Positions 1 to 51,403 of a DNA stretch of 51,403 nucleotides are shown piece after piece. Below the pieces are notes generated by a model that saw only the letters and a program-made list of their open reading frames with translations, was not told the origin of the DNA and searched no databases. The DNA lies in assembly GCA_000432135.1 (NCBI GenBank), contig HF990602.1, positions 1 to 51,403 on the forward strand. Reading direction: 5' to 3'. The DNA is from Firmicutes bacterium CAG:124. GTDB taxonomy: Bacteria; Bacillota; Clostridia; Oscillospirales; Oscillospiraceae. Position 1 is the stretch's first letter. The number at the start of each line of letters is the position of its first letter. The position numbers and the translations under genes are program-made.

Positions 1-62
1 AGCGCCCCTTTTCTCCCCCATCTTTTCCGGCAAGACGGAAAAGATGGGGCCGCCGGAGGCAC
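1..62. repeat. Hairpin-containing intergenic repeat; reverse-complement copy of 13679-13740
   Basis: agcgccccttttctcccc...cttttccggcaagacggaaaaga..gggccg matches the reverse complement of 13679-13740; 14-bp stem at 16-29/36-49. Confidence 0.85.
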
Positions 63-242
63 GTCGGAAACGGCTTCGACGGAACGAGTCTCCGCTATGC
101 GCGAAGCCTCTTATCATCTTAAGACCGTTTCCTCCTCTTTCCTGCCGAACCGCTTCGCTGGGTTCGCCGGGAATCTCCGGTGTCAGCAAAACAAGCCCCT
201 CATCATGCAGTCCAATGCGCATGACAAGGGGCGTCTTTGTTT

Positions 243-773
243 TTACCGGTAGCACAGCACAGAGAACCACGTCACGAGATTGCCGTTATAAAACTCGATC
301 CCGTTCCGCTCAGCCAGCGCGGTTGCGACGATGCCGTAGCTTTCAACGCAGGGGAACATTCTATCCGGGTGGCGGCAGGGGGCGTCCGGGTAGGCGCATT
401 TGGTGCAGATGGCGCAGGATTCCGTGGAGAGCGTCAGCACGTCTGGGGAAAATTGCAGCAGAATATCCCGCACCTGCCGCGTAAGCGCCTCGTGCGCGCC
501 GCGCGTGGCAAGCGTTGCGGCCATGTCCGCGATGTCGCTGACCTCGGCCAGCGAGGTAAAGACCAGCGCGCCCGGATATGACAGCACCCGGTTCCGGCAG
601 GCCTCGACCGTGCCGACCGCAGGCGGACAGGCCCAGCTTGTCCCGTACATGGGGCACTCGTGCTCGCAGACATAGCGCACGCGCTCGGAAAATTCAATCT
701 CACGCGGGTCGATCCATGCGTACTGACTGACCGGCAGCTGGCACAACTGCTGCTCGACGGCCTGTTTATCCAT
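243..773 (-). CDS. DUF2284-family Cys-rich putative metal-binding protein
   Basis: CxxxCxxYGxxWxCPPAVG and CxxCxxCxYPDAPCRHP...PCVE motifs. Confidence 0.8.
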   Translation of the reverse strand: MDKQAVEQQLCQLPVSQYAWIDPREIEFSERVRYVCEHECPMYGTSWACPPAVGTVEACRNRVLSYPGALVFTSLAEVSDIADMAATLATRGAHEALTRQVRDILLQFSPDVLTLSTESCAICTKCAYPDAPCRHPDRMFPCVESYGIVATALAERNGIEFYNGNLVTWFSVLCYR

Positions 774-835
774 TCCGGTTCACCTCATTTGTGTTTTCCT
801 GTATTGTATCCGGCAGCGCGCAAAACGTCAAGCCG

Positions 836-2332
836 TCAGAGCGTCACGGCCTTTGTCGCAACGCGGTCGCAGAACACACGGTCGTGCTCGACGAAAACGA
901 TCGTCGGCTGGAATTCCAGCAGCAGTTCCTCAAGCTGAATGCGCGAGAGCACGTCCACATAATTGAGCGGCTCGTCCCAGACAAGCAGGTGCGACGGTTC
1001 GCACAGGCTTCGCGCCAGCAGAACCTTTTTCTTCTGCCCGGCGGAAAAGTCCGCCATGTCCTTTTCAAACTGCACCCGTGCAAAGTCCAGCTTGCGCAAG
1101 ATCGCCTTGAACAGACTCTCGTCCAACTCATGCTGCGCGGCATAGGCGGAAAGATCGCCCCGCAGACCGGATGGGTCCTGCTGCACATGGGAAATTTGCA
1201 GCCGGGAGCCGCACTCTACCGTCCCGGTGTGCGGAATGTTCTCGCCGCACAACAGGCGCAGCAGGCTTGTCTTTCCGGTGCCATTCGCGCCGCGCAGCGC
1301 GATCCGGTCGCCCTGTTCGACGGAAAAGGTCACGCCGGAGCAGACGGGTACATCGCCATAGCACACCGAAACATTCCGCAGAAGCGCCAACCGGTTGGTG
1401 TGATACGGCAGCTGATGCAGCTTCAGGGGCGCGGCCTGCTCAATATTTTTCAGGAGCGCCGATTTTTCCTCAATGGCGGCGTTCTGCCGCCGTTCGAGAT
1501 TCTTGCGCCGCTGCTGCATACGACGCGACTGCTCACCGATGTAGGCCCGGCCGCCCATGGCGTCGGCTTCGCCCGTCACCTTGGCCGAGTGCGGGCCGAT
1601 CTTCGTGTTTTCAACCTTGTCTGCCCATGCGCGCGACTGCCGCGCGGCCTGTTTCAGGCGGCCGATTTCTTTTTTCAGCTGTGCATTCTGCGCCAGTTCA
1701 AACGCGTCCTGCCGCTGCTTATTTTCGTACCATGAGGAAAAATTGCCCCGCTGCACCTCGATGCTGCTGCGGCCTATGGATAGGATATGATCGACGCAGC
1801 CGTCTAAAAACGCGCGGTCATGCGAGACGAGCAGAAAACCGGACTTTTTCGCCAGATACCGGCTGACGAGCGCGCGGCCCGTCTCGTCCAGATGATTCGT
1901 TGGCTCGTCGATGAGCAAATACCGGCCCTCCCGCGCGAACAGCAGCGCCAGCAGAAGCTTTGCCTGTTCGCCGCCGGAAAGCGTGGAAAACGGGCGGTAC
2001 AGCACATCGTCTGCAACCGCGAGCGGAGCCAGTTCCCGCCGGAAACGCCATTCCGGCACGTCCGGGAAGCTGCGCTCCAGCAGTTCCAGCGGCGTAAGCG
2101 ATGCGTCCGGAACCGGATACGGGAAATACTCGAACCCGCCGGGGGCCGTGATCGTGCCCTGATGGGGATACTGCCCCTGCAGGAGCCGCAGTAGCGTTGT
2201 TTTGCCGCGTCCGTTGCGGCCCGTCAGACCGAGACGCCAATCGGTGTCAAACTGGAAGCTGACATGCTCAAACACATTGTCAAAGCTGCCGGGATATGCA
2301 AAGGTCAGGTCTGTAATTTGGATCAATGCCAT
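836..2332 (-). CDS. lsa: Lsa-family ABC-F ribosomal protection ATPase (lincosamide/streptogramin A/pleuromutilin type)
   Basis: Two ABC domains (GRNGRGKTT, LSGGEQ, DEPTNHLD; GANGTGKTS, FSAGQ, DEPLNYVD), no TM segments; N-terminus LTFAYPGSFDNVFEHVSFQFDTDWRLGLTGRNGRGKTT is typical of Lsa; RBS GGGGAGG. Confidence 0.85.
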   Translation of the reverse strand: MALIQITDLTFAYPGSFDNVFEHVSFQFDTDWRLGLTGRNGRGKTTLLRLLQGQYPHQGTITAPGGFEYFPYPVPDASLTPLELLERSFPDVPEWRFRRELAPLAVADDVLYRPFSTLSGGEQAKLLLALLFAREGRYLLIDEPTNHLDETGRALVSRYLAKKSGFLLVSHDRAFLDGCVDHILSIGRSSIEVQRGNFSSWYENKQRQDAFELAQNAQLKKEIGRLKQAARQSRAWADKVENTKIGPHSAKVTGEADAMGGRAYIGEQSRRMQQRRKNLERRQNAAIEEKSALLKNIEQAAPLKLHQLPYHTNRLALLRNVSVCYGDVPVCSGVTFSVEQGDRIALRGANGTGKTSLLRLLCGENIPHTGTVECGSRLQISHVQQDPSGLRGDLSAYAAQHELDESLFKAILRKLDFARVQFEKDMADFSAGQKKKVLLARSLCEPSHLLVWDEPLNYVDVLSRIQLEELLLEFQPTIVFVEHDRVFCDRVATKAVTL

Positions 2333-2383
2333 CGATATGCCCTCCCCGGTAACCGCTGATTGGATCAGCGGTTACCTGATCAT

Positions 2384-2418
2384 AAAAAATTGGCTGCGGG
2401 AAACGATCCCACAGCCGA
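2384..2418 (-). terminator. Intrinsic terminator (attenuator) in the lsa leader
   Basis: Minus strand reads GGCTGTGGGA-tcgtt-TCCCGCAGCC then AATTTTTT, ~50 nt before the lsa start. Confidence 0.75.
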
Positions 2419-2550
2419 AGGGCATCCTGCGCCTGCCGTAAAATGGGCAGACGGTCTGCACGGAAGCTGAGAGGTCAAGCAGATTTCCCGCGAAAAGGCA
2501 TAGCGAACCAGACGGTCTTCACCGCCGGGTGTTACGATTGTGCCATGCTT

Positions 2551-2571
2551 TCAGCAGGAGATCATGCGCAT
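2551..2571 (-). CDS. Leader peptide (uORF) MRMISC of the lsa attenuator
   Basis: AAGGGAG RBS, 9 nt, then ATG CGC ATG ATC TCC TGC TGA; lies between the promoter and the leader terminator. Confidence 0.7.
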   Translation of the reverse strand: MRMISC

Positions 2572-2604
2572 GCTCTCAAACTCCCTTCTTGTTTTTATGG
2601 TTCC

Positions 2605-2633
2605 AGTTTAGCATACGGCGCGGAAAAACGCAA
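2605..2633 (-). promoter_or_regulatory. Sigma-A promoter for the lsa leader
   Basis: TTGCGT-17 nt-TAAACT with extended -10 TG. Confidence 0.65.
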
Positions 2634-2719
2634 GCACCGGTAAAAATTCGCAGAAAAACGCCCCCGGCACGGTGTGTGAGATGCCGGGAGCGTATCGTGC
2701 AGCGGGCGGAAAATGCTCA

Positions 2720-2748
2720 TTGCACAGGATGAAAAAAAGTGATATACT
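2720..2748 (+). promoter_or_regulatory. Sigma-A promoter upstream of the XRE gene
   Basis: TTGCAC-17 nt-TATACT with TG extension. Confidence 0.7.
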
Positions 2749-2934
2749 AAATCACAGTATATCGCCCGGACGGCGGCCCGTCGGCGGCCCTCCGAAACTG
2801 TCTGTATTCTAGCACCGGGTGGCGCAAAATGCACCCTACCGGCGCGGACAGGCGCGATACCCGTTGGAGAACGGCACTCTACCGGCAGTAGAATTTCCTG
2901 TAATACCAATGCTTTTCGGGAAGGGGGCGTCCTT

Positions 2935-3534
2935 ATGCTTCAGGACGAACAGACACTGCGGCGAACCGTCGCAAAAAACATCGCCGCTTACCGCAAATCC
3001 CATAAGGACACCCAGCTGGACCTTGCGCGCAAGCTCAATTACTCCGATAAATCCGTTTCCAAGTGGGAGCGCGGAGAGGGTCTGCCGGACGTGTATATCC
3101 TCGCGCAGATCGCGCAGCTCTACGGCGTGACCGTCAGCAACCTCATTGGAGAAGAGGAGCCGCCCAAGAAGGCCAACCCGCATTTTCATATTTATGTGCT
3201 GCTGCTGTCCGTGGCGCTGGTGTTCGTGATCGCGGCGATTTTGTTCACTGCCTTTACCATCGCCGCCGTGCCGTTCCCGTCGTGGCTGTTTTTCCTGTAC
3301 GCTGTGCCGGTGTCGAGCATCGTGTGCATCGTCTTCACCTCCCTCTGGTGGGGCATCCTGATGCAGGGCCTGTCCATCACGGCCCTCATCTGGTCAGCCG
3401 GGGCCTGCATCTATCTGTCGATCCCCATCCCCATCCCGAACCTGAGCCTTATTTTCGTCGTCTGCGCCGCCGTGCAGGTCCTCATCACCCTCTGGGAGCT
3501 GTTCCGCTTCTCCCGGACAAGAACATGGTTCTGA
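2935..3534 (+). CDS. XRE-family HTH regulator with C-terminal multi-pass membrane domain
   Basis: TQLDLARKLNYSDKSVSKWERGEGLPD HTH_3 motif followed by ~4 hydrophobic helices. Confidence 0.85.
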   Translation: MLQDEQTLRRTVAKNIAAYRKSHKDTQLDLARKLNYSDKSVSKWERGEGLPDVYILAQIAQLYGVTVSNLIGEEEPPKKANPHFHIYVLLLSVALVFVIAAILFTAFTIAAVPFPSWLFFLYAVPVSSIVCIVFTSLWWGILMQGLSITALIWSAGACIYLSIPIPIPNLSLIFVVCAAVQVLITLWELFRFSRTRTWF

Positions 3535-3544
3535 GCGCATCAGT

Positions 3545-3575
3545 CTCCCCCGGAGCAGCCGGGGGAGGCTTTTTG
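3545..3575 (+). terminator. Intrinsic terminator
   Basis: ctcccccgg-agcag-ccgggggag followed by a T-run. Confidence 0.75.
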
Positions 3576-3642
3576 TATATCCGGCCCGGCGGTCTGAACT
3601 ACCGGCGCGGCAGCGGCTGCAAATCTATAAGTATATTCCGGT

Positions 3643-3683
3643 AAAAGGGAACCCGCGCACACTGTTTCGGTGTGCGCGGGTTC
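3643..3683 (-). terminator. Intrinsic terminator of the convergent minus-strand operon
   Basis: 14-bp perfect stem 3649-3662/3670-3683, then cctttt on the minus strand. Confidence 0.7.
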
Positions 3684-3704
3684 GTATATTGAGGGAAAAG
3701 GGGA

Positions 3705-4160
3705 TCACGAAAGCTTGCCGTCCGCCGAACAGGTGAGGGTCACGGAGGCGGGAGCGGTTGCGGTCAGGTGGCGGAACGTTGCGCTCGCCGTTGCCGAGGC
3801 ACCGGTGCAGCTGGCGCTGCCGCGTACAAACGACCATGTGGATACCTGAACGGAATAGTCATAATCAGCGTTGGTTGCTGTCGCAGTGTTTCCTGTGTAA
3901 GTAAAATGTCCAATTACCGAGAGAGAGTATAGCTTTTCGTGACTGCTGCTATAGTAATCGCGGGTTTTCTGGCCGGAAATGGACGATGCTGCGCGGCCGT
4001 TCTGCGCCGAAGGAAAAACAGTAATTGTTGTAATGTAATAAGAACCGTCTTCCAGATAGGTTATGCTTTGCGCAGATGCAGCGCACGCGGGGAAACAAAA
4101 TGAGGAAACGAGAATTGCAGCGAGAAGGATAAGCGCGAGTGTCGATTTCAAGGTTTTCAT
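3705..4160 (-). CDS. Hypothetical secreted protein
   Basis: AGGAGG RBS before MKTLKSTLALILLAAIL...ACA signal peptide; true start is later than the ORF-track start. Confidence 0.7.
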   Translation of the reverse strand: MKTLKSTLALILLAAILVSSFCFPACAASAQSITYLEDGSYYITTITVFPSAQNGRAASSISGQKTRDYYSSSHEKLYSLSVIGHFTYTGNTATATNADYDYSVQVSTWSFVRGSASCTGASATASATFRHLTATAPASVTLTCSADGKLS

Positions 4161-4177
4161 GTCATGCCCTCCTGATG

Positions 4178-4605
4178 TTATTGTTCGGTTCCTGACAAGT
4201 CTGTTGCAGGCAAGATCACAATGTGCTCTTCTGCGTATGCAGCAGAGTGATCTGTCATCTCCTGGCCATATATGAGTGCAGCACAGCAGACGAATAGAAC
4301 GATTATGGCAGCGGCCAGAATATATTTCCAACGCCGCTTTTTCTGATAGGCATGCACACGCTCTGGCGCAATTCCGCTCAAAAGCTCCTGTGCAGCTTCG
4401 TCCGGTGTTCCGACGCGGGCAATCAGTTCGTCCAGCGAGGCGCAGTCCTGTGCGGCCTCGGTCAACTCGCCCCGCAGTCCGGCCAGCAGCTGTCTGCGCT
4501 GCGCCGCCGGGAGCGGCAGCCGCTTTGCGACCGCCCGGCCGGCGTCGCGGGGTACCGGCTCCTTGCCCGGCAGTATTGCCGGATCACGGCGTCATTATGC
4601 TTCAT
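4178..4605 (-). pseudogene. PadR-partner (HAAS-like) membrane protein disrupted by a 32-bp insertion
   Basis: Removing one GCCCGGC copy plus 25 nt restores a 131-aa frame MKHNDAVIRQYCRAVAKRLPL...RVGTPDEAAQELL followed by a TM helix. Confidence 0.65.
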
Positions 4606-4957
4606 GTCCGTCCCAATCCTCCATCAGCTGCTGAAACACACCGGAAATCTCGGCATACTCAGCCAGCGTCTGCCGCAGATAGTCCCGTCCGGCAGGCGTA
4701 ACGGCATAGTAATTGCGCGCACGGCCGTCTACGATCTCGCTGGAGCTGATCTCGAGATAGCCCTGCTCCTCCAGCCGGTACAGGACGGGATACAGCAGAG
4801 AAAGCTGATATTTTCCGCCCGAGCGCTGCTTTAATTCCTGAATCAGTTCATACCCATACATCGGCCGGTCGGATAAGATCCGCAAAACGGCCAGCGGGCT
4901 GGTCGCCCGCTTGAAATACGCCAAAAACGAATGCCCGGAATCCTCCTGCTTCGCCAT
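4595..4957 (-). CDS. PadR-family transcriptional regulator
   Basis: MYGYELIQEL...LLYPVLYRLEEQGYL...RARNYYAVTPAGR signature. Confidence 0.9.
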   Translation of the reverse strand: MAKQEDSGHSFLAYFKRATSPLAVLRILSDRPMYGYELIQELKQRSGGKYQLSLLYPVLYRLEEQGYLEISSSEIVDGRARNYYAVTPAGRDYLRQTLAEYAEISGVFQQLMEDWDGHEA

Positions 4958-5033
4958 AGGCCTCCCTCCTTCCGGATGAGGGTGTCGACGATAGTTTTAT
5001 AGCACAGTATTTTTCAAAAGTTAATATTAAGCA

Positions 5034-5062
5034 TTGACCAATAATAAAAAATATTGTATTCT
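5034..5062 (+). promoter_or_regulatory. Sigma-A promoter
   Basis: TTGACC-17 nt-TATTCT. Confidence 0.55.
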
Positions 5063-5153
5063 GACTATAGAAAATAACAGGAAGGGGTGAAGAGTCAGGG
5101 GAAGCAAGGGTAGTTTGTCAACTGTATGTGCAGACAACGAAAGGAGTAAAAAC

Positions 5154-6080
5154 ATGAAAAAATTAATTAGTTTGATTTTATGTGTAGTTGTTATTCTCAC
5201 CTTCGCTGTTCCGGCATTCGCAGCAGATGCTGCTTACAACTTTGCTGAGGATGCAAGCATGAAGTACACAATCCCCACAAAATATGATTCTGTTCTCAGA
5301 TCACAAACCGGCGAATATGCAATGATTTGTGGTGATGTGATTCAACCTGTTGGACGGATGAATTTGGAGTTGTCCGATGAATCCGCAGTCAATTTATTTC
5401 TTGGGACAGATGATATCCCAAAAGAAGTTAAAGAGTACGTTGAAGAGTTGGTTAAAAGAAACGAACTAGATGAAAATAACAATTTAACTGTGACGTATTT
5501 CTCACCGCTTCTTCTTGATGGTAATTCCTATACAAACACTGGCAGTTATAATGGTATGTCCATGAGAACAGATGGAATCTATATTGAAAATATGCCCACT
5601 GGATTCTTTTTCAGCGTAAACGGTTCCAAAGCAAAAGAACGTGCAGCGGCAATTGACAGAATTACGTTTTCCATCGCGGGAATGATATGCGAAAAGTTAG
5701 GCTTTGGACAAAGCTTGCTTGAAATCTACGAAAATGCGACTGGACAAACTGTAGTTGCTGCGGCGTCAAGTGACTTTACACAAGTTCAGTTGATGTATGA
5801 TAATTACAGGCAATGGACTTATGGATTATATGGCGGAACAGATTGGCAGTTGGGATATGCTTCGGAAAAAGTCATTATAAGAGATGTTGAGTTTTATCAG
5901 AATTTTACTGTTAATGGTAAGCCAAGGCAGCAAAATGTTCATATGCCGGGGAAGACTGTAAAGTCAACACATTTCGATGATCCGTGGGCAACTGCATATT
6001 ATAGTATACTGTCGCCGCTTGATGAATGGATCAGTTGTGAAATCGGTGGAATAACGTGGACTTTTGCGTCGTGGGTATAA
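5154..6080 (+). CDS. Hypothetical secreted protein, AT-rich
   Basis: AAGGAG RBS; signal peptide MKKLISLILCVVVILTFAVPAFA; visibly lower GC than the flanks. Confidence 0.75.
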   Translation: MKKLISLILCVVVILTFAVPAFAADAAYNFAEDASMKYTIPTKYDSVLRSQTGEYAMICGDVIQPVGRMNLELSDESAVNLFLGTDDIPKEVKEYVEELVKRNELDENNNLTVTYFSPLLLDGNSYTNTGSYNGMSMRTDGIYIENMPTGFFFSVNGSKAKERAAAIDRITFSIAGMICEKLGFGQSLLEIYENATGQTVVAAASSDFTQVQLMYDNYRQWTYGLYGGTDWQLGYASEKVIIRDVEFYQNFTVNGKPRQQNVHMPGKTVKSTHFDDPWATAYYSILSPLDEWISCEIGGITWTFASWV

Positions 6081-6108
6081 GCGCTATTGGCTTAACACGA
6101 ACAAACAA

Positions 6109-6573
6109 ATGAAATCAAAAAAGATCATTCTCACACTTGCAATCGTCCTCCTGGCCGTTGTGGGGACGCTGCTCTGGTTCCGGCCGAAGACGGTGATTCT
6201 GCCGGAAAACTGCCGATTGATGGTCGACACGGGCGAAGAGAGCTTGGCCGAAGGGATGTGGATAGAAGACCCGGAGCAGAAGGCACAGCTGTTGGAGCTG
6301 CTGTCTGCGTTCCGCATCCGCCGGTACCTGTCGCAGCCGGCAACGGATTTTCCGCCGGGGCTGGCGCTGAAGTTTGGAGACTTTGCAAGAATCGAGGTCT
6401 ATCTGCCGGACACGGACCAGCTGACCGCGTATTATACCGTGTCTCTGATCCAGCCGTCCATGGGAATCTTCACCGATATTTCCACCCAAAAGCGCTGGAA
6501 GCTGACGGGCCGCGATGAGATCGCGGCGGTCGCCGCGTATATCACACAGCTGACCGGGCAGGCCCCGTCCTGA
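6109..6573 (+). CDS. Hypothetical membrane-anchored protein
   Basis: N-terminal TM MKSKKIILTLAIVLLAVVGTLLWF; start uncertain (weak RBS). Confidence 0.6.
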   Translation: MKSKKIILTLAIVLLAVVGTLLWFRPKTVILPENCRLMVDTGEESLAEGMWIEDPEQKAQLLELLSAFRIRRYLSQPATDFPPGLALKFGDFARIEVYLPDTDQLTAYYTVSLIQPSMGIFTDISTQKRWKLTGRDEIAAVAAYITQLTGQAPS

Positions 6574-6591
6574 AGAAAGGAGAACAGGCCT

Positions 6592-7011
6592 ATGAAACGT
6601 CTTGCTGCGCTTTTTCTGGCCGTGTGGCTGCTGCTTCTGATGGGCTGCGCAGCTTCGCGGCAGCTGGAGCAGGTATGTGGGGCGGAGAACTGGTCGTCCG
6701 TCCAGCTGGTTGAGCGATATGACCGGGCCGGAGAGGAGGCCATGCCGCTTTCCCCGGATGCGGTCAGTCTGGAGGCGCTTCGGGCGCTGCTGCACGAAGC
6801 GTACGCAAAGCCCGCCTATGCGTCCGCACAGCTTCCCGTGCCGTGCATCCAGCTCTTCCTGTCCTGTGAGGACGGAACGCTCTGCACACTTGCCGTCGGA
6901 GCAAACGGGCGTGTCGTCCTGACCGCGCATTCCGAGGGCAGCGAAACCGCGTCTTACTGGAATACAGGCTCTTCGGCGCTGTATGACGCGCTTCTGGCGA
7001 TGATAAATTGA
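6592..7011 (+). CDS. Hypothetical lipoprotein
   Basis: AAAGGAG RBS; lipobox LMGC. Confidence 0.7.
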   Translation: MKRLAALFLAVWLLLLMGCAASRQLEQVCGAENWSSVQLVERYDRAGEEAMPLSPDAVSLEALRALLHEAYAKPAYASAQLPVPCIQLFLSCEDGTLCTLAVGANGRVVLTAHSEGSETASYWNTGSSALYDALLAMIN

Positions 7012-7060
7012 AAAAAACCGGCGCGCTTTGGATGGTTTGTGCATCCAAAGCGCGCCGGTT
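7011..7060. terminator. 19-bp perfect inverted repeat, terminator-like
   Basis: 7016-7034/7042-7060 with an A-run on the left (U-tract on the minus strand). Confidence 0.65.
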
Positions 7061-7067
7061 GTCTGCA

Positions 7068-7096
7068 TTGACAGCACGTCCCCGATGTGATATGAT
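7068..7096 (+). promoter_or_regulatory. Sigma-A promoter for the helicase gene
   Basis: TTGACA-17 nt-TATGAT with TG extension. Confidence 0.8.
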
Positions 7097-7134
7097 ATTT
7101 TAGAAATTTTGTTCGTATTCAAGGAGGGACGCGC

Positions 7135-9285
7135 ATGGAGCTGCTGGAGGGACTGAATGCGGCGCAGCGGGAGGCTGTTTTGTCGACTGAGGGCTTTGTG
7201 CGCGTGATCGCGGGCGCAGGCTCCGGCAAGACGCGGGCGCTGACGCGGCGGTTTGCGTATCTGGTGACGGAGCTGGGCATTCTGCCGGGAAATCTGCTGT
7301 GTGTGACGTTCACAAACAAGGCCGCGAACGAAATGCGCCAGCGCATCCACAACCTGACCGGAGACGAGGATACTGGTTACATCAACACCTTCCACGGCTT
7401 CTGCGTCTCCATTTTGCAGGAGGACAGCCACGCCGTCGGCTATCCCAAAAGCTTCCTTGTGCTCGACAACAGCGATATCGACGCGATGCTCCAGATCATT
7501 TATGAGGAGCGCGGGCTGACGCTGCGCGACATGACGTTCTCCCACGCGCGGGACATGATCGAGATGCTGAAATTAAAGGAGCGGCCTGCGTATTACGAGG
7601 ATATGCTCACGCTGCCGCTCGATACGCTGAAGGAAAAATACTGGCAGGCCGAAAGCGCAAAAGATATTATTTTTTACGGCTATCTCTATCAGGAAAAGAA
7701 GTGCTTCGCGCTGGATTATAACGACCTGATCGTCTTCTCGCTCCACATCTTCCGCACGCATGAGGATATCCGCCTCAAGTGGCAGAAGCGGCTGGAATAC
7801 ATCATGATCGACGAATTTCAGGACATTGACCCGCCGCAGTATGCGCTGATGCAGGTGCTGTGCGGGTATCACAAGAACCTGTTTATCGTCGGCGATCCCG
7901 ACCAGACCATCTACACATGGCGCGGGGCCGACGTGCGGTACCTGCTGGACTTTGACAAGGTCTATCCCACGGCGAAGACCATCATGATGATGGAAAATTA
8001 CCGCTCCACGCCGGAGATTCTGGCCGCCTGCAACAGTCTGATCGCGAAAAACGCGAACCGCATCAAAAAAGACCTTCTGCCCATGCTGCCGGGCGGCGCG
8101 CCGGTTCTGTGCCACCACGCGGCCAACAGCGAACAGGAAGCCCGTTGGATCGCCGCGCAGATCAAAACGCTCCACGAGGCCGGGACACCCTACCGCGATA
8201 TGGCGATTTTGTACCGTGCACATTATATCACGCGCGGCGTGGAGGAAATTCTGCTGAAGGAAAAAATTCCGTACACGATCTACAGCGGCGTGCAGTTCTT
8301 CGCCCGCGCGGAGATCAAGGACGCGCTGAGCTATCTGCGCATGATCGCCTGCCGGGACGATCTGTCGTTCCTGCGCATTGCGAACGTGCCGAAGCGCAAC
8401 CTCGGCGAACGCCGCATGGCGTTTTTGAAGGACTACGCTGCGCAGAACGGCTGTTCGCTCTATGACGCGCTGCGCCGGAATCTGGACAGCGAGCTGCTGC
8501 GCGGGACGAAGGGCGGGAAATTCGTCTCGCTCATCGAGTCGTTCACCGGCATTTATGAGCAGATGCCCGTTTCCGAGCTGCTGGCCGCCGTTCTGAACGA
8601 GAGCGGCTACGAGGCCATGCTCCGCACGGAGGGCAGCCAGATGCGGCTGGACAATCTGGCCGAGCTGAAGCAGTCGGTCTATGCCTACGAGACGACCTGC
8701 GGCGAGGAATGCACGCTGGAGCATTATCTGGCGCACGTCGCGCTGTTCACAAACGCCGATCTCGACGATCCGCGCGATCAGGTGCGGCTCATGACCGTCC
8801 ACAGCGCGAAGGGACTGGAATTCCCGCACGTGTTCCTGTGCGCGATGAACGAGGGCATTTTCCCGTCGAAAAAGACGCGGACGCTGCCCGGCATGGAGGA
8901 GGAACGACGGCTGTGCTTCGTCGCCATGACGCGTGCACAGAAAGCGCTCTACCTGTCCGAGGCCGAGGGGCGCAATCTGGACGGCAGCCCGCGCTATCCG
9001 TCGCGCTTCCTGCTGGATATCGACGATTCGCTTTTGACCTTTACGCACACCCCGCGCGAGGATCTCATCCGGCAGGCGCGGGAATACATCGGCTTTTCCA
9101 CCAGACTTCTGGACGAAAGCAGCCTGCCGCAGGGCTTCGCCCCCGGCACGCGGGTCCGTCACGCCGTCTTCGGGCCGGGCACGGTTCTGGAGCTTGACCC
9201 CGCGCAGAGGGCGCAGCTGGTGCAGTTCGATTCCATGCCCACTCCGCGCCTGCTCTCTCTGCGCACAAAGCTGGAACGGATCTGA
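7135..9285 (+). CDS. UvrD/PcrA-family SF1 DNA helicase
   Basis: AGAGSGKT, TFTNKAA, DEFQD, GDPDQTIY, NYRST, TVHSAKGLEF, EERRLCFVAMTRA. Confidence 0.95.
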   Translation: MELLEGLNAAQREAVLSTEGFVRVIAGAGSGKTRALTRRFAYLVTELGILPGNLLCVTFTNKAANEMRQRIHNLTGDEDTGYINTFHGFCVSILQEDSHAVGYPKSFLVLDNSDIDAMLQIIYEERGLTLRDMTFSHARDMIEMLKLKERPAYYEDMLTLPLDTLKEKYWQAESAKDIIFYGYLYQEKKCFALDYNDLIVFSLHIFRTHEDIRLKWQKRLEYIMIDEFQDIDPPQYALMQVLCGYHKNLFIVGDPDQTIYTWRGADVRYLLDFDKVYPTAKTIMMMENYRSTPEILAACNSLIAKNANRIKKDLLPMLPGGAPVLCHHAANSEQEARWIAAQIKTLHEAGTPYRDMAILYRAHYITRGVEEILLKEKIPYTIYSGVQFFARAEIKDALSYLRMIACRDDLSFLRIANVPKRNLGERRMAFLKDYAAQNGCSLYDALRRNLDSELLRGTKGGKFVSLIESFTGIYEQMPVSELLAAVLNESGYEAMLRTEGSQMRLDNLAELKQSVYAYETTCGEECTLEHYLAHVALFTNADLDDPRDQVRLMTVHSAKGLEFPHVFLCAMNEGIFPSKKTRTLPGMEEERRLCFVAMTRAQKALYLSEAEGRNLDGSPRYPSRFLLDIDDSLLTFTHTPREDLIRQAREYIGFSTRLLDESSLPQGFAPGTRVRHAVFGPGTVLELDPAQRAQLVQFDSMPTPRLLSLRTKLERI

Positions 9286-9314
9286 GCCGTCCGGGCGCGG
9301 GTGGTTCCGCGCGG

Positions 9315-9536
9315 TTACTCTGTGAACGTGTACCGGATCATGACGCCCTTGCCGTCGCCCGTGGTGATGACGGTGTCGCCGGAGGCGTTTTTGCCGGAAT
9401 CCAGAACGGGATAACGCCCCTGCGCCGCAACATACGCCTCGGGGCTGGCGGCCTCGATCTGCTTGAATTCCCGTGCCGCGTGCGCTTCGCCGCCGCAGGG
9501 ATTGATCGTCTCGATCAGAACTTCGTATTCGTGCAT
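9315..9536 (-). CDS. Small hypothetical protein (73 aa)
   Basis: AAGGGG RBS before MHEYEVLIETINPCGG; 3' part of ORF 9315..10058. Confidence 0.65.
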   Translation of the reverse strand: MHEYEVLIETINPCGGEAHAAREFKQIEAASPEAYVAAQGRYPVLDSGKNASGDTVITTGDGKGVMIRYTFTE

Positions 9537-9628
9537 AAACCTTTGCACCCCTTTCTCGTTTCTGTCTTCAGTATACCACAGGCGGTGAAAAGTATGCAAG
9601 AATAGAAAATTATGGTTTTCTGGATATC

Positions 9629-10549
9629 TTACCACTGCATCGCGGCGGTAAAAATCGCGCTGAGGGCGCGCGTGATCTCCGGCAGCTGCGAGGTGGGCAG
9701 CGGGTTTTCGCCAAGACCGGCCTCGATCGTGAACGCGGGCCGCTTGAATACCTGCAAAAACCAGTCCTTGAAGCCCGCATTGGCCGATTCCGGCGGCACA
9801 GGCTCGACCGGGTAGCCGGAGGCGTCCGAAAACGCCTGCGCCAGCGCGTGAGCGCCCGGCGGAGCTGTTTCGTCCGGGCCGGGATAGATCACGGAGCCCT
9901 GCGTGTGCAGCGCCAGCATCAGCTCCGGATGGATGCAGCGCGTAAAGGCGGCGAGCGCCGCCGTCTCCGGCTGATCCAGCGGAGAAAAGCCCGCAAAGTC
10001 TCTCGGCGCGGGGGTGGACACGCCCTGCGCCTTTTTGATGCGCCGCGCCGCTTCCCACCGGGCGGGATAGTTGAGGTTCAGATCGACCCCACGCAGATTC
10101 GCCTTCCAGCCGGACGGGAACGGGATATCGGGGTACTGCGCGGCAATGTCTGCCGCCGCCCGGTATTCCGGGCTTCCGGGCGCGCAGACGCCTGCGGCCA
10201 GATCCGCCCCGTCCGGGTTGACCAGCGGGACGAGATAGACCATTGCGTTATGATACAGCTCCCGCGCTTCTGCGCCGCAGACCGCTTCGCCGTCCAGCAG
10301 CGCATTGCAGAACGTGAACAGCCACTGCCAGACGGCGTCCGACGTGATCGTCTCGTTTGCGTGGTGCCCGGCGGTGATGAGCAGCTTGCGGCTGCCGGAG
10401 CCGAACTGCAGCGCGTACACGCTGCGGCCGAAGGCCGTGCGCGTGAGCGTTTTGACGTAGACAAAAGGAAATTGCCGGCGCAGGCGCAGGAGATACGCCT
10501 CCTGCCGGCAAGAGGTCATGGAAACAGGATCGGAAATCAGGTTCTGCAT
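9629..10549 (-). CDS. M14 zinc carboxypeptidase (gamma-D-glutamyl-meso-DAP peptidase-like)
   Basis: HHANE, VPLVNPDG, WKANLRGVDLNLNYP, LALHTQG, FTIEAG; RBS GGAGG. Confidence 0.85.
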   Translation of the reverse strand: MQNLISDPVSMTSCRQEAYLLRLRRQFPFVYVKTLTRTAFGRSVYALQFGSGSRKLLITAGHHANETITSDAVWQWLFTFCNALLDGEAVCGAEARELYHNAMVYLVPLVNPDGADLAAGVCAPGSPEYRAAADIAAQYPDIPFPSGWKANLRGVDLNLNYPARWEAARRIKKAQGVSTPAPRDFAGFSPLDQPETAALAAFTRCIHPELMLALHTQGSVIYPGPDETAPPGAHALAQAFSDASGYPVEPVPPESANAGFKDWFLQVFKRPAFTIEAGLGENPLPTSQLPEITRALSAIFTAAMQW

Positions 10550-10607
10550 GGACAAAACACCCTCCAGCATATATCTATGCCGGAGGGTGCTTCTGTATGC
10601 CAAAATT

Positions 10608-11996
10608 TTAATTCTGCTCGAAGAAAACCTTCATGCCCTTGTAGGTCATGTAGCAGTCGAGCTTTGCGACCGTCTCATACGGCGCGTGCATGGAAAGCAC
10701 GGGGACGCCCGCGTCGAGCGTGTCGATGTTGCGCTTGGCCATGTACTTTGCGACCGTTCCGCCGCCGCCTGCGTCGGTCTTGCCAAGCTCGGCCATCTGC
10801 CACATGACGCCGTTGCCGTTGAACAGCCTGCGGATGCGGCCCACGACCTCGGCAGACGCGTCGGACGCGCCGCCCTTGCCGCCGGAGCCGGTGTACTTGC
10901 ACAGGCCCACGCCGTAGTTGACATAGGCCGCGTTGCGGCGCTCATAGACCTCGGAGAAGTTGGGGTCGTAAGCGGCGGTGACGTCGGCGGAGATGCAGAA
11001 AGAATTCGCAAAGCAGTCGGTCAGCTCGACGGACTGCATTCCGCAGAGCGTCTTCATGAAGTGCTCAAACGCCTCGGACTGCATACCGGACACGCCCTCG
11101 GAGCCGATCTCTTCCTTGTCGGCGAAGATGCACACGGCGGTCTTCTCCGGCACGTCCAGCTGCAGAATCGCGGCCAGCTCCGCATACGCGCAGACGCGGT
11201 CGTCATGGCCGTAGGCGCCGATGAGGCTGCGGTCAAAGCCGAGGTCGCGGGCGTTTGCCGCCGGGACGGCCTCCAGCTCGGCGGAGATAAAATCCTCCTC
11301 CACAATGCCGTATTTCTCATGCAGGATGCGCATGATGGCAAGCTTCACGCGGTCGGAGCCGTCGTCGTCCGGCTCGGGCCAGCTGCCGATAAGGATGTTG
11401 AGGGATTCGGACGGAATGGCCTCGTTCAGCGGCTTTTTGCCCTGTTCGCGGCCCAGATGGGGCAGCAGGTCGTTGATGACGAACTGCGGGTCTTCGGGGT
11501 CCGCGCCGATCTTGACATAGATTTCGCTTCCGTCCGCGCGGACGATCTTGCCGTGCAGCTCCAGCGGGACCGTGACCCACTGGTACTTGCGGATGCCGCC
11601 GTAGTGGTGCGTCTTGATGTAGGCCAGCTCCGCATCCTCATAGAGGGGGTTGGGCTTGAAGTCCAGACGCGGCGCGTCGGTATGGGCCGCGCCGATGTTC
11701 GCGCCTTCGGAAAGCGGCTTTTTTCCGATCACGGCCAGCAGGATGGACTTGCCGCGGTTGACGGAGTAGACCTTGTCGCCCGCCTTGAGGGCCATACCGG
11801 CGGTCAGCTCACGGAAGCCCGCCTTTTCGGCCAGCTCCACGGCGGACACGACGCATTCGCGCTCGGTCTTCGAGCGGTCGAGGAACGCCTTATAGTCCTC
11901 GCAGTAGGTCAGCATCGCGGCCTCGTCCTCTTTGGTGAGGCGGTCATGGCCATGCTTGGGCTGATAAAGCAGCGCCTCTCGTTCCTGTTTTGTCAT
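10608..11996 (-). CDS. M18-family aminopeptidase (own RBS/ATG, in frame with upstream coaE)
   Basis: AHTDAPRLD, GHDDRVC, DKEEIGS, SADV, LSMHAP; AAAGGAG at 12005-12011. Confidence 0.9.
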   Translation of the reverse strand: MTKQEREALLYQPKHGHDRLTKEDEAAMLTYCEDYKAFLDRSKTERECVVSAVELAEKAGFRELTAGMALKAGDKVYSVNRGKSILLAVIGKKPLSEGANIGAAHTDAPRLDFKPNPLYEDAELAYIKTHHYGGIRKYQWVTVPLELHGKIVRADGSEIYVKIGADPEDPQFVINDLLPHLGREQGKKPLNEAIPSESLNILIGSWPEPDDDGSDRVKLAIMRILHEKYGIVEEDFISAELEAVPAANARDLGFDRSLIGAYGHDDRVCAYAELAAILQLDVPEKTAVCIFADKEEIGSEGVSGMQSEAFEHFMKTLCGMQSVELTDCFANSFCISADVTAAYDPNFSEVYERRNAAYVNYGVGLCKYTGSGGKGGASDASAEVVGRIRRLFNGNGVMWQMAELGKTDAGGGGTVAKYMAKRNIDTLDAGVPVLSMHAPYETVAKLDCYMTYKGMKVFFEQN

Positions 11997-12608
11997 GGGG
12001 AAAGCTCCTTTCAGAATATTTGTTAGATATTGGTCAGCCGTGCGCGCGAATTGTTCGCGCGTTCCGGCGTTCTGGAGAATGGTGCCGCAGTGCGATTCAT
12101 AAAAGCTGTCCGGCTTCTGCGCGTCCACGCGCAGCGCGGCGTATTCCCGCGTCAGACCGTCGCGCGCCATGATGCGCGCGATGCGCGTCTCGCGTCCGGC
12201 CAGCACGCCCACCGTCGTATCGCAGAGCGCGGCCAGCCCGGATTCAAACAGGTTGATCGCGTCAATGGCGAACAGCCGCCGCCCGGCAGCCCGTTCGCGC
12301 ACGAGCCTTGCGCGGACTGCATTCCCGACGTGGAAAAAGACAATCTCATTGAGCTGCGCCATGCGCGCCTTATCGCCGAAGACCAGCTGCCCCAGCGCCT
12401 TGCGCCGCAGGCCCCCGTCTGCGCCGAACGCGTCCGGAAAGGCTGTTTGCAGCTCCTGCCGCAGCGCCGCGCCCTCTTTGGAGGCAAGCAGCGCGTAATA
12501 CAGCGCGTCGCAGTCGACGATATACCCGCCGCGCCGCTCGATCTGCTGCAAAAGCGTCGTCTTGCCGCAGCCGGTCGGGCCGGTGATGCCGATGACAAGC
12601 ATGCTCAT
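10608..12608 (-). CDS. coaE: Dephospho-CoA kinase (~11997-12608) reading without a stop into the M18 aminopeptidase
   Basis: IGITGPTGCGKTT P-loop, DCD, RKALGQLVF, RIARIMARDGLT. Confidence 0.85.
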   Translation of the reverse strand: MSMLVIGITGPTGCGKTTLLQQIERRGGYIVDCDALYYALLASKEGAALRQELQTAFPDAFGADGGLRRKALGQLVFGDKARMAQLNEIVFFHVGNAVRARLVRERAAGRRLFAIDAINLFESGLAALCDTTVGVLAGRETRIARIMARDGLTREYAALRVDAQKPDSFYESHCGTILQNAGTREQFARTADQYLTNILKGAFPMTKQEREALLYQPKHGHDRLTKEDEAAMLTYCEDYKAFLDRSKTERECVVSAVELAEKAGFRELTAGMALKAGDKVYSVNRGKSILLAVIGKKPLSEGANIGAAHTDAPRLDFKPNPLYEDAELAYIKTHHYGGIRKYQWVTVPLELHGKIVRADGSEIYVKIGADPEDPQFVINDLLPHLGREQGKKPLNEAIPSESLNILIGSWPEPDDDGSDRVKLAIMRILHEKYGIVEEDFISAELEAVPAANARDLGFDRSLIGAYGHDDRVCAYAELAAILQLDVPEKTAVCIFADKEEIGSEGVSGMQSEAFEHFMKTLCGMQSVELTDCFANSFCISADVTAAYDPNFSEVYERRNAAYVNYGVGLCKYTGSGGKGGASDASAEVVGRIRRLFNGNGVMWQMAELGKTDAGGGGTVAKYMAKRNIDTLDAGVPVLSMHAPYETVAKLDCYMTYKGMKVFFEQN

Positions 12609-13627
12609 ACCTCGATCACGTGGAAGCCCGCCGCTTTTTTCAGCCGGTTCGCGACGGCAAGGCCAAGCCCCGCCGTGTCGGGGCACTGGGCGTAAATTTC
12701 CGTGACGGCTTCGTGGTCAAACTCACGCAGCGCGTCGAACACGCGCCGGGCCTGCTCCTCCTTGTCCGCCGCCGGCCCAAGATCATGGATGCTGCGGCCG
12801 GAGAACAGGGCTTTGAATTCCGTAAAGCAGATCACACCTGCCCCCTCCGGCAGATGGGTCTGTATGTACCGTGCGGAGGCTTCCGGATCGCCGGTCACGA
12901 CCGTGACGGGGGCCTTGGGGGCATAATGGCGGTATTTCATGCCGGGGGCCTTGGGGCGTTCGCCGTCCTTCAGGAGCGAGACGACGGCCTTGTCCACGTC
13001 CACATGGCCGAGGACTGCCTCCAGCGCCTCAAGCGGCAGTCCGCCCGGACGAAGAAGACGCGGCGGCGTGCACGTCAGGTCGATGATCGTCGATTCCACG
13101 CCGACCGCGCACGGCCCGCCGTCGAACATCCCCTCGATCCTGCCGTCCATGTCCTCGATCATGTCCGCGATGCACGTCGGGCTGGGACGGCCCGAGGTAT
13201 TGCCGGACGGGGCCGCGATGGGCACGTCCGCTGCGGCGATGACCGCACGCGTAATGGGGTGGTTCGGGCAGCGGACGCCGACGGTATCCAGCCCGCCCGT
13301 CGTGCGCAGCGGGACGATGGGCTTCCGGGGCAAAATCATGGTCAGCGGCCCCGGCCAGAAGCTTTCCGCCAGCGCGTAAGCCTCCGGCGGGACATCTTCG
13401 CAGTACCGCTCCAGCCACGAGCTGTCTGGCACGTGGATAATGAGCGGGTTATCCTGCGGGCGGCCCTTGGCCAGAAAAATGCGCAGCACCGCGTCCTCAT
13501 TCAGCGCGTCCGCGCCGAGGCCATAGACCGTCTCCGTCGGGATCGCCAGCAGCCCGCCGTCCCGGATGATCTTCGCAGCGGCCTCAATATTCTCTTTTGT
13601 GGGGTCACGAAAATAGACTGTTTTCAC
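12605..13627 (-). CDS. sua5: L-threonylcarbamoyladenylate synthase (Sua5/TsaC with SUA5 C-domain)
   Basis: PTETVYGLGA, KGRPQDNPLI, FWPGPLT, APSGNTSGRPSPT, APGMKYRHYAP; GTG start after AAGGA. Confidence 0.95.
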   Translation of the reverse strand: MKTVYFRDPTKENIEAAAKIIRDGGLLAIPTETVYGLGADALNEDAVLRIFLAKGRPQDNPLIIHVPDSSWLERYCEDVPPEAYALAESFWPGPLTMILPRKPIVPLRTTGGLDTVGVRCPNHPITRAVIAAADVPIAAPSGNTSGRPSPTCIADMIEDMDGRIEGMFDGGPCAVGVESTIIDLTCTPPRLLRPGGLPLEALEAVLGHVDVDKAVVSLLKDGERPKAPGMKYRHYAPKAPVTVVTGDPEASARYIQTHLPEGAGVICFTEFKALFSGRSIHDLGPAADKEEQARRVFDALREFDHEAVTEIYAQCPDTAGLGLAVANRLKKAAGFHVIEV

Positions 13628-13675
13628 GTGTGGTTCCTTCTTGATGGTTAAGATGTTTTGCGGGGTTGTGGGCTG

Positions 13676-14140
13676 GGGGTGTCTCCGACGGCCCATTCTT
13701 TTCCGTCTTGCCGGAAAAGAATGGGGAGAAAAGGGGCGCTGGTTACGGTTTGGTGCGTACTGCGGGTACGGTTTAGGCAAGTCCTTATTTTTGGGTATTA
13801 CGAACACACGGACTCACCCTACGTGCGATTTGGTACGCGCCGCCTGTTACGATACACCAAATTTGATAGTAGTTGCCTTTGAATGATTGCGGTAAAAACG
13901 CCTTGCATTCGAAATTTGCGGGGCAGCACGAATTTGCCGGAGTCATGTAGGGGCCGATGCCCACATCGGCCCGCTGGGCAGCCACGGATTCGCCGTAGAT
14001 TCCCGTAAGAACCGGTGCGGTCTGCGGGCGGACAGAGTCGTCCGCCCCTACAGGAGAGAGCAAGAGTCGTTGTAGGGGCCGACGACTCTGTCGGCCCAAT
14101 GAGAAGTTACGAATTTTCCGAGAATTACCGTAAAAACGCT
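13676..14140. repeat. Composite intergenic repeat cluster: hairpin repeat plus three GTAG-type REPs (13946-13972, 14026-14052 inverted, 14071-14097)
   Basis: tgtagggg(c)cgac/gat...palindromes; same units at 23351-23454; hairpin shared with 1-62. Confidence 0.85.
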
Positions 14141-14728
14141 TTACCCCTGCGCAGGCTCGTTATCTGGGTCGGGGAAATAGGTCGCCATACGGGGGTTGTT
14201 TTCGATGGTGTCCGGGTCGATGCCCTTTACGGCGCACCATTTGAAAAACGCTTTGCTGAGGAACGCGTTCAGGTTCTGCATGGCGCTGTAGAGATTGATC
14301 TCCTCGTCGCCGACAAAGAGGATCGTGTTCACGCCGCCGCGCGTGAGCAGGCTCCGCTGGCCCCTGATCTGGCTGTAGCGGAACTCTTTTTTGCCGTGAC
14401 CCCACGCCTTATACAGAAAACCCTCGTCGTCAAAGTAGATGACGACAGAAAAATAAGTACACAGCAAAATCACGCCGAAGATGATCGCCACAATGCTGCC
14501 GATGAGAAACAGCGTATCCGGCGTTCCAGCCAGATTTTTGATCAGCACTGCGACGCCCGCGAAGGTCAGGATCACACCGGCCACCGCGCTTTTCCTCGGC
14601 GGGCGGACGACCTGCTTGCTTTTTTCGAGTTTGGATTTCGGAAAAATCACTTTGAACAGCGTATCGATCAGAAAGCAGATGAGAAACACGACCGCACAGA
14701 CGATCAGGACAAAGATGTATTTGTTCAC
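14141..14728 (-). CDS. Hypothetical membrane protein
   Basis: Three TM helices plus a soluble C-terminal domain; GAGGAGG RBS, GTG start. Confidence 0.75.
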   Translation of the reverse strand: MNKYIFVLIVCAVVFLICFLIDTLFKVIFPKSKLEKSKQVVRPPRKSAVAGVILTFAGVAVLIKNLAGTPDTLFLIGSIVAIIFGVILLCTYFSVVIYFDDEGFLYKAWGHGKKEFRYSQIRGQRSLLTRGGVNTILFVGDEEINLYSAMQNLNAFLSKAFFKWCAVKGIDPDTIENNPRMATYFPDPDNEPAQG

Positions 14729-15279
14729 ACTTTTTCCTCCTCGACCGGCGCGGAAATGACATACTGCACCGGGATATCAAACGCGTCCGTGTCCAGATGG
14801 GAAAACATCTGGAACCCGTAACACAGCGCCAGCGTCACGTGCTTCGGGTGGGCGGCGAGATATTTGTCGTAAAAGCCCCCGCCATAGCCGCAGCGGTGGC
14901 CCTCCGGGTCAAAGGCGAGGCCCGGCATGAGCACGAGCGCCGTCTCGTCGTCCGCCTCCGGCCCGTCCGCGACCGGCTCCGGGATATTGTATGCGCCCGG
15001 CGCGACGGCAGACAGATCGTCCAGCCATAAGAACTTCATTTCATCGCCAAACACCTTCGGCACGGCTACGCGCTTGCCGTCCTGCTGCGCCCGACGCAGA
15101 ATGGCCGCCGTGCGCACCTCCTGATTGTAAGACAGATAGCCGTACAGGCTCCTCGCGGCCTGATAGGCCGGGTGCCGGAACAGCTGCTGGGCCAGACAGG
15201 CACTGGCCGCTTCCACCTGTGCGGGGGTCATGGCGCGTTTTTTCGCGCGGACGAACGCGCGGAGGTCCTTTTTCTCCAT
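14725..15279 (-). CDS. 5-formyltetrahydrofolate cyclo-ligase
   Basis: EVRT, VAVPKV, IPEP, PGLAFDPEGHRCGYGGGFYDKYL. Confidence 0.92.
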   Translation of the reverse strand: MEKKDLRAFVRAKKRAMTPAQVEAASACLAQQLFRHPAYQAARSLYGYLSYNQEVRTAAILRRAQQDGKRVAVPKVFGDEMKFLWLDDLSAVAPGAYNIPEPVADGPEADDETALVLMPGLAFDPEGHRCGYGGGFYDKYLAAHPKHVTLALCYGFQMFSHLDTDAFDIPVQYVISAPVEEEKV

Positions 15280-15350
15280 ATGTACGCCTCCCGGGGATGC
15301 CTGCCGAAAAACAGGCGTTTTTTCTATTTTACCCCGGAATCCGTTCTGCG

Positions 15351-16043
15351 TCAACCGTCCAGCGGCGGAAAGCCGGTATAGACCTCGCCGGGCAGAAGCG
15401 CCGTGCCGCGCAGCGCAGCGAGTTCTGAGACAGTGCAGAACGTATACCCCTGCGCATGGAGCCGGTCGATAGCCTGCAGGGCGCAGGTGACGGAATGCGC
15501 CGACAGGTCGTGCATGAGGATGATCCTGCCGTCGTGCGCCTCGGACAGAACCGTCGGCAGAACGCCGTCCCACGCGGCCTCGTTCCAGTCGCACGGGTCG
15601 ACCGACCACAAAATGACCGACAGCCCCGCGTCCTTTGCCGCGCTTAAAAGCGTGTCGCCGTAAAGCCCGCCGGGCGGGCGGAACAGCTGCGCCCGCACGC
15701 CGCAGGCGTCCTCCACGGCCTTTGCACAGCCGGTCAGATCGCGCAGCGCCGTTCCATAGTCCATCTTCTGCATATAATCATGGTTGCTGCTGTGCAGGCC
15801 GATCTCGTGACCGGCTGCGGCGATGTGTGAAAGCGTATCCGGAAATTCCGCAATGCGGTAGCCGCAGACAAAAAACGTCGCGTGCACCTGCCGCTCGGCC
15901 AGACCCTCCAGAAGCCGCTCGGTCAGCTCACCGGACGGCCCGTCGTCAAACGTCAGCGCGAGATAGCACTTCGGCTCCTCCGCAGCCCGCAGCGGCTGCG
16001 CAAGCAGCGCCAGCGCCGCAAGCAGGCAGAACAATTTCTTCAT
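15351..16043 (-). CDS. Polysaccharide deacetylase (NodB family), secreted
   Basis: LTFDDGP, ATFFVCG, HEIGLHS, FRPPGG, WSVDPCDW, ILMHD. Confidence 0.92.
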   Translation of the reverse strand: MKKLFCLLAALALLAQPLRAAEEPKCYLALTFDDGPSGELTERLLEGLAERQVHATFFVCGYRIAEFPDTLSHIAAAGHEIGLHSSNHDYMQKMDYGTALRDLTGCAKAVEDACGVRAQLFRPPGGLYGDTLLSAAKDAGLSVILWSVDPCDWNEAAWDGVLPTVLSEAHDGRIILMHDLSAHSVTCALQAIDRLHAQGYTFCTVSELAALRGTALLPGEVYTGFPPLDG

Positions 16044-16097
16044 GGCGCGCTCCTTTCAAAAATCTTCTGTTAGTATGCGCAAAAGCCGTTCAGATAT

Positions 16098-16126
16098 TTG
16101 ACGCTGCGGGCAAAATAGAGTATGAT
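16098..16126 (+). promoter_or_regulatory. Sigma-A promoter for prfA
   Basis: TTGACG-17 nt-TATGAT. Confidence 0.75.
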
Positions 16127-16156
16127 ATTCATAACAAAGATTTTGTGAGGAAGCCT

Positions 16157-17230
16157 ATGCTGGAAAAACTGAAGCTGGTCGAGGCGCGCTATCTCGAAAT
16201 GGCGGAGCGCGCCGCGCAGCCGGATTTTTATAACGACCCGAAGGCCGCATCGCAGCTGTTAAAGGAGCAGCGGCAGCTCGAACCCATCATCACGGCCTAC
16301 CGCAGCTATATGAAAACGACGCAGGAGCAGGACGACCTGCGCGCCATGCTTTCCGAGGGGCTCGACCCTGAAATGAAAGCGCTGTGCCAGGAGGAATTCT
16401 CCGCAAACAAGAAAAAGCTGGAGGAATTGGAGCAGGAGCTGAAAATTCTCCTGCTGCCGCGCGACCCGAACGACGACAAGAGCGTCATCATGGAGATCCG
16501 CGGCGGCGTCGGCGGCGAGGAAAGCGCGCTGTTCGCCCACAGCCTGTACCGGATGTACACGATGTACGCCGAGTCCAAGCGCTGGACGGTCACGCTGCTG
16601 AACTACAATGAAACCGAGCTTGGCGGCATCAAGGAAGCCGATTTTGAGATTCAGGGCGCGGGCGCGTACTCCAGACTCAAATTTGAATCCGGCGTCCACC
16701 GCGTCCAGCGCGTCCCGGAGACAGAGTCCGGCGGGCGCGTCCACACGTCGACCGCGACGGTCGCGGTGCTCCCCGAGATGGAGCAGGCCGAGGTCGATAT
16801 CCGGCCCGAGGATATCGAGATGCAGGTCTACCGCTCGTCCGGCGCAGGCGGGCAGCACATCAACAAGACCAGCTCCGCCGTGCGCCTCATCCACAAGCCG
16901 TCCGGCATCGTCGTGGCCTGTCAGGAGGAACGCAGCCAGGTGCAGAACCGCGAAAAGTGCATGCAGATGCTGGCCTCCAAGCTCTATCAGATCGAGCAGG
17001 AGCGCATCGAATCCGCCGTCACGTCCGAGCGCCGCAGCCAGGTCGGCACCGGCATGCGCAATGAGCGCATCCGCACCTACAATTTCCCGCAGGGCCGCGT
17101 CACCGACCACCGCATCGGCCTGACGCTCTATAAAATCGACTCCATCATGGACGGCGCTTTGGACGAGCTGATCGACGCCCTCGTCACTGCCGACCAGGCG
17201 GAAAAGCTGCAAAGCAGCGGAGAAGCGTAA
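16157..17230 (+). CDS. prfA: Peptide chain release factor 1
   Basis: GVHRVQRVPETES (PxT), GAGGQHINKT, IRTYNFPQGRVTDHRI. Confidence 0.97.
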   Translation: MLEKLKLVEARYLEMAERAAQPDFYNDPKAASQLLKEQRQLEPIITAYRSYMKTTQEQDDLRAMLSEGLDPEMKALCQEEFSANKKKLEELEQELKILLLPRDPNDDKSVIMEIRGGVGGEESALFAHSLYRMYTMYAESKRWTVTLLNYNETELGGIKEADFEIQGAGAYSRLKFESGVHRVQRVPETESGGRVHTSTATVAVLPEMEQAEVDIRPEDIEMQVYRSSGAGGQHINKTSSAVRLIHKPSGIVVACQEERSQVQNREKCMQMLASKLYQIEQERIESAVTSERRSQVGTGMRNERIRTYNFPQGRVTDHRIGLTLYKIDSIMDGALDELIDALVTADQAEKLQSSGEA

Positions 17231-17260
17231 CCGATTTGTTTGAACTTGGGAGGAATGGCT

Positions 17261-17644
17261 ATGGTATTCTGGTGCATGATGCTGCTGTTTACGCTGCTGA
17301 GCCCGGCCACGATGATCGGCTTCGGGCGGAGCTTTTTCAAAAGGCCGCCCAGGGATATCAACGCGACGTTCGGCTACCGGACGACGATGTCCATGAAGAA
17401 TCAGGAAACATGGCAGCTTGCTCACCGTGTCTGCGGGCGGTACTGGTTCATCTGCGGCCTGATCCTGCTGCCGCTGTCCGTGCTTCCGATGCTGTTCGTG
17501 ATAAACCGCGGCACGGAAACGATCGGCATGACCGGCGGGATCATTGTGTTTGTCCAGATCGTTCCGATGCTCTGCGTGATCATCCCGACCGAGCACGCCC
17601 TGCGGAAGAATTTTGATAAAAACGGGAACCGAATTACCGGCTGA
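17261..17644 (+). CDS. SdpI/YhfL-family membrane protein
   Basis: PPRDINATFGYRTTMSMKNQETWQLAHR motif; start 17255 or 17261. Confidence 0.8.
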   Translation: MVFWCMMLLFTLLSPATMIGFGRSFFKRPPRDINATFGYRTTMSMKNQETWQLAHRVCGRYWFICGLILLPLSVLPMLFVINRGTETIGMTGGIIVFVQIVPMLCVIIPTEHALRKNFDKNGNRITG

Positions 17645-17723
17645 AGCGCCTGCAGTTCTTCCGAATCTTTCCCGCGAAGCTTGAGACAGCCCCTTTTTAC
17701 GGTGCTTCCGCCTCAGAAAGCAT

Positions 17724-17960
17724 TCACTGCCCGTCCAGCAGATCCAGCAGATCGTCCAGCTCGTCCTCAAGCGCTTCGTGGCGTTCGCCCCAGCGCTCGT
17801 AGGCCTTGCTCATCATATCCTCCGGCTCGCGGGCATCCAGCTCCGCGAGCTTTTCGCGCAGCTCCTGCGCCTGCGCCAGAAGCTCTTCACGGGAAAGGGC
17901 CTCCAGTTCCGGTTCCTCCGCGTCTGCGGGAAAGGGAATGATCTGTGCCATATGCTTCAT
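17724..17960 (-). CDS. Small acidic hypothetical protein
   Basis: Overlaps the upstream stop; LDAREPEDM...W...HEALEDELD. Confidence 0.65.
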   Translation of the reverse strand: MKHMAQIIPFPADAEEPELEALSREELLAQAQELREKLAELDAREPEDMMSKAYERWGERHEALEDELDDLLDLLDGQ

Positions 17961-19564
17961 CCTTTCAGATTGCTCAATTCGTTGATGATCGCTTCCGCCG
18001 TCAGCATTCCGTCCAGCGCGGCGGAGGTGATGCCGCCGGCGTAGCCCGCGCCCTCTCCGCAGGGATACAGGCCGCGCAGACTTGACTGCCGCGTCTCATC
18101 GCGCAGGATGCGCACGGGGGACGAGCTGCGCGTCTCCGGCGCGGTCAGGACGGCGTCGGGCCGGGCGAAGCCGTGCAGGCGCTTGTCCAACTCCGGCAGC
18201 GCCTGTTCGAGCACGGAAGTGATGCGCTCCGGCAGGACCTCGTGCAGCTCGCAGAGCGTCACGCCGGGCCGGTAGGCCGGATGGACGGCGCCCAGCGCCT
18301 GCGAGGGCTGCTTTTTCAGGAAATCGCCGACAAGCTGCGCAGGCGCGCGGTAATTGCTTCCGCCCGCGCGGAAGGCCGCCTGTTCGATCTGCCGCTGCCA
18401 GTACATCCCGCCGAGCGGGGAGCTGCCCGGGAAATCGGCGGGGTTCAGTGTGACGAGCAGGGCCGCATTCGCGTTTTCGCCGTCACGCGCATGGTCGGAC
18501 ATCCCGTTCGTCACGACGCCGCCCGGCTCCGACGCGGCTGCAACCACGTACCCGCCGGGGCACATACAGAAGGTATAGGCCGAGCCGCCGCTTGGCAGCT
18601 GCACGTTCAGCTTGTAATCCGCCGCGCCAAGCCCCGGCGCGTCTGCAAACGGGCCATACTGGTTCTCGTTGATCTGCCGCTGCGGGTGCTCGATGCGCAC
18701 GCCCATGGAAAACGGCTTCGGCTCCATCGGTACCCCGGCGCTGTGCAGTGCCTCAAACGTATCGCGGGCGCTGTGCCCGATGGCAAGCAGGACGCGGGAG
18801 GCCGGAAGCACCGTCTCGCTGTCTGCGCTCTGTACGCGGACGGCTGTGATGCGGCCGTTTTCGGCTTCGATGCCGGTCAGCCGTGTGCCGAAGCGGATCT
18901 CGCCGCCGTAGTGCAGGATTTTCTCCCGCAGGTTCTGCACGACCACGACCAGCTCGTCCGTGCCGATGTGGGGCTTTGCGTCGTACAGAATATCCGCGCT
19001 GGCTCCGGCCTCGGCAAACTGCTCCAGGATCCAGCCGATGCGCTCGTTCTTAACGCCGGTATTCAGCTTTCCGTCTGAAAACGTGCCCGCGCCGCCCTCG
19101 CCGAACTGCACGTTGCACTCCGGGTCAAGCTCCCCGGTCTGCCAGAAGCGCGACACGGCCTCGTGCCGCGTTTTCGCGTCCTGCCCGCGTTCGAGCACGA
19201 GCGGGCGAAGCCCCGCCATGCTCAGGACCAGCGCGGCGAACATCCCCGCCGGGCCGAAGCCCACGATGATGGGCTGACTGTCCGGCAGCGCCTGCGGCTG
19301 CGGGACGCTGTAAAGCGTGTCGCGCGCAATGGACGCCTTCGGACTGTGGGCCATTTTGAGGATTTTATCCTCCCGGCCCTTTACGGCCACGTCGACGGTA
19401 TAAATGATGCGCACGTCGTTCTTTTTGCGTGCGTCAACGGATTTTTTCTTCAGGTCCAGCTGCTTGATCTCGTTCGGAGAAATGCGCAGCTGCCGCGCAG
19501 CGGCCTGCACGAGCCGGGCCATGTCGCCGTCCGGCGGCAAAGAGAGATCGCGGATGCGGATCAT
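17957..19564 (-). CDS. FAD/NAD(P)-dependent oxidoreductase (uncharacterised ~530-aa family)
   Basis: IVGFGPAGMFA, QFGEGGAGTFSDGKL, FCMCPGG, GEGAGYAGGITSAALDG. Confidence 0.88.
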   Translation of the reverse strand: MIRIRDLSLPPDGDMARLVQAAARQLRISPNEIKQLDLKKKSVDARKKNDVRIIYTVDVAVKGREDKILKMAHSPKASIARDTLYSVPQPQALPDSQPIIVGFGPAGMFAALVLSMAGLRPLVLERGQDAKTRHEAVSRFWQTGELDPECNVQFGEGGAGTFSDGKLNTGVKNERIGWILEQFAEAGASADILYDAKPHIGTDELVVVVQNLREKILHYGGEIRFGTRLTGIEAENGRITAVRVQSADSETVLPASRVLLAIGHSARDTFEALHSAGVPMEPKPFSMGVRIEHPQRQINENQYGPFADAPGLGAADYKLNVQLPSGGSAYTFCMCPGGYVVAAASEPGGVVTNGMSDHARDGENANAALLVTLNPADFPGSSPLGGMYWQRQIEQAAFRAGGSNYRAPAQLVGDFLKKQPSQALGAVHPAYRPGVTLCELHEVLPERITSVLEQALPELDKRLHGFARPDAVLTAPETRSSSPVRILRDETRQSSLRGLYPCGEGAGYAGGITSAALDGMLTAEAIINELSNLKG

Positions 19565-19648
19565 CGGGGGGCCTCCATGTGTGGGAATTTTTCATTATCA
19601 TATCACAGAACCGGCAAAAACGGAAACCAAAAAACTGCCGCGCCGGAT

Positions 19649-19690
19649 TTTACAAAATGTTCACGCAAACGCAGGGAGCGGCAGTATAAT
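19649..19690 (+). promoter_or_regulatory. Promoter with candidate response-regulator box
   Basis: TTTACA-N4-GTTCA at 19649-19663 and TATAAT at 19685-19690. Confidence 0.55.
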
Positions 19691-19728
19691 ATTCATTATA
19701 TTGTATCAGAAGGGAGCGCGCTTCTCCT

Positions 19729-20415
19729 ATGGCAAAAACGATCCTGATCGTCGAAGACGATCCGAATATCTCCGAGCTTGTGCAGATGTATCTCGAAAAG
19801 GAGGGCTACAACACCCGCATCGCCTCCGACGGCGGACAGGGACTTGATCTGTTCCGGCAGCTCCGGCCCGATCTGGTGCTGCTCGATATCATGCTGCCCG
19901 TGATGGACGGCTGGAGCGTCCTGCGCACCATCCGGCAGGACAGCAAGACCCCCGTCATCATGCTCACGGCCAAGGGCGAGACGAACGACAAGGTGCAGGG
20001 CCTGAAGCAGGGCGCAGACGACTATCTCACCAAGCCCTTCGAAATGAAGGAGCTTTTGGCCCGTGTCGAGGCCGTTCTGCGCCGCGCGGGCGGCGAGGAC
20101 GACAAGACCAAGCCCCGCCGTCTGGTCTTCGACAAGCTCATTATCGACCTTGACTCGTTCGAGCTCATCGTCGACGGCAAGCGCATCGAGACGCCGCCCA
20201 AGGAAATGGAGCTTCTGTTCCATCTCGCGTCCAGCCCGAACCGTGTCTTCACGCGCAACCAGCTGCTCGACGAGGTCTGGGGCTTTGATTATTTCGGCGA
20301 CAGCCGTACCGTCGACGTCCATGTCAAGCGCCTGCGCGAAAAGCTCGAGGGCGTGTCGGACAAGTGGAGCCTCAAGACCGTCTGGGGCGTCGGATATAAA
20401 TTCGAGGTCCTGTAA
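19729..20415 (+). CDS. OmpR/PhoB-family response regulator
   Basis: ILIVEDD, LLDIMLP, MLTAK, DDYLTKPF, RTVDVHVKRLREK. Confidence 0.95.
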   Translation: MAKTILIVEDDPNISELVQMYLEKEGYNTRIASDGGQGLDLFRQLRPDLVLLDIMLPVMDGWSVLRTIRQDSKTPVIMLTAKGETNDKVQGLKQGADDYLTKPFEMKELLARVEAVLRRAGGEDDKTKPRRLVFDKLIIDLDSFELIVDGKRIETPPKEMELLFHLASSPNRVFTRNQLLDEVWGFDYFGDSRTVDVHVKRLREKLEGVSDKWSLKTVWGVGYKFEVL

Positions 20416-20417
20416 CC

Positions 20418-21848
20418 ATGAAAACAACGTTCAGCCGGCAGTTTGCCCTCATTGCGGCGCTGCTGCTGGTCTGTATGATCTTTACGGGCGTTTCGTTCCG
20501 GTTTCTGATGCTGGGGTATCTGAAAAACGACAAAAAAGAGACGCTCAGCGCCGACGCGGCCGCCGTCGCCTCGCTGGCCGAGGCGTATGACTCGACGGGC
20601 GAGCTGGAGGAAAACTGGGACTTCCGGCTGAGTCTGTCCCTGTTTTCCGACGTTGGCGAGGCTGAGGCGCTGGTCTGCGATGAAAACGGCTTCGTCGTCC
20701 TGTGCTCCTGCGACGAGTTTAACTGTGAACATATCGGCCAGCAGGTCGATGCGAATCTCATCACCGAAATTGACGCCAGCGGCGAAACGTTCCGCGTCGG
20801 GACGCTGGCCGGCATCCACGACGGACGGCGATACATCGCGGGCAGGCCCATTGTCGCCAATGATACGGAGGAGACGATCGGCTATGTCATCATCTCCTCC
20901 GACATGACGCAGATCACGGATTTCATGCAGCGCAGCTCGTCGCTGTTTTTCTATGTGGCGATCATCGTGCTGGTGCTGGCGCTGGCCGCGGCGACGTTTT
21001 TGTCGCACCAGCAGGCGCAGCCGCTGGCAAAGGTCGCGGACGCGGCCCGGCGCTTCGGCCGTGGCGAGCTGGATACCCGCGTGACGGTGCCGGACAGCTG
21101 CGGCGAGGAGGTCGTCGATCTGGCGAACGCCTTCAACACCATGGCGGATTCTCTGGAAAAATCCGAGCAGCGCAGACAGGAATTCATCGCAAACGTCTCG
21201 CACGAGCTGAAAACCCCCATGACCACCATCGGCGGCTACATCGACGGGATGCTCGACGGGACCATCCCGCCGGAAAAGCAGCAGCATTATATGCAGATCG
21301 TCTCCGGCGAGGTGCGCAGGCTCTCGCGGCTGGTGCGCAATATGCTCGACATCGCGAAGCTGCAGGCCATGGGCGTGGAGGAGAGCCGGAAAACGCGCTT
21401 CGATCTCGGCGAGGAGCTGAGCGACGTGCTCATCACCTTCGAGCAGAAGATCTATAACAAGCATCTCGACGTGCGCGTCGATCTGCCGGACAAGCCCGTC
21501 TGGACGCGGGCCGAGCGCGACAGCATCACGCAGGTCATCTATAACCTGATCGACAACGCCATCAAATTCTGCCCCGACGGCGGCAGGCTTGCCCTGCGGG
21601 TGCAGGTCGACGGCGGCAAGGCCCGCGTGAGCGTCGAAAACACCGGCCCGACCATCGACAAGGACGAGCTGCCGCTGCTGTTCGACCGCTTCCACAAGGC
21701 CGACAAATCCCGTTCGGCTGACCGCGAGGGCTGGGGCCTCGGCCTCTACATCGCGAAGACCATCGTCGGCGCGCACGGCGGCGATATCTGGGCCACGAGC
21801 GAAAACGGCGTGACGCAGTTCAACTTCACGCTGCCCACAGTCCGCTGA
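20418..21848 (+). CDS. Sensor histidine kinase (2 TM, HAMP, HisKA, HATPase)
   Basis: ANVSHELKTP, NLIDNAIKF, FDRFHKAD, GWGLGLYI. Confidence 0.95.
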   Translation: MKTTFSRQFALIAALLLVCMIFTGVSFRFLMLGYLKNDKKETLSADAAAVASLAEAYDSTGELEENWDFRLSLSLFSDVGEAEALVCDENGFVVLCSCDEFNCEHIGQQVDANLITEIDASGETFRVGTLAGIHDGRRYIAGRPIVANDTEETIGYVIISSDMTQITDFMQRSSSLFFYVAIIVLVLALAAATFLSHQQAQPLAKVADAARRFGRGELDTRVTVPDSCGEEVVDLANAFNTMADSLEKSEQRRQEFIANVSHELKTPMTTIGGYIDGMLDGTIPPEKQQHYMQIVSGEVRRLSRLVRNMLDIAKLQAMGVEESRKTRFDLGEELSDVLITFEQKIYNKHLDVRVDLPDKPVWTRAERDSITQVIYNLIDNAIKFCPDGGRLALRVQVDGGKARVSVENTGPTIDKDELPLLFDRFHKADKSRSADREGWGLGLYIAKTIVGAHGGDIWATSENGVTQFNFTLPTVR

Positions 21849-21864
21849 CGGACTGCACGGAAGA

Positions 21865-21907
21865 TTTACAGATCGTTCAATGTCTGTTCAAATCCGCGGG
21901 ATATACT
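21865..21907 (+). promoter_or_regulatory. htrA promoter with the same box
   Basis: TTTACA-N4-GTTCAA-N5-GTTCAA and TATACT at 21902-21907. Confidence 0.55.
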
Positions 21908-21938
21908 AAGTGCATAACCAAGCAAGAGGGTGTCTGAT

Positions 21939-23252
21939 ATGAGCTTTGACAACAACAGCTTTTATGACGACAATTCCACAAAGAACTGGCAGCCGCAGCC
22001 GACGCCGATGGAGGACCGCAGGCGCAGGCACACCGGAAAATGGATCACGGCTATTTTGATCCTGGGCCTGCTGGCGCTGGCCGTGACCGGCACGGTGCAT
22101 CTGGTGCGCGATGTCGGCGTGACGATCAACCGGTCGGATACCGGCTTTCTTCTGACCGTCGGCACGCAGCCGGCGCAGACCGCTCCAACCGAGCAGACGC
22201 AGACAGCAAAGGAAACGGAACCGTCCGTTCAGACCGAAGCGCCTGCGCAGACGCAGCAGGCCGCCGAGGATCTGCCGCAGCTGACGATCACGCAGTCGCC
22301 CGCAGGCGTGCCGACCGTCGCCTCCGAGGAAGCGGGCGCGCTGAGCCTGCAGGAGATCTACCGCCGGTGCATCGGAAGCGTCGTCTCCATCGTGACCGTC
22401 ACGCCGTCCGGCAAGGCCAGCGGGACCGGCATCATCATGTCGGAGGACGGATATGTCATCACGAACCATCATGTGATCGAAAGCGCGCAGGCCGTGAGCG
22501 TCCTGACGGCGGACAGCCGGGAATATACCGCGTCGGTCATCGGCAGCGACGAGACGAGCGATCTTGCCGTTCTGAAGATCGAGGCCGAAGGGCTGCAGGC
22601 CGCTGAGTTCGGCGATTCGTCCGTTCTGCAGGTCGGCGACAGCGTCGCCGCCATCGGCGATCCGCTCGGAACGGCGCTGCGCGGCACCATGACCGACGGC
22701 ATCGTCTCCGCGATCAACCGCGATCTGACCGTCAACGATCGCACCATGAGCCTGATCCAGACGAATGCAGCGCTCAACAACGGCAACTCCGGCGGGCCGC
22801 TCATCAACTGCTACGGGCAGGTCATCGGCATCAACACGATGAAGATGAGCAACTTCTATTCCTCGTCCACGACCGTCGAGGGCATCGGGTTTGCCATCCC
22901 GATCGACACGGCCAAGCCCATCATCGACGAGCTGATCGAAAAGGGCTATGTCTCCGGCCGTCCGGCCATCGGCATCGACGGCGAGACGCTCCCCGCGACG
23001 TACCGCATCTATTACCGTCTGCCGCAGGGCATCTATGTGACGCGCGTTTACCGCAACAGCGACGCTGCCGCCAAGGGCATTTCCGAGGGCGACATCATCA
23101 CCGCCATCAACGGCGTCTCCGTCACGACGATGGAGCAGCTCAACCGCGTCAAGAACCAGTTCACCGCCGGCCAGACCATCACGCTGACCATCTACCACGG
23201 CGGCGTTTCCTCCGACGTGGAGATCATTCTCATGGACCGCGCAAACGCATAA
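21939..23252 (+). CDS. htrA: HtrA/DegP-type serine protease with PDZ domain
   Basis: GTGII, ITNHHVI, DLAVLKI, NNGNSGGPL, C-terminal PDZ; one N-terminal TM. Confidence 0.93.
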   Translation: MSFDNNSFYDDNSTKNWQPQPTPMEDRRRRHTGKWITAILILGLLALAVTGTVHLVRDVGVTINRSDTGFLLTVGTQPAQTAPTEQTQTAKETEPSVQTEAPAQTQQAAEDLPQLTITQSPAGVPTVASEEAGALSLQEIYRRCIGSVVSIVTVTPSGKASGTGIIMSEDGYVITNHHVIESAQAVSVLTADSREYTASVIGSDETSDLAVLKIEAEGLQAAEFGDSSVLQVGDSVAAIGDPLGTALRGTMTDGIVSAINRDLTVNDRTMSLIQTNAALNNGNSGGPLINCYGQVIGINTMKMSNFYSSSTTVEGIGFAIPIDTAKPIIDELIEKGYVSGRPAIGIDGETLPATYRIYYRLPQGIYVTRVYRNSDAAAKGISEGDIITAINGVSVTTMEQLNRVKNQFTAGQTITLTIYHGGVSSDVEIILMDRANA

Positions 23253-23263
23253 TAGCGCAAAAT

Positions 23264-23294
23264 ACGCCCACGGCGCTCCCAGCGCCGTGGGCGT
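23264..23294. terminator. Perfect hairpin after htrA
   Basis: acgcccacggcgct-ccc-agcgccgtgggcgt. Confidence 0.6.
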
Positions 23295-23350
23295 TACACT
23301 CTGTCGAAGAAGCATTATTTTCCTATTTTGCACAGGATTTCTGAGACAGG

Positions 23351-23454
23351 TGTAGGGGCGGACGACTCTGTCCGCCCGCAGGATGCTGTGTTTTCACGGG
23401 AATCTACGGCAAATTCGCAACATTTTTGGGCCGACAGGGTCGTCGGCCCCTACA
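23351..23454. repeat. Inverted REP doublet (REPIN-like)
   Basis: tgtaggggcggacgactctgtccgccc ... gggccgacagggtcgtcggcccctaca; spacer resembles the reverse complement of 13985-14010. Confidence 0.85.
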
Positions 23455-23546
23455 GCTACGTGGAGAAATGCAATTCGGATTTGCCGAGGGGATTCCCCTT
23501 TTCGCTGCTGCCTGCTGCTCGGACTTCCGGGCGCAGCGCGGCGAAA

Positions 23547-24530
23547 TCAAAGCCCATCAAATGTCGTGCCCGTCTGGCGGCGGGCTTCTTCGATGACGGC
23601 GGCGGTAAGGATGCTGTCGCGGTTGCGCTTTTCCGGCTGCGTGCCGGAGGCGATATAGCCCGCGAATTCGCGCAGCTCGTACATCATGTTGTTCGGCAGC
23701 TTTTCGCGGTACGGCAGCTCGACCGTCTCTCCGCTGCGGCGCACGAGCCAGATGCGGCGGATGTGGTTGATATCGTCGAGCAGGATCGAGCCGTCCTCGC
23801 CCATGAATGTGGTGGGCGCGGCCTGTTTGCAGACCTTTGACCAGATCGCCTCGCAGACAAAGCCGTCATAGCGCAGCAGCGCGATGCCGCCTGCCTCAAA
23901 CCCGCTTTCCAGATGGTATGCCTCTGCCGATACGTGCGCGGGTTCGCCGAACAGGGAGATAAGCGCGTGGATGGGATAACAGCCCATGTCCAGAATCGCC
24001 GCGTTGCACAGCGCGGGGTCAAAGGCGTTGATATGCGGCTCTCCTGCGCGGACGCGGTCGTAGCGGGAGGAATACTGCGTGAACTCCGCTGTGACGCGGC
24101 GAAGCGTCCCGATCTCGGGCAGCGCGTCCCGGATGATGGGCAGCGCGTCGTCAAACACCAGCCGCATGGCCTCCAGATAGACCACGTGATTGGCGTTTGC
24201 CGTCTCGACGAGCGTCTCCGTCTGCTTTCTGGTCAGAACGCCCGGCTTTTCCAGCAGCACGTGCTTGCCGTGCCGCAGCAGGCACATGGCCTGGTCAAAG
24301 TGGCAGAGGTTCGGGCTTGCGATATACGCCGCGTCAAACGCGTCCGAGGCCGCAAATGCCTCCAGATCGGTGAACACCGCGTCCAGATGGTATTTTTCCG
24401 CGAATTCCCTGCCGGTTTCCTCGTTTCTGGAATAAATCGCCGCCGGGCGCAGCTCCGGCACCTGCTCCATCGCCGCCAGCATCCAGTCGACGACGAAATT
24501 CCGCCCGATGATTCCCACGCGAATGGCCAT
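23547..24530 (-). CDS. Gfo/Idh/MocA-family oxidoreductase
   Basis: VGIIG, YIASPNLCH, HVLLEKP, LDMGCYP. Confidence 0.9.
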   Translation of the reverse strand: MAIRVGIIGRNFVVDWMLAAMEQVPELRPAAIYSRNEETGREFAEKYHLDAVFTDLEAFAASDAFDAAYIASPNLCHFDQAMCLLRHGKHVLLEKPGVLTRKQTETLVETANANHVVYLEAMRLVFDDALPIIRDALPEIGTLRRVTAEFTQYSSRYDRVRAGEPHINAFDPALCNAAILDMGCYPIHALISLFGEPAHVSAEAYHLESGFEAGGIALLRYDGFVCEAIWSKVCKQAAPTTFMGEDGSILLDDINHIRRIWLVRRSGETVELPYREKLPNNMMYELREFAGYIASGTQPEKRNRDSILTAAVIEEARRQTGTTFDGL

Positions 24531-24586
24531 GCTGTATCCCTCCATAAATGCGCATCCGTCCGGCAAGCCGGGCGGATGCGATACTT

Positions 24587-26047
24587 TTATCGATCGAGCC
24601 TGCCGCCCTCATGCAGCAGCCGGTCCTTGATGTCCCACAGCTTCTGCGACAGATCGACGTAATAGGTGTGCGGGTTGTCAAAACGCTTGACCTCGTCCCA
24701 GAGTGTGTCGACCTGCTCGGCGCAGTATTTCTGAATGTCGTCCAGCTTCGGCAGCTTGTAGACCAGCTCGCCGTTTTTGAAGATCGGCACGAGCAGCTCC
24801 TTCGCCGTAAAGTTATAGACCCTCTTGCGCTTCCACGTCGCCTGCGGGTCGAAAATTTCCAGATCGCTGCTGTCGTCGACCGTCTCGTCGTGGACGCACA
24901 GATAGTCCGCGATAGCCTTGCCGGTGTCGTTGCCGAAGAAACGGTAGACCTTTTTGAAGTGCGGGTTCGTGATCTTGCCCACGTTCTCGCTGATCTTGAT
25001 CTTGGGGATGATAGTCCCGTTCTCGTCCTCAATGGCCGTCAGCTTGTACACGCCGCCGAACACGGCCTCGGATTTGGCCGTGATGAGCCGTTCGCCGACG
25101 CCGAACAGGTCGATCTGCGCGCCCTGGTTGAGGATGTCCTCGATAATATACTCGTCGAGCGAGTTCGAGCACGAGATTTTGCAGCTCTGCCAGCCTGCCT
25201 CGTCGAGCAGCTTCCGCGCCTTTTTCGTCAGATACGTCATGTCGCCGGAGTCGAGCCGGATGCCGCATTTTGTAAGTCCACGGGGCTTTAAGACCTCATT
25301 GAAGACGCGGATGGCGTTCGGGATGCCGGATTTGAGCGTATTGTACGTGTCGACCAGCAGCGTGGGGTTCTCCGGATACGTTTCGCAGTAGGCCTTGAAC
25401 GCCTCGTATTCCGACGGGAACATCTGCACCCACGAATGGGCCATCGTGCCGCCGGCCGGAACGCCGTAGAGCTGATCGGTCAGCGTGCAGGCCGTGCCTT
25501 TGCAGCCGCCAATGTAAGCGGCGCGCGCGCCGTCGACCGCCGCGTCGACGCCCTGCGCCCGGCGGGAGCCGAATTCCAGAACGGTGCGGCCCTTCGCGGC
25601 CCGCACGACGCGGTTGGCCTTCGTCGCGATGAGGCTCTGGTGGTTGAGCGTCAGCAGCAGAAACGTCTCGACGAGCTGCGCCTGAATGGCGGGCGCGCGG
25701 ACGGTCATGATCGGCTCGCGCGGGAAGATCGGCGTGCCCTCCGGCACGGCCCAGATATCGCCCGTGAAGCGGAAGCCGCGCAGATATTGCAGGAAGCCCT
25801 CGTCGAACATATTCCGGCTGCGCAGATACGCAATATCGTCCTCGTCAAAATGGAGCTGCTGCACGTACTCGATCGCCTGCTCCAGACCCGCCGCGATGGC
25901 AAAGCCGCCGTTATCGGGCACGGAGCGGAAGAAAATATCAAAATACGTGATGCGGTCCTGCATACCCTGCACGAAATAGCCGTTGCCCATGGTGAGCTCG
26001 TAATAATCGCAGAGCATACTCAGATTGGCGTTTTTGTTGATATCCAT
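24587..26047 (-). CDS. pncB: Nicotinate phosphoribosyltransferase
   Basis: DYYELTM, EFGSRRAQG, GTMAHSWV, LVDTY, GIRLDSGD, GGVYKL. Confidence 0.95.
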   Translation of the reverse strand: MDINKNANLSMLCDYYELTMGNGYFVQGMQDRITYFDIFFRSVPDNGGFAIAAGLEQAIEYVQQLHFDEDDIAYLRSRNMFDEGFLQYLRGFRFTGDIWAVPEGTPIFPREPIMTVRAPAIQAQLVETFLLLTLNHQSLIATKANRVVRAAKGRTVLEFGSRRAQGVDAAVDGARAAYIGGCKGTACTLTDQLYGVPAGGTMAHSWVQMFPSEYEAFKAYCETYPENPTLLVDTYNTLKSGIPNAIRVFNEVLKPRGLTKCGIRLDSGDMTYLTKKARKLLDEAGWQSCKISCSNSLDEYIIEDILNQGAQIDLFGVGERLITAKSEAVFGGVYKLTAIEDENGTIIPKIKISENVGKITNPHFKKVYRFFGNDTGKAIADYLCVHDETVDDSSDLEIFDPQATWKRKRVYNFTAKELLVPIFKNGELVYKLPKLDDIQKYCAEQVDTLWDEVKRFDNPHTYYVDLSQKLWDIKDRLLHEGGRLDR

Positions 26048-26091
26048 GATCGTTTTCCCTCGTTTTTCTGCCGCATGGGTACATGGGCGGT

Positions 26092-26691
26092 TTATTCTGC
26101 AAGCGCCCGTGCGCGCTGCAGTTTGCTGAGCGGCTGCTCGGACAGATGATAGGTGTCCATAAGCGCCCGCGCGAACGCGGAAAGCGCTTCCTCGCTTCCC
26201 TGCTTTAATTCCAGCTCCAGCTCGCACAGAAGCGCCGTCCTGCCCCCGCCGGTCAGATCGCCGACGTCGCCGCAGATCATGCAGCTGGTGTTCTCCGACA
26301 GCCGCAGCTCCGCCGTGATGCGGGTGAAGCTTGCCCCGCAGATGGGCGCAAGCGCGTCCGGCTGCAGGGCGGCGATCTCCTGCGGCGCGCCGAGCGCGGC
26401 CAGCTTCGGCAGCGCCTCGTCGAGATACGCACTCTCGACCTCCCATTCGCCGCGCGTATGCCCCTCGCCGGGGGTCTTCATGGTGACGACGCTGCGGCCG
26501 TCCTCCGTGCGCAGGCGGAGCATCCAGCGCCGCTGCGCAAGAAAGCCGTCCTCCGTATCGTAATACGTTGTCCGCATCCGGAGATAGGCATAGGGCGCGC
26601 ACAGCTTTTCCATAACCATCCGGCTGCACAGAATGCAGTCGAGCAGCTGCAGATCGCCGACAGCCAGCTTGTATTCCGTCTCTTTTCCCAA
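26092..26691 (-). CDS. CYTH-domain protein
   Basis: ETEYKL, TTYYDT, LRLR, RGEWE, ELELELK, SKLQRA; TTG start after AAGGAG. Confidence 0.88.
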   Translation of the reverse strand: MGKETEYKLAVGDLQLLDCILCSRMVMEKLCAPYAYLRMRTTYYDTEDGFLAQRRWMLRLRTEDGRSVVTMKTPGEGHTRGEWEVESAYLDEALPKLAALGAPQEIAALQPDALAPICGASFTRITAELRLSENTSCMICGDVGDLTGGGRTALLCELELELKQGSEEALSAFARALMDTYHLSEQPLSKLQRARALAE

Positions 26692-26720
26692 GTCGGAATC
26701 CTCCTTATGAGATTTCCTCC

Positions 26721-26749
26721 ATTCTACGCTATTTTCCCCGCAAACGCAA
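26721..26749 (-). promoter_or_regulatory. Host promoter for CYTH-pncB; last clear host element before the prophage
   Basis: TTGCGT-17 nt-TAGAAT. Confidence 0.65.
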
Positions 26750-26775
26750 GCGTACAGGCAAAAAGGATGGCTTTT

Positions 26776-26801
26776 TGTTGATTGTATAGTGAAGTGCGAA
26801 A
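26776..26801 (+). repeat. Candidate IS30-type terminal inverted repeat (prophage left end)
   Basis: TGTTGATTGTATAGTGAAGTGCGAAA resembles IS30-family ends and precedes an IS30-type HTH gene; partner IR not in the window. Confidence 0.55.
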
Positions 26802-26841
26802 GAGGTCGCAAGGCCTCGGACGCACTTCACTTTTTTATTTT
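26788..26841 (+). terminator. Hairpin plus U-tract just inside the prophage end
   Basis: agtgaagtgcg(26788-26798)/cgcacttcact(26821-26831), inner gaggtc-gcaa-ggcctc, then tttttatttt. Confidence 0.6.
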
Positions 26842-26862
26842 ACACGAAAGGAGGCCGGAGAA

Positions 26863-27117
26863 ATGGGCCAAAAACTCCGATACCTCGGGCCGGAAGATCG
26901 GGCGACTATTGAGCGGCTCCACAACGACCGGGCCCCGGTGGCCCTCATAGCCGAGAAAATCGGCGTCCACCCCGCGACGATCTACCGCGAATTGAGGAAC
27001 GGTTACACCGGGGCCGTAGACAAGTACGGTTTCCGCGTGTATAGCGCAAAGGTCGCGCAGATCACCGCCGAGCGGAATTTTCAGAAGTCCCGCGGCAAAC
27101 GTCAGGCGGCCCTATAA
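26863..27117 (+). CDS. Stand-alone IS30-type HTH (HTH_38-like) protein, no DDE domain
   Basis: YLGPEDRATIERL...IAEKIGVHPATIYRELRNG...YSAKVAQ; AAAGGAGG RBS; 84 aa. Confidence 0.8.
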   Translation: MGQKLRYLGPEDRATIERLHNDRAPVALIAEKIGVHPATIYRELRNGYTGAVDKYGFRVYSAKVAQITAERNFQKSRGKRQAAL

Positions 27118-27148
27118 GGCCGACCACCCGAAAGGAGATTACCATACC

Positions 27149-27640
27149 ATGACGAACAAAGAATTGCAGGACGCATTAAACGGACGCCTCGAGAAATTCG
27201 ACGGAGAGAAATACTCCGGGAAAGAAGCGTCCACCCCGATTTATCACCGTTGGTATATGCACGAAATCGAGTCGGAACTCGAGTCCCGCGGCATTGAAAT
27301 TTTCCGGGCCGCCACCTGGAAAATTGTCGCTGAGATCGACGGCCCCGGGGATTTGCGCGTAGGCTACGAGCCCGTCGCCTCGGTGAATGTGGAGATCAAA
27401 AGCGACAAGCGGTATAAATTCGGCGGCCCCGGCGTGGTTAAGTCGATCCGAGTACAGTTCCGCGAGGACTTGCAGGATTTGACGATTGAGGAAACCCGGG
27501 CCTATCTCCTCAAGGCCGACCTCAAAAACCGTCTCGAATATTGGCGCAAGGAGCGGGAACGTCTCTCGGCGGAGCTCGACAAGGCGGCGGAAAAGATCGC
27601 CGATCTCACGAGTATTTCTATCGAGGAGGCGGACGTATGA
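27149..27640 (+). CDS. Phage hypothetical protein
   Basis: AAAGGAG RBS; C-terminal coiled coil. Confidence 0.75.
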   Translation: MTNKELQDALNGRLEKFDGEKYSGKEASTPIYHRWYMHEIESELESRGIEIFRAATWKIVAEIDGPGDLRVGYEPVASVNVEIKSDKRYKFGGPGVVKSIRVQFREDLQDLTIEETRAYLLKADLKNRLEYWRKERERLSAELDKAAEKIADLTSISIEEADV

Positions 27641-27855
27641 AAACGGCGGCGGAACTATGGGCCGATACGATCAAGAAACAGCCTATCGACGATCTCACCA
27701 TAAAGCACACTTGCGAGTCATTGGAAGAACTCATAAATAAGAAAACGACGGGCGTCCGCCTCGCTGGCCTCCTCTCGCGGGCCGAGGCTATTATTCTCCG
27801 TCAGCGCAAGGAAATAGCCGCCCTCCGCAAGGCGGCGGAGGTAGAGCATGAGTAA
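27637..27855 (+). CDS. Phage hypothetical protein
   Basis: GGAGG RBS, ATGA overlap, MKTAAELW... Confidence 0.7.
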   Translation: MKTAAELWADTIKKQPIDDLTIKHTCESLEELINKKTTGVRLAGLLSRAEAIILRQRKEIAALRKAAEVEHE

Positions 27856-28108
27856 GGCCCTCACTCTATCCGGCCTCATGGCCCTACTCCTCCCGAAAGA
27901 GCGCCTCTTTGTGATCCACCACCTCGGAGCCGATATTTCCGAGGCGGTGGCCGGAGGCACGGTCGAGGAGCTCGAAAGAACGCGGTGCGTCGAAGTGTGC
28001 GGAAATAACATCGTCGAGCGGATCGCCGTTGACGTGGACGACTGGCCGGACACTCCGGCCCCGATCCTCCTCGTCACCATAGGCGGAAAGGTAAAAACGC
28101 ATGAATAA
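27848..28108 (+). CDS. Phage hypothetical protein
   Basis: GGAGGT RBS; overlapping operon. Confidence 0.7.
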   Translation: MSKALTLSGLMALLLPKERLFVIHHLGADISEAVAGGTVEELERTRCVEVCGNNIVERIAVDVDDWPDTPAPILLVTIGGKVKTHE

Positions 28109-28283
28109 CGAGGTTATAAAGTGGCTTGTAGGGACTCCGGCAAGCGACATGAATTTCAAGACGAACCTAAAAAGAGCCACGGCGGCGGAAATCCGGGAAA
28201 CTCTGAAAATCATTGAGGGCCGCCGCGAGGTCAAAACAAAAGAAAAAGCTCTCCGGGCCGAGCTACGGAGAAAGGAAAAATGA
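28101..28283 (+). CDS. Phage hypothetical protein
   Basis: Tightly packed ORF, 60 aa. Confidence 0.65.
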   Translation: MNNEVIKWLVGTPASDMNFKTNLKRATAAEIRETLKIIEGRREVKTKEKALRAELRRKEK

Positions 28284-28300
28284 AAGGAGATCGCCATACC

Positions 28301-29890
28301 ATGAAAAGCCTGATTTTAACCACCCAGGACGCCCGGGAGCTGGACAAGCTCGGCGGGCTCACCATTACGAAGCCCATTAAACCCGCGCCGCGCTATATCG
28401 CGGGCGCCTCGTTCTCCCGCGACGCCGATTGTGCCGACATTTGGCACCTCGTAGGCCAGGACGGAAACCGTCTCGGAGCGGGAGACGGCGTCGCGGACGT
28501 GTTCGCCTCTCCCGTCGAGGTCTCGGACGTCGTATTTATCCGCGAGCCCTGGTATCGCCTCAAGAACCCGCAGGGCGGAGAGTCCGAGCGCGTGATCCTG
28601 GCCGCCGACTCCGTCGTAAAGCCGGAACAGGCCGCCTATAAGTGGGCCTCCCCGGTCTCTATGCCACAGGACGCCGCCCGCCGCTTTGCGCGAGTGAAAT
28701 CTATCGAGCCCGCCTACGGCGAAAACGTAACGCCCGCCTGGTTGATCGAGCTCGTGGCGATCACGAAAGAGGAGGCCACGGCGGCGGAGGCCGGGACTCC
28801 GCTCTCCACCTCGGACGACCCGGAGGAGGCCTCGAGCTATTACGCCTACGCCGGAGACATGAGCGCCGAGGATCGCGATCGCATGATCGCCAAGATCGAC
28901 GCCGACCGCGCCCGTTTGGCCGAGGTGCAAGATCGCCTCATTCGGATTGACCTCCGGCGCCGCGATCTCTCTGCCCTCTTGTTTGAGGAGCGGGACAAGG
29001 TCGATCCCAACGACCGCGACACCCTCGACGCAGAAAATACGGCTCTCGACGAGGAGCAAGGAGACCTCGCCCGCGAGGAGGCCGATCTCCGCGCCGCCCT
29101 CGAGGACGCAAAGGCCCCGGCCCCGACCGTCGAGGAACACGCCCGAGAGAAATACACCAACATTTCCGCGATCCTCTCCGGCCCGTCCGACGCGATCCCG
29201 ACCCTCGGCGACTATGACGCTCTCAAGGCGGAGGAGCAAGAGCTCGCCCGATACCTTGAGCAGTACGACAAGGCCGACGCCGCCGAACCCGATCCCGCTC
29301 CTACGGAGGAGGACGAGGAGATCGGATCGTTTAGGCTCGGAAAGTGTAAGTATTGCGGGCGTGAGTGGGGCGTAACCCTCGAGGGTGCCCGTGAGGGCGG
29401 TTTTCCGACCCAGCGAACCGCGGACGCCGCCGCTACCCGCCTTTGTGATTGCGAGGAGGCCGTCGCCAACCGGGCCCCGGTTATCGGCGTCGCTATGGCC
29501 GTCACAACGGGCGCTTGTCGGTACTGCGGTCAAATCCAGGAAGTCGGGCCCCACCCGTCCCAGGCCGCCGCAGACGACACGGCGACGGAGGTTTGCAACT
29601 GCCCGACCGCACGGCAAGAACGCCGCGTACATGAACAGGTGGCGGACGCTTGCGAGCGTGTGCAACGCCTTTTCGGCGACGACGCCGAGAGCCTCGGTTT
29701 TAAGCCGATCCCCGACGAGGCGGTCGGTCTCCTCGAGAATGTGGTCGAAATGATCGCCCGCGGCCCGATCTCCTCCGCGAGCCTGAACGTCCGCGGGCGG
29801 TGCAAGGCGAAATTTTCCGTCACAAGCAAGGGAAAAATCAAGGTCTCCCGGAGCGAAACCCGCTCTTGCGACCTTGAGGACGGAGAGTGA
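28301..29890 (+). CDS. Multidomain phage protein: ASCH-like N-terminus, acidic coiled coil, two CxYCG..CxC zinc modules
   Basis: VFIREPW...WASPVSMPQDAARRFARV; GKCKYCG..LCDC; GACRYCGQ..VCNC; RBS AAAGGAG favours ATG 28301. Confidence 0.7.
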   Translation: MKSLILTTQDARELDKLGGLTITKPIKPAPRYIAGASFSRDADCADIWHLVGQDGNRLGAGDGVADVFASPVEVSDVVFIREPWYRLKNPQGGESERVILAADSVVKPEQAAYKWASPVSMPQDAARRFARVKSIEPAYGENVTPAWLIELVAITKEEATAAEAGTPLSTSDDPEEASSYYAYAGDMSAEDRDRMIAKIDADRARLAEVQDRLIRIDLRRRDLSALLFEERDKVDPNDRDTLDAENTALDEEQGDLAREEADLRAALEDAKAPAPTVEEHAREKYTNISAILSGPSDAIPTLGDYDALKAEEQELARYLEQYDKADAAEPDPAPTEEDEEIGSFRLGKCKYCGREWGVTLEGAREGGFPTQRTADAAATRLCDCEEAVANRAPVIGVAMAVTTGACRYCGQIQEVGPHPSQAAADDTATEVCNCPTARQERRVHEQVADACERVQRLFGDDAESLGFKPIPDEAVGLLENVVEMIARGPISSASLNVRGRCKAKFSVTSKGKIKVSRSETRSCDLEDGE

Positions 29891-29898
29891 GGCGGGGT

Positions 29899-30174
29899 AT
29901 GGAAGTTACCGTAAAAATGTACCCGGAGGAATACGACCTTTTCCGCGAGTATCAGAGAGAAAAAGCCTCTCTCGAACGAGAAATGAGCGCGGATTACGAC
30001 CGCTTATGCGAAAAACATGGGAATTTGTGCAAAAAAATCCTCGACGCGACCACCGTTTCGGAGGCAACGATTTACGCCGAAGATAAGCCCGCAGAGGTAG
30101 AAAAGGTGATTTCAATAGCAGACCACGCGGCCATGATGGACGCCCGAAATCTCGCCGAAGAATGGTTTTCTTGA
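29899..30174 (+). CDS. Phage hypothetical protein
   Basis: MEVTVKMYPEEYDLFREY... Confidence 0.7.
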   Translation: MEVTVKMYPEEYDLFREYQREKASLEREMSADYDRLCEKHGNLCKKILDATTVSEATIYAEDKPAEVEKVISIADHAAMMDARNLAEEWFS

Positions 30175-30195
30175 GCTTGAGGAGGAGATAAAAGG

Positions 30196-30372
30196 ATGAA
30201 AAGCCCTGTTTATCGTTGGAAAGTATCTCACCCTGTCTATGGCTCCGTCGAGGTCACGGGCCCGCGGAAATACGAGGCCGTGATCTCTGCCGCGAGAAAG
30301 TGGGCCGCCCGCTGGACGCAGATTGCCCGCGAGTGTACCTTTGAACGCCTCGAGGAGGTGGCGGCGGAATGA
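30196..30372 (+). CDS. Phage hypothetical protein (58 aa, below the ORF-track cutoff)
   Basis: GGAGGAG RBS; MKSPVYRWKVSHPVYGSVEV...AARKWAARWTQIARECTFERL; fills the operon gap. Confidence 0.7.
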   Translation: MKSPVYRWKVSHPVYGSVEVTGPRKYEAVISAARKWAARWTQIARECTFERLEEVAAE

Positions 30373-30599
30373 TGGACAAGCCAGAGGCGGCGGAGGTCGA
30401 ACTCCCGCCACCGTGCCACGATTGCCGGAGCCTACATAAAAAATATGGCTCTTGCCTATGCGCTCGCCGACAGGCCCGTTATTGGTGGCTCTCGGCGTGG
30501 AACCTGATCCCGGGCTTGAACCGCCTCCTCCCGGCGTGGGAGTGCGATCTCCGCAAATACGAGACGGTCGAGGACATAGAAAAGGAGGAAAAGTCTTGA
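30369..30599 (+). CDS. Phage Cys-containing hypothetical protein
   Basis: GGAGGT RBS, ATGA overlap; CxxC..CxC. Confidence 0.6.
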   Translation: MMDKPEAAEVELPPPCHDCRSLHKKYGSCLCARRQARYWWLSAWNLIPGLNRLLPAWECDLRKYETVEDIEKEEKS

Positions 30600-30940
30600 G
30601 ACTCTACACGACAAAGCGCCCGCGGGAGCGTTTCAATATTAGGTGGAACCACCGCAAGAGCGCGTTTCGGCTGGCCGCCCGCGGCCTCGCCCTTTATATC
30701 TATCCGGGCCCGCTGATCGAGTGGTCGCTCGTGATCCTGGTAACTCTGACGGCATTTCGCCTGGGCGTGATTTACGCCTATCTCGAACGGGGCTATCAGG
30801 CCCGCGGCGGAGAGTATCTCCTCCTCCTGATCCCGCCTATCTACTACGCCGCGAAAAGAACGCTCCTCGACTGGATCGCAGACCTCCGGCGAGCCAAGGG
30901 TCGCCGAGAAAGGAGCGCAGAAAGTGAGTACACCCTTTAA
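30596..30940 (+). CDS. Phage membrane protein
   Basis: AGGAGG RBS, TTG start; AYLERGYQARGGEYLLLLIP. Confidence 0.65.
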   Translation: MRLYTTKRPRERFNIRWNHRKSAFRLAARGLALYIYPGPLIEWSLVILVTLTAFRLGVIYAYLERGYQARGGEYLLLLIPPIYYAAKRTLLDWIADLRRAKGRRERSAESEYTL

Positions 30941-31133
30941 GGAGTGCCCGTCTTGCGGGGCTCACCTGGACGCGGGCGAGCGGTGCGACTGCAAAGAGAC
31001 CACCGCGGCGGATCGGGCCCAGGCCAACACCGCAAGGATCACGCCTCCCGCCCGCGCCTATTATGTCGGCGTAGACCTTGCGGACGGAAAAGATCATACC
31101 GCGACGGCCCGCGGCCTCGTGGAAAACGGGTAA
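30924..31133 (+). CDS. Small phage zinc-ribbon protein
   Basis: AAGGAG RBS; CPSCGAHLDAGERCDC. Confidence 0.7.
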   Translation: MSTPFKECPSCGAHLDAGERCDCKETTAADRAQANTARITPPARAYYVGVDLADGKDHTATARGLVENG

Positions 31134-31201
31134 AAGAAAAAGCCCCCGACGCTTGACGAGAGCGTCGGGGGCGCAACCACCCGGAGGGAGATTGCCATAC
31201 C
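31132..31201 (-). ncRNA. Candidate ~65-70 nt antisense RNA upstream of the Rep-like gene
   Basis: Minus-strand promoter (31208-31236) followed by a 12-bp perfect stem (31142-31153/31161-31172) and TTTTTCTTTT. Confidence 0.65.
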
Positions 31202-31207
31202 TTTATT

Positions 31208-31236
31208 ATATTATCACCTCCGGGAAGAAAATGCAA
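31208..31236 (-). promoter_or_regulatory. Sigma-A promoter of the antisense RNA
   Basis: TTGCAT-17 nt-TAATAT with TG extension; overlapping TATAAT at 31205-31210. Confidence 0.7.
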
Positions 31237-31273
31237 GGGGCCTCGGCCCTACGCCCGAAAGGCGGTTTTTGAT

Positions 31274-32023
31274 ATGCAACGAGTGAAACGACGCACATTC
31301 TCGGGGGTCGTTTGTGAGCAGGAAGTTTATAACGTCCCGGATCGGATCAAGAGCCTTGAAAAGGCGGAGCCCCGCCCGCGCTTCAAAAATGAGGAGGAGC
31401 GGGAGCTCCACAGGATCGGCATTTCGCGGCGGAAACACGCTCGCCTCATAAATGAGAATTACGGCCCCACCTCATTATATAGCACCCTCACGCTCGACAA
31501 TGAGAGCGAAGTACATACATTCGACGAGGCCCGCCGTATTCGCGACCTCTACGTCCGCCGCCTGAAATACCATGTGCCCGACGCGAAGATCAATATTTAC
31601 ATGGGCCGCGGCAAGACGACTTTTCGCATACATTTTCACATGATTTCCGAGGGCGTCTCGGAAAAGCTGATCCGCGATCTTTGGGGCCTCGGCGACGTAT
31701 TGAGGATCGAACACCTCAGAGAGCACAATTATTATAATGGTGTAGACTATGGCCGCGATTATACGGGCCTCGCAAATTACCTTTTCGACCATTGGACGCC
31801 GGAGCAGGGCGGCCACCGCTGGAAACAGACGAAGAACCTCAAGCGCCCGGAGCGCGAGGAGCCTACCGCCGTAAAACGGAACTACTCGACGACGCGCCCT
31901 CCTCGCCCGCCGAAAGGCTATGTTTTAGTCGAGAGTAAAGAAACTCAATGGGGCTACCTCTATTTTAAGTATGTGTTGACGCCGCCGAAGCATGAGCGGC
32001 GCCGAAAACGACCGATTGAGTGA
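31274..32023 (+). CDS. HUH-endonuclease Rep-like protein (putative replication initiator)
   Basis: Motif I-like YSTLTL, motif II RIHFHMI, motif III-like GLANYL, in Rep order. Confidence 0.7.
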   Translation: MQRVKRRTFSGVVCEQEVYNVPDRIKSLEKAEPRPRFKNEEERELHRIGISRRKHARLINENYGPTSLYSTLTLDNESEVHTFDEARRIRDLYVRRLKYHVPDAKINIYMGRGKTTFRIHFHMISEGVSEKLIRDLWGLGDVLRIEHLREHNYYNGVDYGRDYTGLANYLFDHWTPEQGGHRWKQTKNLKRPEREEPTAVKRNYSTTRPPRPPKGYVLVESKETQWGYLYFKYVLTPPKHERRRKRPIE

Positions 32024-32090
32024 TCGGCCTTTTATGGCCTTGTAAATGCGTAAAGTTTGGGAACGAAGCCCAGGGAAAGGAGTGCAAGCT

Positions 32091-32495
32091 ATGAATATTA
32101 ACGAGCTCGCAAAGGAAGTCCACGAGAACGCGGTCAATCATGGGTGGTGGGAAAAGCCGCCCTCTCTCCCGGAGGCCCTTTGTCTGATCCACGGAGAACT
32201 GTCCGAGGCTCTCGAGGAATACAGAAACGGGAGTCCTCTCGTCTATGGGACGTGTGCTCTCTCGCCGGACGATTGTGATTTTGCCCTCACTTGTGAGAAC
32301 GTGGGCCACCCTGACGCCGGAGGGGAAAAGGCCGGAGCCTGCAAGCCGGAGGGGATCGCGGTCGAGCTGGCCGACGTGATCCTCCGAACCCTCGACCTCA
32401 TGGCCGCGCTCGGGGTAGACGTTGACGCCGTTGTTATGGCAAAACACCGCTACAACCTCGGACGCGAATACCGCCACGGAGGGAAACGGATATGA
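32091..32495 (+). CDS. MazG-like nucleotide pyrophosphohydrolase
   Basis: HGWW, LCLIHGELSEALEEYR, PEGIAVELADVILRTLD. Confidence 0.8.
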   Translation: MNINELAKEVHENAVNHGWWEKPPSLPEALCLIHGELSEALEEYRNGSPLVYGTCALSPDDCDFALTCENVGHPDAGGEKAGACKPEGIAVELADVILRTLDLMAALGVDVDAVVMAKHRYNLGREYRHGGKRI

Positions 32496-32955
32496 TAAAT
32501 TATTTCAAAGCCGCCGAGAGATTGCTTGCACAGCGCGGGAACCTTGAGCAAGCACTCGAGAACCTCGGGCGGCGGCGTGAGCTTGCCTCCACCCAGGCAA
32601 AGGCCGAGAGAGACAATATCAAGCCTCGGCCCTATGCCTCGAGCGGCGGTATCAACGCGCACCACCCCGCCCCCCCTGGCATGGGCCGGATAACGCCCGC
32701 CTGGAACTGGCCGAGATAAACCGGGAGATCGTAGCCACCAGGAGCACGATAGCGGAGATCGACCGCGTCCTCGCTCAACTGGACGACGCCGACGCCGAGC
32801 TCCTCCGCGCCTGGTATATCGAACACAAGAGTAAAGAGCAGATTGCGGACGAGCTCTCGTACAGCTCCAAGACGTCAATCTACGATCTCAGGAATAAGGC
32901 CGTCGCGGCCTTTGCGGTTTTGTACTATGGGGCGGGGGCTCTCGCCTCCATTTAG
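32492..32955 (+). pseudogene. ArpU/RinA-like late transcriptional activator, frameshifted (possibly an assembly error)
   Basis: N-part MINYFKAAE...; C-part in another frame LELAEINREI...LLRAWYIEHKSKEQIADELSYSSKTSIYDLRNKAV; sits just before HNH-terS. Confidence 0.7.
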
Positions 32956-33141
32956 CCGCGCCCGGAAAATTGAAAAAAGTCTGTACGGACAAGACCGCGC
33001 CCTTGTGTTACGCTGGTAACGTGAAAGAGGGCGGGAAAGCCCGTCGCCGTGCGCCCTTTTCTGCCGAGGCCTTGCGCTCTATGCGTGAGGCCGTCCGAGG
33101 CTGGGAGGGGCGCCTCTTTCGTACCATTTGGAGGCGAGCGT

Positions 33142-33441
33142 TTGAGAGAGTTTGCACGAGGTTTTTATCTCTCGAAAGAATGGCGCCGCGCTCGTGCTTA
33201 TATCGTGGCCCGGGATCATGGCCTATGCGTGAAGTGTGGGCGCCCCGGCGAGATCGTCCACCACAAAGAGCACTTGACGCCGGAGAACATCAACACGCCG
33301 GAGATCGCGCTCGGCGAGAATAATCTCGAGTTACTTTGCCGAGATTGCCACGCCCTCGCCCACGCCTCCGACCTACCCACAGATCGCGGCCTCATGTTCG
33401 ACGAGGAGGGAAACCTTGTCGAGCGTGAGCTTTTGTCATAA
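33142..33441 (+). CDS. Packaging-associated HNH endonuclease
   Basis: FYLSKEWRRAR, RDHGLCVKC, VHHK, NLELLCRDCH; GGAGG RBS, TTG start. Confidence 0.9.
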   Translation: MREFARGFYLSKEWRRARAYIVARDHGLCVKCGRPGEIVHHKEHLTPENINTPEIALGENNLELLCRDCHALAHASDLPTDRGLMFDEEGNLVERELLS

Positions 33442-33733
33442 GCACAAGAACAAGCGACGGCGGCCCGTGCAGATCGCAGACACAGGAAGTACACCTCTCC
33501 GCTACCCCCACGCCTCCCGGGTTATCCACAAGCGCCGCGGGAAATGTGGACAAAAAAGCGAAGCGGCGGAAATGAAACACGATCCGCGGCGGAGTTCCGG
33601 CCTCGAGGCCCTCCCCCCCACCTCGACACCCGGGGGATAGCCATTCCGAACCGCTTTCCACCCTCGTTTAGAACCCCCCGGGCGCATGCATAAGGGGGGG
33701 TATAGCACAAAAAGAGAGGAGGTTACACATCTA

Positions 33734-34123
33734 ATGGCAAAATCAAAAATCCCCTATGAAAGCCTCTCTATCTCCGACAAAATCGAGGTAAAAAGAAAGA
33801 AAATTCAGCGTCTTTTCCGTGATCTACCCGCCGAAAGAAAGCAATTTGCGGACGGCCTGATCTATCAATTTGCCGTTACGACCGTCACTCTCGAGCGCCT
33901 CGTCGAGGAGATCAACGCGGGCGACCTGATCGAAGATTTTAAGCAGGGCGCCCAGCAGTTACGCCGCGAAACCCCGGCCCTCAAGAGCTACAATACGACA
34001 ATCAAGTCGTTTACCTCCCTCTCGAAAAGCCTCCTCGACCTCCTCCCGGAGAAAACTCAGAAACAGGCCGGAGAGGAGCTTATGAATTTCGCCACGAAGC
34101 CCGCGGGAGCTGGTAAGCGGTGA
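33734..34123 (+). CDS. terS: Terminase small subunit
   Basis: Position before terL; RETPALKSYNTTIK; GAGGAGG RBS. Confidence 0.8.
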   Translation: MAKSKIPYESLSISDKIEVKRKKIQRLFRDLPAERKQFADGLIYQFAVTTVTLERLVEEINAGDLIEDFKQGAQQLRRETPALKSYNTTIKSFTSLSKSLLDLLPEKTQKQAGEELMNFATKPAGAGKR

Positions 34124-35772
34124 ATTACATTCTCGAGTATTGGGAGGCAATCGAGAGCGGAAAGGTAGTCACCTCCCGGCGCGTCCGTGCCGTTTACGAG
34201 CGCCTCGCCCGGGAAATCCGCGAGCCCGATCCGGCCTCTCCGTACTATTTCGACGAGGACGTCGGCGAGCGCCCGATCCTATTCGCGGAGCGGTTTTGCA
34301 AGCAGTCTCAAGGCGTGATCGGCGCCCCTCTCAAACTCGAGCTTTTCCAAAAGGCCTATATTCAAGCCCTTTTCGGTTTCCTCGAGCGGGAAACGGGTTT
34401 CCGCAGATACCGCGAGACAATGTTTCTTGTGGGCCGTAAAAACGGCAAATCGACACTCCTCGCCGCGATTGCGCTCTATATGCTGATCGCGGATTATGAG
34501 GGCGCGGCGGAAATCTACTCTGTCGCCACCAAACGAGACCAGGCGAAAAAAGTCCTTACCGAAGCTATAAACATGGTGAAGCAGTCGCCGGAGCTCCGGG
34601 CCGTCCTGAAAAAGCGGCGGAATGATCTCTATTTTCCGGCCACGGCCTCGACCTTTGAGGCCCTCGCCTCGGACTCTAACACCCTGGACGGCCTGAACTC
34701 TCACGCCGTAATCATTGACGAGCTCCACGCGATAAAGGATCGCGGCCTCTATGAGGTTATGAAACAGTCCACCTCCTCGCGTCGTCAACCGCTCGTTGTG
34801 ATGATTACCACCGCGGGCACCGTCCGCGAGAGCGTTTTCGATAGCCTCTACGAGATCGCTTGCAGAATTGCAGACGGCGAAATGAAGGAGCCGACTTTTC
34901 TCCCGATCCTCTACGAGCTGGACGCCCGCGAGGAGTGGACAGACCCGACCAAATGGCAAAAGGCAAACCCGGGCCTCGGCACGATAAAGCAGTATAAGAC
35001 CCTCGCCGACTTTGTCCAGCGGGCAAAGAACAGCCCTGACGATCTCCCCGGCGTCCTCTGCAAGGATTTCAATATCCGGGAAGTGTCGGCGGCGGTTTGG
35101 CTCTCTTTCGACGCCATCAAGAGCGACCTCCGTTTTGAGTTCCAGGACGTCTATAACACCTACGCCCTCGGCGGATGTGACCTCTCGGCCACGACCGACC
35201 TCACCGCGGCGACGCTCCTCATACGCAAGCCGGGAGACCCGATCGTCTATGTTCTGCAACAATATTTCCTCCCGGAAAAGCGCGTCGCACACCTCGAGGA
35301 GAAGAACACCAACGAGGCCCCATATCGAAAATGGGCCGACCGCGGCCTCCTCACCATCTGCCCGGGAAACCGCGTCAATTATTCCGACGTCACGGCCTGG
35401 TTTTGCCAAATGCGGGACGAGTACAAAATCGACTGTATAAAAGTCGGCTACGACCGGGCCCTCGCGGGTTATTGGGTAGACGAAATGAAATCGAACGGTT
35501 TCGACATGGAGGCCGTCGCCCAGGGCCCCTATACATGGAGTCAGCCCATGCGGGAAATGGGCGCCGCTCTCGAGGGGAAACAGGTCAATTACAACGGAAA
35601 CCCTATGCTCGTATGGTGCTTGACGAATACGGGCGTCAAAAAATCGGGCCTCAACAATATTCAGCCCGTAAAGATCACCGAAAAGCGCAGGATCGACGGT
35701 ATGGTCTCGCTCCTCAACGCCTGGACGATCTACGTCAAGTATTACGAAGATTTCATGTATAACGTGGGGTGA
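34120..35772 (+). CDS. terL: Terminase large subunit
   Basis: VGRKNGKST, IIDELHA, ITTAG, GCDLSATTDLT, RIDG. Confidence 0.95.
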   Translation: MNYILEYWEAIESGKVVTSRRVRAVYERLAREIREPDPASPYYFDEDVGERPILFAERFCKQSQGVIGAPLKLELFQKAYIQALFGFLERETGFRRYRETMFLVGRKNGKSTLLAAIALYMLIADYEGAAEIYSVATKRDQAKKVLTEAINMVKQSPELRAVLKKRRNDLYFPATASTFEALASDSNTLDGLNSHAVIIDELHAIKDRGLYEVMKQSTSSRRQPLVVMITTAGTVRESVFDSLYEIACRIADGEMKEPTFLPILYELDAREEWTDPTKWQKANPGLGTIKQYKTLADFVQRAKNSPDDLPGVLCKDFNIREVSAAVWLSFDAIKSDLRFEFQDVYNTYALGGCDLSATTDLTAATLLIRKPGDPIVYVLQQYFLPEKRVAHLEEKNTNEAPYRKWADRGLLTICPGNRVNYSDVTAWFCQMRDEYKIDCIKVGYDRALAGYWVDEMKSNGFDMEAVAQGPYTWSQPMREMGAALEGKQVNYNGNPMLVWCLTNTGVKKSGLNNIQPVKITEKRRIDGMVSLLNAWTIYVKYYEDFMYNVG

Positions 35773-35776
35773 AAAA

Positions 35777-37063
35777 ATGAACATTCGAGGCCTATTTCAA
35801 AGCATTTTCGGGAAACGCCCCACGGGCGACGGAGGCTCAAACCTCCCGGCGTTTCGGCTCCTCTCCTCTTTCGACTCGAGCTTTACGCCGTTCTCCGGGC
35901 GGGCCTGGGATATTGCGACCGTCCGCGCCGCGGTGGACGCCTGGGCGCGAAACGCGGCCAAAATCCAGCCGAGGCACATTCGGCGGGCGAGCGGGCGCCG
36001 CGAGGATATGTCCGACTATATCAACCGTCTTTTGCAAAGCAAGCCCAACCCATATATGACGGCCTACGCCTTTTATTACCGGGTGGCCGCTCAATTTGCG
36101 GTCTACAACAACGCCTTTATTCTGCCCGTATTCGACGGCGGAAAGCTCACGGCCCTTTACCCGATCAACGCCTCCCGCGTCGATCTCGTCGAGTACATGG
36201 GCCAAATGTACGCCCGCCTCACCTTTGCCACGGGCTCGGTCTATACCGTCCCATACGAGCAGATTATCCACCTCCGCCGTCACTATCTCGATAACGATAT
36301 TTTCGGCGACAACAACACGCCGTTGACGCCCACCCTCGAGACCGCGGACTCGTTCAACAAGAGTATGAGCAAGTTTGCAAAGCTCGTCTCCGTGATCCGC
36401 GGCATACTCAAGGCGAACAGCGTCACCAAACAGGAGGATTTGAACAGCCGCCGCGACGACTTCATTCGAGATAACCTCCGCATGGAGACGAACGGCGCGG
36501 GCGTGATCGTCATTGATAACAAGTACGAATATACGCCCATCACGCAAAAGGAAACGCCCCTCCCGGTCGGACAACTCGAGTTTGTGCGGCGGGAGATTTA
36601 CGACTATTTCGGCGTGAATGAGGACATCGTTCAAAACAAGGCCGACGCCGAAAAAATGGACGCCTTTTATCGCGGCCAGCTCGCCCCGTTTTATATGCAA
36701 CTGGCCCAAGGCCTCACAAATGCCCTCTTTACGGAGCGGGAGCAGGGTTTCGGAAATGAGATTGTTTGCGAGCTGGATCGTATTCAGTTTGAGACCCTCG
36801 ACAAGCGCGTCTCGGCGGCTCAGTTCTTGACAAATATCGGCGCCGTCTCCCTGGATCAAGTTCTCGATATTTTTGGTTTCCCGCCCATCGGCGGCGAGGA
36901 GGGCGCCCGCAGGGTGCAGACGTTGAACATGGTAAACGCCGATATTATCGACAAATACCAGCTCGGGAGCACGGGCCAGACGACGGAGACCGACCCTCCG
37001 CCCGCTGATCCGCCGAAAGACCCCGAGCCGACAGAGCCGAAAACAGGAAAGGAGGGGCAGTAA
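35777..37063 (+). CDS. Portal protein (HK97 family)
   Basis: PNPYMTAYAF, NNAFILP, IIHLR; position after terL. Confidence 0.92.
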   Translation: MNIRGLFQSIFGKRPTGDGGSNLPAFRLLSSFDSSFTPFSGRAWDIATVRAAVDAWARNAAKIQPRHIRRASGRREDMSDYINRLLQSKPNPYMTAYAFYYRVAAQFAVYNNAFILPVFDGGKLTALYPINASRVDLVEYMGQMYARLTFATGSVYTVPYEQIIHLRRHYLDNDIFGDNNTPLTPTLETADSFNKSMSKFAKLVSVIRGILKANSVTKQEDLNSRRDDFIRDNLRMETNGAGVIVIDNKYEYTPITQKETPLPVGQLEFVRREIYDYFGVNEDIVQNKADAEKMDAFYRGQLAPFYMQLAQGLTNALFTEREQGFGNEIVCELDRIQFETLDKRVSAAQFLTNIGAVSLDQVLDIFGFPPIGGEEGARRVQTLNMVNADIIDKYQLGSTGQTTETDPPPADPPKDPEPTEPKTGKEGQ

Positions 37064-37672
37064 ATGCCTATCAAGAAAGGCCGAGAATATAGAGCCTTGC
37101 AAGATTTCTCTCTTATTCCACGCGAGGGGGAAAACGACGCATATCGCGTCCGTGGTACGGCGGTAGTGTTCGACTCCCCGACGTGCCTTTACGAGTATGA
37201 CGGAGTCAAATATTACGAGGTGATCGACCGCCACGCCTTTGACGGGTGCGATATGTCCGACGTGATTATGAATTATAACCACGGCGGAAAGGTGGTCGCC
37301 CGCCTCCGTAATAAGACTCTGAGCCTCAATATCACCGACCGCGGCGTCGATATGGAGGCCGATCTCTCCGGCACCGCCGCGGGCCGTGATCTCTACGAGG
37401 AGATCGACGGCGGCTATATCGACAAAATGAGTTTTTCGTTCTCCGTGCGCGAGTCCAAGTATGACAACGTCACGCACACCCGGACGATTACTAAAATCCG
37501 CAAGCTGTACGACGTCTCCGCGGTGGATATTCCCGCGTATGAGGAGACGTCCCTCTCCGCACGATCCTTTTTCGAGGTGGAGCACTCGAAAGAGGTTAAG
37601 GTTTTGGAGCAAGCCGCGAGGCGGCGGAGGCTTTTAGCTCGCACTCGTACCTACTCACATACTGACGAATGA
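37064..37672 (+). CDS. Prohead protease (HK97 family)
   Basis: GTAVVFD, NYNH, KMSFSF, LYDVSAVDIPAY. Confidence 0.92.
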   Translation: MPIKKGREYRALQDFSLIPREGENDAYRVRGTAVVFDSPTCLYEYDGVKYYEVIDRHAFDGCDMSDVIMNYNHGGKVVARLRNKTLSLNITDRGVDMEADLSGTAAGRDLYEEIDGGYIDKMSFSFSVRESKYDNVTHTRTITKIRKLYDVSAVDIPAYEETSLSARSFFEVEHSKEVKVLEQAARRRRLLARTRTYSHTDE

Positions 37673-37687
37673 CAGGAGGAAAGAACC

Positions 37688-39025
37688 ATGTTTGAAAAAA
37701 GACGTAAGGAAATCGCAAAGCGCCGCGCCGAAATCCGCGCCATGCTGGCCGGAACCGACGAGGTCGATATGGACGCCCTCGAGCGTGAGCTCGACGACCT
37801 GGACAAAGAGGAGCGCGAGCTCGACCGCAGAGAGGCCGCGACCCGCCGCCTCAATGGCGGCATTGATCCCCACCAGGGCGAGCGCGGCGGCCACGGCGAC
37901 CGTGGCTCCGGCGACGAGGGCGATCCCACCCCGGGCCCCGTCAATCCCATTACTGGCCGCGGCGGCGCTCACGGCGAAGCGGCGGGCGGTGGCCTGCCTT
38001 ATGGCGTAAACGCTCGAGCGGCCCGCATGGCCGACTTGCAGGGTATCGGCGTCGGTGAGGTCGAGGCCCGCGCCCAGCGTTTCGCGACTGAGCACCGCAT
38101 GGAGATCACGACCGAGGCCCTCCACCGTTCCCTGACGCTGTCCGGGGGCAATATCGCCCAGCCGTCCCGCGTCTCCGGCATTAACCCTGGTCAGAATGTC
38201 GTTTCCGGGATCGTCGATATGGTGCGCGTCGTCCCTGCTGACGGTATGGGCGAGGACTCCGTAGCCTACGAGGTGAGCGGCGGTCAGACCGCGGCCACCA
38301 AGAAAGACGACGGCTCCGCCACCCCCGAAAGCACTCCGAACCTCAAGATCGCTAAGATCGTGCCGACCCTGGTAACGACCCTCTCCTATGTCTCCCGCAA
38401 TATCCAGCGCACGACCCCGCTCAACTATCAGGATCGCGTTTCCGCGTCCGCCCTGAACGCTCTCCGCGCCAAGACGGGAACCCTGATCGTTACGGGCAAC
38501 CCTGCCGCCACGATCCCCGAGCCCACGGGTATTCTCAAGGCCGCGGCCATCAGCGCCGGAACCGACCTCGAGATTTCCTCCATTGACGAGACCACGCTCC
38601 GCAAGATCGCTCTCAGCTACGGCGGCGCGAAGAACGTCGAGGGCGGCGGCGTCCTCTTGCTGAACAAGACCGACCTGATCGCGTTCGGTGACGTCCGCGG
38701 CACCAACGAGAAAAAGGCGGTCTATGAGATCGAGTTCTCCGAGGAAAGCACCACCACGGGCACCATCAAGGACGGCGGCCTCGCCGTGAAGTTCTGCATT
38801 GTGGACGATCTTCCCGCGCTGTCTGCCTCCGGCACCGCCGCGGCGTCCTACTGCATGGCATACGGCAAGCCCTACGCCTATCAGCTCGATTTGTTCGGCC
38901 CCTACTCCGTGGAAGTCTCCCGCGATTACAAATTCGCCGAGGGTCTCCTCGCTGTCATGGGCGAGGCCATGATCGGCGGTAACGTCGTCACCGAAAACGG
39001 CTTTATCCGCGTAAAAAAAGCATAG
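37688..39025 (+). CDS. Major capsid protein (HK97 fold, N-terminal scaffold domain)
   Basis: Coiled-coil N-terminus, position after protease, C-terminal VEVSRDYKF...GGNVV..GF. Confidence 0.9.
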   Translation: MFEKRRKEIAKRRAEIRAMLAGTDEVDMDALERELDDLDKEERELDRREAATRRLNGGIDPHQGERGGHGDRGSGDEGDPTPGPVNPITGRGGAHGEAAGGGLPYGVNARAARMADLQGIGVGEVEARAQRFATEHRMEITTEALHRSLTLSGGNIAQPSRVSGINPGQNVVSGIVDMVRVVPADGMGEDSVAYEVSGGQTAATKKDDGSATPESTPNLKIAKIVPTLVTTLSYVSRNIQRTTPLNYQDRVSASALNALRAKTGTLIVTGNPAATIPEPTGILKAAAISAGTDLEISSIDETTLRKIALSYGGAKNVEGGGVLLLNKTDLIAFGDVRGTNEKKAVYEIEFSEESTTTGTIKDGGLAVKFCIVDDLPALSASGTAAASYCMAYGKPYAYQLDLFGPYSVEVSRDYKFAEGLLAVMGEAMIGGNVVTENGFIRVKKA

Positions 39026-39285
39026 TTCCATCGGCCAAGACTGAGACGCCCGCGGCGAACCCTGCCGCGGGCCCGGTCGCCAGCGGTACGGAGGTAGAGC
39101 TCTCCTCTGCGACCGATGGAGCGAGGATTTATTACACGCTGGACAAGTCCAACCCGACGCAGTCGTCCACCCTCTACGAGAACAAGATCACCATTACGGA
39201 GGCCGTGACGATCAAGGCGAAAGCCTACGCGGACGGGCATACCGCCTCGGACGTCCTGACGGCGGAGTACACGATCTCGGGTTAA
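39013..39285 (+). CDS. -1 frameshift extension of the capsid: Ig-like Fn3-associated/CHB_HEX_C domain
   Basis: Slippery A AAA AAA at 39013-39019; start-less -1 frame encodes TPAANPAAG..VELSSATDGARIYYTLDKSNPT...TIKAKA...SDVLTAEYTI. Confidence 0.8.
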   Translation, partial: KKSIVPSAKTETPAANPAAGPVASGTEVELSSATDGARIYYTLDKSNPTQSSTLYENKITITEAVTIKAKAYADGHTASDVLTAEYTISG

Positions 39286-39295
39286 GGAGGGCGCC

Positions 39296-39631
39296 ATGAG
39301 CGAGCAAGCGAACACAACCGCCGCGGCGGAGGTCTCCTCGGAGTACCTCTCCGATATTCGTCTCCGGGTGCGCTCGTCCGTCGATAAGCTGGACGGGGAG
39401 ATTAAAGACCTGATCCTCGCCGCCCGCGCCGATCTCGTGCGCGGCGGCGTCCTCCCGGCCAGGGCGGCGGACGAGGACGATCCGCTCGTAAAGCAAGCGA
39501 TCTCGACCTATGTCAAGGCGGAGTTTGGCCTCGACAACGACGACGCGGATAAATACCGGGCCTCGTTCAGGAGTCAAAAGATTGCGCTCTCTATGGCCTC
39601 GGAGTATATCGAACCCACGGAGGAGGTGTAG
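39296..39631 (+). CDS. Head-tail connector (gp6-like)
   Basis: LDGEIKDLILAARADL, DPLVKQAI..YVKAEFG. Confidence 0.85.
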   Translation: MSEQANTTAAAEVSSEYLSDIRLRVRSSVDKLDGEIKDLILAARADLVRGGVLPARAADEDDPLVKQAISTYVKAEFGLDNDDADKYRASFRSQKIALSMASEYIEPTEEV

Positions 39632-39636
39632 CTCTC

Positions 39637-39981
39637 GTGTATTGGCGAGATATTGCGACCCTCGTCGGCGTGAAAAAAACGGTCAACGAAAACGGCTACA
39701 AGGTCGAGACCGAAGCACGGCGGGAGGTTTTCGTCAACAAGAAATCCGCGACCCGATCCGAGTTCTACGCCGCCAAACAGGCCGGAGACAAAATCGCCCT
39801 CGTCCTCGAGGTGCGAGGATCGGACTACGAGGGCGAGACCCGGATCGAATACGGCGGAAACCCCTATGAGGTCGTGAGGACGTACACCCGAGCGGGAGAG
39901 GTTATCGAGCTTAATTGCAAAGAGGCCCCGAAGCCCGCCAAGGGCGCCCAGGACGGCGGCGGAGAGGGGGCGGCGGTATGA
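39637..39981 (+). CDS. Head closure / head-tail adaptor
   Basis: SATRSEFYAAKQAG, YEVVRTY. Confidence 0.85.
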   Translation: MYWRDIATLVGVKKTVNENGYKVETEARREVFVNKKSATRSEFYAAKQAGDKIALVLEVRGSDYEGETRIEYGGNPYEVVRTYTRAGEVIELNCKEAPKPAKGAQDGGGEGAAV

Positions 39982-40310
39982 CGGTCAATAGCCTACTGAA
40001 AGCCGCTCTCGAGCCCGTGGCGCCCGTCGAGGCCGACACCTACGAGGGCACCGAGCCGACCTATATCACATTCGGGTACATATCCACCCCGACCGATTTC
40101 GGCGACGACGAGCCGGAGCATGAGCTTTTCTCGATCTCCGTTCACCTATTCGCCCCGACAGGCGAGGACACTATCGAGAAGCGGCGGGCCATTAAAAAAG
40201 CCCTGGCCGCGGCGGGCACTACCTGGCCGAGCTATACCAACGCCTCGGACAAAGAGGGTCAGCACCACGTTTTCGAGTGTCAGCTCGCCCGGGGAGTGGG
40301 GGCGGAATAA
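39978..40310 (+). CDS. Putative tail terminator/completion protein
   Basis: Position; YEGTEPTYITF, FGDD, HHVFEC. Confidence 0.7.
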   Translation: MTVNSLLKAALEPVAPVEADTYEGTEPTYITFGYISTPTDFGDDEPEHELFSISVHLFAPTGEDTIEKRRAIKKALAAAGTTWPSYTNASDKEGQHHVFECQLARGVGAE

Positions 40311-40729
40311 TGGGAACCATGTCCGTTTCCGGCCTCGACGACCTGATCGGCGATCTCGACGAACTGGCCCGCCTCCCGGACTCCGTAACGGATCAAATGC
40401 TCAACGCAGAGGCCGACGTAATCGAGGCCGCCCAGCGGTCGGAGGCGTCGAGAATGTGGAAAGGCCCGTATTATACGGGCACGACCGCCGCCTCGATCAA
40501 AAAGGGCAAGATCAAGCGGACGGGGCTCGACAAGTCGATCACCGTTGCCCCGCAGGGCCACAATAAGCGCGGCACCCGTAACGCGGAGGTCGCCTTTGTG
40601 AATGAGTTCGGCAAAAGAGGCCAACCGGGCCGCCCCGCCCTCAAAACCGCGAACGAGCGGAAAGAACAAGAAGCCGTTGCGGCGGGCGAGAAAGTCTATC
40701 ACGCCTACCTGGACGGCAAAAAACTTTAA
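40310..40729 (+). CDS. HK97 gp10-like neck protein
   Basis: VSGLDDL, TGTTAASI, AFVNEFG. Confidence 0.8.
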   Translation: MGTMSVSGLDDLIGDLDELARLPDSVTDQMLNAEADVIEAAQRSEASRMWKGPYYTGTTAASIKKGKIKRTGLDKSITVAPQGHNKRGTRNAEVAFVNEFGKRGQPGRPALKTANERKEQEAVAAGEKVYHAYLDGKKL

Positions 40730-40750
40730 TTCTCAATAGGAGGTTTTACT

Positions 40751-41320
40751 ATGGCAAGTTTCGGAGCTAAGTATCCGCATTTCTCCAAGATCAAGACAGA
40801 GCCGGACGACGCCCTCCCCACCTACGAGGGCCCGGTCAATATTGGCCGCCTCGTCAAGGCTGATCTCACCGTAAACCTTGCCTCCGGCAAGCTCTACGCC
40901 GACGACGAGCTCGCCGAGAGCGTGGACGAGTTCTCGTCCGGCTCGGTGGCTATGGAGACCGACGACATGACGGACGACGTCGCGGCGGAGGTCTACGGAT
41001 GTACCGTCGAGGAGAAGAAAGTCCACTACAAGGCGGGCGACTCCGCGCCGCTGGGCGGTCTCGCCTATTACAAAGTCCTTATGCGCAAGGGTGTGAAGCT
41101 CTTTAAGGGCTATTTCTATCCCAGGGTTAAGGCCGTGCTCGGAAATGATAACGCCGCCACCAAGGCGGACTCTATCACGTTCGGTACGAACTCCACGACC
41201 TTTACGGTTTTCCGTTGCAACTCCGACGATTGGAGAATTACGGAGGAGCTCACCACCGAGGCCGCGGCGAAAGCCTGGGTAAAGGAACAGCTCAAGGAAA
41301 CCGTCACACCGGGCGGCTAA
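40751..41320 (+). CDS. Major tail protein
   Basis: LYADDELAES, TKADSITF; position. Confidence 0.85.
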   Translation: MASFGAKYPHFSKIKTEPDDALPTYEGPVNIGRLVKADLTVNLASGKLYADDELAESVDEFSSGSVAMETDDMTDDVAAEVYGCTVEEKKVHYKAGDSAPLGGLAYYKVLMRKGVKLFKGYFYPRVKAVLGNDNAATKADSITFGTNSTTFTVFRCNSDDWRITEELTTEAAAKAWVKEQLKETVTPGG

Positions 41321-41330
41321 AGCTGACGCA

Positions 41331-41363
41331 GGGGGGCGGGGATTTCCCTCGCCTCCCTATTTT
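41331..41363 (+). terminator. Terminator after the major tail gene
   Basis: ggggggcgggg-atttc-cctcgcctccc then tatttt. Confidence 0.55.
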
Positions 41364-41383
41364 CACACTTTGGAGGGCATACC

Positions 41384-41776
41384 ATGAAAGCCGTAAAAAT
41401 CACCCTCGCCGGGAGAACGCAATACCTCGCCTATACCGGGGAGGCCATGTTTCAACTGCAAGAAAAATTCGGCACCGCGGCGGAACTCCTCGGGGCCATT
41501 GGCAAAAACACGCGGGACGGCCTCTCCGTAGCTTGTGAGGCCGCGGCCATTTTGGCCGAGCAAGGCGAGCTCGCCCGCCGACACCTGGGCTATGACAAGG
41601 GGCCGATCATTGAGGCGGCCACGATCCGGGCCACTATTACCCCGAGCGAGATCGCGGCCCTCAAGCTCGCGATCCCCGCCGCTATGGAGCTCGGCTATGG
41701 CCGGGAGGTCGTCGAAGAAAACGACGAGATCGACCTCGGCCTCGCCGAGCTGAACGCGCAAAAAAAAACGACGTGA
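41384..41776 (+). CDS. Tail assembly chaperone (lambda gpG analogue)
   Basis: Between major tail and TMP genes; ends at an A9 slippery run. Confidence 0.8.
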   Translation: MKAVKITLAGRTQYLAYTGEAMFQLQEKFGTAAELLGAIGKNTRDGLSVACEAAAILAEQGELARRHLGYDKGPIIEAATIRATITPSEIAALKLAIPAAMELGYGREVVEENDEIDLGLAELNAQKKTT

Positions 41777-41916
41777 CACGCGCCCACTATGGGCGGATCG
41801 CGGCGTTATGTGGCGTCTCCCGGAAAGAGGCGCTCCTCATGCCTCCGGGGGAATTATTCGATATGTGGGAGCTATGGCTCCGGGCCCGCGGCAAAAAGGC
41901 CACTCAGGACGATTAA
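41760..41916 (+). CDS. -1 frameshift extension of the tail chaperone (gpGT analogue)
   Basis: A9 at 41760-41768; -1 frame NDVTRAHYGRIAALCGVSRKEALLMPPGELFDMWELW...DD*. Confidence 0.8.
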
Positions 41917-41959
41917 AAGGGGCCGCCGCGTGACAGCAACGGCCCCTCCTCGGGAGTTT

Positions 41960-42727
41960 TTATTCGTGATAGGCATACACACCGCAGGGCCCGCCCAGGG
42001 CGTCAGAAAAGCCGGAATAGACGAAATAGACGGTTATCTCCGCCCCCTCGTCAATCTCGGGAATATTGACCGAGACGGCGGAAATATAGAGGGCTCCGTA
42101 CTCCGTGGAGAGCTGGATCGTATCATAACCTCCGACGTCGGAGCGGGAGACGATCTCTCCGCGAACCCAAAACGGAGTATCGGCGAGGCCGTTCTCGTCG
42201 GCGGCGGTGGTGAAAATCGCGCCGTCTACGGGATAGAAACGGTTTTCCTCGACGAGGGCCTCTTGCTGTATGCTCGGGCGCGGAATACTCCGGGCCTCGT
42301 CGGATTGTTCGGTCTCCGCTCCTCTCTCCCTCAAAGCCGCTATTGTATCGGCGTCATAGGTGCAGGGCGTAAAGACAGGCTCCGCGCCGCGAGATTTTTC
42401 CTCGAGCATACCCACGGAAAACGAGCCGACGTCCTCGACGTCGCTCGGGAGGCCGTAAAACCATACCGTGTGCAGATCGTAGGAGTCGGCGGAACAGAGT
42501 TCCCCGAAAACGGCCCTCATTTCCTCCTCGGTCGCGCCGTCGCCGATTGCCACGCGATACCCGATCCCGGTCGTCCCGTTTTGGACGTATCGGTCGGAGT
42601 TTATGAACGAATATTCCGGGACGGCGGTCGTCGGCTCCTCCGGCACGGAGGGCGCCTCGCCGCTGGAACACGCTCCGAGGCATAAGCACATAGCAAGCAC
42701 AAGCGCCAAAAAAGAAAGTTTCCTCAT
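41960..42727 (-). CDS. Moron-like lipoprotein inverted within the tail operon
   Basis: GGAGGT RBS; MRKLSFLALVLAMCLCLGAC lipobox; own promoter. Confidence 0.8.
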   Translation of the reverse strand: MRKLSFLALVLAMCLCLGACSSGEAPSVPEEPTTAVPEYSFINSDRYVQNGTTGIGYRVAIGDGATEEEMRAVFGELCSADSYDLHTVWFYGLPSDVEDVGSFSVGMLEEKSRGAEPVFTPCTYDADTIAALRERGAETEQSDEARSIPRPSIQQEALVEENRFYPVDGAIFTTAADENGLADTPFWVRGEIVSRSDVGGYDTIQLSTEYGALYISAVSVNIPEIDEGAEITVYFVYSGFSDALGGPCGVYAYHE

Positions 42728-42775
42728 ACTGAACACCTCCAACATAAAGCGAAAATATTTGCATTTCATAGGGCA

Positions 42776-42804
42776 AGTATAACCCGCCTTTATGGGAATA
42801 GCAA
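42776..42804 (-). promoter_or_regulatory. Sigma-A promoter of the moron
   Basis: TTGCTA-17 nt-TATACT; overlapped by IR tatgggaata/tattcccata (42791-42827). Confidence 0.7.
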
Positions 42805-42847
42805 GTAAATTATTGAGTATTCCCATACACGAAAGGAGCCTCGCCGT

Positions 42848-45800
42848 ATGGCAGTAAGAACGATTTCGACCAAACTCGCCGTTGAGGGCGAGGCCGAGTA
42901 TAAACAGAAAATAGCCTCTTGCAACTCAGAGTTAAAGACGCTCAAGTCGTCCCTCGCCCTGGTGCAGAGCGAATATAAGAACAACGCGAACAGCATGGAG
43001 GCCCTCACGGCGAAAGGTGAGGCCCTCTCTGCTATGCAGACGGCCCAGGCGAAAAAGGTCGCCGAGCTGGAAAAGGCCCTCGAGAACTGCCAAAAGGCAC
43101 AAACAGCCTACGCCGACCGCGTCGCGGCGGCGGAGGCCAACGTCTCGAAGTATGAGCAAGCCCTCGCGGAGCTGAAAGACTCGACCGGGGACACCTCGGA
43201 GGAGCAAGCGGCCCTCACCGCCGAGCTCGAAAAGTGGAAAGAGGAGCTCGCGAACGCCGAAGCCGGACAGACCGCCGCCGAGCGGGGCGTCGAGAACTGG
43301 CAACAGCAGTTAAACAAGGCAAAGATCGAGCTCAACGAGACGAACGAGGCCATAAGCGAAAATGATAAATACCTCGACGAGGCCAAGAAGTCAACGGACG
43401 GGTGCGCGACCTCTATCGACAAATTCGGGAACAAGGTCAAAGACTCCAAGGATGGAATAACCCAGCTTGCCGCCGCCCTGGCCGCGGCGGGCGTCGCTAA
43501 GAGCGTGAAAGAGATCGCGGACGCCCTCATGGAGTGCTCTCAGGCCGCGGCGGGTTTCGAGACGGCCCTCGCCAAGGTTTCCACCCTTGCCGATACCTCC
43601 GTCGTCTCTATGGACACAATCAAAGCCCAGCTCGTGAGCCTCTCCGGCGAGACGGGCGTCGCGGTGGAGTCTCTCGCCGAGGCCACCTATCAAGCCTTGT
43701 CGGCGGGCGTGGACACCGCGAACGTGGTCGATTTTGTCTCTACCGCGACAAAGCTATCCGTCGCGGGCTTTACGGAGTCCGCGACCGCCGTTGACGTCGT
43801 CACGACTGCCCTCAATGCCTACGGTCTCGCGGGCTCGGACGCCGAAAAGGTCGCCTCCATGCTCGTAAAGACGCAAGACCTCGGTAAAACCAGCGTCGGC
43901 GAGCTCGCGGCCACTATGGGCCGTGTGATCCCGACCGCGGCGGCGTATAACGTGAGCCTCGACCAGCTCTCCGCCTCCTATGCGATTATCACCGCAAGCG
44001 GCACGAATACGGCCATAGCGACGACGAACCTCGGCGCCATGTTTAACGAGCTGGCCTCCGAGGGCGGCACCGTCGCGACGATCCTCGAGGAGCAGACCGG
44101 GAAATCCTTTGCCGAACTCATGGCGGACGGCGCGAGCCTGGGCGACGTTATCTCGATCCTCTCGGACAGCGTAGACGGGAACTCGACCGCGTTCTCGAAC
44201 TTGTGGAGCTCTACCACAGCCGGACAGGCCGCCCTAACGCTCCTCAACCAGGGATCGGAGAAATTTAACGATACCCTCGTAAAAATGCAAAACAGCTCCG
44301 GCGCCGTCGAGCGGAATTTCGAGACAATGGCCGATACAACGGAATTTGCACAACAGCGAATGACGACGGCCTCGGAAAACCTGAAAATCGCCATCGGCGA
44401 CCAACTGAACCCGGCCCTCGAGAAAGTGTATTCCGTGGGCGCGGACGCCTTTACCTGGGCGACCGATTTCGTCAATGAAAACCCGTGGCTCGTCAAGGCG
44501 ATCACGGCGACAACGGTCGGGATCGGCACTCTCGCGGCGGGAGTAACCCTCGCGGCCAACGCCGCGAATATTGCCGCCGTGGCGCAAGGCGTACTTAACG
44601 CCGTAATGGCGGCAAATCCGGCTTTTTTGGTGGCGGCGGGGGTAACTGCCCTCGTGGCCGCTATCGGAACCTTTATCCTCACCCTGGATAATGCAGACGA
44701 GGAGACGCGGGCCTTTACCGAGTCCCTCCAGGAAACAAAGTCGGCCTATGAGGAACTCTCCGACTCTATGGCCGAGGAACAAGCCACGACCGCCGCGACG
44801 GCGGACTCCCTGCAATCCCTCCTCGAGGTAGAGGAGAAATCCGCCGCCCAAAAGGCCGCAATCGCCGAAATGGTGGCCCAGCTTAACGAGGACGTTCCGA
44901 ACCTCGGCCTCGCCTACGACGCCGCCACGGACTCGATCAACATGACGACCGAGGCCCTCGACGCCCTGGTCGAACACGCGGCGGATCAAGAGGAATACGA
45001 GGCCCAGGTCGCCCGCCTCTCGGAGCTTTACACCGAGCAAGCAGAGATAACCTCCCGCCTCGAAGAAGCGCAAGCGGCCCTTGCGGAGGCCCAGGAAACG
45101 GGCTCCGGGAATACCCGGACGCTCCAAAACAACATAGACGAGCTCACAACGGCCCTCGAGGACAATCAAGCGCAGATCGCCGCCCTCGAGGAGGAGTCGG
45201 CGGAGTTCGGCGCGTGGCAAGAAAAAAGCGCCCAGGCCACCGAGGAAATGACCTCCACAGTAAACGGCCTGATCTCCGAAATGGAGGCTCTACAAACGGC
45301 CTACGAGGAGAGCCACGCGAAAGCGGTCGAGAGTATCGAGGGACAACTCGGGCTCTTTAATGATCTCGACGGCACGGCCAAAACCTCCATTGATAGCCTG
45401 ATCGAGACTCTCAAGGGCCAGGTTTCCTATATGGAGACCTACGCCGCCAACATTCAAAAGGCTATGGAACTCGGCGTAGACGAGGGCCTCGTAAAAAAGC
45501 TCGCGGACGGCTCCGAGGAGTCCGCTCAGATCCTCGCGGCCATTGTCGAGGGCGGCGAGGACGAGATCGCGGCCCTAAACGAACAGCTCGCAAAGGTCGA
45601 GGAGGGTAAAAATGCCTTTGGAGATACCGTCGCCGAAATGGAGACGGATTTCTCCGAAAAAATGGCCGACATCGAGAAGCGCATGAAAGATTGCGTGGAC
45701 GAGCTCGACGTCTCCGTAGAGGCCGGGGCCGCGGGCGCCGCCACTATTGAGGGCTATATCGAGGGCGCCGAAAGTATGCGCTCCTCCCTGGTATCGACCT

Positions 45801-46216
45801 ACCGATCCCTCGCCCGGGCGGCAAACAACGCCTATAAATCTACCCTGGACATTCATTCCCCGTCCCGCGTATTCCGCGACGACGGTCGGAATACGATCCT
45901 CGGCGCCATTGAGGGCGGCGAGGATATGCGGAGCCAACTCGAGCGGACGTATGAGTCCCTCGCAAAATCCGCGATCCGGGCCTATGAGCGGGCGCAGCCG
46001 AAAGGCACGGAGGCCGACGCCGTCGCCGCCCAGCAGAGGCAGACCGCCGCAGTCGTCGCCGCGGCCACCGAGAAAGCGGGCGGCGGGGGCCCGACCTATC
46101 AATTCCATATCGAGAAAATGGAAGTCCGGGACGACCAGGACGTCGAGCGCGTGGCCCAAGAGCTCTATTACATGACGGAGCGGGAAAAAAGATCGAGAGG
46201 AGGCGGTAGCCTATGA
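42848..46216 (+). CDS. Tape measure protein (TP901 type)
   Basis: 1122 aa, Ala/Glu helical; FETALAKVSTLAD, KTQDLGKT, LDIHSPSRVF. Confidence 0.93.
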   Translation: MAVRTISTKLAVEGEAEYKQKIASCNSELKTLKSSLALVQSEYKNNANSMEALTAKGEALSAMQTAQAKKVAELEKALENCQKAQTAYADRVAAAEANVSKYEQALAELKDSTGDTSEEQAALTAELEKWKEELANAEAGQTAAERGVENWQQQLNKAKIELNETNEAISENDKYLDEAKKSTDGCATSIDKFGNKVKDSKDGITQLAAALAAAGVAKSVKEIADALMECSQAAAGFETALAKVSTLADTSVVSMDTIKAQLVSLSGETGVAVESLAEATYQALSAGVDTANVVDFVSTATKLSVAGFTESATAVDVVTTALNAYGLAGSDAEKVASMLVKTQDLGKTSVGELAATMGRVIPTAAAYNVSLDQLSASYAIITASGTNTAIATTNLGAMFNELASEGGTVATILEEQTGKSFAELMADGASLGDVISILSDSVDGNSTAFSNLWSSTTAGQAALTLLNQGSEKFNDTLVKMQNSSGAVERNFETMADTTEFAQQRMTTASENLKIAIGDQLNPALEKVYSVGADAFTWATDFVNENPWLVKAITATTVGIGTLAAGVTLAANAANIAAVAQGVLNAVMAANPAFLVAAGVTALVAAIGTFILTLDNADEETRAFTESLQETKSAYEELSDSMAEEQATTAATADSLQSLLEVEEKSAAQKAAIAEMVAQLNEDVPNLGLAYDAATDSINMTTEALDALVEHAADQEEYEAQVARLSELYTEQAEITSRLEEAQAALAEAQETGSGNTRTLQNNIDELTTALEDNQAQIAALEEESAEFGAWQEKSAQATEEMTSTVNGLISEMEALQTAYEESHAKAVESIEGQLGLFNDLDGTAKTSIDSLIETLKGQVSYMETYAANIQKAMELGVDEGLVKKLADGSEESAQILAAIVEGGEDEIAALNEQLAKVEEGKNAFGDTVAEMETDFSEKMADIEKRMKDCVDELDVSVEAGAAGAATIEGYIEGAESMRSSLVSTYRSLARAANNAYKSTLDIHSPSRVFRDDGRNTILGAIEGGEDMRSQLERTYESLAKSAIRAYERAQPKGTEADAVAAQQRQTAAVVAAATEKAGGGGPTYQFHIEKMEVRDDQDVERVAQELYYMTEREKRSRGGGSL

Positions 46217-46743
46217 GCGGATTTTCCTTTAAGGGCGTCCATAGTAGCAAATTCGGCATTTACACACAGGATCAAAGCCGGACACTCCTCCCGCCCAAGC
46301 GGGAAGGAAAAATCACGATCCCCGGGCGCTCCGGCTATTACGACGACGTCGGAGCGGTCTATAACGAGCGGGCCGAGAGTGTTCTTTGTTCGTTCGTCTG
46401 CCCGGAGGGAAAGACTGTCCCGGAGGTGTGCCGGGAAATTGCCTACTGGCTCTCAGGCTCCGGGCGTCTGATTTTCGACCGCGAGCCGGACAAGTATTAT
46501 CTCGCCCGATTGTCGGGCGGGCCGCCCATGTCCCAACACCTCAAATATGGCGAGTTTACGATTACCTGGTCGTATAACCCGCCCTTTGCATTTGGAAAGA
46601 CGATCACCGAGCCGCTCAAGAACGGCGAGAACGTGATCGACTACCGAGGGACGGCGGAGGCCCCTTGCGTGATCGTGCTCCGCAACACGTCAGAAACGGA
46701 TATTTCAAACGTAACCATTACAGCCATAAAAAGGAGTGTTTAA
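46213..46743 (+). CDS. Distal tail protein (Dit)
   Basis: GFSFKGVHS, ITIPGRSG, WLSGSGRLIFDREPDKYY, PFAFG. Confidence 0.85.
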   Translation: MSGFSFKGVHSSKFGIYTQDQSRTLLPPKREGKITIPGRSGYYDDVGAVYNERAESVLCSFVCPEGKTVPEVCREIAYWLSGSGRLIFDREPDKYYLARLSGGPPMSQHLKYGEFTITWSYNPPFAFGKTITEPLKNGENVIDYRGTAEAPCVIVLRNTSETDISNVTITAIKRSV

Positions 46744-46745
46744 TC

Positions 46746-47525
46746 ATGTATGCTTGCGACTACCTGGAAAACGGCGTCCTGAACGTCCTCCGCGGCGTCA
46801 CCTTTGCGGCCCCCGCGAAAGTCTACCTCGCCCTCTACCTCAACGACCCCGGCGAGGACGGGGCGAGCGGTACGGAGGTAAGCTATGCGGGATATAAGCG
46901 GATCGAGATTGATTTCTCCTCTCCCGCAGAGACAAACGGCGGTATCGGCGTCCAAAACCTCGAGGACATTACTTTCCCGACGCCTGTCACCGCGGCGGGC
47001 ACCATTACGCACGTCGGTATTTTGGACTCCCTCGCGGGCGGCAATATGCTTTGCCGCGGCGAGCTTGTGGAACCCCTCGTAATCGGCGCCGACGAGCCTC
47101 CCGTGTTCCTTGCCGGAGACGTCCTTTTCTATCTCACGGGAAACCTCTCGAGAGCGTGGAAAACTAAGGTTTTGAACATTCTCCGCGGCCAGTCGATCCA
47201 GGGGATCGCGCCTTATTTCTCCCTCTGGAACGGCTCGCCGGAGGCGGGCGGCTCCGAGCTCTCCGGCGACAACTACGCCCGCGCCGCGCTCACGTTCGGC
47301 GCCCCCGCGGAGCAGACCTCGGGACAGATTATCGCCCGGAACTCCGTCGCGACCGCGTTCAACCGTCCCTCTACGGCGTGGGGCACCTGGACACATTCGG
47401 CCATCTACTCGGCCTCCTCGTCCGGCGAGCCCGTGTATATCAAGGCTCTTGTCGAGTCGGTGGAGATCAAGAAAGGATATATGCCGACGATTGCCGAGGC
47501 CGCTATCGAGGTGGGGATTAACTGA
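46746..47525 (+). CDS. Baseplate/tail-associated protein with an internally duplicated domain
   Basis: LNVLRG..E.S...Y.R...F..P occurs twice. Confidence 0.7.
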   Translation: MYACDYLENGVLNVLRGVTFAAPAKVYLALYLNDPGEDGASGTEVSYAGYKRIEIDFSSPAETNGGIGVQNLEDITFPTPVTAAGTITHVGILDSLAGGNMLCRGELVEPLVIGADEPPVFLAGDVLFYLTGNLSRAWKTKVLNILRGQSIQGIAPYFSLWNGSPEAGGSELSGDNYARAALTFGAPAEQTSGQIIARNSVATAFNRPSTAWGTWTHSAIYSASSSGEPVYIKALVESVEIKKGYMPTIAEAAIEVGIN

Positions 47526-48220
47526 TGTTTGAGAGGAGATACAGCCTCGCGAAGTTCTCCGTCAATCTCGAGACGAAAACAATCGAGATCGCGGAGACGT
47601 TTTCCGAGGCTTTGAACTCCGTCGCGGGCGTGGCGATCCCCGTAGACGTCCGCGAACGGTACGCCGACGCCGTCCAGGGCTACACCCGAGGGACGATCTC
47701 GGTCGTCTCCACCATGAGCGCGACCGAGGCCCTCTCCTCCGCGGTGAAAATGTCGGCGAACATTGTCGCCCGGTTTACGGCGGCGGAACGGCTCGCGGCG
47801 GAGGTGGAGGCGATAAAGAACCTCCGCGCCGCCCTGACGTCCGCTGACAGCCTCGCGGCGGCGGTGCAGGGGTCGAAGCATATCCCGACAATACTCGCGG
47901 CCTACGAGGCCCTAAACGCCAACGGGAGCGCCTCAAAGAATATTTGTACCGCCTTTGTGGCGGCGGATATTCTCACGGCGATCATGGACGCCACCTCTCA
48001 GACGGCGGAGGTCGTGCTTATGCAAGTCACCATTCCGCCCGGGGGCGAGCTCCGGCTTGATAGCGACGTTTTCCTCGCCATGCTGGACGGGGAAAACGTG
48101 CTCTATGCTCAGTCGGGAGACTGGATCAACGTCTCGAGAGAACTCCTCCGTCTGATCGTGGAAAGCGCGACCGGGGGCGCCCTCGAGGGACAGATCATCT
48201 ATACGGAGAGATATTTATGA
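47525..48220 (+). CDS. Tail-associated hypothetical protein
   Basis: Operon position; ends YTERYL as in Dit-like C-termini. Confidence 0.7.
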   Translation: MFERRYSLAKFSVNLETKTIEIAETFSEALNSVAGVAIPVDVRERYADAVQGYTRGTISVVSTMSATEALSSAVKMSANIVARFTAAERLAAEVEAIKNLRAALTSADSLAAAVQGSKHIPTILAAYEALNANGSASKNICTAFVAADILTAIMDATSQTAEVVLMQVTIPPGGELRLDSDVFLAMLDGENVLYAQSGDWINVSRELLRLIVESATGGALEGQIIYTERYL

Positions 48221-50169
48221 TTGAAGTATTCGACAAGACGCGGCGGCGCGTGGCGATCCTCGAGAACGCCTACGCGGCCTCCGAGTCGCAGAAAATCAAC
48301 TCCGTGTGGTATTTCTATTTTTCCCTCCCATACGGAGACTCGAAAAACGAGTATTGCAAGCCGTTCTATTACGTCCGCCCGGACGGCGGAGAGCTCTATC
48401 GGATCATGCCGGAGACCCTCTCCGTCTCCGAGTCGGGCGGGATTTCCTATCAATGCGAGCACGTCCTCGCGACGCTGATCGACAACGTCCTTTTTGGCTA
48501 CCATGTCGTCGGAAACCTGGGCGTCTACACCGCCGACGTGATCCGTTATATCCTGGATCACCAGCTCGTGAAAAATTGGGTGCTCGACGAGTGCGATTTC
48601 CGAAATCAATTTGAATACGGGTGGGAGCAAGAGTCGCTCCTCTCGGCGCTTTTCTCCGTCCTCTCTCCGCTCTCGTCCCCTATGATCGTCACAGATACCA
48701 CCGTTTACCCGTGGCGTCTCTCCCTGAAAAAGCTCGTCACGACCGGGCGGCCTGAAATGTACGTCCGGCGCCGCTACAATATGACGAGCTACACACGAGG
48801 CCGCGATCCTCAGAATATTGTTACCCGGCTCTATCCGCTGGGCTACGGCGAGGGCATAAACCAGCTCAATATTAAGGGCGTAAACGACGGTGTCCCGTAC
48901 ATTCAGAGCCCGAAAGAAATCACGGACAAGTACGGGATCATTGAAAGGGTGTGGATAGATCGGCGGTATGAGGACGCGGCCTCCCTCAAGGCGGCGGCGG
49001 AGATCATGCTCTCGGAACTGCAAGAGCCGCTCGTTTCCTACTCCGTGGGTTTTCACGAACTCACGGCCTCGGACTATGACAAGGCCGCAATCGGAAAGCG
49101 CGTCCGTATCATATTCCCGGAGGTTGGGGACTCCGTCGATACCTACATAACCGAGCTAACCCGGAAACGGGACGATTTGAAAGAGTCCACGATCACCGTC
49201 GCCAACCGGGAGACCTCTATCGCGGCCTCTTTGGCCGATATGGCGGATCGTCAGCGGATCGAGCAGACCTACGCCCAGGGCGCGACGCAGATTTACAGTC
49301 AAGCCCTCCAAGCCAACAGCGCCCCGGACTCCGGGGCGACGATGGATTTCTTTCTCCCCTCGGAAATGCGGATCGTGAATAAAGTCCTCGTAAAGGTACG
49401 CATGAAAAAGTTCCGCGCATACTCCAAGGCCACGGAGGCGGCGGAGAGTAAGACCATCACCTCGAGCACGAGCGACGAGGACACCCGGACGAGCTCGTCG
49501 GGCGGCAGAACCACCGCGACGACCACCTCGGGCGGCGGGACGTACACCTCCACCACCTACGAGGCGAAAAAGACGCTCACGGCGACCGCGGTTATTCTTT
49601 CCGCCGAGAACATCTATCCGACCGAGGCGGCCATGTATAACGCCGCGAAGCATAACCACGGCATACCCGACCGCGTAAAGCTGGCCGTTTACGGTGGAAA
49701 GGACGCCAACGGGAACGTGATCGCGGACGGCTACGCGACCTTTATCGAGTCCGGCGCCCACTCCCACGGAGAGCACGATCACGAAATCACGATCCCGCGG
49801 CACAATCACGAGGTAGAGATCGACGATCACTCCCACAAGGTAACGATCCCGGCCCATACGCACGATATTACGATCCCCGGCCATTCCCATAAGGTCACGA
49901 TCCCCGGCCACGAGCACAAGATCACGCCCGGTATTTTCGAGTACGGCAACCCTCAGAATTTTTCCCTCTACGTCAATGGGGAGAAAAAGGCGGATTTCGC
50001 CGGGAGAAACGCCGAGCTCGATATAACGGCCTTTTTGGTGGGCTCGGACAACATGATCCCCCGCGGGAGCTGGCTATCGCTCGAGGTGAGGCCGGACGAC
50101 CTCGCCTATATCAGTATCGACCTTATCGTCCAGGGCTTCATACAGTCCCGCGGCGATAACACAGTTTGA
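48217..50169 (+). CDS. Tail spike / Tal-like (prophage endopeptidase family) protein with HxH repeats
   Basis: IVTRLYPLGYGEG, KYGII; C-terminal (T)IPxHxH repeats. Confidence 0.85.
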   Translation: MIEVFDKTRRRVAILENAYAASESQKINSVWYFYFSLPYGDSKNEYCKPFYYVRPDGGELYRIMPETLSVSESGGISYQCEHVLATLIDNVLFGYHVVGNLGVYTADVIRYILDHQLVKNWVLDECDFRNQFEYGWEQESLLSALFSVLSPLSSPMIVTDTTVYPWRLSLKKLVTTGRPEMYVRRRYNMTSYTRGRDPQNIVTRLYPLGYGEGINQLNIKGVNDGVPYIQSPKEITDKYGIIERVWIDRRYEDAASLKAAAEIMLSELQEPLVSYSVGFHELTASDYDKAAIGKRVRIIFPEVGDSVDTYITELTRKRDDLKESTITVANRETSIAASLADMADRQRIEQTYAQGATQIYSQALQANSAPDSGATMDFFLPSEMRIVNKVLVKVRMKKFRAYSKATEAAESKTITSSTSDEDTRTSSSGGRTTATTTSGGGTYTSTTYEAKKTLTATAVILSAENIYPTEAAMYNAAKHNHGIPDRVKLAVYGGKDANGNVIADGYATFIESGAHSHGEHDHEITIPRHNHEVEIDDHSHKVTIPAHTHDITIPGHSHKVTIPGHEHKITPGIFEYGNPQNFSLYVNGEKKADFAGRNAELDITAFLVGSDNMIPRGSWLSLEVRPDDLAYISIDLIVQGFIQSRGDNTV

Positions 50170-50183
50170 CGGAGGTGCAACCC

Positions 50184-50867
50184 ATGAAACCCATGTATTA
50201 CGGTATTCCGTTCTCGCCTCAAGCCACCCTCACGGACACTATCGGCGCGGCGGACACCATCATAAAAGTCTCGGACGTCTCGGCATTTCCCGACGCTCCG
50301 AACTACGCCACAATCGGCACCGACGAGGGCGGCGAGACGATCCTCTATACCGCCAAGACGGCAAACGCCCTCTCCGGGTGTACCCGCGGCGTCGAGGGCT
50401 CCGCGAAATCCTGGAACGCGGGCGAGCTGATCGGTCGCAACTATACCGCGGCGGATCATGCGGCCATGATCGACAATATCAAGGACGCGGCCAAGACCGC
50501 GGAGGCGGACGGCGTCACCTTTGACGACGGCGAGACATTTCAGGAGAAATATAACTCCGGGGAGCTCAAGGGCGGCAAGGGCGACCAAGGCGAACAGGGC
50601 CCCGCGGGCCCCGGCGCGAATGAGATCGCCGTCACGCTTCCCGTGAGCGGGTGGTCGAACGGCTCTCAGACCGTGCAGAACGCGGGCCTCGTCGTCTCCG
50701 GCTACGGGTACATCATCACCCCCGACCCGGACAGCTACGGCGCCTATACCTCCGCCGTGATCCATGCGGACAGCGTCACCACGGCGGGACAGATCACATT
50801 CCATTGTGAAGAAACACCGACCGAGGCCCTCAAGGTCTCGATTATGAAAATCAAAGTGGAGGGTTAA
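50184..50867 (+). CDS. Tail fibre-associated protein with a short collagen-like stretch
   Basis: GGAGGT RBS; LSGCTRGVEG; GGKGDQGEQGPAGPG. Confidence 0.7.
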   Translation: MKPMYYGIPFSPQATLTDTIGAADTIIKVSDVSAFPDAPNYATIGTDEGGETILYTAKTANALSGCTRGVEGSAKSWNAGELIGRNYTAADHAAMIDNIKDAAKTAEADGVTFDDGETFQEKYNSGELKGGKGDQGEQGPAGPGANEIAVTLPVSGWSNGSQTVQNAGLVVSGYGYIITPDPDSYGAYTSAVIHADSVTTAGQITFHCEETPTEALKVSIMKIKVEG

Positions 50868-50869
50868 AT

Positions 50870-51370
50870 ATGGGAAACGTGTATAACATGGTCGGCGGCG
50901 GAGGCGGGATCAAGCTCGTCTCGATTGCCGTCACGACGCCGCCCACGAAAACGAGATACCTCTCCGGCGAGAGTTTCGACCCCGCGGGAATGGTGGTAAC
51001 GGCGACCTATTCCAACGGCGCCAAGCTGGCCGCCACGGGCTACGCCGTGGAGCCGAGCGGGCCTTTGCTGGACGGCGTGACGAGTGTCACGATCCGATAT
51101 ACCGAGGGCGGAAAGAGCGTCACAGCCTCTCAGGCCGTGACCGTGATCCCGAAACTCGTCTCGATTGCAGTCACAACGCCGCCAACAAAGACGGCGTATC
51201 GCTACGGAGAGGCCTTTTCTGCGGCGGGAATGGTCGTAAAGGCCACCTATACGGACGGGAGCACGGCGGCGGTAACGGGCTACACGACGAGCCCCTCAAC
51301 CTTTACCTCCCTCGGGAGTCAGAGCGTCACCGTGAAATATACGGAAAACGGCGTCTCGGCGGCGGGGTAG
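50870..51370 (+). CDS. Bacterial Ig-like (Big_3-type) repeat protein, probably truncated
   Basis: Two 80-aa repeats KLVSIAVTTPPTKTxY..GE.F..AGMVV.ATY..G; stop lies in low-quality terminal sequence. Confidence 0.8.
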   Translation: MGNVYNMVGGGGGIKLVSIAVTTPPTKTRYLSGESFDPAGMVVTATYSNGAKLAATGYAVEPSGPLLDGVTSVTIRYTEGGKSVTASQAVTVIPKLVSIAVTTPPTKTAYRYGEAFSAAGMVVKATYTDGSTAAVTGYTTSPSTFTSLGSQSVTVKYTENGVSAAG

Positions 51371-51403
51371 ACGCCCCTCACCGCCCCCCCCCCCGTGATC
51401 CCC

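Follow-up and report, generated by a model that had tools for sequence, protein, structure and literature searches.

Prophages that use an IS30-family transposase as their integrase have been described before. Lagaffe, a prophage of Faecalibacterium (Cornuault et al., Microbiome 2018, PMC5883640) that produces virions, is a 48-kb myovirus-type phage with Faecalibacterium, Blautia, and relatives as hosts; it encodes a reverse transcriptase, and its authors were surprised to find direct repeats on either side of it. The IScream phages (Wirbel, Hickey et al., Nature 2025, PMC12823448; preprint 10.1101/2025.05.09.652943) are tailed phages without tyrosine or serine integrase that occur in varied host contexts and as a circular form, with a full-length IS30 transposase reading outward at one end and, at the other, an inward-reading truncated gene without catalytic domain that the paper calls "deprecated". 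IS30-transposase phages are reported to be abundant in the gut, with 1,780 candidates in one catalogue (PMC12823448).

Judging from sequence, positions 26776-27117 of the 51,403-nt stretch of DNA that we analyzed (hereafter "the window") form the left end of a siphovirus-type prophage in a gut bacterium (Table 1). The prophage looks intact, measures 32.2 kb, and carries an IS30-type transposase in place of an integrase. This tailed prophage covers 32,176 bp of contig C91 (26776-58951, numbered as in the window), i.e., it begins at window position 26776 and its right part extends past the window end at 51403. Between its ends lies a tailed-phage set of structural, replication, and lysis genes, and AT skew is positive along the whole phage body in the window. 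The prophage agrees with the IScream phages in each of the respects listed above, and no feature places it outside of the class as laid out in the main text of that study (PMC12823448). With Lagaffe it shares the IS30-family transposase, the flanking direct repeats, and a reverse transcriptase (PMC5883640), but it is set apart by description as a siphovirus-type phage of 32 kb, and its own relatives lie in Oscillospiraceae. The class is already published (Lagaffe in 2018, the IScream phages in 2025), and this prophage joins it; a first-pass annotation of the window had pointed to IS30-bounded "IScream" phages, and these are indeed in print (PMC12823448). The 15-bp duplication, 2-bp spacer, junction promoter, hairpin, and selection on the left-end gene described below were not found in the IScream main texts, the supplements of which may hold some of them, and neither an end anatomy nor a kept role for the HTH-only gene was found in the text examined of the Lagaffe and IScream papers.

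Table 1. Features of the prophage and its flanks (window coordinates; features beyond the window in the same numbering on contig C91).
Feature	Position	Strand	Basis or details
Host promoter of CYTH-domain gene	26721..26749	-	-10 TAGAAT 26721-26726, -35 TTGCGT 26744-26749, spacer 17
Left copy of 15-bp target-site duplication, AAAAGGATGGCTTTT	26761..26775	.	direct repeat comparison
Left terminal inverted repeat	26776..26801	+	6-nt tip TGTTGA plus 20-nt core TTGTATAGTGAAGTGCGAAA
TATAGT, candidate -10 hexamer	26785..26790	+	would gain a -35 (right-end TTGACA) only on end joining
Terminator-like hairpin	26788..26843	+	arms 26788-26798 and 26821-26831; inner stem with GCAA loop; T run from 26831
HTH-only gene, 84 aa	26863..27117	+	HTH_38, wing, C-terminal helix; RBS 26846-26854
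Phage body	27149..51403	+	all family-matched genes on + strand
Replication initiator	31274-32023	+	family match
Terminase large subunit	34120-35772	+	family match
Portal	35777-37063	+	family match
Protease	37064-37672	+	family match
Major head	37688-39025	+	family match
Major tail	40751-41320	+	family match
Tape measure	42848-46216	+	family match
Tail proteins	within 27149..51403	+	family match
Diversity-generating retroelement	C91 52793-54414 (beyond window)
Endolysin	C91 56037-56867 (beyond window)
XRE-type HTH gene	C91 56996-57256 (beyond window)		in-frame TAA at 57077-57079
Right-end promoter (predicted)	C91 57291-57319 (beyond window)		TTGACA-17-TATTAT
RHH_1 gene	C91 57622-57813 (beyond window)
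IS30-family DDE transposase (predicted full)	C91 57876-58907 (beyond window)	+	reads outward; HTH_38 and rve
Right inverted repeat	C91 58926-58951 (beyond window)		core TTTCGCAAATCACTTGACAA, TTGACA 58939-58944, tip GGGGCC
Right copy of 15-bp target duplication	C91 58952-58966 (beyond window)		direct repeat comparison

By sequence comparison, both boundaries of the prophage are exact and one phage occupies many different sites. An identical or related left end sits behind differing flanks in two viral contigs (L023, L024) and in genome loci L115-L121, and all these flanks diverge directly 5' of TGTTGATT, so that the element starts at 26776 as had been proposed. On the other side, three viral contigs (L036, L037, L038) have differing right flanks that diverge immediately past GGGGCC, with C91 58951 as the last phage base. 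Contigs from four public runs likewise cease to match at 26776 (X1, X5, X9) or 26773 (X2), and their loose ends differ; these contigs revealed boundaries, and no joined ends were found among them.

The insertion is flanked by a 15-bp direct repeat, of which three relatives (G004, G014, G015) hold a single copy at an empty site where the CYTH and SpoIIE genes are adjacent, and in this comparison, too, the boundary at 26776 stands. Where a single contig holds both ends of another insertion, the 15-bp duplication has a different sequence (AGAGACGTGAAAAAA in G044 and GGATTAGCGCGCGGA in G046), and a second prophage of the same kind in this genome (C83 10622-59406) is flanked by a duplication of 16 bp (16 or 15+1). 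Three insertions thus have a duplication of 15 bp and the fourth has one of 16 bp, lengths outside of the 2-3 bp of the IS30 family and unlike the ca. 2 bp that the first-pass annotation had expected; the 2 bp reappear as the spacer between the ends in the circular form. A site-specific, att-type reading of the repeat was rejected because its sequence changes with every insertion site, and the integrase with att cores that would have spoken for such a reading is absent from the contig (see below). Long target duplications are also on record for IS1630, reportedly described by Calcutt et al. in 1999. This IS30-type element of Mycoplasma fermentans generates duplications of 16, 23, 25, and 26 bp (PMC3317919), but it is a plain insertion sequence of 1.2-1.4 kb with variable duplication length, whereas three insertions here share 15 bp.

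Host sequence beside the left end has one recurring property. The -35 hexamer of the host promoter there, which ends at 26749 as had been annotated, begins 26 nt from the prophage tip, and the promoter points leftward to the CYTH gene. Across the lineages of the window prophage and of C83, the best outward host promoter lies 25-27 nt away in 7/9 independent left flanks; something therefore seems to read a TTGACA-like word.

The full DDE transposase that had been postulated for the unseen right end is there, followed by the right inverted repeat and then by host DNA with the SpoIIE gene; the host DNA starts 44 nt past the transposase gene. Its product scores 231 bits against NF033563 (cut-off 80) and matches phrog_4646 (E 2.7e-124). 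An alignment of 14 transposases shows no variation at D188, D249, and E283, and the 33 residues that separate D249 from E283 correspond to the D..E spacing of the IS30 family. Tyrosine and serine recombinase domains (PF00589 with 17 and PF00239 with 7 matches in the genome) were not found anywhere on contig C91, neither at the left end, where the lack of an integrase had been noticed, nor elsewhere; the transposase is, as far as these profiles tell, the sole recombinase on the contig. The earlier idea of a phage built like a giant IS30-like element thus holds. Upstream of the transposase gene, the right-end promoter has an inverted repeat (ATACTGC/GCAGTAT) between its hexamers that is unlike the repeat core of the element ends, and the neighboring gene for an XRE-type regulator contains a stop codon, so that this copy of the prophage may not be regulated normally. 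A ribbon-helix-helix gene directly 5' of the transposase was considered as a universal partner and dropped from the model because it is present at only 25/74 loci in a crude iterative search.

The two inverted repeats match in part: 16/20 positions of their cores are identical, but their outermost 6 nt, read inward, agree at 1/6 positions (TGTTGA versus GGCCCC). Such mismatched tips are unusual for a DDE element and differ from E. coli IS30, where the right tip matches the left one. Against the left end of IS30A taken from E. coli K-12 (NC_000913.3, locus L142), the 26-mer at 26776 matches at 15/26 positions in register, including a shared tip TGT(A/T)GATT, so that the figure given in the first-pass annotation proved accurate. 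Register shifts from -6 to +6 yield 5-11 matches, and 26-mers taken at every 7th base of the window average 6.2 matches (sd 2.1), with 15 reached only at 26776. No further copy of the left-repeat core (≤5 mismatches) was found on C91, including the sequence 5' of the right-end transposase. The prophage and IS30 have transposase family and DDE spacing in common, but IS30 is 1,221 bp long instead of 32,176 bp, duplicates 2 bp of target instead of 15 bp (PMC9333248), has its transposase gene beside the left end instead of 31 kb away from it, and lacks the separate HTH-only gene of the prophage.

In IS30, joined ends are separated by a spacer of 2 bp. A form of this prophage with right end joined to left end via two variable base pairs, as in IS30 circles, exists as well: viral contig L035 reads ...GGGGCC-AC-TGTTGA..., i.e., right end, 2 bp, and left end, which is the circle junction that had been predicted. 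In a second lineage, 5/6 contigs (L040-L045; L040 deviates) have 2-nt spacers AA, AG, AA, AT, and AT, and in a third lineage (L053-56, L062, L070) the spacers are AT, CA, AA, AG, AG, and GT. For the lineage of L025 and L027, the right end was sought in a 71-kb record (G041) that proved to hold neither the repeat pattern nor the transposase, and the spacer of L028 is consequently read by analogy.

End joining has a second consequence, in that it would assemble a candidate TTGACA-18-TATAGT promoter that is absent from the integrated state. The L035 junction agrees with the consensus at 11/12 positions and that of L053 (TTGACA-17-TAACAT) at 10/12, and a promoter scan of the integrated stretch 26500-27200 found no promoter-like site. 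A crude test flagged such junction promoters at 27/81 loci, of which five were judged to be chance hits (L036, L037, L060, L078, L090); at 21/22 of the remaining loci, a hexamer with at least 4/6 matches to TATAAT lies 17-18 nt from TTGAC(A/T), the exception being L093, where the junction contains additional bases and a hexamer of this quality is missing at 17-18 nt. The joined ends of E. coli IS30 read TTGACA-17-TAGATT (IS30A from NC_000913.3), and the promoter that they form has been described as Pjunc (PMC9333248). Hexamers with at least 4/6 matches are frequent in A+T-rich ends, and our promoter calls are consensus matches.

Directly inside the left end, AGTGAAGTGCG (26788-26798) recurs as its reverse complement (26821-26831), as the first-pass annotation had noticed when it proposed a two-site operator. 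A terminator-like hairpin whose stem is formed by the two copies, and which folds at -32.6 kcal/mol (z -6.4), accounts better for the pair. In 12/14 lineages the hairpin abuts a T run, and in the other two it is cut off by a T run within the loop. It is kept across lineages with other stem sequences, other loop lengths, GNRA-type loops, and compensating changes, e.g., a compensating double change of the inner stem from GGTC/GACC (L116) to GCTC/GAGC (L119), and its arms lie anywhere from about 15 to about 45 nt apart. A terminator scan limited to loops of 3-8 nt did not list the hairpin because its loop exceeds this limit.

The first gene of the phage in this lineage encodes an 84-aa protein whose only Pfam match is HTH_38 (E 2.7e-11), in line with its annotation as an isolated IS30 HTH; no NCBIfam model matched, but the protein aligns over all 82 positions of the phage family phrog_11420 (E 8.7e-21). 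It is colinear with the N-terminal ~80 residues of IS30-type transposases and 36% identical to the first 47 residues of the right-end transposase. The family comprises 43 protein clusters, mostly of 83-84 aa and down to 65% identity. All pairs with dS >0.2 have dN/dS values of 0.136-0.288, the gene differs from those of L023 and L024 by four synonymous and zero non-synonymous changes, and low-divergence pairs reach 0.41-0.49 on 9-10 changes. The HTH-only gene thus looks to be under purifying selection and resembles a conserved working part more than a decaying remnant, which contrasts with the portrayal of the inward gene as "deprecated" in the IScream paper (PMC12823448). Small HTH_38 reading frames were found in 28/49 loci with at least 600 nt past the transposase, including all 24 classed as junctions. 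Its placement as first gene is not universal: the C83 prophage has it in third position, about 1.45 kb inward of the tip.

In a tree of 77 columns, aligned to a profile made from the HTH-only family, one branch (SH-aLRT 97) separates 19 HTH-only proteins from 18 transposase N-termini with mirrored sub-clades on its two sides, which argues for one old duplication rather than repeated decay. Within the recognition helix, cognate pairs of HTH-only protein and transposase are more alike than non-cognate ones (0.504 versus 0.454, with 187/10,000 permutations as high), a small signal from columns picked after the alignment was viewed, while outside of this helix cognate and non-cognate pairs are alike. 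An AlphaFold model (pLDDT 85) predicts a winged HTH with a long helix after it. When this model was searched against the folds of the PDB, nothing reached E ≤ 0.001, and the top hits, at E 0.016 or weaker, were generic winged-HTH repressors, namely dimers of the MntR and MarR types. Complex prediction for the transposase with the HTH-only protein, run without controls, scored 0.01.

The explanation that we consider likely is that the prophage is built and moves as a single oversized IS30-family element with the end anatomy modeled here. From the left, the layout would comprise the inverted repeat, an insulating terminator hairpin, the HTH-only gene, about 30 kb of phage genes on a single strand, a control region, the DDE transposase, and the right inverted repeat. 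Very probably, the transposase generates a circular form of the prophage, by copying or by excision, and the joined ends of this circle would serve as substrate when the element next inserts. It is rather probable that end joining also builds a strong promoter, with the -35 from the right end and the -10 from the left end 17-18 nt apart, which would read into the HTH-only gene and the rest of the one-directional phage genome until integration dismantles this promoter. The hairpin would block transcripts that enter from the host or cross the junction from the transposase gene, and transcripts of the junction promoter would start within the 5' arm and should escape termination. We give an even chance to a further step, in which the HTH-only protein, as a kept paralogue of the end-binding domain of the transposase, would bind the repeat cores next to the two promoter hexamers and act there as a restraint. 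It would weaken the junction promoter and, at the joined ends, compete with the transposase or tune it.

Small left-end proteins with the end-binding fold of a transposase but no catalytic domain are known from other elements, i.e., InsA of IS1, OrfA of IS911, and the repressor and Ner of phage Mu, all of which work as competitors or repressors at the ends; InsA, and Ner or the repressor as opposed to MuA, are comparable end-binding competitors of a transposase. The HTH-only protein has no sequence relationship to any of them, and its function here is one that we infer. Unlike Mu, which uses transposition to replicate and packages host flanks, phages of the class discussed here circularize.

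Several other accounts of the left end have to be weighed against this model. If the prophage had arisen as a composite transposon, the HTH-only reading frame would be the functionless leftover of a second, decaying IS30 copy; its colinearity with the transposase N-terminus would fit, as would the inward IS30 genes of IScream phages, which range from 183 to 4,175 nt and are truncated or fused, without catalytic domain (PMC12823448). However, a length held at mostly 83-84 aa down to 65% identity, dN/dS values of 0.14-0.29, the single branch of the tree, the presence of the gene after 24/24 junctions examined, and the lack of an internal left-repeat core 5' of the right-end transposase all speak against decay and make a remnant highly improbable. 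The same persistence beside the left end would suit a positive accessory factor that marks or bends the left end, confers Xis-like direction, or reads the target. An end-specific helper is conceivable because the two element tips differ, and the offset from the host -35 hexamer in 7/9 flanks would fit target reading. Yet the transposase carries an HTH_38 of its own and would need no second reader for the shared core, and InsA and the Mu repressor, as stand-alone N-terminal paralogues of a transposase, are negative regulators. Sequence data do not separate activation from inhibition, and we regard such a helper as unlikely.

A Cro-like switch at the DNA level, with the two 11-mers bound by a dimer of the HTH-only protein, seems distinctly unlikely. 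The 5' arm does coincide with the repeat core, the expected binding site of an IS30-type HTH, and both the predicted fold and its weak matches to dimeric repressors would suit such a role, but the stems run past the shared core with lineage-specific, fully compensated sequence, which together with the variable spacing of the arms, the GNRA-type inner loops, and the T run abutting the 3' arm points to a transcript structure rather than a spaced operator. For the 5' arm, operator and hairpin readings do not exclude each other. Of the earlier proposal of a Cro- or Xis-like regulator, the regulator itself thus remains plausible, with a gene kept by selection, while the hairpin explains the 11-mers better than its two-site operator. 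Very unlikely, too, is a general early regulator in the manner of Cro or Ner that would act not at the ends but at other phage promoters such as the right-end one (C91 57291-57319). This would agree with the protein being the first product of a one-directional genome in this lineage and with the inverted repeat between the hexamers of that promoter. However, this repeat does not resemble the repeat core, the gene of an XRE-type regulator lies next to the promoter, and the weak cognate signal sits in the recognition helix common with the transposase.

Taken further, the model of an oversized IS30-family element with an end-binding HTH-only protein could account for lysogeny itself. Integration would silence the phage by dismantling its promoter, the terminator would shield it from the host, and excision by the right-end transposase operon, which would be under separate control, would re-arm it. 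As the first product of the re-assembled promoter, sitting on cores that touch both hexamers, the HTH-only protein would then decide between re-insertion and lysis, and a TTGACA-reading domain that picks sites beside divergent promoters would explain the offset of 25-27 nt. We consider this extension possible but doubtful.

No description of how insertion and lysogeny are controlled in IS30-transposase phages was found in the literature examined. The anatomy presented here, with exact ends, a 15-bp duplication, a junction with 2-bp spacer, a candidate promoter, a hairpin, and an HTH-only paralogue of the transposase, makes this control experimentally approachable in cultured lysogens, and it turns the gene at the left end from a "decayed copy" into a probable regulator.

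The prophage lies on contig C91 of a 145-contig genome, which the window covers from 1 to 51403 and which continues to 66,300, and it is flanked on both sides by a 15-bp direct repeat, AAAAGGATGGCTTTT. In three congeneric genomes (G004, G014, and G015; flanks 87-89% identical), the host CYTH-domain gene found upstream of the prophage on the minus strand adjoins the SpoIIE-type gene with a single copy of this stretch, a junction that is the empty site for the comparison proposed by the first-pass annotation; the element is therefore 32,176 bp long. Alignment with independent copies fixes both ends to the base. On the left, other DNA reaches up to TGTTGATT in two viral contigs with a 100% identical HTH-only protein (L023 and L024) and in the genome loci L115-L121, and in contigs of four public runs the match ends at 26776 in three and at 26773 in the fourth, with continuations that all differ. 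On the right, other DNA directly follows ...TTGACAAGGGGCC in three viral contigs (L036-L038; transposase 98% identical). The sequence of the flanking repeat varies between sites, being AGAGACGTGAAAAAA in genome G044 and GGATTAGCGCGCGGA in genome G046, which makes it a target duplication and led us to reject its reading as an att core. Instead of the ca. 2 bp expected from E. coli IS30, the duplication is 15 bp long here and in both of these genomes, and IS1630, an element of the IS30 type, is known to produce long target duplications (PMC3317919). Another prophage in this genome, ca. 48.8 kb long and located on contig C83 (loci L017 and L018), is built alike, with a transposase of 54% identity, a 16-bp flanking repeat, and an HTH-only gene of 92 aa as third gene from its left end.

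Coordinates of the prophage, its flanks, and related features
Feature	Contig or locus	Positions	Strand	Positions in locus L003
-35 hexamer of host promoter, left flank	C91	26744-26749
15-bp repeat, left copy	C91	26761-26775
Prophage	C91	26776-58951
TATAGT hexamer	C91	26785-26790
Hairpin, 5' arm (AGTGAAGTGCG)	C91	26788-26798
Hairpin, complementary arm	C91	26821-26831
HTH-only gene (84 aa)	C91	26863-27117	+
Run of 25 N	C91	51404-51428
Diversity-generating retroelement	C91	52793-54414		1794-3415
XRE-type gene	C91	56996-57256		5997-6257
In-frame TAA in XRE-type gene	C91	57077-57079
Ribbon-helix-helix (CopG-type) gene	C91	57622-57813		6623-6814
Ribbon-helix-helix gene, distant lineage	L028	183-458
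Transposase (343 aa)	C91	57876-58907	+
15-bp repeat, right copy	C91	58952-58966
Second prophage	C83	10622-59406
HTH-only gene near transposase fragments	L121 (G047 C7)	about 7400-10351

From the HTH-only gene onwards, within the window and past its edge, all family-matched ORFs lie on the plus strand and are of tailed-phage type, comprising a replication initiator, terminase large subunit, portal, protease, major head and major tail proteins, tape measure, tail proteins, reverse transcriptase, and endolysin. A run of N stands directly past the last base of the window. The full IS30 transposase that the first-pass annotation had predicted at the then unseen right end is present on the same contig, with host DNA carrying the SpoIIE-type gene resuming 44 bases past its stop codon. 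It combines HTH_38 with an rve integrase core, scores 231 bits against the NCBIfam IS30 equivalog (cut-off 80), and keeps D188, D249, and E283, which are invariant across 14 aligned relatives. A domain search found no tyrosine or serine recombinase domains on contig C91, compared with 17 and 7, respectively, elsewhere in the genome.

Each end of the element has a 6-nt tip and, inside it, a 20-nt core; the left core, TTGTATAGTGAAGTGCGAAA, and the right core, the complement of TTTCGCAAATCACTTGACAA, are alike at 16 of 20 positions, and the outermost tips are unlike each other. The IS30 left end given in the first-pass annotation was correct when read from E. coli K-12, and the 26-mer at 26776 matches it at 15/26 positions, in register only. 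Joined ends of IS30 itself are separated by a 2-bp spacer. The viral contig L035 runs from the transposase to ...GGGGCC, then AC, then directly into TGTTGATTGTATAG..., and several contigs of two other lineages show constant right and left ends with exactly two variable bases between them; integrated copies in those lineages (L039 and L066; L059-L061) diverge directly after the constant right end. Such joining of right end to left end follows the arrangement of IS30 transposition intermediates (PMC9333248).

The right core terminates in TTGACA and the left end contributes TATAGT, so that the joined ends read TTGACA-18-TATAGT (11/12 consensus match). A promoter scan of the integrated window from 26500 to 27200 returned no promoter-like sites, and the predicted consensus-level promoter is present only with the ends joined. 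A crude junction search flagged 27/81 loci, five of which were set aside as chance; 21 of the 22 kept loci have a hexamer matching the -10 consensus at 4/6 positions or more, 17-18 nt from TTGAC(A/T), and the sequence between the two hexamers differs among lineages. The ends of E. coli IS30, when joined, read TTGACA-17-TAGATT, which is the known Pjunc (PMC9333248).

Directly 3' of the -10 hexamer, AGTGAAGTGCG pairs with its complement to enclose an inner stem whose loop is GCAA; a T run comes next (fold at -32.6 kcal/mol, z -6.4). Such a hairpin with adjoining T run occupies this position in every lineage examined, including the C83 prophage, with stems that vary in sequence, always beginning in the repeat core of the respective lineage, and with loops of varying length; 12 of 14 lineages fold so as cut, the remaining two being shortened by the cutting rule. 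Between L116 and L119, the inner stem is altered on both sides with pairing kept. The inverted 11-mer that had been taken for an operator reads rather as a hairpin, a putative intrinsic terminator. A junction-promoter transcript would begin near the end of the 5' arm so that the stem could not form, and a transcript arriving from outside would form the stem and terminate.

The HTH-only protein has HTH_38 (E 2.7e-11), the N-terminal helix-turn-helix of IS30-type transposases, as its sole Pfam match. Judged by its sequence, the gene is no decayed remnant. Its product forms 43 clusters in the protein database, most of them 83-84 aa long, with identities as low as 65% and conservation through the C-terminus, and PHROGs has an 82-position family for it. 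Pairwise dN/dS is 0.136-0.288 in all pairs with dS > 0.2 and 0.41-0.49 in two very close pairs (9-10 changes), and the copies of L023 and L024 differ from the one here by four synonymous changes and nothing else. All 24 junctions with enough sequence have a small HTH_38 ORF after them (28/49 loci overall). At locus L121, fragments of an IS30-type transposase (two pieces) lie only ca. 2.5 kb from an HTH-only gene whose left end is normal, and this may be a collapsed or deleted element.

In a tree of 77 columns, one branch (SH-aLRT 97) parts 19 HTH-only proteins from 18 transposase N-termini, and matching sub-clades on both sides fit one old duplication followed by joint descent. Cognate pairs show no excess over non-cognate pairs in overall likeness (0.277 vs. 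0.271); in the recognition helix, with columns picked after inspection, they are closer (0.504 vs. 0.454; reached by 187/10,000 permutations). An AlphaFold model (pLDDT 85) has a three-helix HTH, a short wing, and a long C-terminal helix. Because the cores abut both hexamers, a core-binding protein would shut the junction promoter and occupy the transposase substrate; we prefer this role for the HTH-only protein, at roughly even odds, with a helper of the transposase as its main rival.

In this and the C83 lineage, nine independent left flanks were compared for their best outward promoter-like site at most 120 nt from the phage tip. In seven of them (window positions 26744-26749, L115, L116, L117, L119, L121, and C83, the latter at 27 nt), the -35 hexamer of this site begins at a distance of 25-27 nt from the tip, with spacers of 17-18 nt, so that the element sits upstream of the -35 of a divergent host promoter. 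Of three loose ends from public runs, two have the hexamer in that position so far as can be judged from 30 letters, and the offset is absent in L023, L024, and two flanks of a more distant lineage. TTGACA also occurs within the right repeat.

Beyond the window, the endolysin gene is followed by a terminator-like site and an XRE-type HTH gene, then by a strong promoter, TTGACA-17-TATTAT with TG, whose hexamers enclose an inverted repeat. Next come two small ORFs for membrane peptides, a ribbon-helix-helix gene, and the transposase. The ribbon-helix-helix gene stands directly upstream of the transposase in this and a distant lineage, and a crude search found it in only 25/74 loci. An in-frame TAA interrupts the XRE-type gene at a codon that specifies glutamine in L035-L038 and L130, five relatives whose protein of 86 aa is intact; this copy may thus have a dead regulator, or the base may reflect assembly or strain variation. 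The diversity-generating retroelement has two copies of a 141-nt repeat, the first closing a tail-protein gene at its 3' end and the second lying where the reverse transcriptase gene starts; they differ at 12 positions, all 12 being A in the second (template) copy.

A prophage with an IS30-family transposase as integrase and direct repeats on both flanks was described in 2018 as Lagaffe (PMC5883640). The IScream paper of 2025 established the class, demonstrated circles and particles, and, drawing an analogy to composite transposons, termed the inward gene truncated or "deprecated" (PMC12823448). Its main text and that of the preprint yielded no mention of inverted repeats, target duplication, promoters, terminators, or a small-gene role for these phages, on which the supplements may hold more, and a literature search on IS30 prophage ends, target duplication, and integrase found no further work on the subject. 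The first-pass observation at 26776-27117 as a whole is confirmed, as is its main interpretation as a giant IS30-like element, with duplication length and operator revised. The element belongs to an already published class, and the regulatory model that we infer for it is testable.
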